Assembly: GCA_007376445.1 (NCBI GenBank)
Contig: VMGF01000001.1
Coordinates: 252,203 to 316,202 of the forward strand
Direction: 5' to 3'
DNA length: 64,000 nucleotides
Source of the DNA: Parcubacteria group bacterium Gr01-1014_3
GTDB taxonomy: Bacteria; Patescibacteriota; Minisyncoccia; UBA6257; WO2-44-18
Shown here: piece after piece, positions 1 to 64,000 of the stretch
Numbering within the stretch: position 1 is the first letter of the stretch
Layout of the letters: each line of letters begins with the position of its first letter
Program-made: the position numbers and the translations under genes
The notes under the pieces: model-generated
The model's input: only the letters and a program-made list of their open reading frames with translations
The model's database searches: none
Told to the model about the DNA's origin: nothing

Positions 1-741
1 GGATCATTCTTTAACGCAATTCTAATCCAGCCTCTTCTTAATACGCTCGTATTCTTATATGAGTATGTGTCTTTTCAAGATCTCGGCATTGCCATCATTT
101 TGTTAACCATCGTCATTCGGGTAATTTTATATCCCCTTTTCTATAAGAGCCTGCACAATCAATCAATGATGCAGAAGATCCAGCCGGAGATTGAGAAGGT
201 TCGTCACGAACATAAAGATAATAAAGAGAAACAGGCGCAGGTGCTGATGGAGCTCTACCGTACGCACAAAGTTAATCCATTCATGGGATTTTTATTGATC
301 CTGATCCAGCTCCCTATCTTAATTTCTCTCTACCATGTGATCCTTAAGGGTTTTACCCTGGAGTCTTTCAGTAATCTTTATTCTTTCATAACTCCGCCGG
401 CCGTGCTTAATCACTCTCTTCTTGGCTTGATAGATCTTCAGCAATCCAGTATAGTAATTGTTGGTTTGGCCGCTATCTTACAATATTTTCAGGGCAAGCT
501 GGCTTTGCCAAAAAAATCTGGAGACGCCAAAGGAGAAGAGTCGCCAGCGGCGAAAGTTGGCCGGCAGATGGTCTTTATCGGGCCAATCCTGACCTTATTG
601 ATCTTAAATAGTTTGCCTGGCGCGGTTGGCCTTTATTGGGCGACCACCTCGGCTTTCTCGATAGTCCAGCAGATCATCGTGAACAAGACACTTTATAAAG
701 AATATGGAGGAGATAAAACAAACAATTCAAAAAACTCTTGA
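1..741 (+). CDS. yidC: Membrane protein insertase YidC/Oxa1 family, C-terminal part (5' end lies outside the window)
   Basis: The frame is open from nt 1 into ORF 67..741. It has a multi-TM hydrophobic profile and a conserved YidC C-terminal region, and it is followed by a jag-like gene as in the canonical yidC-jag pair. Confidence 0.75.
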   Translation, partial: GSFFNAILIQPLLNTLVFLYEYVSFQDLGIAIILLTIVIRVILYPLFYKSLHNQSMMQKIQPEIEKVRHEHKDNKEKQAQVLMELYRTHKVNPFMGFLLILIQLPILISLYHVILKGFTLESFSNLYSFITPPAVLNHSLLGLIDLQQSSIVIVGLAAILQYFQGKLALPKKSGDAKGEESPAAKVGRQMVFIGPILTLLILNSLPGAVGLYWATTSAFSIVQQIIVNKTLYKEYGGDKTNNSKNS

Positions 742-1132
742 ACTAATAGGCTTTAGCGAAGTCTCTGTTGACGTTGACGCTGTAAATAAAAAAGTAATAG
801 TTTTTATTAATGAGGGTGAGTGGCTGAAAAAGTGGCTCCCCTCTTTTGTTTCCGACGTGGAGCGGATAGCAAATTTGATAGGAAAGAAGCAGAATATTTC
901 TCCGATCTTCGTGGATATCAATAATTATCGGAAAGAGCGGGAGAATTTAATCGTAGAAATAGCCAAGGCTGCGGCTAGAAAAGCCACTTCTTCGAAGTCT
1001 GAAGTAAAGCTTCCGGCCATGAATTCATATGAACGCCGATTGGTTCATACCGAACTCTCAACCCGACCGGACGTGAAAAGTGAAAGCGCTGGTGAAGGAA
1101 AAGAACGGTGCGTGGTGGTAAAGCCCTTATAA
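704..1132 (+). CDS. jag: Jag/KhpB-like RNA-binding protein (KH/R3H)
   Basis: A C-terminal R3H-type motif (NSYERRLVHTELS) is present. The gene overlaps the end of yidC by 38 nt. Confidence 0.7.
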   Translation: MEEIKQTIQKTLELIGFSEVSVDVDAVNKKVIVFINEGEWLKKWLPSFVSDVERIANLIGKKQNISPIFVDINNYRKERENLIVEIAKAAARKATSSKSEVKLPAMNSYERRLVHTELSTRPDVKSESAGEGKERCVVVKPL

Positions 1133-1204
1133 CACGAATCTAAAAATTTAAAACGAATGCCACAAATAGTATGCGAATAGCGTACTACAAATACGCACAC
1201 ACAA

Positions 1205-1594
1205 ATGTTGTCGACAAGAGATTTATCTAAGGTTTTATATCCAGAGTTGTCTTATAAAATTTGCGGACTTTGTTTCGAGATTCACAATAAGCTCGGCAGA
1301 TTTTTGAATGAAAAACAATATACCGATGCCCTTGAGCAACTTCTTATTCGAGATAAGGTTATATACGTTAGAGAAACTGCATTGGCAAGGAGCTTTGAAG
1401 GCGAGAAAGCTCGGAGAAATATACCAGATTTCGTTATCGATAATACGGTCATAGTTGATTTAAAAGCAAAACGACTCATCACTAAGGATGATTATTTTCA
1501 AATGCGACGTTACCTAGCATCTTCCAATAAAAGACTAGGAATTATTGTAAATTTTCGCCCAAAGTATCTGACTCCAAAACGAGTGGCGAATTAG
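1205..1594 (+). CDS. GxxExxY-family protein (PD-(D/E)XK-like)
   Basis: A 129-aa protein carrying the ICGLCFEIHNKLG...E..Y signature typical of GxxExxY proteins. Confidence 0.6.
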   Translation: MLSTRDLSKVLYPELSYKICGLCFEIHNKLGRFLNEKQYTDALEQLLIRDKVIYVRETALARSFEGEKARRNIPDFVIDNTVIVDLKAKRLITKDDYFQMRRYLASSNKRLGIIVNFRPKYLTPKRVAN

Positions 1595-1632
1595 TTATTC
1601 GTGGCATTTGTGCCATTTGTGGATTGGTGTTA

Positions 1633-2733
1633 TTAAAGAGCGAGAGAATAAAGTTTGTTATCATATCGATTAATAAAGTACAGTTTATCTCCGTGGACTT
1701 CGAGTTGATCAGCATCAATAATTAAATCATCGCTGGAGACGAAGAGCGGAAGCGCGCCGCCTAGTGGCCGATGACCTTCGCTGGATAGCGGAATTATATA
1801 AATATTGTCCGCGGTGTAAATTTTGCGTTTCCAGTAATCATCGGGCAGAGCTGATGAGCCAAAAGAGTTTGGGGCGGCGCAGTAAATTTCTATTCTATCC
1901 AGATTAAAGGTGCATTTGGATGGCAAGGTGATTAAGTTGGCTAAATTCCCCAGGCTGATGCCGGCAGCATTAACTAGGGCGAGGGAGTTCTGCCGATTTA
2001 ATGAGCTGAACTTTATTGCCTCTTGTCCGCTTGAGGACCACTTTAAAATAAGGCCAGCCTCATCTTTGATCACGCGGCGGAAAGCGGAGGTTTTCAAATT
2101 AAAAGACCACAATGAGCCAGTTAACCCAGCGGTGGCGCGTTCTTTAAAGTAAACCAAGTCCGGTGTGGCCCAATCTATCTCAATATCCTTTTGAGCGGTT
2201 CGGAAAACTTCGGTGGAGCGGCGTAGGCTGACATCGTAAGTATAAAGCCGGTTCAGAGTTCCATTTTCCCGGAGATAAACCAGGCGGTTATTGTCGGTCG
2301 GACTCCAGCTGACGGCCAGCGTACCGCTTGGTAATCCCTGCCACCCGCTATTAACCGAATTAAAGATTGTAAATGACAGGCCCTGCGGATAGCCGAACCC
2401 TACGATTGCGGAAGTTCCATCGGCGGATGACTCAAGCGAATTAATACTTTTTGGAGCCTGGCTACTGACGGTCTGCGCCACGTTGCCGTCAATTTTTACG
2501 ACTTGGCCCGCTGAGTTTATATAAAATGGAGCGCCATCGGTCTTATTGATCCAGTAAGCCAGAATAGATTCTCCGGAAACCGATTTTGGCTCGTTTTTGA
2601 GCCTTGGTTCTTCGGTCGCGATATCTTCGCTTGCAGGAGCGCCAGCGTTTTGGTCAGCCATAAATTGCCAGATTAAATATCCTGAGCCTCCAACCAGTAG
2701 GGCTACTCCAATGATTAAAAGAATCTTCTTCAT
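1633..2733 (-). CDS. Secreted/anchored beta-propeller-like protein (TolB/WD40-like repeats), hypothetical
   Basis: It has an N-terminal TM/signal sequence (MKKILLIIGVALLVGG) and repeated SPDG/WSP-like strands. It is the last gene of the minus-strand T4SS-like locus. Confidence 0.45.
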   Translation of the reverse strand: MKKILLIIGVALLVGGSGYLIWQFMADQNAGAPASEDIATEEPRLKNEPKSVSGESILAYWINKTDGAPFYINSAGQVVKIDGNVAQTVSSQAPKSINSLESSADGTSAIVGFGYPQGLSFTIFNSVNSGWQGLPSGTLAVSWSPTDNNRLVYLRENGTLNRLYTYDVSLRRSTEVFRTAQKDIEIDWATPDLVYFKERATAGLTGSLWSFNLKTSAFRRVIKDEAGLILKWSSSGQEAIKFSSLNRQNSLALVNAAGISLGNLANLITLPSKCTFNLDRIEIYCAAPNSFGSSALPDDYWKRKIYTADNIYIIPLSSEGHRPLGGALPLFVSSDDLIIDADQLEVHGDKLYFINRYDNKLYSLAL

Positions 2734-2736
2734 GGA

Positions 2737-3564
2737 TTATTGGCCTAAGGCTTTTTTAAGCTTGTCTTCCTCGCTCTGCCAGAGTAATTGTTGATGCTGA
2801 GAGTCCTTTCTCCCCTGTTCATATTGAGCAAACAGTTTTTCGTATTCTTTATTTAATCGTTCAGCTTCGGCTTTATTACCGGCAAGTTTTGCTTCATCTG
2901 CCTTCGCGCCAATAACCGCAAGTTGACGATTTAATTCGTCATTGTTAGCTACAATTTCCCAATACAGAGCTTTTGACGCATTCACATTGTTCTGTAGGAG
3001 ATTGATCAAGTTTTCCTGATTTTTATTGTCTTCATATTGCTGGTTAGCCAGCTTTGCTTTTTCAACGGCCGTTTTAAGCTCTGCATCTCTTTGGGCAGCT
3101 GTTAGCTTAGCTTGCTCTAATTCTGTTTCATACTTTTCGAGCAGTTCGCCGATTGAGGTCTTGGTTTTGGCTGTCGGCAAAGAAACCTTCTGAAGCTCCG
3201 GCAGAGTAAGGTTGGTAAGGTTAGGATTGATGGCGCGGAGGATGACATACGCGCCAAAGAGAAGCACTAAGCCGATCGCGGCTTGGGTGATGCGGTCGTT
3301 GGCGTCTTTAATCTTCGATTCATTACCGGCTGATACGATTCTTTCGATCGCGGCATAAACGATGATGGCCATGCCCAGCAAACCACCAATGCTTAGGCCG
3401 AAAAGATAGATGTAGCGTATATACTCACCAGGATTGGTTATTTGAGTAACTCCACCATCGATTGGAATTGGCACGATTAACGTGGTGGGTTTTATTTGCG
3501 CAAGAGCAAGATTGGAGGAGATCAGCAGGCCGAAGGTTAAGGAAATAAAAAATAGTTTTTTCAT
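2737..3564 (-). CDS. Signal-peptide plus TM protein with long coiled-coil C-terminus (T4SS-like locus component)
   Basis: Signal peptide MKKLFFISLTFGLLISSNLALAQ, one TM segment, and a heptad-rich charged C-terminal half. Confidence 0.45.
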   Translation of the reverse strand: MKKLFFISLTFGLLISSNLALAQIKPTTLIVPIPIDGGVTQITNPGEYIRYIYLFGLSIGGLLGMAIIVYAAIERIVSAGNESKIKDANDRITQAAIGLVLLFGAYVILRAINPNLTNLTLPELQKVSLPTAKTKTSIGELLEKYETELEQAKLTAAQRDAELKTAVEKAKLANQQYEDNKNQENLINLLQNNVNASKALYWEIVANNDELNRQLAVIGAKADEAKLAGNKAEAERLNKEYEKLFAQYEQGRKDSQHQQLLWQSEEDKLKKALGQ

Positions 3565-3565
3565 A

Positions 3566-4276
3566 TTAACGAATTATTAGGTTGGTTGAGGCCGAAGCGC
3601 TTTCGAGAGCTTGGCGGATATTTTGCGCGCTGGCCTCGAGTTTAACTGAAGTTCCTCTCGATAGTCCCCGTGTATCTAAGTCTAGTATATTCGATGCATT
3701 TTCCTCGGTAGCAGCGCCGTTGGCGGTCCAAGTGAAGTTGATCTGATCTAGCCCAGTAATGTTAAAGAAATAAAGGAGCGTTTTTATCGGATTAAGTCCG
3801 GCGGATATTAAATTACCTGGAAATGGAGCATCAATCACCAGTTCCGGATTAACTATCGGCACGGTGATAGTTTTGGATACATCATTACCCTTATAGCCAA
3901 CTACGACTGCCTGAACCGTGGCGTCACCTCTTAGAGAGTCAGCTATGAAAGAAAAACTACGCAATCCCCTGCCCGATTGTCCTAGTTCGTCATTGACGTA
4001 CCAGCGGATCGTATATGGCGCGAGATCAACGAGACGATTATTTTCCAAGAGATCTACGCCGGCCACTACACGCGCTCCGTTAACTGGCAGGACTTTCCCG
4101 GCGTAATCCGGCGGAACGCTATTGCCCGCTTTCCAGCTGAGGAGAAGCTCTGGCGCCTGCTGGGCGGTAGAAGAATTAGGAATCAAGAATAAAGAATAAA
4201 GAATAAATACAATAAAAATTAACCCATAATTCTTGATTCTTGATTCTTGATTCTTAGCCACTGATTCTTGATTCAT
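3566..4276 (-). CDS. Secreted hypothetical protein (T4SS-like locus)
   Basis: It has an N-terminal hydrophobic segment. Its 5' end is built from (aagaatc)n heptamer repeats and their inverted copy. Confidence 0.45.
   Translation of the reverse strand: MNQESVAKNQESRIKNYGLIFIVFILYSLFLIPNSSTAQQAPELLLSWKAGNSVPPDYAGKVLPVNGARVVAGVDLLENNRLVDLAPYTIRWYVNDELGQSGRGLRSFSFIADSLRGDATVQAVVVGYKGNDVSKTITVPIVNPELVIDAPFPGNLISAGLNPIKTLLYFFNITGLDQINFTWTANGAATEENASNILDLDTRGLSRGTSVKLEASAQNIRQALESASASTNLIIR
4178..4273. repeat. (aagaatc)n heptamer tandem repeat with inverted partner (gaatcaagaataaagaataaagaat ... attcttgattcttgattcttgattctta)
   Basis: Perfect 7-bp periodicity. It overlaps the 5' end of ORF 3566..4276. 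Confidence 0.6.
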
Positions 4277-4284
4277 AATTCTGT

Positions 4285-4656
4285 TTATTTTGAAGTGCTT
4301 ATTGGTATTTTCGGCACACCGGGCTTTTTAACGGGCATTTTTTGGGCAATGGACTGGATCTTTTGAGCTACTTGGCTCTCCGGATGGCGGTCGGCATAGA
4401 TCACCATACAGACCCCGATTGTTCTTAACGGCAGAGCGCCGACATAGGGAATAAGCTCAAGCAGGTTCATCGATAAATCATACTCCGCCCCTATCCCTTT
4501 CATTCTAAAATATAATTGGGTTATCGGAAATGTCAGGATATCGATGATCCAAAAGTCGTCTAAGGCCAGGAAAACCAGGATGATGCCGATAATATCGGTA
4601 AGCGCGATATAGCAAACCAGTAAAAAGGCGATGGGAAGTGAGATTTTGGGCTCCAT
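4285..4656 (-). CDS. Small polytopic membrane protein
   Basis: A 123-aa protein with two or three hydrophobic helices, in the same operon direction as the VirB4-like gene. Confidence 0.4.
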   Translation of the reverse strand: MEPKISLPIAFLLVCYIALTDIIGIILVFLALDDFWIIDILTFPITQLYFRMKGIGAEYDLSMNLLELIPYVGALPLRTIGVCMVIYADRHPESQVAQKIQSIAQKMPVKKPGVPKIPISTSK

Positions 4657-4680
4657 GTGAGTAATGAATTATTTAAATAC

Positions 4681-4745
4681 TAATTTTAAATTTTGAATTA
4701 TAAATTTTAATTTAATTTAAAATTGAAAATTTAGAATTTATAATT
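4681..4745. repeat. AT-rich (aatttta/gaaaatt)-type periodic repeat block, intergenic
   Basis: taattttaaattttgaattataaattttaatttaatttaaaattgaaaatttagaattta. Partially palindromic. Confidence 0.5.
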
Positions 4746-6474
4746 ATTTGTTTTCCAATATCTGTTCCGGCTTGGTGGTGATCACCTGGTCTTCCCCATA
4801 CGAAGCTACTATCTGGATAGCCACGTGATTCAAGCCGGCGAAAAACAAACCCAATCCGATCTCTGCCTGAAGCAGAAGGTTTTTTTCGGCTTCGCTGAGA
4901 TTAAAAGTTTTCGCTACGCTATCGATCATCGCCGGAGATTGTTTCAAAAGAAGCTGCATTGAAGAGTTGGTGATGATCGGGCGGCCGAATGGCGAGCTCA
5001 AGAAGTCTTCCACGTCTTGAGTGATAGTGCTGATGCCGAGGAAATATTTTCTGGCTCTCTTTACCAGGGCGAACAAGAAAGAAGCGCCATCCGGATATTT
5101 CATCATCCACCAGGCCTCGTCGATAATCAGAACACGGCGTTTTAATTGAGCGCGGACGATATTCCAAATGAAGTTGAGTACGATATACATCGCGATCGGA
5201 CGAAGTTCGTCCTCAAGGTCACGGATCGAAAATACTACAAGACGATTTTTGACATCAATATTGGTCGGCTGATTAGTGAAGCCAGCATAACTTCCTTTGG
5301 TGAAGCGATAAAGACGTTCGGCGATCTCGCGGCCGCCCTCCATATTTTCTAAAACAGCCTGCAGGTTTTCCATGAGTGGCGGCCTGGCGGTCGAGAAATC
5401 TTTACCAGGCACGATATCAAAAGCCGCGTAAGTTTCTGAGATTGCGCGGTCCAGCAAGGCTTCTTCTTGCGGATTGATCTCGCCAAGCATCAGTTTTACT
5501 AAACCGGTCAGATTTACCACGTGAGACTTCAAAACATCCGCCGGATCTTCACCTTGCGGGATCACCGGAATATCAAAAGGGTTGATGTGGCTTTGCGAAG
5601 CTAACGAAATCTTAAAGAAGCTCCCACCCACCACATTAGCCAGCTGTTGATATTCATTTTCCGGATCAATAATCAAAACATCGGTGCCAGTCATCAAAAG
5701 ACGAAGCGCTTCGAGTTTGGTGGCGTAAGATTTACCGGCGCCGGATTTGGCAAAGATGACCATATTGGCGTTTTCGAGCGAGAAGCGGTCAAAGATGATG
5801 AGGGTGCTGTTGTGGCGGTTAATGCCGTACAAAATTCCTTCATCCGAGGTTAGTGTGGCCGAGACAAACGGAAAGAACGAGGATAATGGGCTGGAATTGA
5901 GCGGGGTGTGAATGTCCAGCTGGTCAGTGCCGAGTGGTAGAACCGAAGAGATGCCTTCGATCTGCTGGAAAAGCGCCGGCTTAGCGTAAACCAACTTACT
6001 TTCCAGGACATAAGTGATCTCGGACTCGAGTTTATTCAGATTTTCGATGGTGTCGGCATAAAGCGTGATATAAACTCCGACATTAAAAAGGTGCTCTTGT
6101 CCCTGCTGGAGAGAATCTCGGAGCGCTTCGATGTCTTGAATGGCAGTTTCTAAGACCGGATTCCGGACTAAGCCCTTCTCTTGCTGTTCAGCGATCTCCG
6201 CCTCCACGATGGCGGCTTTTTTACGGAGATTTTTGAGCGCCATCGGCGTGTCCACCGGATGAACGACGACGGAGATATCTAAAAGATTCGGCAGATTGAT
6301 GATCGGCGAGAACCAACCGGTCGAGAGATAACGAGGATAGGTGAAAATAAAAAGCGTCTTCGCGAATTTATTGCCGAGCTTCACATAATTCGGATTTACC
6401 TCAATAGCCGGTGGGGCGATGATGTTTTTTATTTCTTGTTCCATTATTTTATTGCGCTGGTTCGGCTCGGGCAA
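4744..6474 (-). CDS. VirB4/TrbE/CagE-like type IV secretion ATPase
   Basis: Walker A (FAKSGAGKSYATK) and Walker B (RVLIIDEAWWMM) motifs in a protein of about 576 aa. Gene order and size match VirB4-like ATPases of Gram-positive/CPR T4SS-like loci. Confidence 0.8.
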   Translation of the reverse strand: MPEPNQRNKIMEQEIKNIIAPPAIEVNPNYVKLGNKFAKTLFIFTYPRYLSTGWFSPIINLPNLLDISVVVHPVDTPMALKNLRKKAAIVEAEIAEQQEKGLVRNPVLETAIQDIEALRDSLQQGQEHLFNVGVYITLYADTIENLNKLESEITYVLESKLVYAKPALFQQIEGISSVLPLGTDQLDIHTPLNSSPLSSFFPFVSATLTSDEGILYGINRHNSTLIIFDRFSLENANMVIFAKSGAGKSYATKLEALRLLMTGTDVLIIDPENEYQQLANVVGGSFFKISLASQSHINPFDIPVIPQGEDPADVLKSHVVNLTGLVKLMLGEINPQEEALLDRAISETYAAFDIVPGKDFSTARPPLMENLQAVLENMEGGREIAERLYRFTKGSYAGFTNQPTNIDVKNRLVVFSIRDLEDELRPIAMYIVLNFIWNIVRAQLKRRVLIIDEAWWMMKYPDGASFLFALVKRARKYFLGISTITQDVEDFLSSPFGRPIITNSSMQLLLKQSPAMIDSVAKTFNLSEAEKNLLLQAEIGLGLFFAGLNHVAIQIVASYGEDQVITTKPEQILENK

Positions 6475-7165
6475 TTTCTAATCTTTTTTTCTCAATCGAT
6501 TCTGGGTTGTATAGATTATAAAAAAGTTCCACGATTTCTTCGTTGGCCAAAAGTACCGATCTTAAGCCCATAGAATTCAAGCCACCGATAACCTCGTCTA
6601 CTCTTTGGGTTAATTGCTGGAGATTCTGCTGGAATTGCGGACCCATTTCTGAATTAGCCGAGGTAGAAGCCTTTTTGCCAAAGATTCCAAAGATCTTATT
6701 AAAGATTCCGGCGCCGCCCTTGGTTGGAAGAAAGACCGGATCAAAAGGAACGACCACGAAAAAAGTTTTCGACATGATCGGATTTTGAGAAACGAAGCTT
6801 TGCACGAAATCGTGGTATCCGGTTAATTGCGTCTTGAGCAGCTCGTTTGGTTCTTGAGCCTGGATCCCCTCCAAACGGCGCAAATAGTCCTCAATATTCA
6901 AACGGCGGGAATGAATAAAGACCTGCACGGAAAAATTCAGTGAATTTAGAAAATTTTGGTAAGCATAAGTAAGCAGTCCTTGCTCCTCCTCGGACTTTAA
7001 ATCAAAATTAACTCCGCTGACCATCAAAATTTGGCGCAATCCGCCATTTTTTAAGATCAGGGTGTTCTCCTGGACTGTTTCAATATTAATAAACTTCTGC
7101 GTCGGTTGAGATTTCGCTTGTGCCATCTTCCTTATTATAACAAACTTCACCAATATACGAATCAA
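6449..7165 (-). CDS. Hypothetical protein of the T4SS-like locus (start probably at the internal Met MAQAKSQ, about nt 7126)
   Basis: A contiguous ORF immediately upstream of the VirB4-like gene. No recognisable motif. Confidence 0.4.
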   Translation of the reverse strand: MIRILVKFVIIRKMAQAKSQPTQKFINIETVQENTLILKNGGLRQILMVSGVNFDLKSEEEQGLLTYAYQNFLNSLNFSVQVFIHSRRLNIEDYLRRLEGIQAQEPNELLKTQLTGYHDFVQSFVSQNPIMSKTFFVVVPFDPVFLPTKGGAGIFNKIFGIFGKKASTSANSEMGPQFQQNLQQLTQRVDEVIGGLNSMGLRSVLLANEEIVELFYNLYNPESIEKKRLEIARAEPAQ

Positions 7166-7182
7166 GCACTAATATACGAACA

Positions 7183-7650
7183 CTAGAATGACGAGTCTTT
7201 AGAATCTTGCGCCTGTTTCAGCGCTGTCGGTGAAGCCTTTTCTCGCCCAACGATACCGGCTGTGGTCGTCAAAAGTTTGGTCCAAAGGCTCTTAATTGAA
7301 GTTTTCCCTTCAGGTGAGCTCATTTGGCCGGCTTTAGGCAGGCGGATTTCGGTCAATTTAAGCGTGGCGTCTTCTCTTTGCCAGAGGTACATTCTTGGCT
7401 GCCAAAAGTAGCTCACTATGCTCTTTAAAATGACCGGCAGAGGCCGTCCGTTGAACTTAATAAACGCTAAAGCCGCCGCCGCGGTGCCCAAAATAACAGT
7501 GATAATCAGCCAAAGCCAGATTTGGAGCACAAAGAACAAGAAAAAGCTGATTAGCGAGGCCACGCCTATATATAGGAACTGCTTGAGTGTGAGCGGGCCG
7601 ACTATCTTAGTTTCCGTTTCGATAAATTGTGGAACCTGAAATTGGCTCAT
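7183..7650 (-). CDS. Two-TM small membrane protein (VirB3/PrgI-like candidate)
   Basis: A 155-aa protein with two adjacent TM helices. Its position near the VirB4-like ATPase is as expected for VirB3-like proteins. Confidence 0.4.
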   Translation of the reverse strand: MSQFQVPQFIETETKIVGPLTLKQFLYIGVASLISFFLFFVLQIWLWLIITVILGTAAAALAFIKFNGRPLPVILKSIVSYFWQPRMYLWQREDATLKLTEIRLPKAGQMSSPEGKTSIKSLWTKLLTTTAGIVGREKASPTALKQAQDSKDSSF

Positions 7651-8285
7651 TGGTTTTGGTCTGGCTTAGGAAAATTTATCGGCAATCTCACGATTGGTGG
7701 ACGGAGGGGCTGAAAGGTTGGGCGATTTTGCGGGATCGGGGGCGGGGTTGGAATTTGGCGAACCGGGGGTTCTACGACAACCTTCGGAGGTTCAACTCTT
7801 ATGGCTATTGGTGTTTGGATTGGTTGGGCTGGTGCCGGAGTTATGCTGTCATTCTGATCCGCCGGCTGGCGGAGAAGAATCTCGAGTTCCTTCGGCTGCG
7901 CCTCAGGATGACCGGGCCCCGGTTTCGCGAAATAAATTAATTTAATATCTATATCCGCCTCCCTTCTCAGTTGTCCTTCGATCGGCCGGAGAATTTTTTC
8001 TTCGATCTCTTGGGCGATATTTTTGGCGCTATTAAAATCTATATCCAACTCTTCGGAAAGAATATTAATAAATTCACCCGGCTCAATATCTTTGGTAACT
8101 AACCGGAGAATGGTAGTCGGAATTATTTTTACTAATGGCCCGGCCATATCCAGCCTTTCATTAATATCAATAACCACATAAGTCGCCCTCTCGGAGGTCA
8201 GCCATTCGCGGATTTTATCCGGAAGCTCGTCAAATTTTTTTCTTAAATCAGCTTTATTCATCATCGCCGATAGTTTGTTGGGCAA
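7647..8285 (-). CDS. Hypothetical protein with proline-rich C-terminus
   Basis: An ORF with a PPxxP-rich tail, translationally coupled to its neighbours. Confidence 0.45.
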   Translation of the reverse strand: MPNKLSAMMNKADLRKKFDELPDKIREWLTSERATYVVIDINERLDMAGPLVKIIPTTILRLVTKDIEPGEFINILSEELDIDFNSAKNIAQEIEEKILRPIEGQLRREADIDIKLIYFAKPGPGHPEAQPKELEILLRQPADQNDSITPAPAQPIQTPIAIRVEPPKVVVEPPVRQIPTPPPIPQNRPTFQPLRPPIVRLPINFPKPDQNQ

Positions 8286-10296
8286 ACTTTAATTTTTTAT
8301 AAGCAATCTTTTGAGTATCACTTCCGGCTGTTAATTTGGTTTTCTCATCAGCTCGATAGACTTTCAAAATTGACTGCAGAGTAGAAACCTTGCTCTTATC
8401 GCCGACTTCTTTAGCTTCGGTAATTTGCTTAAGAGTAAGGGCGATATCTTCATTGATTTTCCGGAGATCCGCGCCGATCTCTTTTTCCATGGTCTTTTTC
8501 AGGGCGGATCGTTGAAGTATAGTGCCCCTGCGATAGATATCACTAATTGCCGCTTGACTTAAACCAAGTACAAAATCCACCTCGTTAAACATCTCTTTTT
8601 CCACGTCCGCGGCTTTATCGGCGCGCATCTTCTCGGCAATCTGCTTGAGGGTCTTGCCGGTAAGTTTGGCGGTTAATCTTGGGCTCGTAGAGAGCGCGTC
8701 TTTAACATTCGGAACGTTTTCGATATTTTTCCTAATCTTTTTGCCGTCCACGATTTCTTCGGTATCGGCAATGCCTGGATTAACCTTTCGTGAAGCTTGA
8801 ATGAATTGTTCAAGACGCGCGTCCTTTTCCTCCGAAGTTGCCAAGTGCGCGGTTAATCCGCCAACTTCTTTACGCTTAACCGACTCAGCCAAAAGAGCTG
8901 CTTGTTCCACCGGACTGATTCTTTCGATTCTTGTAGTTTTTTGGCGTTCAGCAAACTGCTGTTCAGTCAGGCTAGATAGATATTGTTTCTGATAATCACC
9001 TACTTCATTAGATCGAGAGGCAGCTACATTCAGCCCCGCCACGGCGGCTTTGCTGCCAGGAATCCAACGCAGGGCTTTAGTATTTAATAGATTGGCGAGA
9101 GCATTGGCGCCGGCTTTAGCTGGACGCGTGCCAAGCTCTTGTGCCCCGGCCCGAGCGCCCGTCAATGGTAATCTCGCCGCTTTCCCGGTCGCGCCAATAA
9201 TCCAGCCCTTGGCGCTGTTCGCCATGCCCATAGCGGTATTCGCGCCAACGGCGCCAAGTTTTTGAGCTACTATTAACCCCGCGAACATCATTCCAACCTG
9301 GACTATGATTTGCAAAAAGCCGATCAAGACGCCCTCACTTAGCCCGGAGATCGTTTTAGCGGCCGCGAAGGCTTCCGGACTGGCTTGGCTTTTTAATACC
9401 GCGCCGAGTTTATCGGAGGTAAGAATACTTAAGTAAAGGAAGAATGAAATGGCGGGGAAAAATACGTTCCATTTCAAAAAAGTACTCCACCATTCAGAGC
9501 TGTGCTTAGCTAGATTCGGGAATATCCAGGCTAACCAGGCGAGTGGCATCACAATCAGCAAGAAGATCAGATAGATATACCGGACAAGGAGCATGAAAGC
9601 GATCGCGAAGAAAGTGATTACGAGGGTGGTCATAAATATCGCGGTGGAGGCCACCGAAACGAATGCACTGATATAACTTAATCCGAACTTTAAAATGTCG
9701 CCGCTGATATTTTCTGGAACGGCGATTTTAATGCCGCTCAGGCTGCTTACATTCAAGCTTTGCGCCAAATTGGCGGCAAAGTTATTAATATTTTCTGGAG
9801 AGGCAGCTTGAATGAAGTAGTTACCAAAAACATTGAAGAAATCGATGATGATGCCGGCAAAAGTGAAGCTGAAGTTGACTAACAAAGCGGCCGCGACCAA
9901 TTTCCAAATCATCTGCTTAAAGCCGTAGTTTTGCAGGCGGAGCATGGTGGCAAAAGCAATGACAATAATTGCAATGACGAAGCCTAAATTTGTCATACTC
10001 AATGTCAATCTGAATCCTTCACGCACAAGAGGGCTGCTAGTAATTTGCGGGCCTAAGTTAATCAATACACCTATAAGAGAGCTGGCGATTGAAATTAAAA
10101 ATCCCGCCACTATGCCTATCATGTTGCCAACCGCTAATGAGCCCCAGTTGAAAAACTGCATTAAGCCACAGAGTATCCAGCCCGACTGGCATTCAGGCGT
10201 TTTTTCTTGCGCGAAAGCCAGCGCTGGTGCCAATAATACCGAAACCATCATTAAACCCAAGAGGAATTTTTTCATTATGGATTGGTTAGCTGGCAT
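8254..10296 (-). CDS. Large polytopic membrane protein, VirB6/TrbL-like
   Basis: A 680-aa protein with a signal peptide, many TM helices in the N-terminal 350 aa, and a charged coiled C-terminal domain. This is typical of VirB6-like proteins found next to VirB4 in CPR loci. Confidence 0.55.
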   Translation of the reverse strand: MPANQSIMKKFLLGLMMVSVLLAPALAFAQEKTPECQSGWILCGLMQFFNWGSLAVGNMIGIVAGFLISIASSLIGVLINLGPQITSSPLVREGFRLTLSMTNLGFVIAIIVIAFATMLRLQNYGFKQMIWKLVAAALLVNFSFTFAGIIIDFFNVFGNYFIQAASPENINNFAANLAQSLNVSSLSGIKIAVPENISGDILKFGLSYISAFVSVASTAIFMTTLVITFFAIAFMLLVRYIYLIFLLIVMPLAWLAWIFPNLAKHSSEWWSTFLKWNVFFPAISFFLYLSILTSDKLGAVLKSQASPEAFAAAKTISGLSEGVLIGFLQIIVQVGMMFAGLIVAQKLGAVGANTAMGMANSAKGWIIGATGKAARLPLTGARAGAQELGTRPAKAGANALANLLNTKALRWIPGSKAAVAGLNVAASRSNEVGDYQKQYLSSLTEQQFAERQKTTRIERISPVEQAALLAESVKRKEVGGLTAHLATSEEKDARLEQFIQASRKVNPGIADTEEIVDGKKIRKNIENVPNVKDALSTSPRLTAKLTGKTLKQIAEKMRADKAADVEKEMFNEVDFVLGLSQAAISDIYRRGTILQRSALKKTMEKEIGADLRKINEDIALTLKQITEAKEVGDKSKVSTLQSILKVYRADEKTKLTAGSDTQKIAYKKLKFAQQTIGDDE

Positions 10297-11717
10297 TGGG
10301 TTAGTTGCAGGTTAAATCCGGCAAGTTTCTGGGTGATGTTGGTAGCTACCTCTTCATCCATTGCTTCAATGGCGGATTTAAATGAAGAAGCATCGATTGG
10401 TTTTAAGATGGAGGTAATCGAGTTGTAAATTGTGCCCATCTTGGCAAAATCAGTTTCAGTTTTTTGGAGAGAGGCAATGTCGGCTTTGGCTTGAACCAGC
10501 GGATCTATGATCGCCTGATTAGCGGCTTTGTCCGCTTGAAGGAGAGCGATAGTGGCATCGGTAGCGCTGATCTCGTTTAAGATCGCGTCTTTGACTTGCG
10601 TTACTACGACTATAGACGGGAAAAGAGGCGTGGCTATACAGATCGTAGTAGGGAGATTGGTGAAGTCTTGATGAAGCTTTTGAAGATCAGCCTTGAACTT
10701 GATCAAAGCATCGATGGTCAGGTTAACAATTATCCCAGCTTGTTGACGAGGAACGAGAGTCTGATCGATCTCGTCTAAGAATGTAGTTTTTTGTTGATCG
10801 AAACTGTTATTAAGCACTTCGTTGTATATTTTAGTGATGTCATCTTGCTGCTTGTCAGTAATAGATTCTTGCAAGCCGGTCAAACCCTCGGCGACCAGAC
10901 GATTAACTAGAGAATTAGCAATCGCGCTCGCGTATTCACCAAGCTGTTGGGCGTTTAAGATAAAGTCAAAGTCTTTTCCAACGGCCTTAGATACTAAGTC
11001 GCCAACCGTAGAGCCAGGAGTGATGATACGGCATTTTTCCGTGCCATCAGGAAAAAGCTCACATTTCTTTTGTGATATAAATCCATCGCCTGCCTGGGCT
11101 TCATTATAAGCGGCAAAGGCGGCCGCGGATTTTCGGATCTCATTTTCTTGAAGGGCCATAATCAAAGCTCCGAAATAGTTATTTCTTGGCTGAAGCGAAG
11201 TGCCATAAGCTAGCCAACCGCCATTTCTGAAGTCATTATAAAAATTGTTAATATTTCCGACAATCTTATCGAGAGTGCATTCAGCTTTTTGCGCGAAAGT
11301 TGGAATTTTGTAGAAGTTTATCTGGATACCAAAACGGAATGGTTCGCAGAGAAAGCCAGCGCCAAGTTCTTTGGCGAAATCTCCCGCTGCCGCTTGACCA
11401 GCATCTTCCAGAAAACCTTTCCAGTCAGTAACGAACTGTGGCTGACCGCCACCCTGGATATAAGAAACAACCTGGTCAACCAAGACATCTAACAGTCGCC
11501 GCTTAAGCGTGGAGAGGGCAAAAGTTTCCAGCCAATCCAAAATTTGTTGCGCCGCTGACTTGGTTGTAGCGGCGGCAATCGCGGCTGCCTGGGCATGTAT
11601 AACAGCATCGGCTATCATAACTGGAATAGCGGCTTTGGCGGTTGGGATTGGAAACGACCCGATGGTCTGCATCAGTATCGTGATTCCTAGAAGGATTGTT
11701 AAGATTCGTCTTTTCAT
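10275..11717 (-). CDS. Secreted hypothetical protein
   Basis: Signal peptide MKRRILTILLGITILMQTIGS, 480 aa, and it overlaps the downstream gene. Confidence 0.45.
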   Translation of the reverse strand: MKRRILTILLGITILMQTIGSFPIPTAKAAIPVMIADAVIHAQAAAIAAATTKSAAQQILDWLETFALSTLKRRLLDVLVDQVVSYIQGGGQPQFVTDWKGFLEDAGQAAAGDFAKELGAGFLCEPFRFGIQINFYKIPTFAQKAECTLDKIVGNINNFYNDFRNGGWLAYGTSLQPRNNYFGALIMALQENEIRKSAAAFAAYNEAQAGDGFISQKKCELFPDGTEKCRIITPGSTVGDLVSKAVGKDFDFILNAQQLGEYASAIANSLVNRLVAEGLTGLQESITDKQQDDITKIYNEVLNNSFDQQKTTFLDEIDQTLVPRQQAGIIVNLTIDALIKFKADLQKLHQDFTNLPTTICIATPLFPSIVVVTQVKDAILNEISATDATIALLQADKAANQAIIDPLVQAKADIASLQKTETDFAKMGTIYNSITSILKPIDASSFKSAIEAMDEEVATNITQKLAGFNLQLTQCQLTNP

Positions 11718-11719
11718 AG

Positions 11720-12475
11720 TTAGATTGTCAGGCCATTTTGCGACATAAATTGAGTGATCTTTTGCCCTAGGCTGGCAAGCTGGTTCTGAATGTCCGGCAT
11801 CATTTTACCGGCCACCAGAGCTTTTAGCGGGTCATCTTCATAATTGGCTAGGCTGGTGAAGATGTTTTTTTGAATAGTCAGCAATTTGATTTCTTCTTGA
11901 TGAATGCCGGATAGTACTTCCGGAACATTCAGTGAGTAAAACTGATCAAGCGTCTTTTCGTAGGCCAGTACTAGCTTCTGGAAGTCCTCAGTGTTCGGTT
12001 TTTGAAAGTCTATACCGAGAGTAGAGAAGTTACCGGTAAGTATTGATCGGAAATTTTTTAAATAATTACCCCAAACGGTTTTATCGGAAGTCTTTATGAT
12101 CTTTAACGCGGCAGCTTCGATGCTTGGGCTAAGATCGGGATAGTTGATATTGCCAAGCTCTGCCTCTAAAACTTTTTGCGCTAACTTATCCGGCTCAAGC
12201 GCGTTGATTTGTTGTTGGCCGCCAATGACCGAAGGACCTTCCGGATTTAATTTAATAATTTCTTCGGTGATCTTTTGAGAGAGTTTATTTAGCTCAGCGC
12301 TGGTGGCTTTTGGTTCATTCATATCTATGAAAGAAGGCAGCTGTTGCGGATTGGCTGAGAGATTAGCGATTCCCGTTTCTGTACCAGCGCCGTTTTTTTC
12401 ACTAACGATAAAAATTGCCAGAGTAGCCGAGCCGGCCAGGAGTAAAATCGCGAGTATGTTTTGAAATTTGAACAT
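11720..12475 (-). CDS. Secreted hypothetical protein
   Basis: Signal peptide MFKFQNILAILLLAGSATLA. Confidence 0.45.
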   Translation of the reverse strand: MFKFQNILAILLLAGSATLAIFIVSEKNGAGTETGIANLSANPQQLPSFIDMNEPKATSAELNKLSQKITEEIIKLNPEGPSVIGGQQQINALEPDKLAQKVLEAELGNINYPDLSPSIEAAALKIIKTSDKTVWGNYLKNFRSILTGNFSTLGIDFQKPNTEDFQKLVLAYEKTLDQFYSLNVPEVLSGIHQEEIKLLTIQKNIFTSLANYEDDPLKALVAGKMMPDIQNQLASLGQKITQFMSQNGLTI

Positions 12476-12498
12476 CTTGTGGTGAGTTTACCGAACCA

Positions 12499-12909
12499 TT
12501 ATTGAGAGCACCAACAAATTCCCAGCACCCAGAGCGCGCCCTGAGGTGGCGGGCAGAGAAGATTTAAACAACCAGGTATGGTTCCACTGGGTGTATGAAT
12601 ATCAAACGGCGGACCGGCTACCGCGTAGAATCTTGGGACAGTCTGCGGAGTATAATCACCTCCTTGGCGCCAGACGGTCGGATTATGAGTGGCTTGTCTG
12701 GCGAAAAACTTCTCAAATCCTGTAAAGGTATTAAGGGATGGCCGGGCCTTCCAGAAATCATAGGCGCTGATGCCAGATTTCAAGGTTTCTTTAACAGTTC
12801 GTTGCGGATTTTTGAGTAGCTCTAAACGAGTTGGCTGTGAAACAGCCAACGCATTGGTGGCGAGTGAACCGATAAGGATAAAAACCGCAATAAAGCCTGC
12901 TAGACGCAT
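12499..12909 (-). CDS. Small secreted protein; first gene of the minus-strand locus
   Basis: Signal peptide MRLAGFIAVFILIGSLATNALA. Confidence 0.4.
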   Translation of the reverse strand: MRLAGFIAVFILIGSLATNALAVSQPTRLELLKNPQRTVKETLKSGISAYDFWKARPSLNTFTGFEKFFARQATHNPTVWRQGGDYTPQTVPRFYAVAGPPFDIHTPSGTIPGCLNLLCPPPQGALWVLGICWCSQ

Positions 12910-13021
12910 ACATTAATTATACTCTCACATAGAGGAAAACCTAAAGGAACTTATTCACAAGCGCGCCGTAAGGCGCGCGAGTCAAAAGTCCATAAAGTTC
13001 GTAAAGTCTATAAGGCAAAAA

Positions 13022-13846
13022 TTAGAAATGATTTGCTAGGGTTTTTAACATATCAATATCGAGATTTTGGGGGCGAATGTCGGGTTTTAGGCCTATTTGT
13101 TCGAGAATTTTAGTAATTTCAGCCTTATTTTTACCAAGCCCTTCGGTTTTACTCAGGGCAAGTCCCTCAGATAAGTTATTCAGCAGGGTCTTTCTAGGCT
13201 GCTTAAAAGCGATTTTTATGAATTTATAGTATCGTTCCGCCTCCTTGATTCTTAATTCTTGATTCTTGATTCTTAATGTTATTATTGCCGAATCAACTTC
13301 CGGCGCCGGATCAAAATCGGTGGATTTCAGATTCATCAGGATCTTCGGTTCAGCCCAGAACTGCGTGGCGGCCGAAAGCAGATTCATCCTGGGTGGTTCG
13401 GCAATTATTCTTTCCGCAACCTCTTTTTGGATCATTAAGATGGTGAGTGCCGGTTTTCCGCCAGCTGGCGGATTCAGTTCGCTTAATACGCGCAGCAGTT
13501 TTCCGGTGATATAGTAAGGGATGTTTCCAACCAGTTTCCAGTTGTCAGTTTTCAGTTTTTCAGTTAAATCGGGGAGAATTTTTAATGCATCGCCTGTCAG
13601 TATTTCAAACTGATTAACTGTAGCGCTAGCGTAACTCATTAACTGATTCGCTAAACGCGCGTCTTTTTCGATACCGATGAAATTACAACCGACTTTTCGG
13701 CATTCTTCGATCAGAGGAATGGTTAACGCTCCCTTGCCCGGCCCGACCTCGATGACGGTTTCGCCAGTTTTCAGCTCTAAAGACGCGATTATCTTTTGGA
13801 TCGCGGCTTTATTTTTTAGGAAGTGCTGACCTAGTTTTTTTGGCAT
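13022..13846 (-). CDS. rsmA: 16S rRNA (adenine1518/1519-N6)-dimethyltransferase
   Basis: N-terminal KKLGQHFL motif and a SAM-binding VIEVGPGKGALT motif. It contains an in-frame (ttcttga)n repeat encoding RIKNQELRIK. Confidence 0.85.
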   Translation of the reverse strand: MPKKLGQHFLKNKAAIQKIIASLELKTGETVIEVGPGKGALTIPLIEECRKVGCNFIGIEKDARLANQLMSYASATVNQFEILTGDALKILPDLTEKLKTDNWKLVGNIPYYITGKLLRVLSELNPPAGGKPALTILMIQKEVAERIIAEPPRMNLLSAATQFWAEPKILMNLKSTDFDPAPEVDSAIITLRIKNQELRIKEAERYYKFIKIAFKQPRKTLLNNLSEGLALSKTEGLGKNKAEITKILEQIGLKPDIRPQNLDIDMLKTLANHF

Positions 13847-13887
13847 GGGTATTCACAGGGTAAAAGTTTTTATGGCATAATTCAAGG

Positions 13888-14241
13888 ATGGAAGAAACAA
13901 AATTCCGACCCAAAACTGAAGAGGAGGTTTTATTGGAGTCCACAATTTCTGGCGCGGAAAAGAAAGAACAGGAAGCTCAACAAAAAGAAGCCGTAGAATC
14001 TTCTATGGAAGAGGTAGTTAAAGAAAAGGAACAAGAAAAAGCGGGATCAGTTATAAACAAAGCCGCGGAAGAAGTTTTGAGGGGACAGATAGAGGATATT
14101 TTTAAGGAAGCAGAAGTTCAAAACAAATCTGAAAAAGAAGCCGTGGCGCGCAAGAAAACCTCCGGGAGTATTTCTTGGGAAAATTTAGCTAACGAACAAA
14201 AGAAGGAGGAAGAGGAGAAAAAGAAAGAAAGTTGGTTCTAG
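13888..14241 (+). CDS. Highly charged low-complexity protein (E/K-rich), hypothetical
   Basis: A 117-aa ORF with strongly biased composition. Coding status is uncertain. Confidence 0.35.
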   Translation: MEETKFRPKTEEEVLLESTISGAEKKEQEAQQKEAVESSMEEVVKEKEQEKAGSVINKAAEEVLRGQIEDIFKEAEVQNKSEKEAVARKKTSGSISWENLANEQKKEEEEKKKESWF

Positions 14242-14252
14242 GAAAAACTTTT

Positions 14253-16094
14253 TTACCAAGTATCTTCGATATACGAATCTTCTTCGTTCGGAAGATTGTT
14301 TTTGTTGCCGCTGAGGTCGGCAAATTCGGTCAGTTCCGGCGGAATTTCATACACAAATCTTGATGGAATGTGCGTAAAAGTGAGGCAGAGCCGTTTTCTT
14401 GCGCGAGTCATGGCCACGTACATCAGACGCCGCTCTTCCTCGATTTCATCCAATGATCCATAGGACATTTGATGGGGCAAAAGGCCTTCATTACATCCCA
14501 TTACGTAAACTTGGTCGAATTCCAGGCCCTTGGAGAGATGAATGGACATGAGATGGACAGGGTTTAGGGTATAGCGATTAGCGTTTAGGGATTCATTGGC
14601 CGGCATATCGTTGGCTTGTAGCAATAGCACCCGTTCCAAAAATTCCGGCAAGGATTTAAATGTGCCGGCAAAAACTATTAACTCGTTTATGTTTTCAGTC
14701 CTCTCTTTTACATTGTCGAATTTTTTTCCGAGGTGATCAAAGTAGTTGGTGTTTTCCAGGAAATAATTTATCAGTTCTAGGATCGAGAGTTTTTCGCCGA
14801 GGCGCTGAAGCTCCCCGATCAGCTCGCCGGTGATCTTTTTCGGAAAAGTTTTTTCCAGGCGGTCAATGCTGACACTATCCTTCGGATTGGAAGCAACGCG
14901 TAAACCGGCAAGAATATCTTTTACCTCTTTTCTTTGATAAAAACGCAGTCCGCCGAAAATTTTATATGGAATCTGGTTCATGATCAGCGATTGCTCGATC
15001 GCGCGGGATTGCGCGTTGGTCCGGTAGAGAATGGCCGTAGTTTCACTATGACCATGACTATGACCAATGACCAATCCTTGTTTTTTATTGTCATTGTTAT
15101 TTGTCATCGTCAAGATGTTTCTTGCGACATACCGCGCTTCCTCATCGGCGTCATAAGCCTTAACAACCCAGATCGGATCTCCGGCCTCATTATCGGTCCA
15201 AAGAGTTTTCGGAGTTTGCATGGAATTTTTCTTGATCAGCGCTGAGGCGGCGTTAATAATGTTGGCGGTAGAGCGGTAATTTTGCTCCAGCTTTACGATT
15301 TTCGCCTTCGGCCAGTCCTGTTCGAAGTTCAAAAAATTGCGGAAGTCCGATCCGCGGAAACGATAAATGCTTTGCGCGTCATCGCCGACGACGCTGATAT
15401 TTTGGTGTTTTTCAGCGAGCAAGCGGATCAGGCGATACTGGCTGGTGTTTATATCCTGATACTCATCTACCAGGACCTGTTGGAAGCGGTTTTGATATTT
15501 GGTTAAGATTTCCGGATGATCCTCAAAAAGACGCACCGGTTTTTCTATGAGGTCATCAAAATCAAAGGCATTATTTTCCCTAAGAGCTTGTTCGTATTTA
15601 TTGAAAAGATGAATGAGCTGCGGCTCCAGATATTCTTTGGGCGCGATCAGTTCATTTTTTATTGAGGAAAATTTATTCTGAAGCTTTATGGGATTGGCGG
15701 CCTCCTTGGAAATGTCCAGCTGTTTCAAAATTTGGCGGATTAAACTTAAGGAATCGTCGTTATCATAAATCGTGAAGTAAGCGTTCCGGCCGAGTAGCTT
15801 CGCCTCTTCTTTCAAGATTCTTACTCCCAGCGAATGGAAAGTACCTATAAACAAATTTTCAATTTTCAATTTTAAATTTTCAATTCGGTTTCGCATTTCA
15901 TTGGCGGCTTTATTGGTAAAGGTTATCGCGATGATGTTGGCCGGGTTTACTCCCCGTTCGATGATCTTCATCAGGCGAGTGGTTAGGGTCTTGGTTTTGC
16001 CGGAACCAGCGCCGGCGGCGATCAAAATAGGCCCATTTCCATGGTCTACAGCCTCTTGCTGCCTGTCATTCAGTCGATTGTTATTTTGCTCCAT
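14253..16094 (-). CDS. ATP-dependent DNA helicase, UvrD/PcrA/Rep family
   Basis: It carries helicase motif I (AGAGSGKT), motif II (DEYQD) and the rest of the motif series. Internally there are an in-frame (aattttc)n repeat (RIENLKLKIENL) and an (atgacca)-like repeat (GHSHGHS). Confidence 0.85.
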   Translation of the reverse strand: MEQNNNRLNDRQQEAVDHGNGPILIAAGAGSGKTKTLTTRLMKIIERGVNPANIIAITFTNKAANEMRNRIENLKLKIENLFIGTFHSLGVRILKEEAKLLGRNAYFTIYDNDDSLSLIRQILKQLDISKEAANPIKLQNKFSSIKNELIAPKEYLEPQLIHLFNKYEQALRENNAFDFDDLIEKPVRLFEDHPEILTKYQNRFQQVLVDEYQDINTSQYRLIRLLAEKHQNISVVGDDAQSIYRFRGSDFRNFLNFEQDWPKAKIVKLEQNYRSTANIINAASALIKKNSMQTPKTLWTDNEAGDPIWVVKAYDADEEARYVARNILTMTNNNDNKKQGLVIGHSHGHSETTAILYRTNAQSRAIEQSLIMNQIPYKIFGGLRFYQRKEVKDILAGLRVASNPKDSVSIDRLEKTFPKKITGELIGELQRLGEKLSILELINYFLENTNYFDHLGKKFDNVKERTENINELIVFAGTFKSLPEFLERVLLLQANDMPANESLNANRYTLNPVHLMSIHLSKGLEFDQVYVMGCNEGLLPHQMSYGSLDEIEEERRLMYVAMTRARKRLCLTFTHIPSRFVYEIPPELTEFADLSGNKNNLPNEEDSYIEDTW

Positions 16095-16256
16095 TTATGG
16101 TATATTTAGGCTATTAGTACGATCGTTAGAAAACTGATAAAGAAGCTATCTATTACAACCGCATTACCGGTTGTTTTCGTTCTATCAGGAATTCTATTAA
16201 ATCTACTTGTTTTAGGTGGTAACAAGCAACCCCAAGAGTCTCTTGGTGGCCCGTTT

Positions 16257-17144
16257 TTGGCCCAAGTTGCCGATGCTTTCAGTCAGGAGTCTAATGAAGT
16301 TTCGGCTTCCGAGGGAGCGATCTTTGAAGAAGATTTTACTTTGGCCGAAGGCGGAGATAATGCCGGTGGCTTCGTGCTAGTGGACGCCGATTCTTTATTG
16401 GCGGTGAATAATCCCCTGAGTACGATCTTGCCGACTCGCGATGGATTAATTATTTATAAAGTTCAAAAAGGAGATTCGCTTTCTAAGATCGCGGCTAACT
16501 TCGGCATTTCGCTTAATACTATTTTCTGGGCGAACCAGAGCGTGAAGAACAGCATCAAGCCTGGCCAGGAGATCGTGATCTTACCGGTGTCCGGCGTGCT
16601 TCATCAGGTTGAAGACGGCGATACCGTGGATAGTTTGGTGGAACTTTATGGCGCGCCGCGCGAGAAAATTTTAAAATATAACAAGATCGTGGGTGGCTAT
16701 CTGAAGCCTGGCGTGACTGTGGTGATTCCGGGCGCGAATCCGAAGAAAGGATTAACGACCGTTTCCGTAAAAGACTTGCCGAGCTATCCGGGATATTTTA
16801 TTTTGCCGACGATCGGTTGGAACTGGGGAAATTTGCATAACTATAACGCTGTCGATATCGCCAACTCTTGCGGCACGCCTGTTTACGCGGCGGCTGAAGG
16901 CTTGGTGGCTGACGCGAAATCTTATGGCTGGAACGGCGGCTACGGCCACTATATTGAAATTGAACATCCAAATAAAGCGATCACTCGTTATTCTCACATG
17001 CAGAAAAACGCGGTCTCGACCGGAGACTATGTGGTTCAGGGCGATCTGATCGGCTACATCGGCAACACCGGCAACGTGCACGGCCCGACGGGATGCCATC
17101 TTCATTTTGAAGTCAGAGGGGCCAGGAATCCATTTGCAAAATAA
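16257..17144 (+). CDS. LysM-domain M23 family metallopeptidase
   Basis: LysM motif (YKVQKGDSLSKIAANFGISLNTIFWANQ) and M23 motifs (HYIEIEH...GNTGNVHGPTGCHLHFE). The listed start is TTG. The in-frame upstream stretch encodes a TM helix, so the true start may be a non-canonical codon near 16119-16140. Confidence 0.75.
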   Translation: MAQVADAFSQESNEVSASEGAIFEEDFTLAEGGDNAGGFVLVDADSLLAVNNPLSTILPTRDGLIIYKVQKGDSLSKIAANFGISLNTIFWANQSVKNSIKPGQEIVILPVSGVLHQVEDGDTVDSLVELYGAPREKILKYNKIVGGYLKPGVTVVIPGANPKKGLTTVSVKDLPSYPGYFILPTIGWNWGNLHNYNAVDIANSCGTPVYAAAEGLVADAKSYGWNGGYGHYIEIEHPNKAITRYSHMQKNAVSTGDYVVQGDLIGYIGNTGNVHGPTGCHLHFEVRGARNPFAK

Positions 17145-17160
17145 GGGCTCCAGACAACTA

Positions 17161-17292
17161 CTTTTTCGAAAACAGAATAATCCGGCTCCAGCAGCCGGAT
17201 TTTCTTCGCCCTCGGCACGCCGGTCCGACCTTTTGGTCGGACACCGATCTTAGGATAGACCAGCCGGCGCGCCTCCGGGATGTTCCGAAAAA
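17161..17292. repeat. GC-rich structured repeat element, copy A (bidirectional terminator hairpin plus structured module closed by a long-range helix)
   Basis: About 85% identical to 43939..44071. Helices are maintained by compensatory changes (outer helix tttttcg/cgaaaaa here versus cctcttt/aaagagg in copy B). Confidence 0.6.
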
Positions 17293-17341
17293 TCAGTTGT
17301 CCTCCGCTTTGTTAACTAAATGAAAGATTTTTATATAAAAA

Positions 17342-17385
17342 GCCCCCATTCTGTTTAACAGAATGGGGGCGATGTTTTATTTCGT
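17342..17385 (-). terminator. Rho-independent terminator (hairpin gcccccattctg-tttaa-cagaatgggggc plus T-run), serves the minus gene 17377..18228
   Basis: A 12-bp GC-rich stem with U-runs on both strands. Confidence 0.6.
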
Positions 17386-18228
17386 TTCTCGAATTACCAT
17401 TTCGACCAGCACTTCTTCGTAGTGACCGATCAATCCGGCAGCGCGTCCGAGCATGGCTCGGTAGGTGTTATGCCATCCCGGACGTTGGCTCGCGTTGATG
17501 ACCATGCCGTAGCAGGTCTCGAACCGATCCAGAAATTTATACACCGTTCGGCTGATGAAGATGAAACGCTTGATCAGAAGCTTCTGCTCTTCGTGGTTAA
17601 GCGCCGGTCCATCTTCGAGCTCTTTGGCGAGGATCATTTCCTTAACGAACTTGCTCAGCTCGCCAATCACATCGCCGAGACCCGCCAGCCAGCCTGGGAA
17701 TGGGATGCTCAGCTTGTGATGCCGCTCTTCGGGAGGCAGAGCTTCTTCGGTTGATACCAGTTCGTCGAGACTATCATCAGCTTTCGGATCCCCCATCTTG
17801 TACCAGAGATTCTGAAGAACTTCCTGGGTCCGCTTTTGGATCGTTGCCCGGTCTTGGGCATACTCGGGATGCAACAGCGGCACAAGATGAAAAACTCCCT
17901 CGGCCTCCACTACTTCGCCACCGGATTCGGTGTCCTTTTCAGAGGCGAAGTGCAGGGGTAGATCAAGGTCCGAAAGCTCTTTCCAAAGGTCTGCGAAGAT
18001 CTGTCGGAATTCGTCAGCCTTGCTAAGGTCACCATACTTCAGAGCCTTGATAAATTCTTTTGAGGTTTTGACCAATAAGTTCGCGACCGCGTAAGATCCG
18101 CCGATATCACGGCGCTGCTGCTCCGACTTGTCTTGAATGCTTTTCGAAATCCGATCGATATCATCGATTACCGGATTGCCCATGAGCGTAAACAGACGCT
18201 CTTCAAGCTCTCGCATTTGTCGAACCAT
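17377..18228 (-). CDS. Hypothetical protein, elevated GC (second gene of the GC-rich pair)
   Basis: A 283-aa ORF with a taggagc RBS before the ATG. No recognisable domain. Confidence 0.5.
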   Translation of the reverse strand: MVRQMRELEERLFTLMGNPVIDDIDRISKSIQDKSEQQRRDIGGSYAVANLLVKTSKEFIKALKYGDLSKADEFRQIFADLWKELSDLDLPLHFASEKDTESGGEVVEAEGVFHLVPLLHPEYAQDRATIQKRTQEVLQNLWYKMGDPKADDSLDELVSTEEALPPEERHHKLSIPFPGWLAGLGDVIGELSKFVKEMILAKELEDGPALNHEEQKLLIKRFIFISRTVYKFLDRFETCYGMVINASQRPGWHNTYRAMLGRAAGLIGHYEEVLVEMVIRETK

Positions 18229-18396
18229 ACTAAAAGCTCCTAAAAAAGAGTGAAAAGAACCATTGCTCGAAATGAGCAGAGTTCAAAGTTTTGTTCTTTT
18301 GTTAAAGAACTCATCATTAGTGGCTAGATTCCGCTTCACCCGCCATAGGCGGGCAAGCTTGCAAAGACTGCTAACAACTAATGATAAATTCTCTAA

Positions 18397-18443
18397 TTTT
18401 TAAAAAGGTGCCCCAGTGGAGTGTTTTGCACACTCCACTGGGG
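18397..18443 (-). terminator. Rho-independent terminator for gene 18481..19380 (14-bp stem ccccagtggagtgt/cacactccactgggg plus T5)
   Basis: A perfect hairpin followed by TTTTT on the minus strand. Confidence 0.65.
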
Positions 18444-18480
18444 CGTTGCTGGTTCTCGCTTGATCAGCCGTTGCGGCTGA

Positions 18481-19380
18481 TTAGACCCGACGCCGGAAGT
18501 CCCTGCCTCCCCGGAAGCCGTGCTTCGCGGAGCGGTTGACCTCGCCGAGGGCGTTGACGTTGGATCCAAGCTTGGTGAGCTTGGCCCGACGCCTTTCGTC
18601 CTGGGCCTTGACCTCGCCGATTTCCGCCCCCATCTCCTCCGCGATGCTGGTGGCTTCGGCGTGGGTGTGACCGTGGAAGATCCTGGAGTCCGTGCCCTGA
18701 GGCAACGTTTCCCGGTAGTCCCTCACACAGTCACGGCAGATCGCGCCGACTCGGAAGGTTCCATCCTCGTTCGGGAGAACGAAGAAGTTCCCGCTCCGAT
18801 ACGGCTCACCGGTCTTCTGGTTGATGACCGGCCTGTCGTCCTTCACGGAGGTCCAGGACATCGCCTGGAACTCCTCTTCGCCGATGTCGCACATCGCGAG
18901 GCCGGAGGTCGTGTCGTCGGGGCGAACGTCGCGCAGCGTTTTGAGCTGCTCGGCCTTCGTGCCTTCCTCGGTGAGCTTGTCCTGCAGCCAGACGATGGCT
19001 TCCTTCGTTTCCGCCAGCGTGAGCTGACGTCCGAGGCCCAGCGCCCGGTTCTTCAGGATCTGGAACCGCAGCCGGTAGTTGAAACCGGCCTTGGGATTCA
19101 CCGGGCTGGGACGGGTGTCCGCGTAGCCCCCGGCGATGAGGTAGTCCTGCGCCACGGGGGTGACACAGTAGCCTTCCAGCGAGAGGGGCTTGTACCCCTT
19201 CGTCTTGAGCTCCTTGTTTTTCTCGGCCATCTCAGCCGACGTCATCGGCTTGTCGCTCCGTTCGCGCTTGACCGGCTTGTCCGCCATCGGGGCGGGCTCG
19301 CTGCCTTCTGCCCGAGCCATCTTGAGGCCCTCGGCTCGCTGGTCCTCTCGGACCTCGTCCTTGCCATTCGATCCCTTCAT
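18481..19380 (-). CDS. Hypothetical protein, strongly GC-rich, with charged N-terminus and RGG-like C-terminal tail
   Basis: The start is set at MKGSNGKD (ATG at 19380), which is preceded by GGAGG with 6-nt spacing. The longer listed ORF (to 19434) adds a spurious hydrophobic extension. Confidence 0.5.
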   Translation of the reverse strand: MKGSNGKDEVREDQRAEGLKMARAEGSEPAPMADKPVKRERSDKPMTSAEMAEKNKELKTKGYKPLSLEGYCVTPVAQDYLIAGGYADTRPSPVNPKAGFNYRLRFQILKNRALGLGRQLTLAETKEAIVWLQDKLTEEGTKAEQLKTLRDVRPDDTTSGLAMCDIGEEEFQAMSWTSVKDDRPVINQKTGEPYRSGNFFVLPNEDGTFRVGAICRDCVRDYRETLPQGTDSRIFHGHTHAEATSIAEEMGAEIGEVKAQDERRRAKLTKLGSNVNALGEVNRSAKHGFRGGRDFRRRV

Positions 19381-19494
19381 GAAAAACCTCCAGAAAAGGA
19401 AACCAAAAAACCAGAAGTTACTCCAAAAAATCAACCTCGAGCCACATAGCTAGAGGCCGGAGTAACGTTGTGCCCTTGTTTAAGATCTGCGCTC

Positions 19495-19522
19495 ATTATA
19501 GCAGATAGGGATATTTTGTCAA
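19495..19522 (-). promoter_or_regulatory. Consensus sigma70-type promoter (TTGACA-16-TATAAT) for the GC-rich gene 18481..19380
   Basis: The minus strand reads TTGACAaaatatccctatctgcTATAAT. A cccgcc/ggcggg hairpin motif (19525..19545) sits immediately upstream. Confidence 0.6.
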
Positions 19523-19672
19523 TACCCCGCCAGAGGCGGGCAAGCCCCCCATCTGCCTTAATTCAAAGTGCTTCTGGTTAATAAAACACCCCAGTTTAGC
19601 CACAGGTTTCGGTTGACATTCTCGGTTTTTATTCTTAATATATCGGTGGTTGTTTTACAAAGGAGTATTACC

Positions 19673-21046
19673 TTGGAAGATCGAAGCGAGCGTCATGTGA
19701 ATTTCGTTGACCTATTGTTTGTGGATATCGATGGCATGCGGAAGGCAGTCAGCATGCCTTACGAGCGCTATGCAGCCGGCATGAAAGAGGCAGCATTAAA
19801 AAAAGCTGAACAGAAGGACAAGGAAGACGTAGAATTTTACAAATGGTTTGACGGCTCTTCGATTGCTGGGTTTAATTCAATCGAAAACAGCGACATGCGA
19901 CTGAAGCCGGACGAGAGTACTTTTCATGTACTTCCCTGGACCGAGTCTCCATTTGAGACGGCTGTGGTTTTGTGCGATGTGCTTACTAAAGACGGTGAGC
20001 CATACACGGATGATCCTAAGCAAATGCTCAAGAATATCTTGGAGCGTTATAAGAAAAATGGCTGGCTTTATAAAGTTGGCTCCGAGGTCGAGTTCTTTAT
20101 CTTGAAGAAGGACGGCGATCGCTGGGTGCCGCATGACGCTGGGGAATATTTCCATTTCAAGCCCGGCGATGAAGGTGAGCGAATGAGGCAAGAAATCTGC
20201 AACTATCTTTTCCGAATGGGCGTGAAGCCCGAAGCGCATCACCACGAGGTTGCTCCAGGTCAGCACGAAATCGCGATCGAATTTGATGACGCTGAAAAGT
20301 CCGCGTTAAACATTTATCTTTTGAAGATGACGATTGAGTATGTGGCGAGCCAGCATGGTTATCGCGCGACCTTTATGCCAAAGCCCTTTGCTGGCATGAA
20401 CGGATCCGGCATGCACACGCATCAGAGCGTTTCTGACCTGGAAGGCAAGAATCTTTTCTATAATCCGGAAGAAACCGAGAAAGACAAAAGCCATCTTTCG
20501 GATCTGGCCAAAAAGTTCATGGCCGGCCAGCTGAAGTACCTGGAGAATATGTGCGTCTTCATCGCGCCGACCGTCAATTCCTACAAGCGCCTGATTCCCG
20601 GATATGAAGCCCCGGTGTATGTTTGCTGGGGTAAGCAGAATCGCTCTGCCGCTCTGCGTTTGCCGGCGATGACTAAAGAAGAGATGGAAAAGGGCATGCG
20701 CGTTGAGCTGCGTTGTCCAGATCCCAGCTGTAATCCCTACATCGCCTATACCGCCATGGCGATGGCTGGCTTTGAGGGAATGGACGGAGCGCCGGGTATG
20801 AGCGGCTTGCCAGAACCGATCGAAGAGAACGCTTACAAGATGACCGCTGATGAGAGGGATGAGCGGAACATTTATTCTCTTCCCAGTAATCTGGATCGAG
20901 CGATGACCGAGGCCAACATTTCCAATCTGCAATCCCTTGCTTTTAATGAAAGCTTTATGCAGAAGTTCAGCGACCGGAAGCGCGCCGAGTGGCGCGACTA
21001 CCACAGCTTCCAGGTGACGCCTTGGGAAATTGAAAAATATTTGTGA
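19673..21046 (+). CDS. glnA: Glutamine synthetase (type I-like)
   Basis: N-terminal beta-grasp motif (VNFVDLLFVDIDG), NGSGMHTHQS, and a C-terminal NPY region. The start is likely TTG at 19673 after an aaaggag RBS; the listed ORF begins earlier at 19568. Confidence 0.7.
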   Translation: MEDRSERHVNFVDLLFVDIDGMRKAVSMPYERYAAGMKEAALKKAEQKDKEDVEFYKWFDGSSIAGFNSIENSDMRLKPDESTFHVLPWTESPFETAVVLCDVLTKDGEPYTDDPKQMLKNILERYKKNGWLYKVGSEVEFFILKKDGDRWVPHDAGEYFHFKPGDEGERMRQEICNYLFRMGVKPEAHHHEVAPGQHEIAIEFDDAEKSALNIYLLKMTIEYVASQHGYRATFMPKPFAGMNGSGMHTHQSVSDLEGKNLFYNPEETEKDKSHLSDLAKKFMAGQLKYLENMCVFIAPTVNSYKRLIPGYEAPVYVCWGKQNRSAALRLPAMTKEEMEKGMRVELRCPDPSCNPYIAYTAMAMAGFEGMDGAPGMSGLPEPIEENAYKMTADERDERNIYSLPSNLDRAMTEANISNLQSLAFNESFMQKFSDRKRAEWRDYHSFQVTPWEIEKYL

Positions 21047-21053
21047 ATTAAAA

Positions 21054-21090
21054 AAAGCTCCGACATTATGTCGGAGCTTTATATTTTTAA
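21054..21090. terminator. Bidirectional rho-independent terminator between glnA and serA
   Basis: Stem aaagctccgaca-ttat-gtcggagcttt with A/T runs on both sides. Confidence 0.6.
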
Positions 21091-22280
21091 AAATTCAGGT
21101 CGCAGATTCGAGCGGAGGTTACGCCCTCTAACTTTTCGATTCCGAAAGTTACTTCCATCAATACGGGAGGTTTTCCGGAGAAATCCAGATCTAAGATCGT
21201 TACCGCGTGGCTACGATTTTTATTGGATTTATTGAGAGAGCCGGCGATATTGTAGCCCAGGCCAGCCGCGATTCCAGTGATCTGTGTCAGTATTCCGGGA
21301 GAATCCTTGTGATGCACCAGAATCCGATTCTGGCTTTTTCCAGCCGGAACCAGGAAGTTGATCTCCGGAAAATTCACCGAGTTTTTCACATACCCAAAGC
21401 GGAAAAAATCATCAAGTTGTTTCGCCACCATCGTGGCCGCGTTAGTTTCGGCTTCTTCGGTTGAAGCGCCGAGATGCGGGAAGAAAATCGCCTGCCCGCT
21501 TACGGCTTCGCTTGCGAACATCCGGTCATAGAAGTCGGAAACATATTTAGCGAGGTGTTGGTTTTGGAGCGCGTGCCGGACGGTGACCGTGTCGATCATC
21601 TCGCCGCGGGCGAAGTTTAATAGCTTGACGCCGCGTTTCATCTGATTAAGAAATTCTGAGTTCACCATTCCAGTGCTTTCGGGAGTAAGCGCGGAGTGCA
21701 GGGTTACGTAATCCGCGACTTCGAGCCCTTGCTTAACGTTCATCGCAACGTGAATTCTAGAGTCGCGGATGTTCTCCGATCGGACGAATGGATCATGCCC
21801 GATCACCCGCATTCCTAGGGCGACACACATCTCCGCTACTTCCATCCCTATTTTTCCGAGTCCGATGACAAAGATAGTTTTTCCGGCCAGCTCCGAACCG
21901 ACAAAATGAGACTTTACGGATTCGGCGTCGATTGTCTCACTAGCCGCGCGAATCATCATCGTAGCCGCGATTGCTGGTCTCGCGGCAGCCAGCAATCCAA
22001 AAAGTACCAGCTCTTTCACCGCGTTGGCGTTCGCGCCTGGCGCGTTGAAAACAGCGATCCCCTTCTGATTGCACTGCTCGATTGGGATGTTGTTCACGCC
22101 GGTCCCGGCCCGCCCAATGGCGATAATGCTTTTTGGAAGATCGGTCTTATTGAGATCATGCGAGCGCACAAAAACTAGATCGGGATGTTCTTCCAGAGAT
22201 ACTTCCTGGTACTGATTAAACTGCCCATTAAGAATGTCGCGAGAAATCTTGTTGAGCACCGCGATACGCAACATCCGCAC
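21087..22280 (-). CDS. serA: D-3-phosphoglycerate dehydrogenase with C-terminal ACT domain
   Basis: 2-hydroxyacid dehydrogenase NAD-binding motif (GKTIFVIGLGKIGMEVA), a catalytic-domain layout, and an ACT-like C-terminal 70 aa. Confidence 0.75.
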   Translation of the reverse strand: MRMLRIAVLNKISRDILNGQFNQYQEVSLEEHPDLVFVRSHDLNKTDLPKSIIAIGRAGTGVNNIPIEQCNQKGIAVFNAPGANANAVKELVLFGLLAAARPAIAATMMIRAASETIDAESVKSHFVGSELAGKTIFVIGLGKIGMEVAEMCVALGMRVIGHDPFVRSENIRDSRIHVAMNVKQGLEVADYVTLHSALTPESTGMVNSEFLNQMKRGVKLLNFARGEMIDTVTVRHALQNQHLAKYVSDFYDRMFASEAVSGQAIFFPHLGASTEEAETNAATMVAKQLDDFFRFGYVKNSVNFPEINFLVPAGKSQNRILVHHKDSPGILTQITGIAAGLGYNIAGSLNKSNKNRSHAVTILDLDFSGKPPVLMEVTFGIEKLEGVTSARICDLNF

Positions 22281-22325
22281 CTCCTTATATGTAAAAGGAC
22301 GCTTGTATTTTAGCGATTAATTATT

Positions 22326-22407
22326 AAAAACGCAAGATAATTTTAAATTCTCAATTTTAAATTTGAAATTAAATTAAAATTTATAATTAAAAATTTAAAA
22401 TTAAAAA
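22326..22407. repeat. AT-rich (aatttta/aaaattt)-type periodic repeat block, intergenic
   Basis: ataattttaaattctcaattttaaatttgaaattaaattaaaatttataattaaaaatttaaaattaaaaaa. Confidence 0.5.
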
Positions 22408-22424
22408 ACCCCTGAAAACCAGGG
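22396..22424 (-). terminator. Rho-independent terminator after the CPBP gene 22432..23256
   Basis: Stem cccctg/cagggg followed by TTTTTTAATTTT on the minus strand. Confidence 0.5.
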
Positions 22425-22431
22425 GTTTAAA

Positions 22432-23256
22432 CTATTTCCACCAGAAACCAGGACCAACCCGCATGCATCCGGATCCGATGAGCGGAGCCGCGATCATGAA
22501 CTTGATCGCTGTTCCGAGAATCGAATGAGCGAAGCCAAGCAGATAAGCATTCCGGGAATATTTCAGGAAGAGATAGCAGCTGGTGCTGGCCCAGAAGAAA
22601 GTTCCGATAGTCAGCACTGGATTCGGGAGGTGCAGGAAAGCGAAGAATAATCCTACGATCAGCGCGCTCTTCCACTCGCTTTTGACGAGCTGGCCGATGC
22701 GGTTGCTGAAGTAGCCGTTCAAAAGTCCTTCCTGAACGACCGACCAGATCAGATACGGACCTAGCGCTTGCTGGTATAGCTTGTCCACGAAGTTTTTACG
22801 TTCGTAGAATCTGGGGTCGATCAAGTAGCCGATTGCGACTATGATGATTACCGCGCTTAGTAAAAAGATCGCCAGTGGTTTTGCGATTCGGAGAGAGTCC
22901 GGGCAAAACCCCATCGTCTGTCCGTTATCGCCAATCACACAAAGTTGATCACCCTTCTTCACGCGATCACCACGCTTAACGGATGTGGCGACTACATGGG
23001 AGAGGGTATATTCTTTCGTTTCTTTTTCGGTCTTAATTTCGATAATCGTGACCAATCCTCGATTTTCAATTTTCTCAATTAATCCGCCTTCTTCGGCTAG
23101 ATAAAATTGACGGCGTATCCAGCTCCGGATGATCAATATCATCGAAGCGGTGCCAAGAATCACCGAGAGCCAGGCGCCGATCGCGAAGGCCCAGATCGTG
23201 GCCGTGATCATTACGCAAACCAGGATCGTTTCGTTCCTGAGTGATTTTTGTTCCAT
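22432..23256 (-). CDS. CPBP (CAAX protease / bacteriocin-processing, Abi) family intramembrane protease, paralog 1
   Basis: Multi-TM protein with motifs EGLLNGYFSNR, FAFLHLPN and GFAHSILG. The C-terminal tail GSGCMRVGPGFWWK is shared with paralog 24578..25243. Confidence 0.6.
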   Translation of the reverse strand: MEQKSLRNETILVCVMITATIWAFAIGAWLSVILGTASMILIIRSWIRRQFYLAEEGGLIEKIENRGLVTIIEIKTEKETKEYTLSHVVATSVKRGDRVKKGDQLCVIGDNGQTMGFCPDSLRIAKPLAIFLLSAVIIIVAIGYLIDPRFYERKNFVDKLYQQALGPYLIWSVVQEGLLNGYFSNRIGQLVKSEWKSALIVGLFFAFLHLPNPVLTIGTFFWASTSCYLFLKYSRNAYLLGFAHSILGTAIKFMIAAPLIGSGCMRVGPGFWWK

Positions 23257-23270
23257 GCGTCACCGATTCC

Positions 23271-24491
23271 TCAAGGTTCCACCAAGGCTTGAAAGGCTGT
23301 ATAAATACGCCTTCCAGTTTCCGGTCCTAAAGATTTAGCGCGTTCCTGCTTGTATTTCGGTAGATCGAAATCTTCAGTGGGCAAAATGTAGCCAATTTCA
23401 TCATTAGCAAGACCAAAAATCATTATTTCCGCTCTGCCGCCGCGCCTAAGCATTTGCTTTATCTTTTTCGCGAGTCCAGGCGTAATTTCTCCCGGCACCA
23501 TCAAAATCACTAGATCGGCAAAACGGATTACGCTAACTTCGGTATTAATTATGCCGTTGGCGTAAGTTTCGGAGAATGTCGGAATCAACTTTGTTGCAAT
23601 GGCTTTTTGGAAAAATTCATTTTGAAGCGGTATCGCGACCACAGCCTTTTTAATCGCAAAGTCATTGAATGTGATTAAGCGCTGACAAGAAAATTTATTT
23701 TTAACGCGAAGAGCAATCAGATCCCCAACTTCTTCGGCCCTTTCAAACCCCTTTTCTTTCGCTAGAAAAGTTTCTGGATGGATTGAGACCATTCCACCGA
23801 GAGCGCCGTTGACGTATAAAGCGACTCCTCCAAATCTTTTTTCAATTTCTTTTACTACATAACCAGGAAAGTCGGCAGTAATTAGTCGATTATTTTTGCC
23901 CAAAGCTTCCGGGTGACAAGCAAAATTTACTAAAGTAGCAATCGTTCCCATTTTTCCCACCGCGGTCAAAAAATTGATATCGCGGTCTAATTCGGTTGAT
24001 TTCCAATTAATAGATATCTCGCCGCTATCCGCTTTGCCAAAATAAAGCCGGACGGGTTCAAGATTTTTGGCAGTTGCCTTAAGAAGCTCAACAATTTTCT
24101 GCCGGACTTCCGACATATAATTTTCATCCCGACCAACACCAAATATACCAAGAGAGTCTGGACCGGAATGATTGTGCGTTGAACAAATAAAAATATTTTC
24201 TTCCTCAGCCTCTTTTCTTATTTGAATCAAGTCGTACGGTAAAAATCCGACAAGATCTATTGAAATAATTGCCAATCGTTTGCCGGACTTCGGTTCTAGA
24301 ATGAGGCAGCGAGCATATAGATCGTCATGAATTCCCAATGCTCGACGATCTTTATGAAGGTAACCACCCATCGGTATTCCCACTGGAGGCGTAATAGAAA
24401 TAGAAGCCGCGCCCGCGCGCAAATAGCCATCGATTTCTTCCTGGCCAATAAAACAACAGCCTGACAAAAACAAAATCACCAGAAAGCGCAT
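23271..24491 (-). CDS. Lipoprotein hydrolase, neutral/alkaline ceramidase-like
   Basis: Lipobox LFLSGC. N-terminal motifs GIPMGGY...GIHDDLYARCLIL...AIISIDLVGF...CSTHNHSGP resemble the neutral ceramidase N-terminal domain. The assignment is tentative. Confidence 0.45.
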   Translation of the reverse strand: MRFLVILFLSGCCFIGQEEIDGYLRAGAASISITPPVGIPMGGYLHKDRRALGIHDDLYARCLILEPKSGKRLAIISIDLVGFLPYDLIQIRKEAEEENIFICSTHNHSGPDSLGIFGVGRDENYMSEVRQKIVELLKATAKNLEPVRLYFGKADSGEISINWKSTELDRDINFLTAVGKMGTIATLVNFACHPEALGKNNRLITADFPGYVVKEIEKRFGGVALYVNGALGGMVSIHPETFLAKEKGFERAEEVGDLIALRVKNKFSCQRLITFNDFAIKKAVVAIPLQNEFFQKAIATKLIPTFSETYANGIINTEVSVIRFADLVILMVPGEITPGLAKKIKQMLRRGGRAEIMIFGLANDEIGYILPTEDFDLPKYKQERAKSLGPETGRRIYTAFQALVEP

Positions 24492-24577
24492 TTTTTACCT
24501 CTGTCAAAAAGCCGCATAAACTATACAATAATTCCTGTTATTTTTCAAATAAAAACCCGCAACAAAAGTTGCGGGAC

Positions 24578-25243
24578 TTAATCCAAAAATCCTGGGCCGA
24601 CCCTCATGCTGCCGTTACCAAAGAGCGGATTAGCTATGAAATATTTTATGGCCGTTCCCAGAATCGATTGGCAGATGGTCAAAAGGTACAGGTTTCGAGA
24701 TCTAAGAAAGAAATAGGCTCCGCCAGCACCGAAAATGAAAGTCGTGGGCGCAAGCACCGGATTAGGCAAATGAATGATTCCAAATAAAGTTCCAGCAACC
24801 AACGCCACCAACCACCTTTTTTTTAGGGCCTTTTCCAGACGATTGGTGAAATATCCCTGCAACAGCAGTTGCTGAATAAATGCCCATATCACATAACCCT
24901 TGAGTTGGATATAGAATTTTTTCCAAAAATCAGGCTTTTGTGAAGATTCGGGGAAAAAAGTGAAGAATATAGCAATCATAACCCCAAAAGAAATTGTGGT
25001 TAATAACAGTATCGGCAGAGCCTGACTAAAATCTGCTGGTTGGATTCCAATATGTTCTAGGGTTTTTCGACCGGCATTTTCTTTATTTTCCTTGTAATAA
25101 AGTTGCCAACTTCGAAATATCAATATGAGAATAGCGACCACGGCAATCATTGCGATTGATTTAGGAAAAATCCATACAATGCCCATTATTAATCCAAAAA
25201 CCACAAAGATTTCTGTCACTACACACCTCTCAAAATGAGCCAC
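24578..25243 (-). CDS. CPBP/Abi family intramembrane protease, paralog 2
   Basis: Motifs QQLLLQGYFTNR, FGIIHLPN and CQSILG. It overlaps the start of paralog 3 by 25 nt, and a terminator hairpin (cccgcaacaaaagttgcggg) follows it. Confidence 0.6.
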   Translation of the reverse strand: MAHFERCVVTEIFVVFGLIMGIVWIFPKSIAMIAVVAILILIFRSWQLYYKENKENAGRKTLEHIGIQPADFSQALPILLLTTISFGVMIAIFFTFFPESSQKPDFWKKFYIQLKGYVIWAFIQQLLLQGYFTNRLEKALKKRWLVALVAGTLFGIIHLPNPVLAPTTFIFGAGGAYFFLRSRNLYLLTICQSILGTAIKYFIANPLFGNGSMRVGPGFLD

Positions 25244-26118
25244 CAGATGAAGTCAACACTTGCATGGAGAACGACCGCGGCGGTCAAGGATTGTCGCCGC
25301 CAGTAGATGTAGCCGTATGCCAGTCCAGCAAGCGTTGCGAAACAAACATAATGCCAATTCGGATAATCGAAGGAGCCAACTTTGTTATTGATGTGAGCAA
25401 ATCCGAAAATAAGCGACGATGTGATAATCGCCACCGTCGGCTTCAAGTAGTTCCCCAGCACATTCTGAATAAGACCTCGGAAGATAATTTCTTCTGCTAG
25501 CGCTGGAGCAAATAGAAAAAGTAGATATACAATCGGTACTGCTATCGGATACTTTTCCGCGACTGGGTTGAGCGCTAGTTTGGTAAAACCAATAGCCAAT
25601 GTGATGGGAATGATTGGCAACGATAGGCCACCGATCATCAGTCCAATCATTTTCCAGTCGCCCTTATTCATTTTAAGATCGAACTTCAAATCGATTTTTC
25701 GAATTTCCATCACCATGAGAACGAAAACGATAGCGGTATAGGCAGTCAGCGGATAACCAATGCCACCGATTTTCCAACTCTTCAATATCCAACGGAATTC
25801 CACCGGCAGCCAAAGCAACACCGTGAACAAGAGCAAAACCAATCCAAGCTTGCCACTTCCGTTTCTTGTAAAATAAATAAGCAATGTCGGCGCCATCAGA
25901 TAGACAGCGAGACGGCCGAATAGCTCTAAATTACAATTGCCAGCAATGTACGTGAGTACGAAGTTTAACGCCAAGATAGCTGTAGGGATCAAGAAAATCC
26001 GCCAAGATTTTTCCTTAAACCAATTACCGACTTTTTCTCGTATTGCGCGCTTTGCTAAAAAGACAATTATGACCAATACGAAAAAAGTTCCGATTCCGGC
26101 AATAATTTTTGCCACCAT
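25219..26118 (-). CDS. CPBP/Abi family intramembrane protease, paralog 3
   Basis: Canonical motifs EEIIFRG, FGFAH and HASVD. Confidence 0.7.
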   Translation of the reverse strand: MVAKIIAGIGTFFVLVIIVFLAKRAIREKVGNWFKEKSWRIFLIPTAILALNFVLTYIAGNCNLELFGRLAVYLMAPTLLIYFTRNGSGKLGLVLLLFTVLLWLPVEFRWILKSWKIGGIGYPLTAYTAIVFVLMVMEIRKIDLKFDLKMNKGDWKMIGLMIGGLSLPIIPITLAIGFTKLALNPVAEKYPIAVPIVYLLFLFAPALAEEIIFRGLIQNVLGNYLKPTVAIITSSLIFGFAHINNKVGSFDYPNWHYVCFATLAGLAYGYIYWRRQSLTAAVVLHASVDFIWWLILRGV

Positions 26119-26203
26119 CTTTACCCCCTAAACAAGTTATCAACGAACGCAAAAAGAATACAAGAAAAACCGACTTTTGGCAAGCCGGTTTATATTGGTT
26201 CGG

Positions 26204-27097
26204 TTAACTCACCACGAGTAGCTCAGCTATCCCCTTTTCAAGGGAAATCTTCGGACTCCAGCCAAGAAGTTTTTTGGCTTTGGTGATGTCAGCGCAGGAA
26301 TGTTTTGGTTCAATGCGTGGCGGAAGATAGATGCGAGGTCCGCCGATCCACTTTGCGATCTGATTTACGCTATAACTTTTCGGCGTTCCGATGTTGATCA
26401 CTTCTCCCTTCCCCACCTTTTTACCTTGCATCGCGAGAATGTTTGCTCTAACCACATCACTGACATGCGTAAAGGATCGAGTTTGCTCGCCATCTCCGAT
26501 TATTGAGAGCGCCTGTTTGGCGGATTTCTGGTTCAAAAAAGTTTTCACCACACTCAAATAAGACCCGGCGTCCGCCATTCGTGGACCATAAACATTAAAA
26601 TATCTAAGCGAGACGGTTTCCATATTATATAGAAGCGCGAAGATACGGGCGTATTCCTCGCCGATATATTTTTGTAAACCATACGGACTCATCGGGGCGG
26701 GTTTTAATTCTTCATGTACCGGTAGAACCTTGGTATCTCCATAAGCGGACGAGGAAGCGGAGTATACTATCCTTTTTACTCCGGCATCGCGGGCGGCCAT
26801 CAGAACATTCAGCGTGCCGTTTACATTGGCCTCGTGGGTTTCAATTGGTTTCTCAATTGAGAGCGGGACGCGCGGAATCGCGGCCAAATGAAAAACCCCG
26901 TCCACGCCTTTAAAGTGCGGACGGAGTTTTTTGAGCTTAGTGATGTCGGCTTTAATGAATTTGGCCTTTTTATGGATATTGGATTTTTTTCCGGTCGAAA
27001 GATTATCTAGGACGGCCACTTCGTGCTTTTGTTTAATAAGCTCATCGACTAAATTCGAACCTATGAATCCCGCTCCCCCCACCACAAGATACTTCAT
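26204..27097 (-). CDS. NAD-dependent nucleotide-sugar epimerase/dehydratase (SDR family, GalE/UDP-xylose synthase-like)
   Basis: Rossmann motif VVGGAGFIGSNL, plus YxxxK spacing consistent with the extended SDR family. Confidence 0.75.
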   Translation of the reverse strand: MKYLVVGGAGFIGSNLVDELIKQKHEVAVLDNLSTGKKSNIHKKAKFIKADITKLKKLRPHFKGVDGVFHLAAIPRVPLSIEKPIETHEANVNGTLNVLMAARDAGVKRIVYSASSSAYGDTKVLPVHEELKPAPMSPYGLQKYIGEEYARIFALLYNMETVSLRYFNVYGPRMADAGSYLSVVKTFLNQKSAKQALSIIGDGEQTRSFTHVSDVVRANILAMQGKKVGKGEVINIGTPKSYSVNQIAKWIGGPRIYLPPRIEPKHSCADITKAKKLLGWSPKISLEKGIAELLVVS

Positions 27098-27145
27098 ATA
27101 TAAACTATAACACCGCTGACGCGGTGTTAGGTTTTGTTTTAAAGC

Positions 27146-27177
27146 ACCCGCCTTTACATAGTCATAATTTTTTGTTA
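27146..27177 (+). promoter_or_regulatory. Promoter (TTTACA-17-TGtTATAAT) for gene 27217
   Basis: Extended -10 motif followed by an aaggag RBS and a GTG start. Confidence 0.45.
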
Positions 27178-27216
27178 TAATTTGCGCAGAATCTTTACAT
27201 AGAAAGGAGATAAGGA

Positions 27217-27861
27217 GTGCTTGCTCTCAAGAAGGTCGTTGGTAACGGCATGGCGGCGGCGCTGGATCTTTCGATGGGAATTTTCATCGTTTTCTTGGCG
27301 AGTAAGGTGGCGGGCCGTGAGATCGCAGTATCGGCACTTGTTATCGGCGCCATCTTGGCCGTCCTTCCGGACTTCGATGTCATCTTCATGTTTCTTGGCA
27401 GAGGTAAGGTCTATGGAGACCACCATCAGATGTGGCCTCACAGGCCGGCCATCGTGATTCCGGTTGTAGTGCTACTCGGCTGGTTCCTGGGAGGAGTTTT
27501 TTGGGGAATCGTTGGAGGCGCCTGTGTCTTTTGGCACTACATTCACGATACCCGAGGATTTGGGGGTGGCGGCATTGCCTGGTTTTGGCCTTTGTCGAAG
27601 AAGTATTACAGCTTGAAAGGAGCCGAGGATCCGAAAGATTCCTTGATGGCTCAATCGGAAGGCAATCACGAAAGTTATATCGAGAAAGAAGTTCTTGGTC
27701 CCTCGACTCGATTTCTCATCGAGTACGCCTTATCGGCAGTCATAATCGGCGCCGTGGCCGTCGGACTCTTTGGCCTGCTGATCGGAAGCGTCGTTGGAAT
27801 TGCAATGATGCTATCAGCAATCACGGCTTGTCTGCTCAGTAAAAAAATCACTACCAGTTGA
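27217..27861 (+). CDS. Membrane-bound metal-dependent hydrolase (DUF457/YdjM-like), GC-rich
   Basis: 214-aa polytopic membrane protein with His/Asp-rich loops (GDHHQMWPH, HYIHD). Its GC is clearly higher than its surroundings. GTG start after aaggag. Confidence 0.45.
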   Translation: MLALKKVVGNGMAAALDLSMGIFIVFLASKVAGREIAVSALVIGAILAVLPDFDVIFMFLGRGKVYGDHHQMWPHRPAIVIPVVVLLGWFLGGVFWGIVGGACVFWHYIHDTRGFGGGGIAWFWPLSKKYYSLKGAEDPKDSLMAQSEGNHESYIEKEVLGPSTRFLIEYALSAVIIGAVAVGLFGLLIGSVVGIAMMLSAITACLLSKKITTS

Positions 27862-27868
27862 AACTGGC

Positions 27869-27899
27869 ACCACCTCGACTTCTATCGAGGTGGTTTTTT
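27869..27899 (+). terminator. Rho-independent terminator after 27217..27861
   Basis: ccacctcga-cttcta-tcgaggtgg followed by TTTTTT. Confidence 0.6.
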
Positions 27900-27915
27900 G
27901 TTAGGCCGCTGGGAA

Positions 27916-28776
27916 CTAGGACAGATTTTTTAATTTAGAATTTAAGTTCAGTTTGGGGTATAAGTCTTGAGGGTAGATTGCGACCAGGCGTATTCCAAGT
28001 TTTTCACAAATTTTTTTCTTAATTTTCATATCTCGATCATAACGCGGACTATCTCCTGCGAGACCGAAATACTCTATGAATAATGTGTCATTTATAGCCC
28101 AGTCCGCTTTGTGACCACTATTGGGATAAGGGAAATCTCGTAGGTGCTTAACTTCGTTGTCGGATAGCCAGTTATCAATCAACGCCTCGGAGATAGAATC
28201 ACAAGAGTGGCCATCTTTCGCCTTGGTCATCGTGCGTTTATACATTCTGTGCTCGTGAGAACGATTAGGTTCCAAGCCCGCGGCTTTAATGGCGTTGCCC
28301 CAAGAACCGAATGCATATATACATGGACTTGCTAGTTCGGGTATTTCACGTTTTGCCGGGACCCTTCCCAGCTTCTCATAAGTATGTTTTAGAGATTTAA
28401 TCAGATCCTCTGGTTTATGTCGCACGCGAGATTTCTTATAGCAAACATTTGCGCAATAGATATTGCCGCCTGTAAATTGTTTTTCGCAGATTCGGCAAAT
28501 TTTTAACTTAATAACATGTTTAGGAAATTTTTTGTTATTAACAATAGCGGCGCACCTCATAGAACAGTAATTATGCGCCCCAACTTCTTTTCTAAATTTT
28601 TTAAATTCGGCGCCGCATTCAGTGTTTTCACAAACAAATGATACTTGTTTATTAAAGGAACGGCCTTGACACTCCTTGGAACAATAAAAATTATGCCCCA
28701 ATTTTTGATTTTCGTTAAATCTATTCCTGGGTTTAAAAAACTTTTTTCTGCAATTATTACACCGCACCTCTGGCAT
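27916..28776 (-). CDS. Multi-zinc-ribbon protein with C-terminal Vsr/DUF559-like endonuclease-like domain, putative
   Basis: At least four CxxC pairs in the N-terminal half. The C-terminal segment ADWAINDTLFIEYFG...RYDRDMKIKKKICEKLGIRLV resembles PD-(D/E)XK Vsr-like folds. The gene is AT-rich and abuts tRNA-Pro. Confidence 0.4.
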   Translation of the reverse strand: MPEVRCNNCRKKFFKPRNRFNENQKLGHNFYCSKECQGRSFNKQVSFVCENTECGAEFKKFRKEVGAHNYCSMRCAAIVNNKKFPKHVIKLKICRICEKQFTGGNIYCANVCYKKSRVRHKPEDLIKSLKHTYEKLGRVPAKREIPELASPCIYAFGSWGNAIKAAGLEPNRSHEHRMYKRTMTKAKDGHSCDSISEALIDNWLSDNEVKHLRDFPYPNSGHKADWAINDTLFIEYFGLAGDSPRYDRDMKIKKKICEKLGIRLVAIYPQDLYPKLNLNSKLKNLS

Positions 28777-28820
28777 ATGCTAAATTATACCAGATCGGCA
28801 CACTGCGAGTCGAACTTCTA

Positions 28821-28894
28821 TGGTCAGGCTGCCCAGATTTGAACTGGGGCCGCCGCCTCCCGAAGGCGGTATGCTGCCGCTACACTACAGCCTG
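28821..28894 (-). tRNA. tRNA-Pro (anticodon CGG)
   Basis: Cloverleaf read from the reverse complement: acceptor caggctg/cagcctg with the C1-G72 pair typical of bacterial tRNA-Pro, anticodon stem ccgcc/ggcgg with loop uuCGGga, T-arm cccag-ttcaaat-ctggg, and an encoded CCA. The D-stem is weak. Confidence 0.7.
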
Positions 28895-28902
28895 AAGCTT
28901 AC

Positions 28903-30351
28903 CTACACAAAGTATTTCTTTTTTATCTCTTCGTCAATTCGCCCCTGCGCTTCCTGGGCCGACTTTTTGGATTTCTCGGAAAGTGTTCTTAGATCTTTTT
29001 CAGAGAGTTTTCCGAGTTCAAGGGCGCGATCAAGGAGCTTCTCCTTATTATTCAGCTTCGGTTCATCCAAAATCTCCTCTAAAAGGATAGCTATAATGTA
29101 GCCGACTATCGGTCCTGGTTCGATCTTGAGCGCTTTCATAATGTCAGTACCATTCGCCGCGATCATCTTTGGCCCGATCGGATCCTTTTTAACTTTCTCG
29201 ATCATGGCCTGAAGGTATCGCAAGCGATATGGCTGGGCTTTAGGCACACCGGAGCCGATGCGATCCGCCTCACGGATCTTAATGAGATCATCCATATTAT
29301 CCTGACCAACCCGGCTGATCAGTCGGCGTACCCCCCTTAAAGTCACGCTTTCCGGATCATAGACGAACATGTGCTCCCGAATAAGCAAGGCTATTTTCTC
29401 TATCATGGCCTTCGGGTACTTAAGCCTATCCAGAAGCCTGAGCGCTATTTTCTCCCCAACTACCTGATGGCCATAAAAGGTAGAATCCAAACCATTCCCC
29501 TTCTTCGTTCGAGGCTTGCCTACGTCATGAAGAAGTGAAGCAATGCGGAGATCCAGCGGAAATTTTTTCTTGGCGGCATATTCCAACGATCGCCAGTTGT
29601 GTTCAAAGACGCTATATATATGATGCTTGTTCTGTCCGACACCGACGCCTTCTTCAATTTCCGGCAAGACGAATTTTAATAATCCGGTTTCCTGCATGGC
29701 CACAATTCCCTCCGCGGCTTTGTCGGCGATCAGCAATTTGGAAAGCTCGTCGCGAATTCTTTCCTTGGCGATGAACTCGATCAGGCCGGCGGATTTCTTG
29801 ATCGCGGCCAAAGTTTCTTTTTCGATTTCAAAATCTAGTTGCGCCGAGAAACGGACCGCGCGCATCAAGCGGAGCGCGTCTTCATTAAATCTTTCTGCTG
29901 GTTTTCCAACGGCCCGGATGATTTTTTTCTTAAGATCTTTTTCGCCGCCGAAAGGATCGACGATGCCCCGCTTTGGATTCCAGGCCATCGCGTTGACGGT
30001 GAAATCCCGGCGGGCCAGATCGTCTTCAATATTTTTCGCGAAGACTACTTCGTCCGGATGCCGCTTGTCGGTATACTTCCCTTCTTTGCGGAAAGTCGTG
30101 ACTTCGATAATCTTTAAATCCGGATCTTTTGAATCCGTTTTAACTCCAACGGTACCGAATTGATTTTCATAAACGCTATCCGGAAAAATTTTCTGTAATT
30201 CGGTTGGCGTGGCGCTGGTGGCTAGATCCCAGTCGTGTGGAGTCCGGCCAATCAGAAGATCGCGCAGGCATCCGCCCACGAGATAGGACTCATGCTTGTG
30301 TTCAGCCAGTTTTTTCGCCACCTCATTAACTTCCGAGGGAACTTTCAACAT
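28903..30351 (-). CDS. cca: CCA-adding tRNA nucleotidyltransferase with HD domain
   Basis: The N-terminal polymerase-beta fold carries GGCLRDLLIGRTPHDWDL, followed by an HD motif (HDVGKP) and a C-terminal tRNA-binding region. Confidence 0.8.
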   Translation of the reverse strand: MLKVPSEVNEVAKKLAEHKHESYLVGGCLRDLLIGRTPHDWDLATSATPTELQKIFPDSVYENQFGTVGVKTDSKDPDLKIIEVTTFRKEGKYTDKRHPDEVVFAKNIEDDLARRDFTVNAMAWNPKRGIVDPFGGEKDLKKKIIRAVGKPAERFNEDALRLMRAVRFSAQLDFEIEKETLAAIKKSAGLIEFIAKERIRDELSKLLIADKAAEGIVAMQETGLLKFVLPEIEEGVGVGQNKHHIYSVFEHNWRSLEYAAKKKFPLDLRIASLLHDVGKPRTKKGNGLDSTFYGHQVVGEKIALRLLDRLKYPKAMIEKIALLIREHMFVYDPESVTLRGVRRLISRVGQDNMDDLIKIREADRIGSGVPKAQPYRLRYLQAMIEKVKKDPIGPKMIAANGTDIMKALKIEPGPIVGYIIAILLEEILDEPKLNNKEKLLDRALELGKLSEKDLRTLSEKSKKSAQEAQGRIDEEIKKKYFV

Positions 30352-30417
30352 TACCTATAATATATATGTAATTGACCGCCTTGTTAAATAAGCTTCGCCA
30401 AGATATTCTGTTATCGC

Positions 30418-30494
30418 GCGCCCATAGCTCAATTGGATAGAGCATCTGCCTTCGAAGCAGAGGGTTCCAGGTTCGAGTCCTGGTGGGCGCACCA
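30418..30494 (+). tRNA. tRNA-Arg (anticodon TCG)
   Basis: Acceptor gcgccca/tgggcgc, D-arm gctc-aattggat-agagc, anticodon loop cuUCGaa, T-arm ccagg-ttcgagt-cctgg, and an encoded CCA. Confidence 0.85.
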
Positions 30495-30559
30495 AATTTG
30501 ACTTTTAAGCAAAATAGCGTAATATTTGGTCGTACCTTTAAAACTCTATAGGAGGATGT

Positions 30560-31456
30560 ATGAAAATCGGCGCAAAGATGCCCTTGTCTGATATGGCAGG
30601 CTACAAGTTAAAAGACGAACAGGATATGTACATTGCGTTCCCGATTATCTTCTTCGTTGTGGCGTCGGTGATTTTTATACCGATAACCTTCGGTGCTGGC
30701 GGATTTGCGCCAGGCATTGTCGTATCTTCGGCCACTGTCTTTATATGGATCTTTGCGTCTTCGTTTTTGTATTTGAAAAAGTATAAGCCAGAGAGGGCTA
30801 AAATTTTATCGAACAATGAAATTGATTTCGCTAAATCGTGCCAGTTGCGAGAAATTCTCAAAAAGTTCTCTACGCTTCGATCGGTCAGTTTGCCAGTAGT
30901 TGAAGGCGTGATTCCCGGCGAATGGAGGCCGTTTAGAGTTGAACATGCTCTGAGTAATTCGCTTCGCGCTGAAGTATCTCGGGAACATATTCGGGGTATT
31001 GCTACGCCAAATCTTTTTGATTCCAGCTCCGTGGTCTTTCTTAAGAAAGCGGATGCAGTGCTACGAGTCATTGTGCCAAGTTCTCGAGCCACGCAGGAGA
31101 TGCTCAAGCAGACCATCGGGGTTTGTTGTAAGGGAGTGTGGCGCGACTCCCATGTTGGGAATTTAATCTACAACTTTTCGGTAGAAGATGATGTACTACT
31201 TTACAACATCTCTCACCCGCAACTGATCGATTCGATTGATGCGTCCTGCGAGATGCCATTGGAAGCTCGGCCGACGGTCAAGGTTATCGGTGAGAAAATC
31301 CAGGATGGTGTGGTGATCGCGACTGCGCTTGAAGTTAATGGCCGGCAAGAAATTTTTCTGCCATCTGGCTTCTTCCAGAAATTGCTGGCGGAAGTCGCAC
31401 CGGTTCTTGGTATCGCTCAGCAACCTTCTCAGAAACATGTTGCCACGTTAACATAA
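30560..31456 (+). CDS. Hypothetical membrane protein (two N-terminal TM helices plus a soluble domain)
   Basis: Preceded by a TTGACT-16-TAATAT promoter and a taggagg RBS. No assignable motif. Confidence 0.5.
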   Translation: MKIGAKMPLSDMAGYKLKDEQDMYIAFPIIFFVVASVIFIPITFGAGGFAPGIVVSSATVFIWIFASSFLYLKKYKPERAKILSNNEIDFAKSCQLREILKKFSTLRSVSLPVVEGVIPGEWRPFRVEHALSNSLRAEVSREHIRGIATPNLFDSSSVVFLKKADAVLRVIVPSSRATQEMLKQTIGVCCKGVWRDSHVGNLIYNFSVEDDVLLYNISHPQLIDSIDASCEMPLEARPTVKVIGEKIQDGVVIATALEVNGRQEIFLPSGFFQKLLAEVAPVLGIAQQPSQKHVATLT

Positions 31457-31618
31457 CTAGTATTCATGCCCCAGAGATCAGTCTCCGGGGCTTTTTATTT
31501 ATCTGGCCAGAGGGTTGATGGCTATTGCCTTTTAAGCTCAAAATCAGTATTCTTTTATCAGGATTCCTTCACAAAACGAGTTATCCACAGGATATCCCGC
31601 CCAAGGGCGAGACAAGTC

Positions 31619-31691
31619 GCATCCATAGCTCAGTTGGTAGAGCAGCTCCCTCTTAAGGAGACGGTCCCAGGTTCGATCCCTGGTGGATGCA
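31619..31691 (+). tRNA. tRNA-Lys (anticodon CTT)
   Basis: Acceptor gcatcca/tggatgc, anticodon stem ctccc/ggaga with loop ucCTTaa, and T-arm cccag-gttcgat-ccctgg. CCA is not encoded. Confidence 0.8.
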
Positions 31692-31777
31692 CAAATTTTC
31701 TAGACAATCGTCCATCAACGACGGATTCTTGTAGAAAATTTGTGCCCCGCCATGGCGGGGCTCGGAACTAGCTCCTC

Positions 31778-31848
31778 GGGCGCTTAGCTTAATGGTAGAG
31801 CAGTCGCCTTACACGCGACTGGCAGGGGTTCGATTCCCTTAGCGCCCA
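31778..31848 (+). tRNA. tRNA-Val (anticodon TAC)
   Basis: Acceptor gggcgct/agcgccc, anticodon stem gtcgc/gcgac with loop cuTACac, and T-arm agggg-ttcgatt-ccctt. Confidence 0.8.
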
Positions 31849-31862
31849 CTAACAAAATATAA

Positions 31863-31890
31863 ATCCCCGCTTTCACGGGGATATTTTTTA
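31863..31890 (+). terminator. Rho-independent terminator after the tRNA-Lys/Val pair
   Basis: atccccg-ctttca-cggggat followed by TTTTTT. Confidence 0.6.
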
Positions 31891-32103
31891 ATCTACCATT
31901 TCTTTTTCTGCGAAGTACACTATGCGCATTATCACGATTTGGTCTTCGTTGGTATGAGCGGCGAGCACTTTGAAATTTTCTGGCTCAAGCTGATTCTTGA
32001 TCAGCCAATCGACCACCTTCTGTTCCACTAACGTATTATTTGGATCTCCCCTGCCACCTGTATAATAAAATACTCTGCAGAACCATCTTTTTTCACCCAT
32101 CAT
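31888..32103 (-). CDS. Small hypothetical protein (71 aa)
   Basis: ORF only; the coding call is weak. Confidence 0.25.
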   Translation of the reverse strand: MMGEKRWFCRVFYYTGGRGDPNNTLVEQKVVDWLIKNQLEPENFKVLAAHTNEDQIVIMRIVYFAEKEMVD

Positions 32104-32237
32104 TCATCCCCTTTCAATGTTCAGCTGAATAATAACAAATGTTAATTCAAAAATCAAACCACAAATTTTTGAACTGTAAATATTGTTTTCAGTTTCGATA
32201 AAAGTTATTCTGAATTCGGATTTTTGAAAGGTAAAAA

Positions 32238-32750
32238 ATGGATTCACATAAGTCGATCCAGGAATTTCTGCGCGAATTAAAATCGCGGCCGCCAAATAAC
32301 CGGAGCGACAACGAAAGATTATTTTTGCGGTACAACGAATTTATTCTTTCATCGATTGCCGATTATAAAAGATTGGCGAGTCAAGATTGCCGGATTGATT
32401 GGGATGATGTTTATCAGGATGCCGCGGTCGCGCTCTTAGAGATCGCGAAAGATCCGGACATACGTGGAAATTTCTCGACTTATGTTCAACGGGAAATAAT
32501 AAACTCAATCCGAAGATCGGTAGAAACAGAATCACAGTTCAAAGATTTTGTGAGCCGTCTAAGGTTGGAGCTCAGACTCTACCAGAAATGTGTCCAGGAG
32601 CTTCACGCGAAGCTTCGGCGAACACCGACGACTACCGAGATCGCCAAACAGCTTGGATTGCCGTCTTTACATATCGCCCACCTCAAGAGGCTATGTCAGG
32701 CTGCTCGCGACTACGAAATGATGGATTACTTGACAGAGTGGCCTAATTAA
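32238..32750 (+). CDS. Small sigma-70 family RNA polymerase sigma factor (regions 2 and 4 only)
   Basis: Region 2-like segment DVYQDAAVALLEIAKDPDIRGNFSTYVQREIINSIRR and a region 4 HTH (TTTEIAKQLGLPSLHIAHLKR). Confidence 0.6.
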   Translation: MDSHKSIQEFLRELKSRPPNNRSDNERLFLRYNEFILSSIADYKRLASQDCRIDWDDVYQDAAVALLEIAKDPDIRGNFSTYVQREIINSIRRSVETESQFKDFVSRLRLELRLYQKCVQELHAKLRRTPTTTEIAKQLGLPSLHIAHLKRLCQAARDYEMMDYLTEWPN

Positions 32751-32789
32751 GTTAATATACAAGAAGTACATTTAAGGAGCTGAGCGTGA

Positions 32790-32956
32790 ATCGCTTCAAC
32801 AGCACCATGTAATTTATTCCCAGGACGACGGCCATGGGAGGCTAAGGGCTCCAAACCCTCAGCCTCCCCGATCAAACTAAGCCCCTCATCAGGGCTGTCC
32901 GCGGGTAAACAAGCAGTATTTAGCCAGTAACGCCAGTTACTGGCTATTTTTTTTGT
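32790..32956 (+). ncRNA. Candidate structured RNA / 3'UTR element ending in an intrinsic terminator
   Basis: Nested GC helices: gggaggct(aagggctccaaaccct)cagcctccc at 32836..32868, agccc-ctcatca-gggct at 32880..32896, and terminator agccagtaac-gcc-agttactggct plus T8 at 32921..32955. Confidence 0.35.
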
Positions 32957-33010
32957 TTGACAGGCAATATTAGTGCGTGGGTTGTTTAACAGACCATTTA
33001 GCTTCAACTT

Positions 33011-33048
33011 ACCAAGTGTGAAACATTTTAAAATGTTTCACACTTGGT
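33011..33048. promoter_or_regulatory. 38-bp perfect palindrome ACCAAGTGTGAAACATTTT|AAAATGTTTCACACTTGGT (operator or homodimeric-endonuclease-site-like)
   Basis: Two 19-bp arms with no spacer. The GTGAAACA core recurs five more times around the LAGLIDADG gene. Confidence 0.5.
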
Positions 33049-33135
33049 AATAAAAATGTTTAGCGAAAAAAGTGTCAAACACCGTTCGGAATTTAAGCAC
33101 AAAACTAATGGTTCGTTTGTCGTGAAACAAATTGC

Positions 33136-33579
33136 CTAATCTCGAAGAGCGTTTCTATCCCACCACCCTGTCTTATAGAGTCTATGTAAAACTTTATATG
33201 TATCGGCAACCATTGGATCTGAGCCGATCTTTTCTAGCCAATCTACAAATTGCTTAGATTTATGACCCTTTAATTTCCCATAGAAAAAGGGGATTATGAT
33301 ATTTTTGAGATCCCCAAAATTACGCACCATTAAAGCAGCCCGTAATCCACGAATAGAGCCAACTACTTCTTGGGGTTTATGTATATAAACTCGAGACTTA
33401 AGGCCAAGATGATCTCTAACGGCCTCGATTAACTCTTTATCTCTAATATGCATAACTAGCGCAAAGGCCGGCATTTTCTCTTTTACTGGTAATCCATCTT
33501 TGGTTGTGCTCCGGGTGTGAAATGTAAAACAGCCCTCTCCATCTACTAACCCACGGATATATTCATTGCTTAGCTTCAT
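33136..33579 (-). CDS. LAGLIDADG homing endonuclease, single-motif (I-CreI-like, homodimeric type)
   Basis: Motif YIRGLVDGEGCF near the N-terminus in a 147-aa protein. The gene is free-standing rather than inside a recognisable intron or intein. Confidence 0.75.
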   Translation of the reverse strand: MKLSNEYIRGLVDGEGCFTFHTRSTTKDGLPVKEKMPAFALVMHIRDKELIEAVRDHLGLKSRVYIHKPQEVVGSIRGLRAALMVRNFGDLKNIIIPFFYGKLKGHKSKQFVDWLEKIGSDPMVADTYKVLHRLYKTGWWDRNALRD

Positions 33580-33683
33580 AATATTAATAATGTTTCACGT
33601 TTTACTTGATACCAAACAGAGAACATGTTTCACTGTATAACATATATTATACTAAATTCTTTGTAATACGTGAAACAATCCAA

Positions 33684-34049
33684 ATGAACAGTAAAGCGAA
33701 TACGGGTAATTTAGGGGAGGACCTAGCATGCAGGTATCTAATTAATAATGGGTATAAAATTTTAGATCGTAATTTCAGGAAACCATGTGGAGAAATAGAT
33801 ATCATCGCGAAGGATAACGACGCGACCATTGTATTCGTTGAGGTTAAGGCATTACGCAGGGCGAGCTCATTATCCCCAGAAGATAATATGAGTAGTTCGA
33901 AAATTGCCAAGATTAACCGAACAGCATCTCTCTGGGCGGGATCTAATGACGCATCAATTAATCAAGAAAAGGGATTCAGGGTTGATTTAGTTGCGGTAGA
34001 ATTGGCCAACTGGCAGGATCCGATTATTCGGCACTATAAGAATGTATAA
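33684..34049 (+). CDS. yraN: YraN/UPF0102 family endonuclease (PD-(D/E)XK)
   Basis: Motif GEDLACRYLINNGYKILDRNFRKPCGEIDIIAKD...VFVEVKA. The start is set at the internal Met MNSKANTG; the listed ORF starts at 33606. Confidence 0.65.
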   Translation: MNSKANTGNLGEDLACRYLINNGYKILDRNFRKPCGEIDIIAKDNDATIVFVEVKALRRASSLSPEDNMSSSKIAKINRTASLWAGSNDASINQEKGFRVDLVAVELANWQDPIIRHYKNV

Positions 34050-34099
34050 ATTGTGAGAGATTGTTTAACGCCAAACAATACGGCAATCCGGCAATGCGG

Positions 34100-34205
34100 C
34101 AAAAGAGGCAATTGCCGAATAGGTTGCCGCATTATTTGACAAAATAAGCTAACATGGCGTTTTGAAAGTTATCCACATTGCCGCATTTACATAATGCGGC
34201 AATTG
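34100..34205. promoter_or_regulatory. Array of TTGCCGCATT/AATGCGGCAA half-sites (two composite palindromic operators)
   Basis: O1 is AATGCGGCAA-aagag-GCAATTGCC-gaatagg-TTGCCGCATT. O2 is a perfect IR, ATTGCCGCATT-tacat-AATGCGGCAAT. Additional cggcaat direct repeats are present. Confidence 0.45.
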
Positions 34206-34214
34206 TATTTTAAT

Positions 34215-34335
34215 AAGGTTAGTCCCTTGATAAAACCTTAACGTGAGATTTAGGCATCCTGCCTAAGTCAAACATCTCATTTTCTCTATTCCGCCTTACT
34301 GAGGCGGACCAATATAGTAGCCGGGTCATACACCC
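34215..34335 (+). other. Cluster of four consecutive hairpins ending in an intrinsic terminator (possible sRNA or structured 3'UTR)
   Basis: Stems aaggtta/taacctt, ttaggca-tcc-tgcctaa, tccgcc-ttactga-ggcgga, and agccgggt-cataca-cccggct followed by a T-run. Confidence 0.35.
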
Positions 34336-34430
34336 GGCTATTTTAATTTAGATAAGACTTAAAGATATAAAAATTTAAATATTGAAATGGCAAAATTAGT
34401 GCTGGGGTAAATTGCGGTATAATAATCTCA

Positions 34431-35180
34431 ATGAAAAAAGAAGCATTTGCCGAGCGGGCGGCGGAGAAGCGGGATATAAATGAAGCGGCCGGTGAGCATC
34501 TGGAAAAGATGGCGGAGTTTTTGTCAGCGGAAAGCGAGCGGCTCCGGAGCGAGGGATTTCCAGTAGATGAAGATTGCCGGATCGATTTACGAGAATTTGA
34601 AGATCTATATTCAAAAGAAGTCTTAGAGCGCGATAAGGAAAAAGTTTCCAAGATCGAAGCTGGATTTGAAAACAGCCAATCGGAAAAGATCGCCGAGCTT
34701 CTTGAGGCTGTAAAAACCTTAGTATTTAATAAATTCTGGTTTGATGGACGATTGGTAGCGGTTCGAACTTCAAAATTCGATGACTATACGAACGGGGTTG
34801 ATCAGCTGATCTTAGACCGAGATACTTTCCAACCGCTCGCGGCGGTTGATACGACACTCGACTGGAAGAGTAAATTGCCAAAAATAATGGATAAGATTCA
34901 AAAAGGCAGCGTGGTGAAATATGGCGTGGGTCTTTCTAAGGACGGTGTTGAGAAAATGAGCTATACAGGGCTTCCGGTTTTTATTATTTCGCTGAACGGC
35001 GACGAGGTGCTGGAGTTGGCGCGGGGGATCGAGGCCGGAGAGTTAGGCGAGGAAGGTGAGCGGTTGGCTGGCGTGGTGGCGGAAGAGCTTTCCCGGCAGA
35101 GCCAACAGCTTTCTAGTCTGACTGGCGGAAAACTGCAGTCTTCTTATTCATCGGCCAACAAAATTTTCAAAGCTTTATAG
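34431..35180 (+). CDS. Hypothetical protein (249 aa)
   Basis: The ORF has TGcgGTATAAT placed about 8 nt upstream of the ATG, which may indicate a leaderless mRNA. No domain recognised. Confidence 0.45.
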   Translation: MKKEAFAERAAEKRDINEAAGEHLEKMAEFLSAESERLRSEGFPVDEDCRIDLREFEDLYSKEVLERDKEKVSKIEAGFENSQSEKIAELLEAVKTLVFNKFWFDGRLVAVRTSKFDDYTNGVDQLILDRDTFQPLAAVDTTLDWKSKLPKIMDKIQKGSVVKYGVGLSKDGVEKMSYTGLPVFIISLNGDEVLELARGIEAGELGEEGERLAGVVAEELSRQSQQLSSLTGGKLQSSYSSANKIFKAL

Positions 35181-35249
35181 TTTTGATTATATAATGTAGA
35201 TTAGTAGCGTACTTTCACAAGGTAAAAATCTACAAAAAGGAGATGGTCA

Positions 35250-35939
35250 TTGAACATCACTGCTCTTCTGATCATTGTGGCCGCCTTACTATTGTTGGCG
35301 CTAATAGGTGGATGTGTAGCTACCCAGCCAAAGCTTCAACCGATATCTGATTTAAAATCAGCGCACGGTGTGGTCTTGCGTGGTCCGTTTAATCACCAAG
35401 ATGTTTTTGAGCTAGATAGGAATTTGATGGCTTTCCCGCCTTCGGTCATAAAATCTATTTCTTCCGTATCTTTGGTGTATTACGATTATCTTGGACCAAA
35501 TGAGGCTGGTCACTGCCATCACACGCGGGATATTTGTATTCTTTCGGGACACCTCATTGCTATATGGCACGAGGCAGGGCATGCCTATCATTTCTATCTC
35601 AGGATGATCAAAAGTCCTTTTGATCGGGAGTGGAATGAATTGTCTAAGGGCCTTTATGATCCCAACCGTTATTCTGGCGATCCAACTTACCCGAAGGACG
35701 GAATTTTGAGCGGGTACGGCAGCCGGACTCAGATGGAAGATGTGGCTGTGTATGTAGAAATGATTTACCATCGACTCAGGATGCCGGCTACCGACGATAT
35801 GCCACTTTTCAGTCGGCCAGAATTCAAGAAGGATTTTCGGTTTCGGGCTAAAGTAAATTTGCTTCGCAAGTACGGGTTTATCGGCGAAGGGGACTATAAG
35901 ACATTCTGTAAACTGGTCCGGCTTGACTCCGAAGATTAA
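35250..35939 (+). CDS. Lipoprotein zinc metallopeptidase (HExxH)
   Basis: Lipobox LIGGC, an HEAGH motif, and a downstream acidic residue. Confidence 0.5.
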   Translation: MNITALLIIVAALLLLALIGGCVATQPKLQPISDLKSAHGVVLRGPFNHQDVFELDRNLMAFPPSVIKSISSVSLVYYDYLGPNEAGHCHHTRDICILSGHLIAIWHEAGHAYHFYLRMIKSPFDREWNELSKGLYDPNRYSGDPTYPKDGILSGYGSRTQMEDVAVYVEMIYHRLRMPATDDMPLFSRPEFKKDFRFRAKVNLLRKYGFIGEGDYKTFCKLVRLDSED

Positions 35940-36010
35940 ACAATATATAATGAATCTATTAAAAGGTCGCTCTCGGGCGGCCTTTAAAAATAATTAAAAC
36001 AACTAAATAT

Positions 36011-37225
36011 ATGATGGACTTAAAAACATTAAAGCGGGCGATCGAACAGATTGCCGAAGAAAAAGGGATCGACGCGGCGAAAATCATGGAAGCTATCGAG
36101 GCTTCGATTGCCGCTGCCTATAAAAAAGAATACGAAAAGAAAGGCGAAGTTATTAAAGCTAAATTTGATCTTAAAACCGGTCAGTTAAAATTCTGGCAGG
36201 TGAAAACCGTGGTGGATGACACCACCGTCCGGATCGTGGAGGAGACCGTTGCCGAAGAAGGAGCCGAGCTACGCTCTGAGCCAGCGCGGGAAGAAGTAGA
36301 AGAAGAGGGTCTTCTGCCTCGTTATAATCCTGATCGTCATATGTTTATGGATGAGGCCAAAAAAGAAAAGAAAGACGCCAAGGTTGGCGATGAATTGGAG
36401 TTTCCGCTGGAAACCCGGGAGGACTTCAGTCGCATTGCCGCTCAAACCGCCAAGCAGGTAATTCTTCAGCGTTTGCGCGAAGCGGAGCGTGATTCGATTG
36501 TGCGCGAATTCCAGAATCGCGAGGGCGAGATTGTCAGTGGCGTGGTTCAGCGCTTTGATCGCGGAAATATTTACATTGATCTAGGCCGGGCTACCGGAAT
36601 TTTATTCGGCAATGAAACTATTCCAGGCGAACACTATCGCCAGGGAGAGCGCCTGCGGTTTTTCGTGGTCGCGGTTCAGCCGGACGCGAAAGTTCCGGGA
36701 ATTATTTTGTCCCGCTCTCATCCGAAATTCGTAAACAAACTTTTTGCCCTGGAAGTTCCGGAAATCAATGATGGTGTCGTGGAAATTAAAGCGATCGCTC
36801 GTGAGCCGGGGAGCCGAACTAAGGTGGCTGTGATCTCCAACGCCGATGGCGTGGACCCGGTGGGTAGCATGGTTGGTCAGCGCGGAACTCGCGTCATGGC
36901 CGTCAGCAATGAACTTGGCCAGGAAAAGTTGGATATCATGGAATGGTCTGAAGATCCGGCGAAATTTATTTCTAATTCTTTGTCTCCGGCAAAAGTTACC
37001 AATGTGGAAATTTTACCGAAGCGTGAAGCCCGGGTTTATGTACCGGAAGACCAGTTGAGTCTGGCGATTGGCAAAGGCGGACAGAATGTGCGCTTGGCCG
37101 CCAAGCTGACTGGCTGGAAGATCGATGTACGATCCCAAGCCAAGCCGGAAGAAGTTCTGGCCGGCGGTGTCGCCGAATCTTTGGAGAAAGAGGGCGAGAC
37201 TAAGAAAGAAAAGAAAGACGAATAG
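36011..37225 (+). CDS. nusA: Transcription termination/antitermination factor NusA
   Basis: NusA N-terminal domain, an S1 domain ([21 protein letters not shown]) and two KH domains, plus an acidic insertion. Confidence 0.85.
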
Positions 37226-37289
37226 TTCGGCCACCGCCACGGCGGGGCAGGCGGGCTCACTATAAATAAAAATAAATTAAAATAACTCT

Positions 37290-39254
37290 ATGAATCTTTA
37301 TTATTTAATCTTCGCTCCGGTAGCTATCGCGATAGTTTATAGCGTTTACATCATGCTTTGGCTGAAGAAGCAGCCGAACGGCAATGAAAAAATGCAGGAG
37401 ATTTCTAAAGCGATCCGGGAAGGTTCGGATGCTTTTTTGCGCCGCCAATATATTTCTGTGGCGTTGGTGGCTCTGCCAATCCTATTAATTATGTATTTCA
37501 CTCTCGGCGCCACCATGGCGTTGGGATTTTTAGTGGGAGCTTCCGCTTCGGCTCTCGCCGGATTTATCGGTATGAAGGTCGCGGTCCGTTCTAACTCGAA
37601 GAGCGCCGAGGCCGCTTCTCGAGGCTTAGGAGCTTCACTCACGCTCGCTTTCAAAGCCGGTTCGGTAACTGGTTATCTGGTGGTGGCTCTCGGTTTGTTA
37701 TCAGTCGCGGGATTTTATTTCATGACTGGCGATGTGAAATCGCTGATCGGTCTTGGCTTTGGCGCCAGCTTGATCTCGGTCTTCGCCCGCTTGGGCGGCG
37801 GTATTTTTACCAAGGCCGCGGATGTTGGTACGGATTTGGTGGGTAAAGTGGAGGCGGGTATTCCGGAGGACGATCCCAGGAATCCTGGTGTAATCGCGGA
37901 TAACGTGGGAGACAATGTCGGCGACTGCGCTGGCATGGCCGCCGATCTTTTTGAAACGTACGCGGTCACGCTGACGGCGGCGATGCTTTTGGGCGCGCTG
38001 ACCTTAACTGGCGGCCAGCTGGCTTTTCCATTAGTACTTGGCGGTCTCGCGATCATCGCTTCAATCGTGGGCGGCTGGTTTGTCCGTATCGGAAAATCTC
38101 AGGCTATCATGGGCGCTTTGTACAAAGGCCTGATCGCGTCTTTAGTGATCTCACTTGGGTTATTTTATTGGGCTTCCAAAGTTTATTTCCCGGAAAATTA
38201 TTGGAATATTTTCGGCGCGGCCGTTATCGGTTTAGTAGTTACCGCCTTGATGGTTATAGTAACTGACTATTACACCGCGAAAAATTTCCGCCCGGTTAAA
38301 ACTATCGCTGAAGCTTCTCGTTCCGGCCATGGCACGAACATCATCATGGGTCTTTCGGTCGGAATGGAGTCCACCGCGCTTCCTATATTAGTAATAGTGG
38401 CCGGTATGCTTGGCGCTTACGCTTTGGCCGGAGTTTATGGCATCGCCATCGCGGCGGTAGGCATGCTTTCAGTCGCGGGTATCGTGGTGGCGATTGATTC
38501 TTTCGGTCCGATCACGGATAACGCCGGCGGTATCGCGGAAATGAGCGGCGCTCCAGCCGAAGTCCGGAAAATTACCGACGCCTTGGATGCAGTGGGTAAC
38601 ACTACCAAAGCCGTTACGAAAGGTTACGCGATCGCTTCCGCTGGTTTGGCGGCCGTGGTTTTGTTCGCCGGTTATGTGGAAGAACTCCAGGCGTTGGCGA
38701 AGAATGTAGTTTTTGAACTTCAAAATCCATTGGTAGTGGTAGGACTTTTCTTAGGCGCGGCCGTGGTTTATCTTTTTGCTTCCATTGCTATGAAAGCCGT
38801 GGGTGATGCCGCGGGCGCGGTAGTTGAAGAAGTCCGCCGCCAGTTCCGGGAGATCCCGGGTATTATGGATGGCACTGGTAAGCCGGATTACAGCCGAGCC
38901 GTGGATATTGTTACGAAAGCGGCGCTTCGAAAGATGATCGTGCCGGCTTTGATCCCAATCGCTTCGGTTTTGCTGGTGGGTATGGTTTTAGGTCCGGAAG
39001 CGCTGGGTGGATTTTTGATGGGTACCATCGTGGCTGGTTTGTTCCTGGGAATTTCAATGACAACTGGTGGCGCCGCTTGGGATAACGCGAAGAAGTATAT
39101 AGAAGCCGCAGGCGCGAAAGGCACCGACTGGCACAAGGCAGCAGTCACCGGCGATATGGTGGGCGATCCTTATAAAGACACCGCCGGTCCGGCCATCAAT
39201 CCGTTGATCAAGGTGATAAATATTGTGGCCTTGCTATTGGTACCGTTCTTATAA
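37290..39254 (+). CDS. hppA: Membrane-bound H+/Na+-translocating pyrophosphatase
   Basis: About 16 TM helices with conserved motifs GGG(I)[11 protein letters not shown](V)GK and [19 protein letters not shown]. Confidence 0.85.
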
Positions 39255-39383
39255 AAGACACATATAGAGCTAAAACATACGAGGGGTCGTATATTGACAA
39301 AGGGGTGATAGTACGCTATATTTAGGACATCAAGACGAAGAAGGACCCGAAAGGTGTTGGTGCCTTAGGGGCCTTTTTCATTT

Positions 39384-39998
39384 TTAGGCTATATAAGTTT
39401 TTAAATTTTCTAGACAATCAAATGCTTCGCCACCTAATTCATTATATAAAGATGAGGCAAACTGTTTATTTGGGAAAAGTATTTTCTTAAACCTTTTCTT
39501 CGTTATAAGGTAACTAACCAGTTTCTTGTAATCGCCGTCCCCAGAAATTAAGACAACTTGATTAAAGTTTTGGTTGTCTATCAAATTTTTCATAACTTCA
39601 AAAACTAGATCAGCATCAACATTACCCTTCTTTTTTGATTTGGATTTATTGTGATGTTCTTTGAATACCAAAATAAAACCAGCCTTTTGTATCTCATTGT
39701 ACATATCCGCATTATTATCTTTTAGGTTTCCTAAAAGATAATATGCCTCAGAAACATTATAGTTTTCTTTCAGGTACACCCTCAGCTTGGCCAAATTTAC
39801 TTCCCATGCGTTTCCGCAATTACAATCCGCCAACTTTATTTCTTTTATAGAAATTTTGAGCCTAGCGGCACATTTATAACATTTAGTGGTTCCAAAATGC
39901 ATGTTCTGTCCGTCAACAAAAGCGAGATTTGGTTTATCGGATTTTTCCGAAAATACCTCGGCCTCTGTTTTTGTTGCCTGTTCTTGATATTTATCCAT
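39384..39998 (-). CDS. NYN/LabA-like (PIN-fold) nuclease domain protein with inserted zinc ribbon
   Basis: Motifs FVDGQNM, GNVDADLVFEVM and LISGDGDY with an internal CxxC...CNC segment. AT-rich gene. Confidence 0.55.
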   Translation of the reverse strand: MDKYQEQATKTEAEVFSEKSDKPNLAFVDGQNMHFGTTKCYKCAARLKISIKEIKLADCNCGNAWEVNLAKLRVYLKENYNVSEAYYLLGNLKDNNADMYNEIQKAGFILVFKEHHNKSKSKKKGNVDADLVFEVMKNLIDNQNFNQVVLISGDGDYKKLVSYLITKKRFKKILFPNKQFASSLYNELGGEAFDCLENLKTYIA

Positions 39999-40126
39999 TT
40001 ATCAAAATTATGCGATAACCAATCTCAAGTATCAACCCCATTTACCTCTATGGGAGAGTCAGTTTTTTGATTGACGTCCGACGGTGAAAAGTTTATTATC
40101 TTTTAAGTTCTAAAAGGAGGTGACAG

Positions 40127-40330
40127 ATGATCGGTTGGCTGATCTTCGCCGTGGTGGTTATCGCGATCGTGGGATGGAGGGTAGTCAGCTTTTTTCGCAG
40201 TCGTAAGATTGAAAAAGCGAAACGAGAAAAAGAATTAGATCGCGCGTACGAAGAGTACTACTCTGATCCCGTGAACATTCAGTGGCAGAAGCAGGCACGC
40301 GAAGAGTTCTGGGCGATGATGCGTTGGTAA
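40127..40330 (+). CDS. Small single-TM protein (67 aa)
   Basis: Strong RBS aaaaggaggtgacag before the ATG, an N-terminal TM helix, and a terminator hairpin after the stop. Confidence 0.45.
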   Translation: MIGWLIFAVVVIAIVGWRVVSFFRSRKIEKAKREKELDRAYEEYYSDPVNIQWQKQAREEFWAMMRW

Positions 40331-40380
40331 ATATATTTGGCCGCCTATTTAGGTGGCCATTTTAATTTAGCGAGATAGGA

Positions 40381-40408
40381 TTGACTTTATAACGTAATCT
40401 GTTAAGAT
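40381..40408 (+). promoter_or_regulatory. Promoter TTGACT-16-TAAGAT for the GC-rich gene 40468..41088
   Basis: Near-consensus -35/-10 elements, with the RBS aaaggagg 7 nt before the ATG. Confidence 0.5.
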
Positions 40409-40467
40409 ACGGTGAAATCTTGGCAATGCGCTGAGATAACAATCGTACCTTGAAAGGAGGAGTAGCA

Positions 40468-41088
40468 ATGCTCACGAACACAGGACGGACAATAACATTT
40501 CCTGAATTCTCCGGTATTCGGTGTTTGATGATGCCTTACATCCAGGGTCGGTCGGCGTCGATTCCCGACATCTACGCCCCGTATCGGGAGATCGTCGATT
40601 CGGTGTTTCTGCGAAAGGGCGACATCGGTTTCCTGACGATTGACGAGTCTCTTGCCACCGAAGGGAAGCCCCACCGAGGCCAGCGCGCACAATACGCCCG
40701 GGCATTGCACACAGAAGCAGGAAGGGATCCGAATAAAATCTACTACGGTTGGGGCGGAGGATGGGGCAAAGCACCACACCGCGTCACCCTCGACCGGGGT
40801 GTCCGGATCCTGCTCGCCAACAATCTCGACGAGAGCTGCGCCGTGTGGGATGGAGAACACGAGGACACGTCGCCTGACGGAGACATCGGACACGCGGCGG
40901 CCCAGTATCCGTATCGCGACGCCACGTTTCTCAGGGCCGGTGATGTCCACGAGATCGGCATCCTGACGCCACACGAAAGCTTGCCGGTGCCACGAGACTT
41001 CAACCGGCAGTTCTTGCGGATCATCTCGTCTGGAGTCCATGGGCGCGAGGAGTACTTCACTCGCAATCCTCTGGTGCCGTTCAATTAA
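40468..41088 (+). CDS. Hypothetical protein, strongly GC-rich (probable foreign origin)
   Basis: Start at ATG 40468 after aaaggagg (the listed ORF begins at the TTG inside the RBS). It contains a YYGWGGGWGKAPH motif and has no assignable family. The minus-strand ORF 40402..41109 is treated as an antisense artefact. Confidence 0.5.
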   Translation: MLTNTGRTITFPEFSGIRCLMMPYIQGRSASIPDIYAPYREIVDSVFLRKGDIGFLTIDESLATEGKPHRGQRAQYARALHTEAGRDPNKIYYGWGGGWGKAPHRVTLDRGVRILLANNLDESCAVWDGEHEDTSPDGDIGHAAAQYPYRDATFLRAGDVHEIGILTPHESLPVPRDFNRQFLRIISSGVHGREEYFTRNPLVPFN

Positions 41089-41101
41089 ACTGATAAGCTG
41101 A

Positions 41102-41136
41102 CCCGCCATCTCCTCTGGAGCTCTGGCGGGTTTTTA
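41102..41136 (+). terminator. Rho-independent terminator (cccgcca...tggcggg plus T5)
   Basis: A 7-bp GC stem with an internally structured loop, followed by TTTTTA. Confidence 0.6.
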
Positions 41137-41140
41137 TTCC

Positions 41141-41168
41141 TTGATTTTTATATAAAATATGCTAAGAT
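41141..41168 (+). promoter_or_regulatory. Promoter TTGATT-16-TAAGAT driving the structured leader of ORF 41488
   Basis: Same architecture as the 40381 promoter. Confidence 0.45.
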
Positions 41169-41189
41169 ATGGTCGTTCTTTGAATTTCC

Positions 41190-41487
41190 AATTCACTCCC
41201 TGGATTTGGAGGTGTAGCCACCTCCTTTCACATAAGCTCCCGGACGCGATGCGAGCTATTTTCTTACAGAACTAGGCTTGAGGGCGCAGGTAATAGAAAT
41301 CTATACCCAGCTCGAAAACGACGTTATGTAAGAAAATAGCCGCATCCCGAAGGGTTGTTGCTAAAATGTCAGCTCGCTTCAAAGATGAATCCTAGCAGTA
41401 GACCTCTACAGCTTCAGATTCACTTCTTCGCGATCTGAACATTTTAGCTAACAACGCGCCTGAGATTTATGTGAAAGGAGGTGGCAG
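41190..41487 (+). ncRNA. Large structured 5' leader (candidate riboswitch or cis-regulatory RNA) with SD-sequestering helix
   Basis: H1 pairs 41218..41235 with 41467..41484 over 18 perfect bp, and its 3' strand contains the SD aaggagg. H2 pairs 41255..41268 with 41327..41340 over 14 perfect bp. H3 pairs 41354..41368 with 41440..41455. A competing hairpin ggaggtg-tagc-cacctcc (41208..41224) and an upstream cactccc (41194..41200) are also present. Confidence 0.5.
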
Positions 41488-41949
41488 ATGGTCTTTGAAT
41501 TGCCCGTATTCCTCAGAAAGTCATTTTCGATGATGATCAGAGAGGCAAAATTCGACGACTACAATACCACCATCAACGCGCGTAACTTTCCGCTCCGGAA
41601 TAGAAATTACTGGAAGACTAAGCCTGATATCGTTTCCGTCGAACTTTTGACTTTCGGAAGAAGGGTTGATAACAACGAAATTCTGACCGCAGTCACGGCC
41701 AAGAATCTTAGATTTTCTACGCTGGTGGAGCTGCTGGCGCTTGCTAAGCACTTTCCCGAAGAATCGATCCGGCAGCCGATCGTGGCCATGGGCTCAGCGT
41801 GGCATGAGCGCAGTTATCTCGGCGGACCAGTCCTCCGATATTTCCCGTATCTTTATTCTTATGATCATAATAAGAAACGCGGTTTGGATCTATTTTGGCT
41901 CGAGACGGAATGGGATGAGAATTGGGCGTTTGCCTGTACCCGGTGTTAA
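41488..41949 (+). CDS. Hypothetical protein (153 aa)
   Basis: ATG lies 6 nt after aaggagg. The gene is followed by terminator acccgg-tgttaa-accgggt plus T6. No domain recognised. Confidence 0.5.
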   Translation: MVFELPVFLRKSFSMMIREAKFDDYNTTINARNFPLRNRNYWKTKPDIVSVELLTFGRRVDNNEILTAVTAKNLRFSTLVELLALAKHFPEESIRQPIVAMGSAWHERSYLGGPVLRYFPYLYSYDHNKKRGLDLFWLETEWDENWAFACTRC

Positions 41950-41999
41950 ACCGGGTTTTTTATTTGATTTTTATTTAAAATTTGCTATAATATATCGAA

Positions 42000-43247
42000 A
42001 TGAAATCATCGTTCAAAAAACTTCCGGGTTCGCAAATTGAGCTTGAAGTGGAGTTAGACCAAAAAGAATTCGAGCCTTACTGGAAAGAGGCGCATGAAAA
42101 AGCCTTTAAGTCAGTTGATATTAAAGGTTTTCGCCCTGGTGCCGCGCCAAAAGAACTGGCCGAGAAAGCCGTGGATCAGGAAAAGGTTTTTTCGGAAGCC
42201 GCCAATCGAGCGGTTAGGATCACCTTGGACGAAGTTGCCCAAGATAATAGCTGGACGATCATCGATGCTCCCAAGATCGAATTAACGGATGCTCAGCTTG
42301 GCTTGAAGTACAAAGGAACTCTTACTTTGTTCCCGGAAGTTAAATTGGGAAACTATAAAAAGATCGCCAAAAAAGTTTTTGGTGAGAAAAAAGAAGTTAA
42401 AGCTGAAGCCGCTGAAATAGATAAGACGATCGAGTGGGTTCGTAATTCACGCGCTAAGCAAACTTTAGTTAATCGCGCCGCTAAGGCAGGCGATCTGGTG
42501 GAGACTGATGTTGAAACGTTAATTGAGGGTAAGCCAGTGGAAGGCGCTCAACTGAAAGGCGATAAATTCATTCTCGGCGACAGCCGTCTGATGCCGGGTT
42601 TTGATAAGCAATTAGAAAATCATTCGGCCGGCGAGAAGCTGGAGTTTTCCATTACCGCTCCGGCAGATTATTGGCACAAGGAAATTCGCGGCAAGAAGGT
42701 GGATTTTAAAGTTAACTTAATTTCCGTCTTTGAACGTGAGCTTCCGGAGGTCAATGAAGAGTTCGTCAAAGGACTAGGAAAATTTACTTCCGTAGAAGAA
42801 TTGAAGAAGAGCATCGCCGATGGCTTGATTAAAGAAAAATCCGAAAAAGAAGGCGAGCGTTTGCGCATCAAGACGTTGGAGGAGATTATTAAGGACGCGG
42901 ACATGGATATCCCCGAAGTTATGATCGAGAAAACCCTCGAAGGAATGGTGGCCGACGCGCAGGCGATGATGAAAGCGCAGCGCTTGCCTGCCGATAGGCA
43001 GGGCCTGAAAGAAGAAGACGTCCGAAATTCATTGAAAGATCGCGCACGCAACAATGTAGCCACCAATTTAGTTATTTATAAGATCTCCGAAACGGAAAAT
43101 CTCAAGCCGACCGAAGAAGAGGTGCAGGCCGAGGTGGATATTTTGACCGGCCGCATGGAGCGGAGCGTGAATCCGAAGCAGTATTACAACTACGCTTTCG
43201 GTTTAGTGCAGAATAGGAAAGTCTTTGAGTTTTTAGCGAAGCAATAG
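42000..43247 (+). CDS. tig: Trigger factor
   Basis: N-terminal ribosome-binding region (GFRPGAAPK), a central PPIase-like domain and a C-terminal arm. Confidence 0.85.
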   Translation: MKSSFKKLPGSQIELEVELDQKEFEPYWKEAHEKAFKSVDIKGFRPGAAPKELAEKAVDQEKVFSEAANRAVRITLDEVAQDNSWTIIDAPKIELTDAQLGLKYKGTLTLFPEVKLGNYKKIAKKVFGEKKEVKAEAAEIDKTIEWVRNSRAKQTLVNRAAKAGDLVETDVETLIEGKPVEGAQLKGDKFILGDSRLMPGFDKQLENHSAGEKLEFSITAPADYWHKEIRGKKVDFKVNLISVFERELPEVNEEFVKGLGKFTSVEELKKSIADGLIKEKSEKEGERLRIKTLEEIIKDADMDIPEVMIEKTLEGMVADAQAMMKAQRLPADRQGLKEEDVRNSLKDRARNNVATNLVIYKISETENLKPTEEEVQAEVDILTGRMERSVNPKQYYNYAFGLVQNRKVFEFLAKQ

Positions 43248-43316
43248 GAGTAATCGCGAATATACAAATAAAAAGGTAATATTACGAATAGGAAGACTAA
43301 TTGACTAAATAATCAT

Positions 43317-43928
43317 ATGACCAATAAACAAGAAGTTAGGAACGACTACCTGATCCCGACGGTTATCGAGAAGGTTGCCGGAGGTGAGCGGGCTTTTGAT
43401 ATTTATTCTCGCTTACTGAAGGAACGCATCATCTTTTTAACCGGTCCTATCAACGATGTAGTAGCCAACTTGGTTATCGCTCAATTACTTTTCCTGGAAC
43501 ACGAAGATCCGAAAAAGGATATTAAACTGTACATCAACAGCCCGGGTGGTTCAGTGACGGCTGGTATGGCGATCTATGACACGATGCAGTATGTAAAACC
43601 GGATGTTTCCACGATTTGCGTGGGAATGGCGGCTTCGATGGGCGCGGTATTGCTTGGTTCTGGCGCCAAGGGAAAGCGTGTGGCTTTGCCGAACGCGGAA
43701 ATCTTGCTTCACCAGGTAATGGGAGGCGTGGAAGGTCAGGCGAGCGAGATCGAGATCACCGCTAAGCAAATCATTAAGATGAAGGAGCGTTTGAATAATG
43801 TGCTTGCTAAAAATACCGGTCAGTCACTTTCTAAGATCGAAAAAGACACCGATCGCGACTTTTATATGACCGCGGCGGAAGCCAAGGAGTACGGGTTGAT
43901 CGACGAGATCATCAAAGGAAAGAAGTAG
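43317..43928 (+). CDS. clpP: ATP-dependent Clp protease proteolytic subunit
   Basis: Active-site region [11 protein letters not shown], a His in LHQVMGG, and overall ClpP length and layout. Confidence 0.9.
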
Positions 43929-43938
43929 GTTCGAGCAT

Positions 43939-44071
43939 CCTCTTTCCGGAAACAGAATAAAACGGCTCCAGCGGCCGTTTTTTCTTCGCCCTCGGCGCGC
44001 CGCTCCGGCTTAAGTCGGAGACCGATTATAGGAGAACAGCCGGCGCGCCTCCGGGATGTTCCGTAAAGAGG
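43939..44071. repeat. GC-rich structured repeat element, copy B
   Basis: See copy A at 17161..17292. It includes the bidirectional terminator acggctccagcggccgt plus T-run, a GGCGCGCC core, and the closing helix cctctttccgg/ccgtaaagagg. Confidence 0.6.
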
Positions 44072-44105
44072 ATACTCTCAACTCGGTGAATTAAATGTGG
44101 TAAAA

Positions 44106-44134
44106 TTGACAAAATAGGGTATTTGTCTTAGAAT
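44106..44134 (+). promoter_or_regulatory. Promoter TTGACA-17-TAGAAT for ORF 44186
   Basis: Consensus -35 element with 17-nt spacing, followed by a 5'UTR hairpin aatcggga-atgg-tcccgatt. Confidence 0.55.
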
Positions 44135-44185
44135 ACGACTAGCTAAATCGGGAATGGTCCCGATTGTTTACAGCTTCAAAGGAGG

Positions 44186-44992
44186 GTGAAGGTGGTTGAC
44201 CTTACTAGGGGCGGGGCGCTGACGCGATTTCTTGATGAATTTTCATTCCCTCAGATTCGGGGTTTAATGAAATTCTTGGCCTCCAGCAGTTCCGAAAATA
44301 ACGACAGGGCGTATTTTCAGCTAATGTCTGTGGGCTCCGATGCGCATTTCACTGAATCATTATCTCTGCCAAAAGTGTTCAGATCTTTTAGTCTCAGCTT
44401 TTGTCAGATCAGGCAGGATGGTCAGGTTAAAGAGTACATTACCGAAGAAGACTTTAATAAAGCGGCATCTATTATCAATTCTCTATTTGATACGAAAAAG
44501 ATAGCTTTATCAGAAGAGCCTAAGGGCAAAAGAAAAAATCCGGTTTGCGCGATTATCGCCGCTAAAGGCGGTAAATCCGATATCGTTGTTTGGAATCCTC
44601 TAACCGGAGAAGTAGTGATCTCCAATCATGCCTGGCGTCGATTCTTGGAGAGGTTTTATAAGATGACGCGCAAAGAGGCCAAGGCCAACAAATTTTCCGA
44701 AGATGAGCTCGTGAAACTTCAATCAAGCTTTCTCAAGGCCAAAAAGACCAATCTTTCTGAAAGAGTCGCCTTTGGCAGGTTGTTAAATAATGGCGTTAAG
44801 CCAGCGACCTATCTTTACAATCAGAAAGATAATCTGCGGTTTATCGTTATTGATCAAGGCGAGACAAAGCTACTTGTCACCGCTGAGGATCCCTATCATC
44901 GTGGCAAAAAGCCTATCGAGGCGCCTAGCGAGTGTGATTTACCTGATTACATGCAGCGTTATTTCGAAAAAAAGAAAGAGCTTGACTCATAA
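44186..44992 (+). CDS. Hypothetical protein (268 aa)
   Basis: GTG start following aaggaggg. A strong terminator (acagcccacctgggctgt plus T-run) follows. No domain recognised. Confidence 0.5.
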   Translation: MKVVDLTRGGALTRFLDEFSFPQIRGLMKFLASSSSENNDRAYFQLMSVGSDAHFTESLSLPKVFRSFSLSFCQIRQDGQVKEYITEEDFNKAASIINSLFDTKKIALSEEPKGKRKNPVCAIIAAKGGKSDIVVWNPLTGEVVISNHAWRRFLERFYKMTRKEAKANKFSEDELVKLQSSFLKAKKTNLSERVAFGRLLNNGVKPATYLYNQKDNLRFIVIDQGETKLLVTAEDPYHRGKKPIEAPSECDLPDYMQRYFEKKKELDS

Positions 44993-45047
44993 CAGCCCAC
45001 CTGGGCTGTTTTTTATTTTTCGTCAGGTTAAGTTAGAATATAGCTAT

Positions 45048-45170
45048 GAATCCCACACATAACAAAGAGCGCTGTGGCGATTCGGTAGTGGTCGTAAATA
45101 ATAGAATTACTTATAAAAATAATTAACCAAGAACAAAGAGCGAATACATAAACTCTTTGTTATGTGTGGG
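45048..45170. repeat. 20-bp perfect inverted repeat pair (ATCCCACACATAACAAAGAG ... CTCTTTGTTATGTGTGGGAT) enclosing about 83 bp; MITE-like or long-range leader helix
   Basis: The arms are exact reverse complements. The 3' arm ends at the tyrS ATG. An internal direct repeat aacaaagagcg occurs twice. Confidence 0.55.
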
Positions 45171-46295
45171 ATGAACGATTCATTGCTTACTCGCGGAGTT
45201 GAAGAGGTGATTGTCAAAGACCATCTTGAGGCCGCGCTAAAATCCGGTAAGAAATTACGAGTGAAGTTTGGCATTGATCCGACCGCGCCAGATTTACATT
45301 TGGGGCACACAGTTCCGCTTCGTAAGCTTCGGCAATTTCAGGATGCCGGGCATACGGCGGTTTTAATAATCGGTGACTTTACCGCGATGATCGGAGATCC
45401 TACGGGTCGCTCCGAAGAGCGTATGCCGCTCTCCACAAAAGAGGTGAAGCAAAATATGAAAAAATATCTGAAACAGGCCGGAAAGATTTTGAACGTTAAG
45501 AAGGCGGAGGTCCACTATAATAGTAAATGGCTAAACAAAAGCCTAGACACAATCATAGAAATATCCAGGGTCGGGACAATCCAGCAAGTATTACATCGGG
45601 CAGATTTTAAAAAACGCATAGATGAAGGGAGCGACATCACCTTGCTTGAAGTTATGTACCCGCTGTTCCAGGGTTATGATTCAGTGAAAGTTGAAGCAGA
45701 TGTCGAAATAGGAGGAACCGATCAGAAATTCAATCTTTTGATGGGACGAAGAGTTCAGCGCCATTTCAAGATGCCAGAGCAAGACATGGTTACCGTGCCA
45801 TTATTAGAAGGCACTGATGGCAATCATAAAATGTCCAAGTCCAAGGGAAATTACATTGCTATCGATGAGGCTCCGGATGAAATGTTTGGAAAAATAATGA
45901 GAATACCCGATATTTTGATCGATAAGTATTACAATTTACTTACTGACGCGGATCGCTCAATTCAAGATCCCCTCAAAGCGAAATTAGAGCTCGCGAAAGT
46001 TCTTGTTACCATGTACCATGGCGAAAAATCAGCGACAAAGGCCCAGGAAGAATTTATAAAAATTCATTCGGAGCACGGAAAACCAACCGATAGACCTCGA
46101 TACACAAACTTAGCGGGAAAGTCCGTATTGGACGCGATAAGTGTGGCTGGGATAATTTCAAGTAGAAGCGAAGCTCGTCGTCTGATCGAGCAGGGCGCTG
46201 TCCGTATTAACGACAAGAAAGTTTCAGATCCTAACGAAATAATACCCCCGGGCGCTACCGTGCAAGTCGGCCCCCGCCGTTTTTTTGACACCTAA
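45171..46295 (+). CDS. tyrS: Tyrosyl-tRNA synthetase
   Basis: HIGH-class motif PDLHLGH, the KMSKS motif, and a C-terminal S4 domain. The start is set at ATG 45171 (MNDSLL); the listed ORF starts at 45162. Confidence 0.85.
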   Translation: MNDSLLTRGVEEVIVKDHLEAALKSGKKLRVKFGIDPTAPDLHLGHTVPLRKLRQFQDAGHTAVLIIGDFTAMIGDPTGRSEERMPLSTKEVKQNMKKYLKQAGKILNVKKAEVHYNSKWLNKSLDTIIEISRVGTIQQVLHRADFKKRIDEGSDITLLEVMYPLFQGYDSVKVEADVEIGGTDQKFNLLMGRRVQRHFKMPEQDMVTVPLLEGTDGNHKMSKSKGNYIAIDEAPDEMFGKIMRIPDILIDKYYNLLTDADRSIQDPLKAKLELAKVLVTMYHGEKSATKAQEEFIKIHSEHGKPTDRPRYTNLAGKSVLDAISVAGIISSRSEARRLIEQGAVRINDKKVSDPNEIIPPGATVQVGPRRFFDT

Positions 46296-46987
46296 TGGCC
46301 GCTGAAAAATTCCCAAGACCTGAAAATTCCGAACATCGAGAATCGCTCGAGCATTTTTTCGCGGAAAGTTTAGCGCGCAAAATAAAAGCCGATGATGATG
46401 AGGCGACTCGGCTCGATAAATATCGAAGACAGGAATATGACCCGGAGGAAAAGGCTATGATTGATCAGCAGATCAAGGATGGTGTTTACACCAAAAAAAA
46501 CGCGCCGATTCCCGCGATTCCCGAAGAAAAGATCGAAAAAATCGAACACGCTAATGCTATCCGGGCTAAAATCCTGGAATCTTGGCCCGTTTTTATGAAA
46601 AAGATTGCCGAATGGAATCCGGAGATGGAGCTTGAGCCGACTATCGAAGACCTGGGTATGACGGCCACGGAATTTATAGACCAAGAAGTGGAAAGAGAGC
46701 CGGAGCAATGGACAATTTTCGCGATGGAGCTAGATGATTTGGCTAACCGTGTTCTCGATGACTTCCAGCAAGCGCCATCACCTGAGGGAGTTATGGAAAC
46801 GGCGCAGAAATTGTTCGTGATCAAGAAAGCTTTCAAAATCCTGGAAAAGACGGATTTTTATTCCAAGGAGGAAGGTGAAGATGAGGATGAAGATATTTGG
46901 CGCGAGACGGCCTCCGTACTGGTGAATAACTTTGAAGATACAATGGAAAGAGCCCGCAATCTTTCCGTTTTCGGCCGCGCGAAATAG
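46295..46987 (+). CDS. Acidic hypothetical protein (230 aa)
   Basis: ORF with E/D-rich composition and no motif. Confidence 0.4.
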   Translation: MAAEKFPRPENSEHRESLEHFFAESLARKIKADDDEATRLDKYRRQEYDPEEKAMIDQQIKDGVYTKKNAPIPAIPEEKIEKIEHANAIRAKILESWPVFMKKIAEWNPEMELEPTIEDLGMTATEFIDQEVEREPEQWTIFAMELDDLANRVLDDFQQAPSPEGVMETAQKLFVIKKAFKILEKTDFYSKEEGEDEDEDIWRETASVLVNNFEDTMERARNLSVFGRAK

Positions 46988-47053
46988 CTGTTGTAGTCTC
47001 TAAAAAAGCTTTGTATAATGACTCCGACCTTAAACGGCCGGAGTTTTCTATAT

Positions 47054-49423
47054 ATGTCACCACAGAAGAAAAAAATCACAAGCAAAATAGTGAAAATATT
47101 GAAATTCGGCGGCTCATCCGTTGGTTCGGCTGAGCGGATTAAGAATGTATGTAGAATTATTTATAATTCTACCCTGAGCTTGTCGAAGGGCGCCCGAATC
47201 GCCGTGGTAGTTTCGGCAATGCAAGGAGTAACCGACAAGCTTTTGGCTTTAAAGATCAAAGAAGTAAAAGAAATTCATCAAAAAGCCGCCGCTGAGCTGA
47301 AAGTGCCTTTCCCGGCGTTCATTTTTCAAGAATTAGAAGCGGTGGAGAGCGGCGCCCGGATGCTTGGCGACTTCTCTCCGATGGTGATGGATCGGGTGGC
47401 GAGTTTCGGCGAGCGATTGTCGGCGGCCTTAGTGGCTTCCTATTTACATAAAAAACTACCGGCGGAAGCCTTGGACGCGCGCGAGGTGGTAAAAACCGAT
47501 AACAATTTTCAAAACGCGGCCGTGGATTTCCCGGCGACCAATCGTGCAATTCAGAATTATTTTAAAAAACATCCGGCAGTCCAGGTAATTACAGGATTTA
47601 TCGGTTCCACTAAAGATAATAAAACCACGACCCTCGGCCGCGGTGGTTCAGATTATTCCGCGGCGATCTTCGGCGCGGCGCTTGGCGTGGAAGCGATCGA
47701 GATTTGGACGGACGCCAACGGAATTTTGAGCGCCGATCCGCGAGTTGTCCCGGAGGCTAAGACTTTACCGGCTGTGAGCTATGAAGAAGCTTTTGAGATG
47801 GCGTACTTTGGCGCCAAGGTTATTCATCCGGCCACGATGGTGCCGGCGATTAAAAAAAGTATTCCGATCGTGATTAAAAATACTTTTAATCCGGCGCATT
47901 CCGGTACATTCATTGGAAATCGAAAATTGAAAATTGAAAATTCTGGTAGTCCCGCTAAGAACATTTCTTCACTTGATGGAATGGCTTTAATTACGGTGGG
48001 CGGTACGGATCTCGCTGGCGTGCCTGGTACGGCGGAGCGGGTTTTTCGCGCGGCAGCTAAAGAAAAAGCCAATATAGTCTTAATTGCCCAGGCTTCTTCC
48101 GAGCACACGATCTGCTTCGCGGTAAAGGAAACGGAAGCGGAACGAGCTATTCGCGGCTTGAAAGCGGAATTTGATCTCGAAATTGGCCGGGGGAAGATGT
48201 CGATAGAAGTTCGTAAGGGCCAGAGCGTAGTAGCGGTAGTCGGTGACGGAATGCGAGGCGTTCCAGGAATCTCCGGTAAAATTTTTGATGTATTGGGCAA
48301 AGAAAAAATTAACGTTAATGCTATCGCTCAGGGCGGCTCAGAGAAAAATATTTCATTAGTAGTTCAAGAAAGCGATAAGGCGGTGGCCGTGCAGGCAGTT
48401 CACCGGATTTTGTTTGAAAAATCATTAACACCGGCTATTTTCATTATCGGCGCCGGCAATGTTGGCGGGGAGCTTCTTAGACAGCTTAATGAAAGAATCA
48501 AGAATCAGGAATTAAGAATCAGGATTTGTGGAATTGCCGATTCAAATAAAATGCACCTTGAGGAAGGCGGCATTGATTTAAAAAATTGGAAAAAACCGCT
48601 GGCCGCATCCGCAACCAAAATGAACCTGGATAATTTCTTAAAGGAGGTTCAAAAAAACAGGTCGGATAAGAAAGTTTTAGTGGATTGCACGGCGAGCGAA
48701 CCGATCGCGAAAAGATATTCTGAATTCGTGGCGGCGGGGTGCGATATCGTGACTCCGAATAAAAAGGCCAACGTGCTCCCGATGGCGAAATATACTGCTT
48801 TCCGGAAAGTTTTGGAAAAATATGGAAAAACTTTCCATTATCAGGCCAATGTCGGCGCCGGGTTGCCGGTTTTGGACTCGGTAAAAGGTTTAGTATCGGT
48901 GGGCGATAGCATAAAAAAGATCGAGGGAATTTTCTCTGGTACCTTGAGCTACCTTTTTAATAATTTCGATGGTAAGAAAAAATTCAGCGAACTGGTTTTG
49001 GATGCGAAAGCGAAAGGCTATACCGAGCCGGATCCGAAAGAGGACCTGAGTGGGCAGGATGTTGGTAGGAAACTTCTGATCCTGGCGAGAGCTACTGGCC
49101 TACCGGCTGAACTTTCGGAGGTGGTTTTAGAAAATCTGGCTGAATATAATGATCAGCAGATGGCGAATAAGCTGAAAAAGGCTAAGGCCAAGAAGTGCGT
49201 CCTACGATATGTTGGTTCTGTACAAGGTGGTCGGTTATCCGCTAAATTAAAGGAGATTCCGCTAGATAACCCATTAGCCCATGTAAGCGGAGCCGATAAT
49301 ATAGTCGCAATCTATAGCGGGTACTATAAAAATCAGCCGTTGGTCATAAAAGGGCCTGGCGCCGGAGCAGAAGTGACCGCTGCGGCCGTGTTGAGGGGTA
49401 TTATAAGAGCAATTCAAAATTAA
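47054..49423 (+). CDS. thrA: Bifunctional aspartokinase / homoserine dehydrogenase
   Basis: N-terminal aspartokinase (KILKFGGSSVGS), ACT domains, and a C-terminal homoserine dehydrogenase Rossmann fold (IIGAGNVGGELL). The start is likely ATG 47054; the listed ORF starts at 47018. It contains in-frame (gaaaatt)3 and (aagaatc)n repeats. Confidence 0.8.
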   Translation: MSPQKKKITSKIVKILKFGGSSVGSAERIKNVCRIIYNSTLSLSKGARIAVVVSAMQGVTDKLLALKIKEVKEIHQKAAAELKVPFPAFIFQELEAVESGARMLGDFSPMVMDRVASFGERLSAALVASYLHKKLPAEALDAREVVKTDNNFQNAAVDFPATNRAIQNYFKKHPAVQVITGFIGSTKDNKTTTLGRGGSDYSAAIFGAALGVEAIEIWTDANGILSADPRVVPEAKTLPAVSYEEAFEMAYFGAKVIHPATMVPAIKKSIPIVIKNTFNPAHSGTFIGNRKLKIENSGSPAKNISSLDGMALITVGGTDLAGVPGTAERVFRAAAKEKANIVLIAQASSEHTICFAVKETEAERAIRGLKAEFDLEIGRGKMSIEVRKGQSVVAVVGDGMRGVPGISGKIFDVLGKEKINVNAIAQGGSEKNISLVVQESDKAVAVQAVHRILFEKSLTPAIFIIGAGNVGGELLRQLNERIKNQELRIRICGIADSNKMHLEEGGIDLKNWKKPLAASATKMNLDNFLKEVQKNRSDKKVLVDCTASEPIAKRYSEFVAAGCDIVTPNKKANVLPMAKYTAFRKVLEKYGKTFHYQANVGAGLPVLDSVKGLVSVGDSIKKIEGIFSGTLSYLFNNFDGKKKFSELVLDAKAKGYTEPDPKEDLSGQDVGRKLLILARATGLPAELSEVVLENLAEYNDQQMANKLKKAKAKKCVLRYVGSVQGGRLSAKLKEIPLDNPLAHVSGADNIVAIYSGYYKNQPLVIKGPGAGAEVTAAAVLRGIIRAIQN

Positions 49424-49639
49424 ATGACCATAGAAAAACCAAAATCTCCAGAATCGGAATTTCCAAAATATGAAAACCTTTCCGAGTTACAAAAAGAAAT
49501 GTTAAAAGGCCAATTTGGCATTGAAGACGCGGAAACTTATGATTTCGCTATGGATGCTAGTATCACCAAAGGAGAAAATCCTTTCACACCAGAGGAAGTC
49601 CGAGAATGTCTAAAACAGGCCATGGAGGGAGAACAATAA
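49424..49639 (+). CDS. Small hypothetical protein (71 aa)
   Basis: ORF only, translationally coupled to thrA. Confidence 0.3.
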   Translation: MTIEKPKSPESEFPKYENLSELQKEMLKGQFGIEDAETYDFAMDASITKGENPFTPEEVRECLKQAMEGEQ

Positions 49640-49643
49640 AAAT

Positions 49644-50042
49644 ATGAAATTAGAAACCAAAACACCGAAGATCGAGAGAAAGCCTTTAACCAAGGAGCAG
49701 AAAGAGATATTAAGCGATATCGGCTTTCGAGGCCTTAGCGCGCTGGAAAAATTCGTTAAGGAATATCCAGACTGGGAAGGCACGAAATATTTTAACGTAG
49801 TGTTGGAAGAATTGTGGGAGGAAGAGGGCTATGAAGGGCCAAGCTCCGAGGGCATTGGTTCTGTATCGCCAATTACCGAAAAAGAAGCGGATGAATTACT
49901 GGAAGCTGTTCGCGCAAAAGAAGAGGAGCCAGAAGAGGGTCTGCCCTTAACTAAGGAGGAAGCGCCCTGGGTTTTTGAAAAAGAAAAGGAAAAGAACGCC
50001 ATCCAAAAAGTCTGGGCAGACATCAAGAAATTATTTGAATAA
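49644..50042 (+). CDS. Acidic hypothetical protein (132 aa)
   Basis: ORF only. Confidence 0.3.
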   Translation: MKLETKTPKIERKPLTKEQKEILSDIGFRGLSALEKFVKEYPDWEGTKYFNVVLEELWEEEGYEGPSSEGIGSVSPITEKEADELLEAVRAKEEEPEEGLPLTKEEAPWVFEKEKEKNAIQKVWADIKKLFE

Positions 50043-51124
50043 TGGATAAAGAGAAATCGTTTAAAAAACTGAAGGTTGGAATTCTTGGCGCGACCGGCAC
50101 GGTCGGGCAGAAGTTTATCGTGTTATTACAAAATCATCCGTGGTTTGAGATTTCCGCGCTGGCCGCCTCCAAAGAATCCGCAGGAAAAACCTACGAAGAG
50201 GCCGTTAAGGGCCGCTGGAAGCAGGAGGTGGATATTCCGGAATCAATCCGCGGCATTGTAATCCAGGACGCTTCTAAGCCGAATCTGAAATGTGATTTTG
50301 TGTTTTCTGGTCTTGACGCCGGAGTGGCAGGGGAGATCGAGAAAGCTTTTGCCGCCGCCGGTTATGGCGTGATTTCCAACACGAAAAATTATCGCACCGA
50401 GCAGGATGTGCCGCTGATGGTGCCGGAAGTTAATCCCGATCACGCTTCAATCATTCCTTTCCAACAAAAACGCCGTAAGTGGACAGGTTTTATCGTGACC
50501 AATCCGAATTGCGTGGTGGTGCCACTCGTGATGGCGTTAAAACCAGTGATGGATAAGTTCGGTGTCAGTAAAATTATGCTGACTTCGATGCAGGCCATTT
50601 CTGGCGCTGGTTATCCGGGCGTGCCATCGCTAGATATTTTAGATAATGTGATTCCGATGATCGGCGGCGAGGAGCCGAAAGTAGAATGGGAACCACTCAA
50701 ACTTCTTGGTGACGTAAAAAAAGACGGATTCAAATTGGCCAATATCAAAATTTCCGCGCAGTGCAACCGGGTGCCTACCAAAGATGGCCATTTTTTGACG
50801 GTGGCTTTCAGCACGCGTAAACCGGCGAAAGTGGGGGAGATCAAGCGTTTAATTAAAAACTTCAAAGGCGAGCCGCAGAAAATGAAGCTACCTAGCGCGC
50901 CGCAAAAACCGCTTTTTTATCATGAAGATGAATATCGTCCGCAAACTAGACTAGATCGGGATCGGGAAGGCGGCATGTCAGTTTCCGTCGGTCGTTTGCG
51001 AGAAGACGCGGTGCTCGATTTCAAAATGGTGGTCTTGGGCCACAACACTATCCGCGGCGCCGCCGGCGCGGCAATCTTAAACGCGGAGCTTCTACACAAG
51101 AAGGGTTATTTAAAAGCCCGTTAA
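50042..51124 (+). CDS. asd: Aspartate-semialdehyde dehydrogenase
   Basis: N-terminal NAD(P)-binding motif GILGATGTVGQ, an active-site Cys region, and a C-terminal dimerisation domain. Confidence 0.85.
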   Translation: MDKEKSFKKLKVGILGATGTVGQKFIVLLQNHPWFEISALAASKESAGKTYEEAVKGRWKQEVDIPESIRGIVIQDASKPNLKCDFVFSGLDAGVAGEIEKAFAAAGYGVISNTKNYRTEQDVPLMVPEVNPDHASIIPFQQKRRKWTGFIVTNPNCVVVPLVMALKPVMDKFGVSKIMLTSMQAISGAGYPGVPSLDILDNVIPMIGGEEPKVEWEPLKLLGDVKKDGFKLANIKISAQCNRVPTKDGHFLTVAFSTRKPAKVGEIKRLIKNFKGEPQKMKLPSAPQKPLFYHEDEYRPQTRLDRDREGGMSVSVGRLREDAVLDFKMVVLGHNTIRGAAGAAILNAELLHKKGYLKAR

Positions 51125-51128
51125 ATTT

Positions 51129-51623
51129 ATGCGCGGCATTACTCTAATCGGCATGCCGGGGGCGGGGAAGTCTACGATCGGAAAACAGCTCGCCAAAAAG
51201 CTGGATTATTATTTTTTGGATTTGGATGTTCTCATCAAAGAAAAAGAGGGCCAGACGCACGCGGCGATCGCCAAGGCCAAGGGCGATACCGAACTCCTTC
51301 GCCTGGAAGAGGAGTACGCGCTTGGACTGACTTTAGATAAAACGGTTTTTTCTCCTGGTGGGAGTATCGTTTATTCAGAGCCTGCGATGGACAAGCTTAG
51401 AAAAGAAACGGAAATTTTTTATTTAGAATTACCTTTCACGGAAATTCAACGACGACTTGGCCGCGGCGCCAAGGATAGGGGAATAATCGGTCTCGCAGAA
51501 AAAGGACTTCGCGGCCTTTATGATGAGCGCTCCATTTTATACAAGAAATTCGCGGATCATATTATAAATTGCCACAGAGTTTCGGATGAAGAAGTGGTTA
51601 AAGAAATAAATGCTTTTTTATAG
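51129..51623 (+). CDS. P-loop kinase of the shikimate-kinase/AAA-lid family embedded in the threonine operon
   Basis: P-loop GMPGAGKST, 164 aa, located between asd and thrC where homoserine kinase would be expected. Confidence 0.55.
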   Translation: MRGITLIGMPGAGKSTIGKQLAKKLDYYFLDLDVLIKEKEGQTHAAIAKAKGDTELLRLEEEYALGLTLDKTVFSPGGSIVYSEPAMDKLRKETEIFYLELPFTEIQRRLGRGAKDRGIIGLAEKGLRGLYDERSILYKKFADHIINCHRVSDEEVVKEINAFL

Positions 51624-52881
51624 CACCAACGGAAAATCCAAGCCGGTGGATTTTAAAACCGCGCTTTTACGTGGTTTGGCGGAGGACGGGGGACTCTACA
51701 TGCCCAACGAGTTGGGCAATTTTCAATTTTCAATTTCTAATTTTCAATTTTGGAAGATTTTAAAAAACTTTATAGATATTCCAGAAAAGGATTTAGAAAA
51801 AATCTGCGCGGAAGCATTTAATTTTCCGGTGCCGCTAGTGCGAATAAGCAAAGATATACATGTCTTGGAGCTGTTTCACGGCCGAACACTTTCCTTCAAA
51901 GATTTCGGCGCGCGATTTATGGCGCGAGTGATGGATTATTACATGAGAATAAAGAATCAAGAATTAGGAATTAAGGAAAAATTAAATATTGTTGTCGCAA
52001 CCTCGGGCGACACAGGGAGCGCCGTGGCCAACGGATTTTATGGTTTATCCAACATCAAAGTCTTTGTTTTGTATCCGAGCAAACGGGTGAGTGAGCTGCA
52101 GGAAAAACAGATGACGACTTTAGGAAAAAATATCGTAGCCTTGGAGGTACAGGGTGACTTTGATGATTGTCAGCGTCTCGCCAAGCAAGCCTTGGCCGAT
52201 TCGAATCTGAGAAAAGAGAAAAATCTTTCTTCGGCGAACTCTATAAATATTGGCCGACTTTTACCGCAGATGTTTTATTACTTTGAAGGCGTAAAACAAC
52301 TTGGTAAACAGGCGGTGTTCGTGGTGCCAAGCGGGAATTTCGGCAATCTGACTGCCGGTTTGTTTGCCAAAAATTTAGGTTTGCCGATTGAGCGGTTTAT
52401 CGCGGCCGTTAATATCAATTCCGCTATCCCCCGTTTTTTGGAGTCTGGCAAAATGGAAATTCGCAAAACACGTTTAACGCTCTCTAACGCGATGGACGTC
52501 GGAAGCCCCAGCAACTGGGCTCGGATTGCCGATTTATATGAGGGAAATCGGGAAAAAATTCAGAAAGATATTTCGGCAGTTACGATCAGCGAAGAAGAGA
52601 CGCATGAAACAATTAAAAAGGTTTACCAGGAGTTTGGCTATATAGCCGATCCGCACACGGCCGTTGGTTTGGCGGCGGCGATGAAAGATACAAGCCGATC
52701 TCCAAAAATAGTCTTAGCGACCGCTCACCCGGCTAAATTCAAAGAGACCGTGGAAGAAGCAATTGGAAGCAAAATCAGTTTGCCACCCGCCTTATCTAAA
52801 CTACGTGGAAAAACTAAAAAAAGCATAGTAATCGGTAAAAACTATTCGGAATTATACTTACAACTTACGACTAATAACTAA
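51610..52881 (+). CDS. thrC: Threonine synthase
   Basis: PLP-lysine region LELFHGRTLSFKDFGARFMA and a glycine-rich SGNFGNLTAG loop. Its N-terminal variable region contains the (aattttc)5 repeat. Confidence 0.85.
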   Translation: MLFYSTNGKSKPVDFKTALLRGLAEDGGLYMPNELGNFQFSISNFQFWKILKNFIDIPEKDLEKICAEAFNFPVPLVRISKDIHVLELFHGRTLSFKDFGARFMARVMDYYMRIKNQELGIKEKLNIVVATSGDTGSAVANGFYGLSNIKVFVLYPSKRVSELQEKQMTTLGKNIVALEVQGDFDDCQRLAKQALADSNLRKEKNLSSANSINIGRLLPQMFYYFEGVKQLGKQAVFVVPSGNFGNLTAGLFAKNLGLPIERFIAAVNINSAIPRFLESGKMEIRKTRLTLSNAMDVGSPSNWARIADLYEGNREKIQKDISAVTISEEETHETIKKVYQEFGYIADPHTAVGLAAAMKDTSRSPKIVLATAHPAKFKETVEEAIGSKISLPPALSKLRGKTKKSIVIGKNYSELYLQLTTNN

Positions 52882-52885
52882 TAAC

Positions 52886-53332
52886 TTATATTCCGGTACT
52901 GCCAAAACCACCTCGGCTTTCGCCTTCAAGATTTTCTACCTCTTCCCATTCGATCTTTTCATAGGGACGGAAAATTATTTGCGCGATCCGGTCGCCGCGT
53001 TCGATCGTGACCGGTTTATCGGTGAAGTTATAAATTGCCGCGCGGTACTCATCTTTATTGCCGGAAAAATCCTCGTCACCGATGCCGATGCCGTTAGCCA
53101 ACATAAGTCCTTTTTTGGGAAGCGAGCTTCTTGCAGCGAGCATCACGTAGTGATTTTTCGGAGGTTTAATACAGATGTTTAACGGAACTAGCGTAAGCTT
53201 GCCCGGTTCAGCGATAGTTGTTTCGCGCGCCGCGCAATCCAAAGCGGCAGCCCCAGGAGTTTTATATTCCGGAAGCGGAAGAGATTTATCGATACGCTTG
53301 ATTTTCGCTTTCATTCCTTTAATATTAACCAA
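52886..53332 (-). CDS. dut: dUTP diphosphatase
   Basis: dUTPase motifs (GIGDEDFSGN, RGDRIAQII) in a 148-aa protein. Confidence 0.8.
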   Translation of the reverse strand: MVNIKGMKAKIKRIDKSLPLPEYKTPGAAALDCAARETTIAEPGKLTLVPLNICIKPPKNHYVMLAARSSLPKKGLMLANGIGIGDEDFSGNKDEYRAAIYNFTDKPVTIERGDRIAQIIFRPYEKIEWEEVENLEGESRGGFGSTGI

Positions 53333-53369
53333 GACGTAGATCCTTTACAATTAAATAAGGGAGCAATCT

Positions 53370-54020
53370 ATGAAGGGCAATCGCGGAATTTTCATAGTTT
53401 TTGAAGGTGGTGAAGGCAGTGGCAAGAGCACCCAGGCCAAGCTTTTGTATGAAGAACTGGTAAGTAAAGGCTGGCCTATGTTTCTCACGAAAGAACCGGG
53501 CGGTGATGATGGAGTCTGTAAGGATATCCGGACGGTACTCCTGAACCCAAAATATAAGGGTTCGATGGATCCGAAGACCGAGTTGATGCTTTTTGCGGCT
53601 GATCGCGCCCAGCATGTTGGGCAGGTTTTGGAGCCGGAGATCAAAAATGGGAAGTTGGTGATTTGTGATCGATATGAAGGCTCGACCTTTGCTTATCAGT
53701 GCGCCGCGCGCGGATTTTCGATCCAGGCGTTTGAAATGCTTAATCAATACGCGACCGGTGGATTGAAACCAAATTTTATTTTTTGGCTGGACATTGATCC
53801 TGAGATTGGCTTGAAGCGGAATGTCGAGGTTAGTAAACGGGATCGGTTTGAGATGGAGGATGTGTCGTTCCACAAAAATGTGCGGGTCGGCTATGAGGAA
53901 TATTTCAAGAACATGGAACCGAGAAAATACCTAAAGCTGGACGCGTCGAGACCGATCGATGAACTTCATAAAGAAATTGTTTTGAAGGTCGTTTATATGA
54001 TCAGAAGCGGCCTTTATTAA
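53370..54020 (+). CDS. tmk: Thymidylate kinase
   Basis: P-loop FEGGEGSGKST and a DRY-like motif (CDRY). Confidence 0.85.
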   Translation: MKGNRGIFIVFEGGEGSGKSTQAKLLYEELVSKGWPMFLTKEPGGDDGVCKDIRTVLLNPKYKGSMDPKTELMLFAADRAQHVGQVLEPEIKNGKLVICDRYEGSTFAYQCAARGFSIQAFEMLNQYATGGLKPNFIFWLDIDPEIGLKRNVEVSKRDRFEMEDVSFHKNVRVGYEEYFKNMEPRKYLKLDASRPIDELHKEIVLKVVYMIRSGLY

Positions 54021-54076
54021 ACCCCCAATTGGGGGTTTTCTTTTTATCATATTTACGATAGAATTCGTTCAGCAAT

Positions 54077-54583
54077 TTGAAAGGAGCCGATATGGCCGTG
54101 GAAGACCTGATGCGTTTGTTGACGGAAGATCAGATTGAATATTTCATGGGCCTAGCCATTCAAGAGGCAGAAAAAGGATTGGCGGAGGGCGGAATTCCAA
54201 TCGGTTCGGTTTTGGCCGAAGCGAGCGATGGACGTTGTTGGCATACTTACGCGGGTCACAATCAGCGAGTTCAGAAGAGCGATCCAATCCTTCACGCGGA
54301 GATGGACTGCCTCAAGAACGCCGGACGACTCCGCTCGGATGTTTACCAGGAGTCGGTACTCTTCTCGACGCTTTCGCCTTGCGATATGTGCAGCGGCGCG
54401 GTCTTGCTTTATAAAATTCCGATCGTGGTGATCGGCGAGAACGAGACTTTCAGGGGCCCCGAAGCCTACCTTATGTCTATGGGCGTTAAGCTGATCCGCA
54501 TGAATGATTCTCGTTGCATCAAGCTAATGCGGGACTTTATCAAAAAGAATCCCAAGCTTTGGAATGAGGATATAGGAGTTTAG
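54077..54583 (+). CDS. CMP/dCMP-type zinc deaminase (cytosine/deoxycytidylate deaminase-like)
   Basis: HAEMDCL and SPCDMCSGAV zinc-binding motifs. Confidence 0.7.
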   Translation: MKGADMAVEDLMRLLTEDQIEYFMGLAIQEAEKGLAEGGIPIGSVLAEASDGRCWHTYAGHNQRVQKSDPILHAEMDCLKNAGRLRSDVYQESVLFSTLSPCDMCSGAVLLYKIPIVVIGENETFRGPEAYLMSMGVKLIRMNDSRCIKLMRDFIKKNPKLWNEDIGV

Positions 54584-54585
54584 TA

Positions 54586-54750
54586 TGGGTAGCAAAAGAA
54601 AGAAGAGACAGAGGATCTTTATTTCCACTCCATATCCCGACCCGAAAGCAACGGCAAAGATGTTTGGACTTTCTAAGAGAGAAGTTCAGCGGGTGGAAAA
54701 AATAGTAGAGAAGGTGACGGGAAATAAAAAGAAATCTAAACGGCGATAAG
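54586..54750 (+). CDS. Small basic protein (54 aa), candidate
   Basis: taggag RBS, a K/R-rich sequence, and the terminator hairpin aacggcg-ataa-gccgtt plus T7 at the stop. It is below the 60-aa ORF-track cutoff. Confidence 0.3.
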
Positions 54751-54866
54751 CCGTTTTTTTAATTTTGATATTAGCGAAGTCTAACTTCGCTAAAAATTAT
54801 ATTTATATAGATAAAAGCCAAGTCAGACTTGGCCCTCGCAAACTCGTGAACCGAGTTTGACTCGGG

Positions 54867-54938
54867 AGCGGGTAACGGGAGTCGAACCCGTATCTAAACC
54901 TTGGCAAGGTTTTATAATAGCCGCTATACGATACCCGC
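54867..54938 (-). tRNA. tRNA-Gly (anticodon GCC)
   Basis: Read from the reverse complement: acceptor gcgggta/tacccgc, anticodon stem aaacc/ggttt with loop uuGCCaa, and T-arm acggg-ttcgact-cccgt. The D-stem is weak. Confidence 0.7.
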
Positions 54939-55079
54939 AATATTAACTTTAGAAGAAATAACCGGCGACAAGACCCACGATAACGATTACCGCAAAGGTT
55001 ATTTGAAGAGCCTTTTTAGCCTTGGTCATCATTGCGTGTCTTGCTGAATATCATATAAAATAATATGATATAGCGCAAG

Positions 55080-56915
55080 ATGAAAAAGCTCTCTTCTAAC
55101 ATCGTTTGGGCGGTCGCGACTCTCTTTATTTTGACGGTCGTTTTTTCTTTTTTGATCCAATCTGGCCCGGAGCCCGTGGCGCTAACCATCAATCAGCTGG
55201 TTGAAAAGGTGAATAATGGCGATGTGGCGAAGATCATGATTAGCGGTCAGGACATCGAGGTTACCCTCAAGGATAAAACTACCTCTACGCTGAAAAAGGA
55301 AAGCGAAGCGCCACTCACCGACACTCTGAAGAACTTGGGGGTAGATACCTTTGAACTTCAAAAAGTGGCCCTGGAGGTGAAGGATGAATCGGGAGTCAGA
55401 TTTTGGTTGGGAGTTCTGGTTCCAACCTTGCTTCCATTGATAGTTATCGTGGCAATCTTCTGGTTCGTGTTCCGCCAAGCCAAAGGCGGTGCTTCTCAGG
55501 CCTTTACCTTCGGCAAAGCGAATATCCGGTTATTCACTCCATTTAAAGACCGGGTCACTTTCAAGGATGTCGCCGGTTTGAAAGAAGCCAAGCGAGAACT
55601 TGAAGAAGTAGTCGACTTTTTAAAAAATCCGAAAAAGTATTTAGCGATCGGCGCCAGGATTCCACGCGGCGTTTTGTTGATGGGATCTCCGGGTACAGGA
55701 AAAACTTTATTGGCGAGAGCGGTGGCGGGCGAAGCTGGTGTGCCGTTCTTCCACATTTCCGCTTCTGAATTCGTGGAAATGTTTGTGGGTGTGGGCGCGT
55801 CTAGAACTCGGGACGCGTTTACGACCGCTAAAAAAGCGGCTCCGGCAATTTTGTTTATTGATGAGATTGACGCGGTTGGCCGCGAGCGCGGCACCGGTGT
55901 TGGAGGTGGTCATGACGAGCGGGAACAGACTCTTAACCAGATATTAGTAGAAATGGATGGTTTCGAGCGGGACGCTCGTTTAATCGTGTTGGCGGCCACG
56001 AATCGGCCAGATGTTTTGGACGCGGCTTTGTTAAGGCCGGGACGTTTTGACCGCCGGGTAATGTTGGATTTGCCGGACAAAAAAGATCGTGAAGCAATTT
56101 TGAAAATTCACGCTCGAGGCAAGGCCTTCGAGAAAGATATCGATCTTGCTAAGGCGGCGACCCGCACCCCGGGATTTTCTGGCGCTGACTTGGCTAATCT
56201 TTTGAACGAAGCGGCGATTTTAGCAGCCAGCAAAAACCAGGCCACGATCTTACAGGAAGATGTTTTAAATTCCGTTGAAAAAGTTTTGCTGGGTCCGGCG
56301 CGTCTGGGTCGCGTCATTTCCGACAAAGAGCGCGCGGTGACGGCATATCATGAAGCCGGTCACGCCTTGGTTACCGCCAGCTTGAAAGACACCGATCCGG
56401 TACATAAAGTCTCTATCGTCAGCCGTGGCCGAGCTGGTGGATATACTTTGAAACTCCCATCAGATGAGCAGAGATTAAAAACTCGCACTCAATTTATTTC
56501 CGAGTTGGCCGCGATGCTAGGTGGTTTCGTGTCGGAACAGGAGACTTTTGGCGATGTTACCACTGGCGCGTCAAATGATCTTAAGGAAGCCTCGAATTTG
56601 GCCCGTAGCCTAGTGGTTAAATATGGCATGAGCGAAAAGCTGGGCCCGATGACCTTTGGAAATACCCAGGAACTGATTTTCTTGGGCAGGGAAATTTCCC
56701 ATGAGCGTAATTATTCTGAGCAAGTTGCTTCGGAGATCGATAGAGAAGTTAGCGCGTTTATTCAAAGAGCTCACCTGATCGCGAAAAAGATAATTACAAC
56801 TCGCGCTAAGACCCTGAAGGTGATTGCCGACGCTTTATTGGAGAAAGAAAATTTAGAACAAGAAGAGTTTGACGAAATTATGAAAAAATCCGGCTTGAAG
56901 CCGATGGCGATTTAA
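55080..56915 (+). CDS. ftsH: ATP-dependent zinc metalloprotease FtsH
   Basis: N-terminal TM helices, AAA+ Walker A (GSPGTGKT) and Walker B plus the SRH region, and the protease HEAGH motif. Confidence 0.9.
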
Positions 56916-56920
56916 TATGA

Positions 56921-56970
56921 AACCCCGCCCTTTCTAAGACTTCAAAGAAAGGGCGGGGTTTTTAGTTTTT
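56921..56970 (+). terminator. Rho-independent terminator (ccccgccctttct ... agaaagggcgggg plus T-run)
   Basis: A 15-bp stem. A near-identical copy occurs at 61168..61214. Confidence 0.65.
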
Positions 56971-57008
56971 GGGGTTCCTGTGCTATAATTTCGGCAAACA
57001 GAGGATAC

Positions 57009-57081
57009 GGGTGCGTAGCTCAGTGGTTAGAGCAGTCGTCTTATACACGACCGGTCCCTGGTTCGAATCCAGGCGCACCCA
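57009..57081 (+). tRNA. tRNA-Ile with unmodified-type anticodon TAT (UAU)
   Basis: Acceptor gggtgcg/cgcaccc, D-arm gctc-agtggttag-agc, anticodon stem gtcgt/acgac with loop cuTATac, and T-arm cctgg-ttcgaat-ccagg. It is preceded by an extended -10 motif TGcTATAAT. Confidence 0.7.
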
Positions 57082-57096
57082 CTCAAAAGATTTTTC

Positions 57097-59241
57097 ATGC
57101 TCAAACTCACCACGCAAATAGCTTTGATCCAGGGATTGCCTTCTAAGTTTGTTAGTAATCTCAAAAAACTGGATATTCTGACGATCAAAGACCTTCTGCT
57201 TCACTTTCCGACGCGATACGAGGATTTTTCCAGCGTGGTGAAGATTGCTGACTTGAAAGTAAACGAAGCGGCGACGATCAGCGGTTTCGTGAAGCGGATC
57301 GAATCCAGGCGTTCCTGGAGGAGAAAGATATTCGTGATCGAAGCCTCAATTATGGATGAAACGGGCAGTATCAAGGCGCTTTGGTTCAATCAGCCATACA
57401 TCGCAAAGGTTCTTCAGCCTGGCCGCAGGATAAATTTTGCCGGAAAAGTAACTGTGTCGGATGACGAACTTTGTTTATCCGGACCAACTTTTGAGTTTGT
57501 CGGCGCCGGAGAGGCTAAGCACACCGCCGGCCTAATCCCGATCTATCCAGAAACAAAAGGACTGACTTCAAAAGGTATCCGATACTTAATGAGAGCCGCG
57601 CTGACCAATCTAGAACCAGTCGCGGATTTTATTCCAAAAGCGATTTTGGCTGAGCACGCGCTTCCCGATGTCACCAAGTCTTTCCAGACGATCCATTTCC
57701 CGAAAAGCATGGAAGATGTTGAAATTGCCCGCCAACGCTTTGCCTTTGAAGATTTGTTTTTACTTCAACTAAATAACGCGAAGGCCAGATTGGATCTGGC
57801 CAAAGAAAAAGCGCCGTCACTTAAATTTACCGATGAAGATCTCACCGCGATCCTTAAAAATCTGCCGTTTGAACTGACCGCCTCCCAGCTTACCAGCGTC
57901 AAAGAAATTTTATCCGATCTATCTGGGACTAAACCGATGAACCGGTTGCTTCAAGGAGATGTTGGCTCAGGAAAGACAGTGGTCGCGGCAATCGCGGCGA
58001 TCGTGGCCGCCAAAAACGGGAAGCAGACCGCTCTTATGGCGCCGACCGAAGTATTAGCTCGCCAACACTACAAAACATTAACTTCGATCTTCGGAAAACA
58101 TGGAGTTGGTATCGGACTTTTGACCAGCGGAGAGGCAAGGTCGTTTTTCGGCGAGAACTTGGAGGCGAAAACCACCAAACCCAAGCTACTCAAAGATATC
58201 GAGAGCGGCAAGATCACCCTGGTAATTGGTACCCATGCCATTATTTCTACCGGCAAGGATCGGGTGCCGGTCGCGTTTAATGACTTAGCTCTCGCTATCG
58301 TGGACGAACAGCACCGCTTTGGCGTGGAGCAACGCGCCGCCCTGGTAAAACAAGAGAGGAATCCAGGCGATGAGACGACCATTCATTTCTTATCGATGAG
58401 CGCCACGCCGATCCCACGCACGCTTTCCCTCACACTTTTCGGCGATCTTGATTTATCGATCATCAACGAACTTCCGAAAGGAAGAAAAGAAATCATCACG
58501 AAAGTCGTGGCTCCAACCAATCGCGCTAAGGCCTATCAGTTCGTGCGCGAGCAGGTTTTGCAGGGCCGTCAGGTATTCGTGATCTGTCCGCGTATCGAAG
58601 CCGCGGTTGAGGAAGAGTCAGATGAAGCAAATCCAAAACTAAAACTTTGGTCAGATGTTAAAGCCGTGAAAGAAGAGTTCGAAAGGCTATCCACCAAAAT
58701 TTTCCCGGATTTGAAACTGGCGATGCTGCATGGAAAACTTAAAGCCGCGGAGAAATCCAAGATCATGGCGGATTTCATGGCCGGTCAAACCAATATTTTA
58801 GTATCGACTTCGGTGATCGAAGTCGGTGTGGATGTGCAGAACGCGAACATTATGATCATCGAAGGCGCGGATCGTTTCGGTCTTGCCCAGCTTTATCAGT
58901 TCCGCGGACGCGTGGGCCGGGGCGAACATCAATCATATTGCCTGCTTTTTACCGATTCTTCCTCCGATTCGACGAGTCAGCGCCTAAACGCTCTTTTGCG
59001 CGCCAAGAATGGCTTTGAGTTAGCGGAAGAAGATCTCAAGCTCCGTGGTCCGGGCCAGTTCATCGGGTCTAAACAAACCGGCATTCCGGATCTGGCGATG
59101 AAGGCCTTGAATAACATTGAACTTATTAAAATGGCCCGTACCTCCGCGGACATCATATTGAAAGAGGACGCCAGACTCACTAAATACGCGCCCCTTAGAG
59201 CGGTTCTAAAGGCATTCCAAAAGAAGATACATTTAGAATAA
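57097..59241 (+). CDS. recG: ATP-dependent DNA helicase RecG
   Basis: N-terminal wedge domain, helicase motif I (GDVGSGKT), DEQH box, and the motif VI region. Confidence 0.85.
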   Translation: MLKLTTQIALIQGLPSKFVSNLKKLDILTIKDLLLHFPTRYEDFSSVVKIADLKVNEAATISGFVKRIESRRSWRRKIFVIEASIMDETGSIKALWFNQPYIAKVLQPGRRINFAGKVTVSDDELCLSGPTFEFVGAGEAKHTAGLIPIYPETKGLTSKGIRYLMRAALTNLEPVADFIPKAILAEHALPDVTKSFQTIHFPKSMEDVEIARQRFAFEDLFLLQLNNAKARLDLAKEKAPSLKFTDEDLTAILKNLPFELTASQLTSVKEILSDLSGTKPMNRLLQGDVGSGKTVVAAIAAIVAAKNGKQTALMAPTEVLARQHYKTLTSIFGKHGVGIGLLTSGEARSFFGENLEAKTTKPKLLKDIESGKITLVIGTHAIISTGKDRVPVAFNDLALAIVDEQHRFGVEQRAALVKQERNPGDETTIHFLSMSATPIPRTLSLTLFGDLDLSIINELPKGRKEIITKVVAPTNRAKAYQFVREQVLQGRQVFVICPRIEAAVEEESDEANPKLKLWSDVKAVKEEFERLSTKIFPDLKLAMLHGKLKAAEKSKIMADFMAGQTNILVSTSVIEVGVDVQNANIMIIEGADRFGLAQLYQFRGRVGRGEHQSYCLLFTDSSSDSTSQRLNALLRAKNGFELAEEDLKLRGPGQFIGSKQTGIPDLAMKALNNIELIKMARTSADIILKEDARLTKYAPLRAVLKAFQKKIHLE

Positions 59242-59347
59242 ATAACGTGTTATAATGAGGCGCACTTTAACAAAGGCTAAACCTAATTCGCTATGTGGCG
59301 AATTAGGTCGCCCGATCAAATCAGGGATTTGATTTAGGGAGGTTCTA

Positions 59348-59926
59348 ATGAAAGCGCTTTTGATGGTTGATCCGCAGAATGATTTTTGCCCGGGTGGTTC
59401 TTTGCCGGTTAAGGACGGCGACCAGGTGATGGAGCCGTTAAACCGGATGATGGAATACGCCAAGAAAAATAACTGGGTTTTGGCCGCATCGCGCGACTGG
59501 CATCCGAAAAAGACCAATCATTTCGCCAAATATGGCGGAAAATGGGCGGTACATTGCGTGAAGAATACCAATGGCGCCAAATTTCATCCGGCGCTCAAGG
59601 TTACGAAAGACGTGATGGTTTTCTCCAAAGGTATGCTGAAGGACCAGGATGCTTACTCGGCTTTCCAGGGATATTCCAAGTTTGGTGAGACATTGGCGGA
59701 CTACCTGAAGTCTTATGGAGTTCAGGAGTTATATGTTGGCGGCCTAGCTACCGATTATTGCGTGAAGGAAAGCGTGATTTCGGCTATCAAAGAATGTTTC
59801 AAGGTTTATCTTCTTCTTGACGCGTGCCGGGCAGTAGATATCGAGCCGGGCGATGGTGATCGGGCGATTGAAGTAATGAAGCAAGTCGGCGCGATTCTGA
59901 CCACCACCAAAAAGGTGATGGCATGA
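59348..59926 (+). CDS. pncA: Nicotinamidase/pyrazinamidase (isochorismatase family)
   Basis: MVDPQNDF motif, a catalytic Cys in GLATDYCV, and it overlaps the downstream pncB by 4 nt. Confidence 0.8.
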   Translation: MKALLMVDPQNDFCPGGSLPVKDGDQVMEPLNRMMEYAKKNNWVLAASRDWHPKKTNHFAKYGGKWAVHCVKNTNGAKFHPALKVTKDVMVFSKGMLKDQDAYSAFQGYSKFGETLADYLKSYGVQELYVGGLATDYCVKESVISAIKECFKVYLLLDACRAVDIEPGDGDRAIEVMKQVGAILTTTKKVMA

Positions 59927-61164
59927 GCTACATCATCAACTCGCTTCTCGATACGGATTTCTATAAGTTCACGATGGGTCAGTTGGTTTTTAAGCATTTC
60001 CGGGATGTTCCCGTGCGGTATGCTTTCAAGAACCGGACGGCGAAGGTTCCGCTTGGTCGGATCATCAAAGAGGCCGATCTCCGGCGAGAGCTGGACCATG
60101 TGATGGAGTTACGCCTTGGCAACAGCGAATATCATTATCTGCTCGGAACGTATGAGTACAAAGAGCGGATGTTCCGAGAGGATTATCTCCAGTTTTTGAA
60201 GAATCTGGAACTTCAGCCTTATGAGCTTCGCTACGAAGGCGACGCGATTAAGCTTGAGTTTGCCGGTCCTTGGTCATCGGAAATTCAATGGGAGACCATG
60301 GCGCTTTCGATCATCAACGAACTTTACTATCGGGTGTACATGGAGCGGCTATCGGAGTTTGAGAGAGACGCTGTTCACGCGGAGGGCGTATTGCGGTTTA
60401 AGCGCAAAGTCGATGTTTTAAAGAAAAATCCGGGAATTGTGTTCACGGATTTCGGAACTCGGCGGCGCTTTAGCTTTGATCAGCAGGATTACGTGAACGG
60501 CGTGCTTGCGAAAGAGTTTCCAGCAACCCAGTTCCGCGGCACTTCCAATACTTATCTAGCAATGAAGCATGGTCTGACGCCGATGGGTACTTCGGCTCAC
60601 GAATTGTTCATGGTCATGGCCGGTATCAAACATAATAGCGACGAAAGTATCCGCCAATCGCACAACGAAGTTTTGCGTTATTGGTGGGAAGAGTACGGCT
60701 ACGGCCTTTCGATCGCGCTGACAGATACCTATGGAAGCGATTTCTTTTTCCTGGATATGACTGCCGAGCAGGCGCGTCAGTGGAAGGGTCTTCGGCAGGA
60801 TTCCGGCGACCCATTCGATTTCGGCGAAAAAGCGATTAAGTTTTACGAAAAGCACGGCATTGATCCGAAGAAGGATGAAAAGATAATCGTTTTCAGTGAC
60901 GGATTGGATATCGAGATGATCGAAAAACTTTATGAACGATTCCATGATCGGATCAAGGTCACGTTCGGCTGGGGCACCAACCTCACCAACGATCTTGGTT
61001 TCCCGGCGCTCTCACTTGTCGTCAAGGCGGTGGAGGCCAACGGCAATCGATTAGTGAAGCTGAGCGACAACCTCGCTAAGGCTACTGGCGACATGGACGA
61101 TATCGCGAGATTCAAATCCATCTTCGGATATTCCGGAGATAATTACGAAGAGTGCAAATACTAA
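59923..61164 (+). CDS. pncB: Nicotinate phosphoribosyltransferase
   Basis: N-terminal LDTDFYKFTM motif, a His in the GTSAHE motif, and NAPRTase length. Confidence 0.8.
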   Translation: MSYIINSLLDTDFYKFTMGQLVFKHFRDVPVRYAFKNRTAKVPLGRIIKEADLRRELDHVMELRLGNSEYHYLLGTYEYKERMFREDYLQFLKNLELQPYELRYEGDAIKLEFAGPWSSEIQWETMALSIINELYYRVYMERLSEFERDAVHAEGVLRFKRKVDVLKKNPGIVFTDFGTRRRFSFDQQDYVNGVLAKEFPATQFRGTSNTYLAMKHGLTPMGTSAHELFMVMAGIKHNSDESIRQSHNEVLRYWWEEYGYGLSIALTDTYGSDFFFLDMTAEQARQWKGLRQDSGDPFDFGEKAIKFYEKHGIDPKKDEKIIVFSDGLDIEMIEKLYERFHDRIKVTFGWGTNLTNDLGFPALSLVVKAVEANGNRLVKLSDNLAKATGDMDDIARFKSIFGYSGDNYEECKY

Positions 61165-61167
61165 AAC

Positions 61168-61214
61168 CAACCCCGCCCTTTCTGGGATTCAAAGAAAGAG
61201 CGGGGTTATTTTTA
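61168..61214. terminator. Bidirectional terminator (ccccgccctttct ... agaaagagcgggg), a paralog of the ftsH terminator
   Basis: Lies between pncB (+) and the DoxX gene (-). Confidence 0.6.
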
Positions 61215-61622
61215 TTAATAAATCGCTACCGGCCAGGAGTTGTCTAGGGCATAAACGCCTCCACCGATGCCAACGATGATGAGTAGGGCCGCGAGAATGG
61301 CGATGTCTAGTTCATATCCGCCAACCAACTTTTGGCCACGGCTCATTTTCCAGAGAGCGGCGACGATAATATCCACGGCTAGCAAGATAGCTATGAGTTG
61401 CGTGCCAACTCCAAGAATCAAAGCCAGACTACCGAAGAATTCCACATGAGCGACGATCGTACCCCAGAAAAAACCTGGCTTGAAACCCATCATGGAAAAA
61501 CTTTGCCAAGTCGCCGGCAAATTCCGCAGTTTTGGCCAGCCGTGAGCCAAAAATATCGCTCCGATGATCAATCGGGCAATCACTAAATAATAATCACTGA
61601 AACCTGAAAGTAATGTAATCAT
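61215..61622 (-). CDS. DoxX family membrane protein
   Basis: Four TM helices including the typical ARLIIGAIFLAHGWPK motif. Confidence 0.7.
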   Translation of the reverse strand: MITLLSGFSDYYLVIARLIIGAIFLAHGWPKLRNLPATWQSFSMMGFKPGFFWGTIVAHVEFFGSLALILGVGTQLIAILLAVDIIVAALWKMSRGQKLVGGYELDIAILAALLIIVGIGGGVYALDNSWPVAIY

Positions 61623-61684
61623 ACAAAAAGTATATCATATTAACTTTTGCCAAGCGCTAAATTTTATAGTATAATCGGGGAAAT

Positions 61685-61759
61685 GGCCTCATCGTCTAAC
61701 GGCTAGGACAGCCCCCTTTCACGGGGCAAATAGGGGTTCGATTCCCCTTGAGGCTACCA
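61685..61759 (+). tRNA. tRNA-Glu (anticodon TTC)
   Basis: Acceptor ggcctca/tgaggct with a G1-U pair, anticodon stem gcccc/ggggc with loop cuTTCac, T-arm agggg-ttcgatt-cccct, and an encoded CCA. Confidence 0.8.
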
Positions 61760-61768
61760 AAAGTTTTT

Positions 61769-62824
61769 ATGAAAATCTTATCTATCGAAACGAGTTGCGA
61801 TGAGACCTCGGTCGCTTTAGTTGAGGCGAAGGGCGGATTAAAATATCCGGAGTTTAAGGTTATCGAGAATATCGTCTCCTCGCAGATCGCCGTGCACCGG
61901 CCATTTGGCGGCGTGGTGCCTAATCTCGCCAAGCGGGAACACCTTAAGAATCTTCCTAAGATTCTACAAAAATTGAAAATTAAAAATTTAAAATTTAAAA
62001 TTGATGCCGTCGCGGTCACCGTTGGCCCCGGTCTCGAACCGGCGCTTTGGACCGGAATCGAATATGCCAAGCAGCTATCAAAGGATTTAAATAAGCCGCT
62101 TATCGGGGCGAATCATATGGAGGGCCACCTATATTCTAATTGGTTACCGCGTAAGATTGCCGCGCTTGCTTCTACGCGTAGAAGCGCTCGCAATGACGGA
62201 ATACGATTCCCAGCGATTGCGTTGGTGGTGAGCGGGGGACACACGATACTTTTGAAAATGGATTCGCTGACCAAGTGGAAAAACTTGGGCGAAACGCTTG
62301 ATGACGCGGCTGGAGAAGCTTTTGATAAAGTCGCGCGAATGTTGAAGTTGCCATATCCGGGCGGGCCAGAAATTCAAAAACTAGCCCTTCGACAGGCTCA
62401 GGGTAAACATCCGAAAGGCACGATCAAGTTCCCACGGCCGATGTTGCGAGACGATAATTATAAATTCAGCTTCTCTGGATTAAAAACCTCCGTGCTTTAT
62501 TATCTTCGCGATAATCCGAAAGCTAAAAAAGAAGATGTGGCGGCCTCATTCCAGCAGGCGGTTCTGGATGTGCTGGTTGGTAAAACCATGCGCGCGGCCA
62601 GAGCGTACCGCGCGAAATCGGTTTTGCTTTGCGGTGGCGTGTCGGCCAACGTGGCATTGCGGGAATCTTTGAAAGAATCAGCAGAAAAATATGGCATGAA
62701 ATTTTTTGTGCCGGAATTTGAATATAATACCGATAACGCGGCCATGATCGCCGCCGCGGCGTATATTCAGTATTTAAGAAAGAAGAAGTTAAAACTGGAA
62801 GCAAATTCAAATTTAAGTTTATAA
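61769..62824 (+). CDS. tsaD: tRNA N6-adenosine threonylcarbamoyltransferase TsaD
   Basis: Motifs LSIETSCDET and HRPFGGVVPNLA, plus a His-rich metal site (NHMEGH). The start is set at ATG 61769; the listed ORF start at 61748 overlaps tRNA-Glu. A linker region contains the (gaaaatt)-type repeat. Confidence 0.85.
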   Translation: MKILSIETSCDETSVALVEAKGGLKYPEFKVIENIVSSQIAVHRPFGGVVPNLAKREHLKNLPKILQKLKIKNLKFKIDAVAVTVGPGLEPALWTGIEYAKQLSKDLNKPLIGANHMEGHLYSNWLPRKIAALASTRRSARNDGIRFPAIALVVSGGHTILLKMDSLTKWKNLGETLDDAAGEAFDKVARMLKLPYPGGPEIQKLALRQAQGKHPKGTIKFPRPMLRDDNYKFSFSGLKTSVLYYLRDNPKAKKEDVAASFQQAVLDVLVGKTMRAARAYRAKSVLLCGGVSANVALRESLKESAEKYGMKFFVPEFEYNTDNAAMIAAAAYIQYLRKKKLKLEANSNLSL

Positions 62825-62871
62825 AAAAATCCAAGCGTGTTAGGCTCGGGTTAGCTTTTTGAGGGTAAAAA

Positions 62872-63147
62872 GTGGACAAAATAGTTCTCTGGAGCGCAGT
62901 AATCATCAACCTTCTTGTCATTAGTGTCGGGCTTGGATTGCAAGCTTATAAGAACTATCAGGCCAAGAGTACCCAGCACTTATCGTTGATTCTTTACACT
63001 CTAAGTTTTCTTGGATGGGTTTCTTGGTCCGCTTACGGATTTACAAAGCAAGATTGGTTTTTGCTTGGCGTACAAAGTCTTGGAGCCATGATGACTGCCG
63101 CGATACTTACGCAGTTCTTTATATATAGGAAGAAAAAGGCCCCCTAA
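62872..63147 (+). CDS. SemiSWEET / PQ-loop sugar transporter (three-TM, 91 aa)
   Basis: Three TM helices and the size typical of bacterial SemiSWEETs. Confidence 0.55.
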   Translation: MDKIVLWSAVIINLLVISVGLGLQAYKNYQAKSTQHLSLILYTLSFLGWVSWSAYGFTKQDWFLLGVQSLGAMMTAAILTQFFIYRKKKAP

Positions 63148-63190
63148 AGGGTCTTTTTATTTGGAAATTAACCGATATACTATATTCATA

Positions 63191-64000
63191 ATGACTATTG
63201 ATGGGGCATACGATCCAAAACAAACTGAGGATCGGATCTATAAAGCCTGGGAAGATGGCGGGTTTTTTAATCCGGATAATTTAAAGAAAGCTAAAAAACC
63301 ATATGCCGTTCATCTTCCCCCGCCGAATGTGACCGGATCGCTTCACATGGGCCACGCTCTCAACGCCACGATCACGGACATTTTAATCCGCTATCACCGG
63401 ATGAGGGGATATAAAACCGTCTGGTTTCCGGGCACGGACCACGCCGGCATCGCCACCCAGAACGTGGTTGAGAAAAATTTAAAAAAAGAGGGAATTTCCC
63501 GCTGGGATTTGGGCCGGGAAAAATTTATCGAGAAAGTCTGGGAGTGGAAAGAAAAATACGGCAACATCATCATTGAGCAGTTGAAAAAACTGGGCGCCTC
63601 CGCTGATTGGTCTCGTTTGCGGTTCACGATGGACGACAATTATGCCGAATGGGTCAAAAAAGCTTTTATGCACTATCACGAAAAAGGCTGGATTTATCGT
63701 GGGAAAAGAATCGTGAGCTGGTGTACGGCTTGCCAAACCTCGCTTTCGGACCTCGAAATTGAATACAAAGAAGAGAATGGGAAACTGTGGTATATAAAGT
63801 ACCCAATAGTGAAGGAGGCTAGAATTAATAGTCCCAGTCAAAGAGGGACATATGAAGTTCACGAAAAAGATTACATTGTGGTGGCGACGACGCGGCCGGA
63901 GACCCTGCTTGGAGACGCGGCAGTAGCCGTAAATCCGAAAGACGACCGGTATAAGAAGCTGGTTGGTAAAAAGGTAATGCTGCCGATCCAAAATCGGGAA
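63191..64000 (+). CDS. valS: Valyl-tRNA synthetase, N-terminal part (3' end outside window)
   Basis: Motif PPPNVTGSLHMGHALN (HIGH), and the frame is open to the window end. Confidence 0.85.
   Translation, partial: MTIDGAYDPKQTEDRIYKAWEDGGFFNPDNLKKAKKPYAVHLPPPNVTGSLHMGHALNATITDILIRYHRMRGYKTVWFPGTDHAGIATQNVVEKNLKKEGISRWDLGREKFIEKVWEWKEKYGNIIIEQLKKLGASADWSRLRFTMDDNYAEWVKKAFMHYHEKGWIYRGKRIVSWCTACQTSLSDLEIEYKEENGKLWYIKYPIVKEARINSPSQRGTYEVHEKDYIVVATTRPETLLGDAAVAVNPKDDRYKKLVGKKVMLPIQNRE

Follow-up and report, generated by a model that had tools for sequence, protein, structure and literature searches.

A free-standing LAGLIDADG endonuclease gene as a probable passenger of an origin-proximal, parS-type array in Parcubacteria

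The endonuclease gene and its neighbours

A LAGLIDADG homing-endonuclease gene, free-standing and with a single motif, lies on the minus strand at 33136..33579 of the window (the whole 64-kb stretch analysed here). Its 147-aa ORF starts MKLSNEYIRGLVDGEGCF and matches the Pfam family LAGLIDADG_1 (PF00961) with an E value of 9.5e-10 and 39.7 bits against a cut-off of 23.1. The AF2 model of the protein (pLDDT 91.9, pTM 0.85) has an alpha-beta-beta-alpha-beta-beta-alpha core with the DNA-binding beta saddle of the LAGLIDADG fold, and Foldseek places it closest to I-OnuI-family domains and to I-TnaI, a homodimer, at a probability of 1.00. Moreover, a profile built from 27 relatives matches I-PanMI, I-LtrWI and I-OnuI, with E values down to 6.6e-20. 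The catalytic residue, Glu15 in GLVDGEG, is invariant in alignment A1, and the G-E-G with the catalytic Glu is retained in 81 of 86 relatives (it is missing in L036, L041, L064, L065 and L072). Judged by its Pfam match, fold model and catalytic Glu, the ORF is a genuine LAGLIDADG endonuclease gene, well conserved and apparently active. The protein would be expected to have endonuclease activity, and one motif in 147 aa suggests a homodimer. An earlier note on this DNA had described a free-standing, single-motif gene of this kind, a description that holds also for its size, which is that of I-CreI and I-TnaI.

The same note had placed the gene outside any intron, intein or rRNA, and this agrees with the Rfam scans. 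Neither Intron_gpI nor any other relevant model was found at gathering score in the full 64-kb window, or at E<=10 over 32000-34500, and a group I intron or other RNA host for the ORF was rejected. The gene does not belong to the intron- or intein-encoded class but stands between yraN and non-coding repeats with a promoter-like site of its own. A phage origin was also considered and rejected, there being a single weak viral match only.

The divergent neighbour, which served as the anchor of the locus, is yraN (33684..34049, plus strand). It encodes a UPF0102 PD-(D/E)XK nuclease (Pfam E 4.5e-24), as had been proposed from the sequence, and it adjoins the LAGLIDADG gene in 68 of about 80 genome loci. 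YraN works with ComM in resolving D-loops during transformation (bioRxiv 10.1101/2024.02.06.579203). Further to the left lie tRNA-Lys (31619-92) and tRNA-Val (31778-849). Both tRNAs had been noted before together with a small sigma factor; the latter is a 170-aa sigma-like ORF with weak sigma-70 matches (r3 at 9e-6, r2 under the Pfam cut-off). This sigma-like protein was dropped as a binder of the repeated motif described below, since it is not conserved at other loci.

A consensus scan predicted a sigma-70-like promoter of the LAGLIDADG gene on the minus strand at 33646..33674 (TTCACG-17-TATAAT, 10/12 matches), and a TATAAT box stands at the equivalent relative position in many related loci. 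Its -35 element overlaps the half-site at 33670. Just downstream of the -10 box, at 33626..33642, is a 17-bp near-palindrome, TGTTTCAC-T-GTATAACA, a candidate operator that is kept in L164 and L166 and corresponds to TGTTATAC-N-GTATAACA in relatives. The homologous palindrome was found in 12 of 86 gene-bearing loci, every time 18-58 nt before the start. Promoter and operator roles of the individual sites are thus predictions from position and consensus.

parS half-sites around the gene and in relatives

The 8-mer GTGAAACA or its complement occurs eight times in the window, and six of these copies fall within 660 bp around the LAGLIDADG ORF: 33018-25(+), 33034-41(-), 33122-29(+), 33591-98(-), 33626-33(-) and 33670-77(+). 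The six copies had been reported before with coordinates 0-2 nt out, together with the caution that their number might be unremarkable. In shuffled windows, however, the 8-mer had a mean of 1.65 and a maximum of 5 copies, and none of 100 shuffles reached 8, which places the cluster far above chance. The copy at 33122 is 6 nt from the stop codon of the ORF (33136-38) and the start codon of yraN (ATG at 33684) lies 6 nt from the copy at 33670.

In sequence, the 8-mer is one half of parS, the canonical ParB site, TGTTTCAC-GTGAAACA. The consensus parS has exactly these halves (TGTTTCAC-GTGAAACA), is bound by a ParB dimer and occurs in multiple copies near oriC (10.1101/724823). ParB would accordingly be the expected binder of the half-sites. 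The exact canonical parS is absent from the window, where the best 16-mers carry 3 mismatches. Half-sites of the relaxed form TGTTTNNC number 14 within 32954-34274 (1.3 kb) vs about 0.6 per kb elsewhere in the window.

The edge of the array is marked by two relaxed half-sites on the plus strand (32954..32990), TGTTTGAC at 32954 and TGTTTAAC at 32983. These are followed by a perfect palindrome at 33009..33050, in which two half-sites stand inside-out as GTGAAACA-N8-TGTTTCAC. A perfect palindrome of 19+19 had been described here; the palindrome stands but its length is 21+21. Folded as single-stranded DNA, it gives a hairpin with z = -8.8. About 95 nt around it are near-identical in L164 while the flanks diverge, and the arrangement GTGAAACA-N7-TGTTTCAC recurs in L008, L009, L024, L026 and L057. 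A split site in canonical orientation with a 9-nt gap, TGTTTAGC-N9-GTCAAACA (33057..33081), is also kept in L164, and split-site gaps of 7-9 nt recur across gene-bearing loci.

Both flanks of the ORF are full-length degenerate parS-like 16-mers whose ORF-proximal half is intact. On the 3' side, 6 nt past the stop codon, lies CGTTTGTC-GTGAAACA (33114..33129; TGTTTCAC-GACAAACG on the minus strand), with 1 mismatch against the clade pattern TGTTTNNCGNNAAACA. It stands at an equal position in L164 and L166 with the central bases swapped, and the consensus of such 3' flanking sites is TGTTTnnC-GanaaACa. On the 5' side, 12 nt before the LAGLIDADG start, lies AGTAAAAC-GTGAAACA (33591..33606, minus strand), with a perfect ORF-proximal half; here the consensus is tGT(t/a)nnnC-GnnAAACA. 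Of 86 loci, 70% have a GNNAAAC half-site of this orientation ending 10-60 nt ahead of the YIRG anchor, and 21% have one of the opposite orientation there. A further degenerate 16-mer, TGTAATAC-GTGAAACA (33662..33677), ends 6 nt before the yraN start with 3 mismatches to canonical parS, and its position is kept in L164 and L166. Finally, a full parS-like palindrome, TGTTTAAC-GCCAAACA, lies just past the yraN stop (34062..34077); no other site of the window matches the clade pattern TGTTTNNCGNNAAACA exactly (0 mismatches; 0.24 expected). The array regions also carry other repeat families, CGGCAAT and TGTAGGTTTTAT.

Over 70 genome loci, there are 1.95 copies of GTGAAACA per kb from -200 to +600 around the gene and 0.04 per kb elsewhere. 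Many relatives without the LAGLIDADG gene also carry arrays beside yraN, often with the perfect TGTTTCACGTGAAACA. The metagenomic set comprised 80 yraN loci, about 28 with the gene and about 40 without it, having at least 700 bp upstream. Perfect 16-mers beside yraN in gene-less loci number 8 in L158, 8 in L140, 9 in L110 and 5 in L151, and some other gene-less loci hold the clade variants TGTTTNNC-GNNAAACA instead. Because up to 8-9 perfect 16-mers are found at single loci without the gene, the sites are a pre-existing feature of the host. The earlier note had offered the sites as the endonuclease's own (operators, target remnants or terminal repeats), which is at odds with arrays beside yraN where the gene is absent. 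Before the full TGTTTCACGTGAAACA appeared in relatives, the motif had also been considered as a variant DnaA box, an ECF-sigma -35 element, a CRP/LacI-type operator and the I-CreI rDNA target (GTGAGACA); all were then dropped.

The position of the array on the chromosome came from L167, which extends the source genome leftwards with dnaN-dnaA and then rpmH-rnpA-yidC-jag, ending just before window position 1. The locus is about 34 kb from dnaA, with dnaA-rpmH on its left side, and because of this distance the candidate parS array is origin-proximal. No parS-like site was found in the leftward 20 kb of L167 and no other site cluster from -9 kb to +64 kb, so that the copies are few, clustered and near the origin. 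No gene for ParB or ParA turned up in the Pfam-scanned ORFs of the window, the 9 kb to its left, the genes called on L167 or the clustered neighbours of about 160 related loci. All loci were also scanned for the ParB motif GERRxRA, with 0 matches, and a literature search likewise yielded no ParB.

The two central positions of each half-site vary freely, both between and within loci, which is unusual for ParB sites. The variation touches a base that sets ParB/Noc specificity (10.1101/724823). Moreover, many half-sites stand in arrangements that are not known to be used by a ParB dimer, either tandem (gaps of 2-4 nt) or inside-out (gaps of 4 or 7-8 nt).

Exchange of the gene and its possible target

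The LAGLIDADG gene does not share the history of its neighbours. Pairwise identities of its protein correlate poorly with those of the flanking proteins (Spearman 0.10 for YraN, 0.34 for NusA and -0.02 for ComM). Between L034 and L039, the LAGLIDADG proteins are 91% identical, vs 61% for YraN and 72% for ComM, and DNA identity falls from about 85% between -257 and +575 to about 40% outside. A comparison with relatives had been proposed as a check on whether the block is an insertion, and the gene behaves as one, being present or absent among close relatives. In L118 (gene present) and L119 (gene absent) the flanks are 90% identical. A clean filled/empty site was rejected for this pair, since a gene-bearing 599 bp replaces 200 bp and there is no insertion. 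L125 (without the gene) and L130 (with it) are collinear distally, and the promoter and ORF interval of L130 holds three full palindromes in L125. Presence and absence at a fixed site thus go together with horizontal spread. As read from these comparisons, the gene passes horizontally between genomes in a cassette of about 0.8 kb; the mechanism of its spread would be homing.

These results suggest that the LAGLIDADG gene is a horizontally exchanged, free-standing passenger inside the origin-proximal parS array of a Parcubacteria group, a reading we regard as probable. The six GTGAAACA/TGTTTCAC copies would be half-sites of parS, the nucleation site of the ParB dimers that segregate the chromosome origin, and an array of parS-type sites occupies the non-coding DNA beside yraN in this clade. 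A LAGLIDADG gene of the homodimeric type would have inserted in the spacer between two array sites, divergent from yraN, which would account for the half-site that abuts each end of the ORF in inverted orientation. Its spread would proceed through homologous replacement, the replaced block of about 0.8 kb taking in the gene together with the first downstream repeats and the 5' end of yraN, with natural transformation as a plausible route of transfer. Gene-bearing alleles, that of the window included, have an array mainly of orphan or crippled half-sites with few full palindromes.

The scarcity of full palindromes raises the possibility, held here only tentatively, that the enzyme acts on the array itself, which would be a modified form of the target remnants named in the earlier note. 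Its targets would be full parS-type palindromes, 16 bp with flanks, which the LAGLIDADG homodimer would recognise and cut at the central ACGT or NCGN, homing without an intron into arrays that are still intact; alleles with the gene would persist because the sites beside it have one half crippled. Among array loci, at least one full 16-mer was found in 6 of 59 that bear the gene vs 15 of 21 that do not (Fisher 2.5e-7, with kinship ignored), and in the metagenome-only set the counts were 1/9 and 15/21 (p = 0.004). Half-sites with a perfect partner half make up 53% in gene-less arrays and 8% in gene-bearing ones. The two gene states are interleaved by YraN similarity, which gives independent contrasts (L110/L038, L125/L041+L130, L103/L019, L087/L031 and L140/L133), and the gene interval of L130 is exactly where L125 has its three full palindromes. 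A single-motif homodimer is suited to a palindromic target. Such depletion of full palindromes beside the gene would fit an enzyme that targets them.

In favour is also L065, which has lost the catalytic Glu and has perfect parS on its flanks. Other loci fit less well: L026, L052, L063 and L066 retain the catalytic Glu despite 2-4 full palindromes nearby. Catalytic inactivation was therefore rejected as the explanation of palindromes kept in gene-bearing loci, being true of L065 only. Moreover, the gene-less L085, L088, L098 and L119 are also without full palindromes, the association could come from an exchanged cassette that brings its own repeat architecture, and the loss of centromere sites should carry a cost. 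Cutting of the array would extend the reading of the gene as a passenger and does not exclude it. In its widest form, a homing endonuclease family would have colonised the centromere of the chromosome: cleavage by the homodimer would be directed at full parS-type palindromes, its gene would pass from one member of the Parcubacteria to another through natural transformation and gene conversion next to yraN, itself a transformation nuclease gene, and arrays of orphan half-sites would be left behind, with segregation sites and a selfish nuclease in conflict. This wider proposal we consider doubtful.

Alternative readings and known systems

If the sites were operators of the LAGLIDADG protein, an autoregulating or domesticated binder acting on its own promoter and on yraN, the gene itself would be the cause of the cluster. 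I-TevI offers a precedent, as it represses its own promoter via a site similar to the one at which it homes. The predicted promoter has a half-site or palindrome across its -35 element and its +1 region, relatives with the palindrome have it 18-58 nt before the gene start every time, and the linkage to yraN is kept in two arrangements, divergent and co-directional (L068-L070). However, the same arrays are present in about 20 loci without the LAGLIDADG gene, and the motif is that of parS. Site arrangements are also too varied for a single rigid homodimer, and a phylogeny discordant with the neighbours is unexpected for a domesticated regulator. Sites owned by the enzyme are thus unlikely.

It is similarly improbable that the region is bound by a non-ParB protein or belongs to a replication origin or iteron region, in which case the likeness to parS would be coincidental or would reflect a ParB-like system of other function. 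This would accommodate the variable central bases and the searched loci in which no ParB gene was found. The sites also co-occur with CGGCAAT iterons and TGTAGGTTTTAT repeats, there are occasional perfect DnaA boxes (31581 and 34169 in the window) with enrichment near the gene, and gene orientation diverges near 30.4 kb. Against this stand a 16/16 parS match repeated up to 8-9 times per locus and a dnaA-rpmH region 34 kb from the locus. DnaA boxes number 0-2 per locus, some of them in yraN coding sequence, and across most of the window the GC skew stays positive to the left and to the right of the locus. An oriC at the locus, first attractive for the two perfect DnaA boxes, the strand switch and the repeat families, was rejected in view of a weak, partly coding-derived DnaA-box profile and of dnaA-rpmH lying 34 kb to the left; the GC skew was uninformative, with no change of sign at the locus.

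A reading of the block as a small transposon-like cassette around the LAGLIDADG gene, with the inverted copies for its terminal inverted repeats, as the earlier note had also suggested, can hardly be right: inverted half-sites do abut both ORF ends in most loci, but the gene is held to one chromosomal place beside yraN with no copies at unrelated sites in 160 loci, there is no transposase, the tracts of exchange end within yraN and within the array without sharp ends or target-site duplications, and the 'repeats' exist where the gene does not.

With the gene taken as a passenger of the array, the motif is a known element, parS, which provides a candidate centromere for uncultivated Parcubacteria and gives its position with respect to dnaA. 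What is new is its passenger, a free-standing LAGLIDADG gene inside the array beside yraN that lineages gain, lose and exchange, and whose presence is accompanied by a loss of palindromes that are intact. Were the enzyme to target parS-type sites, a homing element would be making use of a DNA sequence that is among the most conserved in bacteria; this would bear on the evolution of centromere arrays in reduced genomes, and the enzyme would provide a natural meganuclease for a 16-bp site found in most bacterial chromosomes. If it does not target them, the gene would be an ordinary homing-endonuclease gene with an unusual but harmless landing place.

Compared with parS/ParB systems, the half-sites are identical (TGTTTCAC and GTGAAACA), related loci hold the perfect 16-bp palindrome in multiple copies, and here there is one single, origin-proximal cluster. 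The window differs in having only orphan or degenerate sites, with at least 3 mismatches to the canonical 16-mer, and the clade in its varying central bases and unusually dense tandem and inside-out arrangements.

The seg and mob genes of phage T4 are free-standing homing endonuclease genes, of the GIY-YIG or HNH type, that spread by intronless homing. The LAGLIDADG gene is likewise free-standing, intergenic between conserved genes and present or absent at one locus, with co-converted flanking markers (a tract of about 0.8 kb) and a phylogeny discordant with its neighbours. Unlike seg and mob, it encodes a LAGLIDADG enzyme on a bacterial chromosome with no phage context, and its transfer would presumably occur via natural transformation and not co-infection.

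I-CreI, I-TnaI (5gkk) and the CPR enzyme I-ShaI (PMC11270868) share with it a length of about 147 aa, one motif, the same fold and the conserved catalytic acid, and a palindromic target is expected. These enzymes are encoded within rRNA introns or insertion sequences and cut rDNA. The gene of the window, in contrast, lies outside any intron or rRNA, and its sequence is nearest to I-OnuI-type domains. Bacteria have another chromosomal, non-intron protein of LAGLIDADG fold, WhiA, with DNA sites close to the gene that encodes it. WhiA is a domesticated, LAGLIDADG-derived regulator with two degenerate domains and an HTH, without catalytic residues and vertically inherited, whereas the protein described here has one domain, keeps its catalytic Glu and is horizontally exchanged.

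The LAGLIDADG gene and its genomic setting

An open reading frame (ORF) of 147 aa is found on the minus strand at 33136..33579 (N-terminus MKLSNEYIRGLVDGEGCF). Its assignment as a LAGLIDADG protein was confirmed by the ORF call and by a Pfam LAGLIDADG_1 match (E 9.5e-10). A public-protein search returned over 250 relatives, 140-185 aa long and nearly always from Parcubacteria/Paceibacteria metagenome-assembled genomes. The mean column identity of the family is 52%, the Glu of the G-E-G at the motif end is among the invariant residues of its alignment, and its profile matched I-OnuI-type LAGLIDADG enzymes in the PDB. The best structural matches of the confident AlphaFold model (pLDDT 91.9) were I-OnuI-family domains and the homodimeric I-TnaI (147 residues). 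The catalytic Glu is retained in 81 of 86 relatives and lost in five, a pattern to be expected if most members are active endonucleases and a few have decayed. The ORF had been described as lying outside introns and this was upheld, as neither an intron nor another meaningful RNA family was found with Rfam (gathering scores across the whole window; E<=10 within 32000-34500).

The plus-strand gene from 33684 is indeed a YraN-family nuclease (UPF0102/YraN, E 4.5e-24). In the set of 80 genome loci retrieved for encoding LAGLIDADG relatives, 68 of ~80 show yraN as a divergent neighbour and three as a co-directional one. Those three belong to more distant family members (loci L068-L070, about 3992-4805), where the LAGLIDADG gene immediately precedes yraN in the same orientation; the linkage is kept in this second arrangement. 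Housekeeping genes make up the remaining neighbours (nusA/infB, rpsT, holA, a DksA-like gene, comM, ftsH, uvrD, ftsK). Between yraN and nusA, two ORFs (34431-35939, plus strand; 249 and 229 aa) have no Pfam match and look like a local insertion, since nusA-infB directly follows yraN in 22 related loci. The 'small sigma factor' of the earlier note (32238-32750, plus strand) does have sigma-70 region 2/3 matches, but they are weak and region 2 is below the cut-off. The closest relative, L164, keeps this ORF, but elsewhere the locus lacks it. A candidate small RNA at 32766-32955 (plus strand; MFE -69.8 kcal/mol, z = -4.96) converges on the LAGLIDADG gene, with a promoter TTGACA-17-TAATAT at 32730-58 and an intrinsic terminator with a T run at 32921-46. 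It is kept in L164 amid diverging neighbouring DNA, and no Rfam family was found for it.

The gene order dnaN-dnaA followed by rpmH-rnpA-yidC-jag is that of a classical origin region. It is found on L167, a contig from the same organism extending the window leftwards, at 7317-9300 (window about -1980 to 0), which ends a few hundred bases before position 1; the window start is therefore essentially the replication origin region. The dnaA-rpmH spacer contains one perfect DnaA box. Near this end, a run of type IV secretion-like genes (1633-11717, minus strand) encodes a TraG-type P-loop ATPase (4744-6474), a pilin-like protein (2737-3564) and, per the L167 annotation, PrgI and TraC-like products; it is possibly a conjugative or DNA-transfer apparatus adjoining the origin. 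The window may have a second endonuclease-related gene at 27916-28776 (minus strand), flanked by tRNA-Pro and a YdjM-like gene; its 286-aa product carries an HNH_repeat ('homing endonuclease associated repeat', E 2e-12).

An array of parS-like sites beside yraN

The 8-mer GTGAAACA or its complement is present in eight copies in the 64-kb window, six of them within 33018-33677. Dinucleotide-preserving shuffles gave a mean of 1.65 copies and never reached eight; the cluster is thus not a composition effect, and the feature seen earlier, a LAGLIDADG ORF amid clustered 8-mers, is real. Relaxed half-sites number 14 within 1.3 kb at the array versus about 0.6 per kb elsewhere, and across the genome loci the exact 8-mer reaches 1.95/kb within -200..+600 of the gene versus 0.04/kb in the other ~350 kb. 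The motif is a family with a constant TGTTT/AAACA core, and the following two bases differ between and within loci (TGTTTCAC, TGTTTGCC/GTC, TGTTTAGC, TGTTTATC, TGTTTCGC, TGTTTTAC). In relatives, the sites form 16-bp palindromes, tandem copies 2-4 nt apart, or 'inside-out' pairs with half-sites in reversed order around a gap.

In the window, site a (33662-77, TGTAATAC then GTGAAACA) ends 6 nt before yraN, and site b (33626-42, TGTTTCAC-T-GTATAACA) directly follows the predicted -10 box of the putative LAGLIDADG promoter. Two minus-strand sites bracket the gene: site c (33591-606, AGTAAAAC then GTGAAACA), 12 nt before its start, and site d (33114-29, TGTTTCAC then GACAAACG), 6 nt after its stop. 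Downstream of the gene are site e (33057-81, TGTTTAGC-N9-GTCAAACA) and site f, an inside-out palindrome of 42 bp, perfect as reported and slightly longer (21+21 nt, 33009-33050). Site g (34062-77, TGTTTAAC then GCCAAACA) follows yraN and is a full palindrome by the pattern of the clade. The closest relatives (79% and 87% identical at the protein level) keep the site positions with variable bases swapped, and a stretch of ~95 nt surrounding the palindrome is almost unchanged amid diverged adjoining non-coding DNA, which argues that the sites are under constraint.

Metagenome loci retrieved with a YraN alignment (80 in total) revealed what the sites belong to. The LAGLIDADG gene is divergently upstream in ~28 and missing from ~40 with enough upstream sequence, so the suspected insertion relative to relatives was borne out. 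Many gene-less loci keep the array, often as the perfect palindrome TGTTTCACGTGAAACA (eight copies in L158, eight in L140, nine in L110, five in L151) or as variants such as TGTTTCGCGCGAAACA and TGTTTGTCGACAAACA. The array is therefore a host feature independent of the endonuclease gene, to which the sites had been attributed. In sequence, the perfect 16-mer is consensus parS and the 8-mer its half-site; the motif at the core of the feature is a known kind of element. ParB dimers nucleate at consensus parS, which is present in several copies and almost always near oriC (10.1101/724823). The array is ~34 kb from dnaA and therefore origin-proximal, as expected for parS. It is read as a probable parS array because of its motif sequence, its pattern of copies and its closeness to the origin, and ParB would presumably bind it. 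No exact parS was found in the window, and no further parS-like sites outside the array from -9 kb to +64 kb.

Exchange of the gene between arrays

In 70% of 86 loci a GNNAAAC half-site in gene orientation ends 10-60 nt before the conserved YIRG codons (21% have the opposite orientation there), and in 44% GTTTNNC is present <=30 nt past the stop. The aligned flanks gave consensus tGT(t/a)nnnC followed by GnnAAACA on the 5' side and TGTTTnnC followed by GanaaACa on the 3' side. Both flanks are thus full-length, degenerate parS-like 16-mers, and the ORF occupies the spacer between two array sites with proximal halves intact and distal halves decayed, which explains the inverted good halves around it. 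Terminal repeats of a mobile cassette, an earlier suggestion, find no support: the bracketing comes from decayed array sites and not from transposon-type repeats.

Pairwise identities of the LAGLIDADG protein correlate poorly with those of flanking proteins (Spearman 0.10 for YraN, 0.34 for NusA, -0.02 for ComM). L034 and L039 share 91% identity in LAGLIDADG versus 61% in YraN and 72% in ComM; at the DNA level, identity is about 85% in a tract reaching from 257 nt upstream of the gene to about 110 nt past it, and about 40% outside. The left end of this tract falls within yraN, the right end within the array. L118 and L119 have flanks 90% identical around a 599-bp gene-bearing segment versus 200 bp. 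Distal repeats of gene-less L125 and gene-bearing L130 are collinear, and the interval with three full palindromes in L125 is promoter plus ORF in L130. Viral contigs held no LAGLIDADG relatives beyond one weak match. Such a pattern is characteristic of free-standing elements of homing type that are exchanged via homologous replacement. Natural transformation would be a plausible route, because YraN resolves transformation D-loops with ComM (10.1101/2024.02.06.579203) and natural competence is reported for Saccharibacteria (PMC10187176). What is new is a LAGLIDADG gene, conserved and mobile, that lies within a centromere-type array next to the gene for a transformation nuclease.

Palindrome loss and comparison with known parS sites

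Intriguingly for this arrangement, intact palindromes are lost where the gene resides. Counting only loci with an array and ignoring kinship, at least one full palindrome was found at 6/59 gene-bearing versus 15/21 gene-less loci (Fisher 2.5e-7), and at 1/9 versus 15/21 in the metagenome-only set (p = 0.004). Half-sites with a perfect partner half make up 8% in gene-bearing and 53% in gene-less arrays (random expectation about 0), and loci of both kinds intermingle when grouped by YraN similarity. These data would fit a nuclease that cleaves full parS-type palindromes and is found only beside crippled sites. However, we consider this unlikely, as the association was computed without phylogenetic correction, the exchanged cassette brings part of the array along, and full palindromes persist at four loci whose catalytic Glu is intact. 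The repeat region as oriC itself was rejected, since dnaA is ~34 kb away and DnaA boxes are few and partly inside the yraN coding sequence.

Other repeats accompany the array. Repeats of the CGGCAAT/ATTGCCG type (AATGCGGCAA, TTGCCGCATT) cluster at 34077-34205, where a perfect DnaA box is also present (34169-77). Most related loci have similar, species-specific iterons (CGGCAAT, CTGCAAT, TCGGAAAT) beside their parS-like arrays, whether the LAGLIDADG gene is there or not. A third family, TGTAGGTTT(T/C)AT / ATAAAACCTACA, often in inverted pairs in downstream regions (e.g. L052, L055, L066, L125, L130), is about 50-fold enriched beside the LAGLIDADG gene (32 near, 4 far; related loci). A further ORF of ~180 aa, which could encode another endonuclease-like or regulatory protein, recurs on the downstream side of the array in eight loci (e.g. 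L027 4737-5390), and seven of these carry the LAGLIDADG gene. The N-terminal part of its product includes an HTH-like stretch (…YGYSLNEIAKNLNVSKSSASIWVRNV…).

Neither ParB nor ParA genes were detected among the window ORFs scanned with Pfam, in the 9 kb to the left of the window or in ~160 related loci, and the literature searched did not settle ParB presence in the clade. The freely varying central bases of these sites, together with their tandem and inside-out arrangements, are not typical of ParB sites.

Follow-up and report, generated by a model that had tools for sequence, protein, structure and literature searches.

A mobile palindromic element as the probable source of a riboswitch-like leader in Patescibacteria

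The structured segment upstream of ORF 41488 is best explained, at a probability of roughly 0.8, as one member of a MITE-like family of palindromic mobile elements that are non-autonomous, similar to those of Rickettsia and frequent in metagenomes of Patescibacteria (CPR). It lies in the window, by which we mean the whole 64-kb stretch of DNA that was analysed. Insertion was most likely at a TA dinucleotide; for this copy, the target would have been the TA that separates the gene's original Shine-Dalgarno (SD) sequence, GGAGGTG, from its ATG, and the 3′ repeat of the copy, AAAGGAGGTGGC, would supply a replacement perfect SD 4-6 nt ahead of the start codon. An earlier note on this DNA had read the same region as a riboswitch-like translational switch. 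The three SD/anti-SD segments on which that reading drew are explained by the insertion geometry, and the conserved fold probably serves the element's own propagation or tolerance, not ligand sensing. Features are collected in Table 1.

Table 1. Features of the element and of its surroundings, in window coordinates
Feature	Position	Strand	Remarks
Intrinsic terminator of the upstream 212-aa gene	41102..41136	+	Outside the element; conserved with the gene in L011, L013 and L015
Promoter-like TTGATT-N16-TAAGAT with TGC extended -10	41141..41168	+	Likely start of a read-through transcript; putative function
5′-UTR motif CGTTCTTTGAATTTCCA	41173..41189	+	Marks the original leader; common to the element-free relative L002
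Putative displaced original SD, GGAGGTG	41208-41214	+	Followed by the TA insertion target (41215-41216); the 'anti-anti-SD' of the earlier note
Whole mobile palindromic element, subfamily A	41217..41485	.	269 nt between repeat ends; covariance-model match of 256 bits; in alignment A5
5′ terminal inverted repeat (outer P1 5′ strand, H1 5′ arm)	41217..41235	+	Contains the anti-SD-like CCACCTCCTTTC
Inner P1 5′ strand	41236..41247	+	Its last three bases, a conserved CGC, close the four-way junction
P2 arm (includes H2)	41248..41346	+	Junction GAU at start, AUC at end; conserved bulged A
Junction mini-hairpin CC-GAA-GG	41347..41353	+	Family-invariant, though itself within the search pattern
P3 arm (includes H3)	41354..41455	+	Junction GUUG at start, CAAC at end; apex GTAG-loop-CTAC
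TGCTAAAAT, extended -10-like motif in P3	41359..41367	+	Candidate outward-facing promoter of subfamily A
Inner P1 3′ strand (GCG...)	41456..41466	+	
3′ terminal inverted repeat (outer P1 3′ strand)	41467..41485	+	Carries the SD of ORF 41488
SD sequence AAAGGAGGTG	41474-41483	+	Then ATG at 41488
Downstream gene, 153 aa	41488..41949	+	Relative of Patescibacteria DGR variable proteins; start codon conserved in P0002

Fold and family

The earlier note described three nested helices and a local hairpin, and all of its pairings exist where it placed them. The outer helix, H1, carries the ribosome-binding site in its 3′ strand as described, but is 19 bp long, not 18, with arms that are fully complementary (41217-41235 against 41467-41485; 19/19 nt, 100%). 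H2, reported as 14 bp, measures 18 nt at 94% complementarity (41255-41272 against 41323-41340), H3 is a portion of a long helix that runs across 41354-41455, and the hairpin GGAGGTG-TAGC-CACCTCC is found at 41208-41225. The leader has a minimum free energy of -140 kcal/mol, where shuffles give -85 +/- 5 (z = -10.3), and the minus strand is equally foldable (z = -10.5). ORFs inside the segment are all shorter than 40 aa, and the element is without a transposase gene.

Searching 40000-42600 against Rfam 15 matched no family even at E <= 10, in agreement with the earlier note, which by eye could not match the leader to B12, TPP, FMN, SAM, glmS or T-box consensus sequences, and known ribozyme cores were likewise not found in the Rfam search; the whole window at gathering scores gave nothing except tRNAs.

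A second copy, with the same fold (z = -12), was found by nhmmer in locus L008. The closest trigger factors (tig) are just 54% identical; they served for synteny, and by luck yielded L008. Scanning metagenomes with the junction pattern gave 89 stretches, where about five would be expected by chance on our estimate, and about 75 of the 89 have full-length covariance-model matches (50-270 bits). The family comprises about 75 metagenome loci and one Patescibacteria genome, with cores of 236-251 nt, or about 270 nt with the ends (end to end 258-276 nt, mode 271). Viral contigs, scanned with a looser 19-base junction pattern, gave 14 matches, which is chance level, none of them significant (best E = 0.28), and plasmids and phages gave no matches. 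Some contigs hold several copies: L040 and L046 are two copies on one contig, and L081, L095 and L067 have two each.

All members fold, as single strands, into the same perfectly stacked four-way junction, formed by P1 (both ends), P2, the mini-hairpin and P3, and this fold is conserved across the family through compensatory changes. The earlier note had proposed a covariation check on an alignment of homologues, and the outcome is a conserved structure with strong covariation. In a MAFFT alignment of 55 copies, 79 of 91 pairs show compensatory changes; 92% of alignment cells are paired, against 71% in shuffles, and the alignment scores 0.547 for covariation, compared with 0.171 for shuffles (0/500 reach 0.547) and about 0.1 with the partners slid. 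Helix 1 keeps 22/22 pairs across the family, with compensatory change, which is also seen in 17/22 pairs of helix 3 (P2) and 20/22 pairs of helix 7 (P3); for inner P1, alignment columns 32-36 are paired with columns 274-278. Covariation is common to the riboswitch and the mobile-element readings and does not discriminate between them. On the modelled strand G-U mismatches outnumber A-C mismatches 1.7-fold, so that an RNA-level role still has room; P1 is without such an excess (59 G-U vs 51 A-C).

The conserved structure and length (about 245-270 nt), together with the promoter-like site upstream, might also be those of a free-standing structured ncRNA gene (a housekeeping or defence-related sRNA) that lies upstream of ORF 41488 by chance. 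We consider this extremely improbable: the copies that share a contig are diverged, no terminator follows the element, members lie within ORFs or touch stop or start codons, the modelled strand has no consistent relation to neighbouring genes, and the element is absent at syntenic sites of related genomes.

Boundaries and insertion sites

Terminal inverted repeats of 13-19 bp are present in all members. The ends of subfamily A read CCACCTCCTTTC ... GAAAGGAGGTGG, and the 5′ terminal-repeat sequence of the window copy also terminates the copies in L033, L041 and L076. Homology of the window to these three loci is confined to the element, starting at 41206-41217 and ending at 41485-41501; the match to L033 starts at 41217 and extends 16 nt beyond the repeat end, to 41501. 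Identity between the element and the copy in L041/L054 is 87-92%, compared with 67% between a housekeeping gene of L054 and the window.

TA stands at the 5′ flank of 20/47 copies, at the 3′ flank of 18/47 and at both in 10/47, with chance at about 6-8% by our estimate. The flanks of L041 are clean (TA...TA). Because the dinucleotide TA is palindromic, a duplication cannot be distinguished from a longer repeat, and with TA on both sides in just those 10 copies target duplication is inferred from the enrichment. This flank count tells against a mobile element, as do the AG at the right flank of the window copy (TA being at its left) and the occurrence of one copy only in the window. So does the search for a mobilizing partner: no transposase was found near or between copies, only ordinary genes lying between the paired copies of L081 and L067, and the loci examined held solo extra repeat ends but no autonomous partner with matching ends.

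Both orientations are found among the copies, which adjoin unrelated genes, often at stop codons (TA|G) or start codons, on either strand; some are beside tRNA genes, and most of those found are intergenic. A bias of element length plus 2 toward multiples of three was considered and rejected (divisible in 19/47 copies, not significant).

One copy, in L100, lies in frame within dnaE, between the PHP and polymerase domains. Its 271 nt plus TA make 273 nt, or 91 codons, without stops, as expected if it is translated in the manner of Rickettsia palindromic elements; the 91-codon stretch has poor or no match to solved Pol III alpha chains. In L038 a 774-aa ORF runs across one copy, which is probably in frame and stop-free, and the 'THL...EMG' frame is open in 14/47 copies, against 3-5 for the other forward frames.

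The presence of a copy in an essential gene such as dnaE would also suit an intron-like or processing RNA element, whose junction a host enzyme would recognise (RNase III or, via tRNA mimicry, RNase P/Z), perhaps together with a ligase. Removal of the insertion, or separation of cistrons, would then explain its tolerance in genes and operons. A fold kept by compensation in diverged copies, the juxtaposition of both insertion boundaries by P1, the cloverleaf-like topology (one closing stem and three hairpins) and the mild G-U excess of the modelled strand point the same way. We nevertheless judge this unlikely, given that the dnaE copy, and probably that of L038 too, is stop-free and in frame, that copies take either orientation relative to neighbouring genes, that P1 has no G-U excess and that the Rfam search brought up no known ribozyme core.

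In subfamily A, each of the four independent copies (4/4) has an SD-like motif on one side and a start codon on the other, at <=7 nt past the repeat end in 4/4 loci, and the genes concerned are unrelated. These genes encode a DGR-target-like protein, an S49/NfeD-like peptidase and two proteins of unknown function. L041 has the layout GGAGGTGG-TA, element, TA-GTG, and L076 and L033 have SD-like motifs just left of the repeat. With the same layout at three other independent insertions of the subfamily, the GGAGGTG that had been called an anti-anti-SD is most simply the displaced native SD.

A related locus, L002, appears from its sequence to be an empty-site-like locus without the element. It encodes a 52%-identical protein, which tig follows there too, and it reads GGGAGGTGACTAT-ATG, i.e. 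the shared 5′-UTR motif and then directly SD and ATG. The evidence is a 17-nt match within a 557-nt contig, in which 15/17 bases of the motif agree with positions 7-23 of L002. The alternative that the 36 upstream bases of L002 are an element 3′ end was rejected, with a score of 14 against 24 for the left flank. The earlier reading had turned on homologous loci keeping the paired segments, which this relative appears to lack along with the element.

We know of no ordinary MITEs in which an elaborate four-way junction is kept by compensatory change. It is possible, and we put it forward tentatively, that these copies belong to an undescribed class of structured CPR mobile element in which the four-way-junction fold is the functional unit and subfamily A is a 'polite' variant. 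Single-stranded DNA or RNA in this Holliday-junction- or tRNA-like form might be what a recombinase or reverse transcriptase acts on when the element moves, or the fold might be a target of host RNases, which would thereby excise or insulate the insertion. The 'polite' subfamily would target the SD-start spacer and substitute its own SD, and possibly its own promoter, for that of the gene that it invades.

Translation and promoters of ORF 41488

As the earlier note had proposed, the SD is sequestered in the outer helix; in a transcript from about 41176 its unpaired probability is ~0. The note's further step, a switch built on mutually exclusive pairings (A:B / B:C / C:D), does not survive the energetics. 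The ensemble with SD and AUG free is 23.9 kcal/mol less stable, the B:C hairpin included; with release costing ~24 kcal/mol the pairings are unbalanced, and this is therefore not a balanced switch.

A cis-regulatory RNA, be it a riboswitch or a translational switch that responds to a protein or to temperature, would have P1 hiding the SD and the upstream GGAGGTG acting as anti-anti-SD. It would account for the burial of the SD in P1, for the strong covariation and conserved junction, for the G-U excess over A-C mismatches (1.7-fold) and for the subfamily A copies, which in 4/4 cases immediately precede a start codon and have the SD within P1. We regard it as very unlikely all the same. Its alternative state lies ~24 kcal/mol uphill, Rfam has no match, and long near-perfect helices around a junction without unpaired nucleotides are unlike ligand pockets. 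The genes downstream of subfamily A are functionally unrelated, and 5′ leaders are a minority in this dispersed family, whose members adjoin unrelated genes and tRNA genes in both orientations, abut stop codons and in one case lie in frame in dnaE. The homology ends at the repeat ends, and the relative L002 appears to do without the element.

For an inserted mobile element, what follows for the gene is read from sequence and is correspondingly conditional. In read-through mRNA from the upstream promoter the ends would pair and bury the new SD, so that translation of ORF 41488 would be strongly damped. Translation might be possible if the helix were opened or cut, e.g. by RNase III acting on the long perfect duplex, or from transcripts that start inside the element at TGCTAAAAT and hence would be without the 5′ arms.

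The promoter-like TTGATT-N16-TAAGAT reported earlier is confirmed as sequence (41141-41168); a 38-nt stretch here recurs, at 82% identity, as a direct repeat in the promoter region of tig (41956-41993). The window has 13 extended -10-like motifs, mostly intergenic and gene-facing on our reading. TGCTAAAAT is found in L033 and L041 and is missing from L076 and type B, and an internal promoter was accordingly dropped as a family-wide feature and kept as a subfamily-level hypothesis.

That the preceding gene has its own terminator, as had been stated, also holds: the hairpin is conserved in other loci. A link of the element to this gene was rejected, since gene and terminator recur elsewhere with other downstream DNA. 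A retron or DGR RNA was rejected too, there being no RT, Avd or template repeat in the 64-kb window; no repeat of the 3′ end of ORF 41488 was found within the leader. Two Logan contigs break inside P3, one ending at 41381 and the next starting at 41415. An invertible switch was rejected because these breaks are asymmetric about the hairpin; k-mers shared among copies explain them better.

Significance and comparison with known systems

For annotation, the case is one in which a structured 5′ leader with textbook anti-SD/SD logic would be a by-product of transposon-like insertion, and a covariance model and diagnostic motifs are now at hand for masking such elements in CPR genomes. An abundant repeat family is documented in the small, compact genomes of Patescibacteria; it tolerates or exploits insertion at stop and start codons, and also within the reading frame of an essential polymerase gene, and the ends of one subfamily double as ribosome-binding sites. 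If the fold is needed for mobility or for removal at the RNA level, the mechanism would be new; if not, the family would be to CPR what the palindromic elements are to Rickettsia, and would give rise to protein insertions and rewired translation signals. In the literature on MITE- or RPE-like elements in CPR we found nothing relevant.

In the fold-back of IS10/IS50 transposase mRNA, read-through transcripts from outside pair both repeat halves and so hide the ribosome-binding site, while transcripts that start inside are without the 5′ half and translatable. P1 and the internal TGCTAAAAT are proposed to work in the same manner. Here, however, it would act on a host gene rather than a transposase, and the internal promoter is a motif match that is not conserved outside the subfamily. 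The leader is like translational riboswitch platforms in that the SD is paired to an anti-SD segment, with which an SD-like segment further upstream can pair instead; unlike them it has no aptamer and no regulon, and its states are ~24 kcal/mol apart.

The TA-targeting MITEs that derive from IS630/Tc1-mariner transposons (Stowaway-like) are <300 bp, with terminal inverted repeats, no transposase coding and strong predicted structure; internal structure conserved by compensatory change is not a defining feature of them. Our family is like them in size, in its terminal inverted repeats, in lacking a transposase gene, in its strong predicted structure, in TA-enriched flanks and in homology that ends at the repeats. 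It differs in that no partner transposase was identified, in that TA is on both sides of 10/47 copies and in that internal structure is under compensatory change.

Correia/NEMIS, ERIC, BOX and RUP elements are cotranscribed with flanking genes and modulate the expression of adjacent genes, since their long duplexes can serve as RNase III substrates, terminators or promoters (PMC10969869). The present family would be like these in cotranscription and in its long duplexes, and differs from them in its four-way junction and in its lineage.

A close likeness in habit is to the Rickettsia palindromic elements (Ogata et al. 2000), which are short, stably folding palindromic repeats of ~100-150 nt, found in intergenic DNA and also in frame and stop-free in unrelated, even essential, genes, to which they add a conserved peptide (PMC10969869). 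The two differ in that ours are ~270 nt, belong to Patescibacteria, have a four-way junction with heavy covariation where the Rickettsia elements have a simple hairpin, are mostly intergenic and, in one subfamily, carry an SD in their ends. They are alike in being dispersed, in folding stably and in inserting in frame, here as 91 codons of dnaE. Sequence similarity is not expected between the two.

Structure and family of the ORF 41488 leader

The structured segment in the leader of ORF 41488 belongs to a widespread family of structured mobile repeats (see table). Complementarity and folding confirmed all the helices described in an earlier note, which had called the leader riboswitch-like, and also its local hairpin GGAGGTG-TAGC-CACCTCC; the Shine-Dalgarno (SD) motif AAAGGAGGTG lies within the 3′ arm of the outer helix, 4 nt upstream of the ATG. 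The minimum free energy of the 331-nt leader is −140 kcal/mol (shuffles −85 ± 5; z = −10.3), and the opposite strand folds with equal stability (z = −10.5). The note had matched the leader by eye to none of the consensus sequences it considered, and our Rfam search of it gave zero family matches. Separately, the leader start resembles the start of ORF 41488, part of the likeness being repeat D7; this may be the remnant of a short gene-start duplication, or chance.

An nhmmer search with the leader against every locus fetched for synteny gave a weak match in L008, a locus of another Patescibacteria genome, with tyrS on one side and an aspartokinase gene on the other. The 270 nt of this match adopt the same architecture (z = −12), a four-way junction with zero unpaired junction bases, and the two copies alone differ by compensatory double changes at 31 of 82 pairs. 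A junction-based pattern scanned over a metagenome collection yielded 89 stretches where chance was estimated to give ~5, and a covariance model of the two copies found full-length matches in ~75 of them (50-270 bits). Family matches are 236-251 nt long with a G+C of 0.36-0.66, and several contigs hold two copies, often mutually diverged. Nothing similar to the element was found in plasmid and phage collections, a looser junction pattern gave the chance number of matches (14) on viral contigs, none of them a significant model match, and literature searches turned up no account of a comparable element from CPR bacteria.

Features of the window copy and its surroundings (window positions)
Feature	Position	Details
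Element	41217-41485	269 nt, repeat end to repeat end
P1 (two element ends)	41217-41235 / 41467-41485	outer P1 arms, 19/19 complementary; inner P1 closes with CGC/GCG at the junction
P2	41255-41272 / 41323-41340	18-nt arms within P2 (41248-41346), 94% complementary; P2 begins GAU, ends AUC
Mini-hairpin at junction		CC-GAA-GG
P3	41354-41455	third long helix; begins GUUG, ends CAAC
Local hairpin	41208-41225	
Promoter-like site	41141-41168	
Candidate internal promoter	41359-41367	TGCTAAAAT
Leader start	41169-41200	ATGGTCGTTCTTTGAATTTCCAATTCACTC
Start of ORF 41488	41488-41517	ATGGTCTTTGAATTGCCCGTATTCCTC
ORF 41488	41488-41949	153 aa
212-aa ORF	40450-41088	G+C ~0.60 (window 0.46)
Terminator hairpin of 212-aa gene	41102-41136	
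38-nt direct repeat	41133-41170 / 41956-41993	82% identical
Variable island	39255-41999	~2.7 kb; NYN-domain gene, small membrane ORF, 212-aa gene, structured segment, ORF 41488
Second insertion	43929-45161	268-aa ORF, function unknown; between clpP and tyrS
7-nt-period repeats	4171-4284, 4668-4760, 13229-13275, 15854-15885, 22338-22403, 47901-47942, 48493-48536, 51718-51757, 51932-51988, 61961-62003	AT-rich, AATTTTC and AAGAATC/GATTCTT types; intergenic, both strands
Dispersed ~125-nt repeat	17163-17291 / 43943-44067	same strand, 26.8 kb apart; two aligned blocks (65 + 35 nt), 86-94% identical, hairpin included

Ends, insertion sites and a probable displaced SD

The outer arms of P1 form the element's terminal inverted repeats, which come in two types. 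Most copies have type B ends (GAACCYATCTCAA ... TTGAGATRGGTTC), while type A ends (GCCACCTCCTTTCACATAAGC ... TTATGTGAAAGGAGGTGGC) belong to the window copy and to those of the fetched loci L033, L041 (also L053, L054) and L076. Just outside the repeats, the dinucleotide is TA on the 5′ side in 20 of 47 copies and on the 3′ side in 18; CA and TG, transitions of TA, account for much of the remainder. BLAST aligned L033, L041 and L076 to the window over the element only, from 41206-41217 to 41485-41501. Identity of the window copy is 87% with the copy in L041 and 84% with that in L033, and these copies precede different genes; over 170 nt it reaches 92% with the copy in L054, whereas a housekeeping gene on L054 is only 67% identical to the window. 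Copies occur in both orientations relative to their neighbours, the TA|G junction supplies the stop codon of a long ORF in 11/47 (six at the left end, five at the right on the other strand), and 19/47 have an ORF start no more than a few bases from an element end. We found no partner transposase near or between copies in the fetched loci.

Two variant copies (L060 436-708 and L105 10366-10637), whose ends read GACCTCCTTTCCATAAT or GGCTCCACTTCCATAAT, have the 5′ half of a tRNA (GCGCGATTAGCTCAGTG...) on either side, as if the start of a tRNA gene had received the insertion or been duplicated. Logan contigs from the window's own organism break within the P3 apex (L016 ends at 41381, L001 starts at 41415), likely at k-mers common to other repeat copies in the sample.

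In all four independent type A insertions an SD-like motif closely precedes the 5′ repeat and a start codon is reached no more than 7 nt past the 3′ repeat end; the genes downstream are unrelated. Their junctions read GGAGGTG-TA, element, AG-ATG (window); GGAGGTGG-TA, element, TA-GTG (L041); GGAGCGG-CA, element, T-ATG (L076); and AAAGGAAAGGTTG, element, A-ATG (L033). Most simply, the element would have entered at a TA separating the native SD from the start codon, and its 3′ repeat, itself a perfect SD, would have replaced the native one in function. The GGAGGTG that had been described as an anti-anti-SD is then better explained as the displaced native SD, whose complementarity to the 5′ repeat follows automatically, the repeat itself being an anti-SD sequence. 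L002, on a short contig, is, judged by its sequence, an empty site: it encodes a protein 52% identical to ORF 41488, followed by the tig (trigger factor) promoter as in the window, and 36 upstream bases matching the window left flank (CGTTCTTTGAGTTTACA against 41173-41189, 15/17 bases) lead directly into GGGAGGTGACTAT-ATG without an element.

Expression and genomic setting of ORF 41488

For a transcript that begins downstream of the promoter-like site, the predicted probability that the SD is unpaired is about zero, and opening SD and AUG is predicted to cost 23.9 kcal/mol even with the GGAGGUG:CACCUCC hairpin formed. The segments are therefore not a balanced switch; what stands of the riboswitch reading is burial of the SD, while regulation by alternative pairing is not supported. 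By this folding model, read-through mRNA is expected to go untranslated without some intervention. Candidates are unwinding or cutting of the long perfect duplex, and transcription starting inside the element, whose product would lack the 5′ arms and leave the SD free. By motif match, TGCTAAAAT could be such an internal promoter: it fits the extended −10 pattern typical of promoters in this genome and is present in 3/4 type A copies and absent from type B. IS10 fold-back inhibition follows the same logic, a transcript from inside lacking the 5′ arms and leaving its SD free.

The H+-pyrophosphatase gene and tig are directly adjacent in relatives (L006, L007, L009), which marks the stretch between them in the window as a variable island. 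Its 212-aa gene has no Pfam match, matching only phrog_8970, and was found again with its terminator hairpin in unrelated contexts. The protein has >1,250 homologues (the best 120 listed at 64-100% amino-acid identity), an identical one being encoded in the metagenome-assembled genome 'Parcubacteria group bacterium Gr01-1014_3', and is conserved far better than trigger factor (54%), suggesting horizontal spread. The 38-nt direct repeat, a terminator T-tail plus TTGATT-N16-TGCTAWRAT promoter, flanks the cassette of leader and ORF 41488, whose origin apparently involved a duplication of the tig promoter.

ORF 41488 gave no match in a Pfam search and is related to proteins adjoining DGR reverse transcriptases in other Patescibacteria. 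Downstream of a homologue in L004 (2094-4906) come a copy of the homologue's C-terminus that resembles a template repeat, an Avd-like ORF and a reverse transcriptase; in L009 (6299-8679) a homologue adjoins an RVT_1 reverse transcriptase. By this homology ORF 41488 is a member of a Patescibacteria DGR variable (target) protein family and, as the 64-kb window has no reverse transcriptase, Avd or template repeat, would be an orphan or remote target. L009 also carries a DGR at the clpP-tyrS site of the second window insertion.

Constraint on the fold and class of element

RNAalifold, applied to a MAFFT alignment of 55 distinct copies made without fitting to any structure, gave 91 pairs, 79 with compensatory changes. 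Paired cells amount to 92% against 71% for shuffles, and the covariation score is 0.547 (shuffles 0.171, with 0/500 reaching 0.547; slid partners ~0.1); the invariant junction bases are partly an artefact, the junction having been in the search pattern. Such excess covariation and pairing implies that the fold is under constraint or kept by a templated process. Non-Watson-Crick cells number 228 G-U and 133 A-C over the whole fold (59 and 51 in P1), an asymmetry that is weak for a strand-specific RNA; constraint at the DNA level or on both strands fits at least as well.

That compensatory change keeps a four-way junction at a median pairwise identity of 58% is puzzling for a MITE-like element. 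Candidate reasons are that mobility requires a folded single-stranded intermediate, that quasi-palindromes undergo templated correction, or that an RNA-level role (processing, insulation) makes insertions harmless. We think it rather unlikely that the fold is functionally essential in a way outside known MITE biology.

One copy, in L100, lies within dnaE, whose 1027-aa ORF continues through it in frame: 271 nt plus TA make 273 nt, or 91 codons without a stop. The inserted codons follow the PHP domain (residues 21-192) and precede the polymerase domain (from residue 420), in a stretch with poor or no alignment to solved Pol III alpha chains. This reading frame is open in 14/47 copies and encodes a conserved peptide. 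Further downstream, the same dnaE (reverse strand) has a weak Pfam Intein_splicing match at residues 867-982 (E = 9e-7; 29.3 bits, below the 35.8 cut-off). Taken together, the features of the element match those of MITEs, and in particular those that PMC10969869 summarises for Rickettsia palindromic elements.

Follow-up and report, generated by a model that had tools for sequence, protein, structure and literature searches.

Rickettsia palindromic elements (RPEs) are palindromic repeats that lie also in-frame within many genes (PMC10969869). MITEs and the pneumococcal SPRITE are short, mostly intergenic repeats whose transcripts fold stably, and SPRITE resembles a Rho-independent terminator (PMC10969869). 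Here we describe a folded repeat family of about 150 nt, previously uncatalogued, that belongs beside these elements. One member, copy B, lies directly behind the clpP gene in the 64,000-nt stretch of DNA analysed here (the window).

With RPEs the repeat shares a palindromic form of ~100-150 bp, a reduced host genome, and positions both between genes and in-frame, where the encoded peptide segment is compatible with the fold. No transposase is known to be linked to RPEs. The host phylum is another one, however, and where an RPE is a simple hairpin the element described here is a three-way junction with a closing stem unique to each copy; covariation and strand-specific wobble also set it apart, even in orthologous copies inside genes. 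We use the RPE name as an analogy, and a sequence relation is no part of our claim.

REP and BIME sequences are intergenic palindromes that follow genes in either orientation and are mobilised by RAYT; REPs are simple hairpins of 20-40 nt with a GTAG motif. The present element, in contrast, measures about 150 nt and has three helices, and no RAYT gene was seen nearby. Its core is found at the tip of another palindromic 'shell' repeat, a nesting that recalls the insertion of IS1397 into REP loops. The likeness to SPRITE lies in a hairpin, P2, that resembles a terminator. Intrinsic terminators need neither conserved flanking arms nor a spanning closing stem, however, and the element has both. 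The two features that define a MITE were not found here: no direct repeats or target-site duplications were seen by eye in the flanks of 46 copies after outward extension of the closing stem, and no terminal inverted repeats are conserved between copies. Unlike a MITE, moreover, the element keeps its core over genomes that have diverged deeply: against the trigger factor of the window, theirs reach no more than 54% identity. Because the MITE hallmarks fail and a multi-helix junction covaries strand-specifically, we class the element among the interspersed palindromic repeats, apart from the named kinds. The reading that we favour, with a probability of roughly 60%, is that it is a non-autonomous insertion repeat like RPEs, MITEs or SPRITE, whose fold is under strand-specific selection and whose P2 hairpin has probably been co-opted at clpP.

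Copies B and A in the window

An earlier note on this DNA had reported a second copy of a structured, GC-rich element right behind the clpP stop codon. Copy B is indeed there, at 43933-44077. The bounds given then, 43939-44071, had the place right, but the real edges are slightly wider: the outermost pairs of the closing stem, P1, join 43933-43935 to 44075-44077. The clpP ORF occupies 43317-43928, and its identity comes from an identical gene in another locus (L082) that contains Pfam CLP_protease. A covariance model of the family matches 43925-44089 with 126 bits and E = 1.3e-33. The features of the region are as follows.

43926..43928, plus strand: clpP stop codon TAG, 4 nt upstream of copy B
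43933..44077, minus strand (the strand that apparently folds): copy B, entire element, a three-way junction closed by P1
43933..43951, minus strand: P1 arm on the clpP side, GAGCAUCCUCUUUCCGGAA on the plus strand; its partner is 44059-44077
43954..43985, no strand assigned: P2, with the hairpin core at 43959-43981 and AGAA/UUCU pairs that extend the hairpin
43989..44055, minus strand: P3/P4 arm, made up of P3a, P3b, P4 and an internal loop
43989-43991 with 44053-44055: P3a, CCC with GGG
43994-44002 with 44041-44049: P3b, GGCGCGCC(G)
44003-44020: P4 hairpin
44021-44040: internal loop of copy B, in place of the family's usual ACCAAGC
44059..44077, minus strand: P1 arm on the side of ORF 44186, UUCCGUAAAGAGGAUACUC on the plus strand
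44106..44134, plus strand: promoter-like TTGACA-17-TAGAAT, outside copy B and directed away from it
17154..17300, minus strand: copy A, which follows a LysM/M23 peptidase gene; 120 bits

The outer part of P1 is unique to copy B, and the inner CGGAA(A)C/GUUCCG is kept throughout the family. The arm at 44059..44077 takes part in a C·A mismatch when the plus strand is read, which becomes a G·U pair in the minus-strand reading. The conserved loop of P2 reads CUCCAGCG on the plus strand, that is, CGCUGGAG on the minus strand; with an A-tract ahead and a U-tract behind, the hairpin has the look of an intrinsic terminator on either strand, and a scan flagged the minus-strand form. The sequence GGCGCGCC occurs twice (43994-44001 and 44042-44049), as had been reported, and its two copies pair with each other as P3b. 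The minimum free energy of copy B is -69.5 kcal/mol on the plus strand (z = -4.5) and -73.3 kcal/mol on the minus strand (z = -5.6); none of 200 shuffles was as stable.

The promoter-like site ascribed to ORF 44186 was also recovered, with 11 of 12 matches. Copy B lies upstream of it, again in line with the earlier note, and is therefore no leader of ORF 44186, an ORF that matched no Pfam family. We rejected a riboswitch or leader of this ORF on the position of the promoter-like site and on the varied contexts of the other copies. Nor do the copies as a whole hold the constant place upstream of one gene class that marks riboswitches and leaders, since their orientation is mixed and no neighbour recurs.

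A repeat search and the covariance model found exactly one further copy in the 64 kb, copy A, 26 kb away. The E-values of the two copies are about 1e-33 and 1e-31. They are 83% identical over their alignment, and where their stems differ, in P1, P2 and P4, the differences are compensatory. The match of copy A, the compensatory stems and the fold together confirm that the element is real. Copy B has the housekeeping genes tig, clpP and tyrS as neighbours. Both copies have the same genome-specific type of P3/P4 arm and unrelated P1 stems; the P1 type of copy A (GGGCUC...CCUCCGCUUUGU) is shared by copies elsewhere (L030, L037 and L042) and recurs in other genomes joined to different P3/P4 arms. 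Such a mosaic of P1 and P3/P4 types suggests exchange between copies.

What might copy B do for clpP? The hairpin at 43959-43981 is followed by UUUUUUCUU and has a dG of -10 kcal/mol, and so shows the sequence features of an intrinsic terminator. Its core begins 31 nt past the clpP stop codon and, with its U6 run, it is the only terminator-like structure before the next promoter; P2 therefore probably ends the clpP transcript, in agreement with the earlier note. The hairpin and U-run would thus have been co-opted at clpP as a terminator that insulates the gene from the next promoter. The terminator look is not family-wide, however. Variants in the locus L087 have no U tract, and the copy in L088 retains a strong P2 inside nifS. 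These two cases, with covariation that extends past P2, make the terminator role look like a local co-option and not the purpose of the family. Across copies, the stability of P2 bears no clear relation to genomic context, and its differences are lineage-specific.

A repeat family of Patescibacteria

The earlier note had left it open whether copy B is transcribed independently as a small RNA, is appended to a 3' end or works at the level of DNA. The present evidence goes beyond all of these, to a large family of interspersed repeats in Patescibacteria, some of whose members lie in-frame inside genes. Two independent patterns and the covariance model found more than 50 relatives, every one in Patescibacteria genomes or groundwater metagenomes. 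The first scan, with a two-block pattern over one genome per species, returned 30 loci. True relatives among these genome contigs were only L003, L014, L018, L024, L028 and L030, the remainder being chance matches in GC-rich genomes. Five were confirmed by BLAST: a Candidatus Harrisonbacteria MAG and a Hainich aquifer 'Patescibacteria group' MAG have two each, and a Saccharibacteria-labelled MAG has one; L003, from an unclassified bacterial MAG, was added later by the covariance model. The second pattern, built on different conserved blocks and scanned against metagenomes, returned 50 loci and about 40 further relatives, mainly from Hainich groundwater. About eight of the metagenome loci were dismissed: L039, L054, L056, L060, L064, L066 and L075 are chance matches and L078 is a degenerate copy. 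The sole viral match (L081, on the same contig as L056) is likewise a chance match, and phage and plasmid collections held no similarity to the element. As far as sampled, then, the family is confined to Patescibacteria (CPR). The window belongs there too, given the matches of its trigger factor, which is at most 54% identical to any protein-database entry and whose best named matches are Patescibacteria, Paceibacterota and Harrisonbacteria. Loci that bear the element have one copy per roughly 5-30 kb.

The repeat matched no known RNA family in Rfam. Rfam 15, run over the whole window at the gathering score, returned seven tRNAs and nothing at the element. At E <= 10, the region 43850-44200 gave two matches at chance level that flank or graze copy B, of which SNOR75 (44058-44135) overlaps its last 20 nt; four more loci with seven copies gave tRNAs only. 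As far as the literature could be searched, it describes no CPR RNA motif or palindromic element relevant to the repeat. To our knowledge there is no evident likeness to the hammerhead, twister, K-turn, SRP Alu or 5S RNAs. Several other candidates failed. A small ORF starting from the conserved GGGAUG was rejected on reading the sequences, as its peptides differ wholly among copies. Within the window, targets for the P1 arms as antisense guides did not exceed chance 11-mers, and the element ends, read by eye, have no GTTRRRY core of an integron attC site, a kind of site that also suits neither the housekeeping neighbours of copy B nor the 26 kb between copies A and B.

The family fold is a three-way junction consisting of a long closing P1, a P2 hairpin and a variable P3/P4 arm. 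RNAalifold recovered P1, P2 and P3 from 40 distinct members, with compensatory change in 29 of 41 pairs. The covariance-model alignment contains 58 matches, 52 of them distinct. Standard pairs fill 95.8% of its cells, two-sided changes occur in 47 of the 49 modelled pairs, and none of 500 column shuffles attained these values; when partner columns were slid by 1-3 positions, pairing fell to 36-50%. Compensatory change extends to all 18 pairs of helices 1-2 (P1) and all 13 of helix 7 (P2). In the main type the junction helices are near-invariant (GGAAAC/GUUCC, AGAAUAA/UUUUCUU, CCC/GGG); in the divergent members L087, L003, L035, L034 and L079 they covary as well. The fold is under strong selection.

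Conservation is unevenly spread along the helices. The outer part of P1 differs from copy to copy, conserved purine loops interrupt the stem, and only its inner ~10 nt are common to the copies (YUUUYSGRAAAC / GUUCYSRAAAR). The outer stems are often perfect and unique to their copy; those of L032 and L036, for instance, reach 23 bp. The P2 hairpin is flanked by A/U-rich sequence and has a conserved loop, and the P3/P4 arm carries a conserved internal loop. Three unpaired stretches stay fixed, given here as read on the minus strand: CGCUGGAG in the loop of P2, GCUUGGU in the internal loop, and CGNAG/CGAG in a loop that separates P3a from P3b. Some 55 positions are all but invariant in the family. 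Relative to the outer shell, the core of L050 is flipped with respect to that of L041.

Copies occupy non-orthologous intergenic sites in either orientation, and they also lie in-frame in conserved genes. Three copies fall within 2 kb in L034; L035 has three, L036 two (its contig also gives the L074 copy), and L079, L003 and L087 two each. In L034, L035 and L036 the 2-3 copies lie inside 8-14 kb. Within the nusA-PPase-tig-clpP-tyrS block, a copy after clpP is found only in the window. A Harrisonbacteria genome (L087) has copies in two other spacers of this block, and L083-L086 have none in about 20 kb each. No protein family recurs among 152 flanking ORFs, no transposase is found among them or in the annotated loci, and the copies are linked neither to a reverse transcriptase nor to any other partner gene; RVT_1 genes do occur in related genomes, though not adjoining copies. 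The lack of a linked partner gene, of target-site duplications and of conserved terminal inverted repeats counts against an insertion reading.

How are the copies placed with respect to transcription? Of the 52 distinct copies, 19 receive read-in from a neighbouring gene antisense to the folding strand, nine in sense and three from both sides; for the other 21, no gene reads in from either side within 200 nt. A promoter scan anchored on MFE-extended stems proved too noisy and was replaced by a consensus scan. The latter found a sigma-70-like promoter into the folding strand in only four of 48 copies, all weak, which counts against a minus-strand RNA, although little is known of promoter types in CPR bacteria. 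On that same side an outward promoter-like site lies within about 90 nt in 17 of 48, which is the layout of copy B, and eight of 48 have a promoter directly after the other end of the element. By these counts the usual layout is gene, element, promoter, gene.

Copies inside genes and the folding strand

In L057 and L079 the element lies within an Aminotran_5 ORF, which encodes a NifS-like cysteine desulfurase, and the frame stays open throughout. NifS-like homologues range from 377 to 493 aa in length. An insert (FQKQNNFAPAAKFSSPSAR...APAG...LNQK) stands at the same site in eight rows of their alignment, which represent seven distinct sequences, P0124 being equal to the L079 protein; it is missing from five rows. 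The DNA of four further insert carriers contains the element, with scores of 112-141 bits. It is present in six nifS orthologues and absent in five others, L092 and L093 among them. Comparison with solved structures bears out the insertions: residues 91-145 of P0121 are unmatched between residues 94 and 100 of 9wep_A, an insert of about 50 residues, and the MnmA of L045 has 49 extra residues between residues 146 and 153 of 2der_A. The repeat is therefore found between genes and in-frame in unrelated conserved ORFs, the pattern of RPE-like coding insertions.

Is it the peptide or the nucleic acid that is conserved? Across the nifS orthologues the element is 69-84% identical, against 46-56% at third codon positions, so that purifying selection on it is stronger than at synonymous sites. 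In P2 of these copies UUUUGC/GCAAAA shifts to CCCCGC/GCGGGG, and the peptide changes from NF..AK to NP..AG. Compensatory stem changes that force such radical residue swaps place the constraint on the nucleic acid, not the peptide. Long-lasting retention and purifying selection at one orthologous nifS site are unusual for selfish DNA and could mean a host-level RNA function.

The nifS copies also tell something about their boundaries. Their 5' outer P1 arm consists of native codons (AVKKFD in L079, AKNFG in L057) that align with a solved homologue, ...GVAKNF in the query against ...GIAKAY in the chain. The 3' arm is the reverse complement of those codons, and both arms have changed jointly between L057 and L079. 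At the same site the uninterrupted nifS of L092 retains no more than an inverted repeat of 11 bp around a 7-nt loop, and that of L093 has no trace of the element. These boundaries fit insertion at the centre of a quasi-palindrome, growth of a palindrome by copying of the flank, or deletion of a central core.

The strand that folds had been taken in the earlier note to be the plus strand. Here the evidence from stability, wobble pairs and G·A loops goes the other way, favouring the minus strand, antisense to clpP. The minus strand (in the sense of the window) is the more stable one in 38 of 40 copies, by a mean of 7.2 kcal/mol, and in all six copies inside genes. An alignment fitted to the minus strand has 95 G·U cells against 20 A·C at near-even base composition; when a second model and its alignment were fitted to the plus strand instead, P1 showed A·C over G·U by 55 to 8 and C·U over G·A by 21 to 0. 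This bias does not depend on whether there is sense, antisense or no read-in from a neighbouring gene. From stability, both wobble counts and this independence of context, it follows that the structural constraint is on the minus strand. About 12 bp from the junction, P1 is broken by a conserved symmetric loop, which reads UC/UC on the plus strand. On the minus strand it reads GA/GA, a common stable RNA motif.

In the nifS and mnmA mRNAs the element stands in its plus orientation and is read in one and the same frame, so that there too the folding strand is antisense. Selection is thus strand-specific and acts on the strand that lies antisense to the adjoining or host gene; at clpP this is apparently the minus strand of the window. 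We also considered the outer P1 as an older terminator of the neighbouring gene and rejected it, as the wobble bias tracks the orientation of the core and not the neighbour. Finally, GC skew is positive on the plus strand of the window, and the nifS copy of L091 lies just right of the dnaA/rpmH divergence. Together these place the folding strand on the leading-strand template, which disfavours an IS200/IS605-style single-stranded DNA route by way of the lagging-strand template.

Candidate explanations

The best account may be that the element inserts non-autonomously, in the manner of RPEs, MITEs or SPRITE. Its active form would be single-stranded, either minus-strand RNA or minus-strand DNA copied from read-through host transcripts; both the mobility and the single-stranded intermediate are what we infer. 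We consider it unlikely that the fold is more specifically the working part of an RNA-based, CPR-specific element, acting as a catalytic or protein-recruiting minus-strand RNA or moving through minus-strand cDNA. In the first version such an RNA would be made antisense to host genes. In the second, the plus strand would be co-transcribed with host genes and copied into minus-strand cDNA, which would fold into the three-way junction and integrate. This retro-mobile route would account at once for three things: copies co-oriented 2:1 with host transcription, the lack of a promoter of their own, and selection that acts on the antisense strand even within essential genes.

The competitor to which we give most weight, though we hold it doubtful, is a multi-copy class of small RNAs or ribozymes transcribed independently from the minus strand, with the copies inside genes as tolerated by-products. 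P1 would be processed, for example by RNase III, and the conserved loops (CGCUGGAG, GCUUGGU, GNA/GA and tandem GA) would make up an active site or a binding site for a protein. Very strong covariation and about 55 nearly invariant nucleotides speak for such an RNA, as do the strand-specific wobble bias with its tandem G·A motifs, typical of RNA, and purifying selection beyond the level of synonymous sites. Also in its favour, 40 of the 52 distinct copies have no gene reading in sense and would need their own transcription; a promoter-like site upstream in the sense direction, however, is present in just four of 48. It also fits poorly with in-frame copies in essential-type genes, with non-orthologous positions even among related genomes, with the blank result of the Rfam ribozyme and sRNA models at E <= 10, and with a terminator-like P2 that precedes the 3' arm of P1. 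That P2 invites the opposite view, in which the plus-strand RNA simply serves the gene upstream, either as an elaborate Rho-independent terminator or as a stabilising part of its 3' UTR. Copy B, beginning 4 nt past the clpP stop and bearing a U6 run after P2, would suit this role, and in a first context pass the plus orientation was co-directional with the upstream gene in 19 of the 33 copies for which an upstream ORF was called, the stop codon mostly abutting; the outward promoter-like sites within about 90 nt in 17 of 48 copies agree. We nevertheless judge it quite improbable. Strong covariation extends to the P3/P4 arm and to P1 on its 3' side, both of which a transcript that ended at P2 would lack, and the wobble bias is for the opposite strand in every context class. 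In that first pass about six copies lay between outward-pointing genes and about eight had read-in only in the minus direction; by the model-based count, read-in is in sense alone for nine and lacking within 200 nt for 21. Copies within coding regions, one with a strong P2 (L088), and the L087 variants that lack a U tract point the same way.

The least probable of the readings, in our estimate, dispenses with RNA altogether: the palindrome would be kept at the level of DNA alone, by template-switch ('quasipalindrome') correction or as the single-stranded substrate of a HUH/RAYT-type transposon. The perfect outer stems unique to single copies (23 bp in L032 and L036), the joint change of both nifS arms between L057 and L079 with the 3' arm complementary to native 5' codons, the flipping of core against shell between L050 and L041, and the 11-bp inverted repeat in L092, such as central deletion of a palindrome would leave, would all be at home in it. 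Template-switch correction, however, yields Watson-Crick pairs only, and leaves the 55:8 asymmetry in P1 and the tandem G·A loops unaccounted for. A transposon substrate is at odds with the lack of a transposase gene near any of the copies, and the folding strand, by GC skew and by nearness to the origin, belongs to the leading-strand template. We therefore keep to the reading of a non-autonomous insertion repeat whose fold is under strand-specific selection.

A large part of bacterial diversity lies within the Patescibacteria, whose genomes are tiny and which have barely been studied by experiment. A 150-nt element kept at high density in genomes of that size is unlikely to be neutral. The analysis delivers a structured-RNA candidate, in the form of two covariance models (R1 and R2) and about 50 sequences. 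Because the elements inflate protein lengths and mimic terminators, they are also a warning for the annotation of CPR genomes. They provide a second, independent case of the 'coding palindrome' phenomenon, hitherto tied to Rickettsia.

Sequences joined to the element

Some loci carry a second palindromic repeat, here called the shell. At its centre is a hairpin, preceded by UUCAACCCGCUCAC and followed by UGCGCUUCCGUUUAGGUUUCAG; the two arms of a unique inverted repeat enclose these parts on the outside. The shell occurs without the element, with only a small hairpin in its centre (locus L067, ~2251-2350); in L032, L036 and L041 it surrounds the core, and the three-way-junction element sits at its tip. 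In L050 the core and the shell have the opposite relative orientation to that in L041.

Element and promoter can also be fused: in four copies (L048 331-360, L046, L053 and L035), all from one Hainich H51 assembly, a strong TTGACA-17/18-TATAAT-type promoter starts on the terminal base of the element, which serves as its initial T. The element ends in ...GAGCCCU, and the promoter points onward in the direction of the strand inferred to fold. In another locus, L034, two element copies flank a region (5415-5680) that begins with a TTGACA-16-TATAAT promoter, continues with a GC-rich, ORF-free stretch of ~230 nt and ends in a terminator hairpin. It looks like a non-coding RNA gene; an Rfam search of the region gave no match.

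In the window, the spacer that separates copy A from the convergent ORF 17377-18228 contains a 13-bp GC-rich bidirectional terminator hairpin (17342-17370). The spacer therefore has a terminator-like structure besides copy A.

Reverse-transcriptase ORFs and a tRNA

Two loci syntenic with the window contain RVT_1 (reverse-transcriptase) ORFs of 331-357 amino acids.

RVT_1 ORFs in syntenic loci
L084 8984-9979
L086 15537-16610

The L084 ORF occupies precisely the space from clpP to tyrS that in the window is taken up by the element and ORF 44186. A covariance-model scan of L084 and L086 did not find the element.

The window also encodes a tRNA-Ile with the anticodon UAU (57009-57082, called by ARAGORN). 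This anticodon is uncommon in bacteria for AUA, which is usually read by a lysidine-modified CAU anticodon.

Repeats and inserts in NifS homologues

Alignment of the NifS-like cysteine desulfurases shows further lineage-specific in-frame inserts in P0129 and P0131, at the loop that receives the element and at two other loops. Examples are 'GVDPVRSLARAVGASPKDFGEATSN' and a ~45-amino-acid insert in P0131. These inserts may be other repeat families.

Inserts in P0129 and P0131 (NifS alignment columns)
~120-160
220-245
300-350

In many intergenic regions of the window, and in both orientations, a repeat search found AT-rich sequence that repeats every 7 nt, as (AATTTTC/AATTTTA)n and (AAGAATC)n.

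7-nt-period AT-rich repeats in the window
4171-4284
4668-4759
13229-13277
15851-15885
22336-22408
47901-47942
48493-48536
51715-51757
51932-51988
61961-62004

Repeats of this kind also lie within the genes of NifS homologues, where they are translated in frame. In P0121 the product is 'NFQFSISNFQ' (residues ~221-250), a segment that is surplus relative to solved structures; the L079 homologue has two copies of 'NPQSSILN'. These translated copies suggest that the element is joined by another class of repeat able to enter coding sequence.
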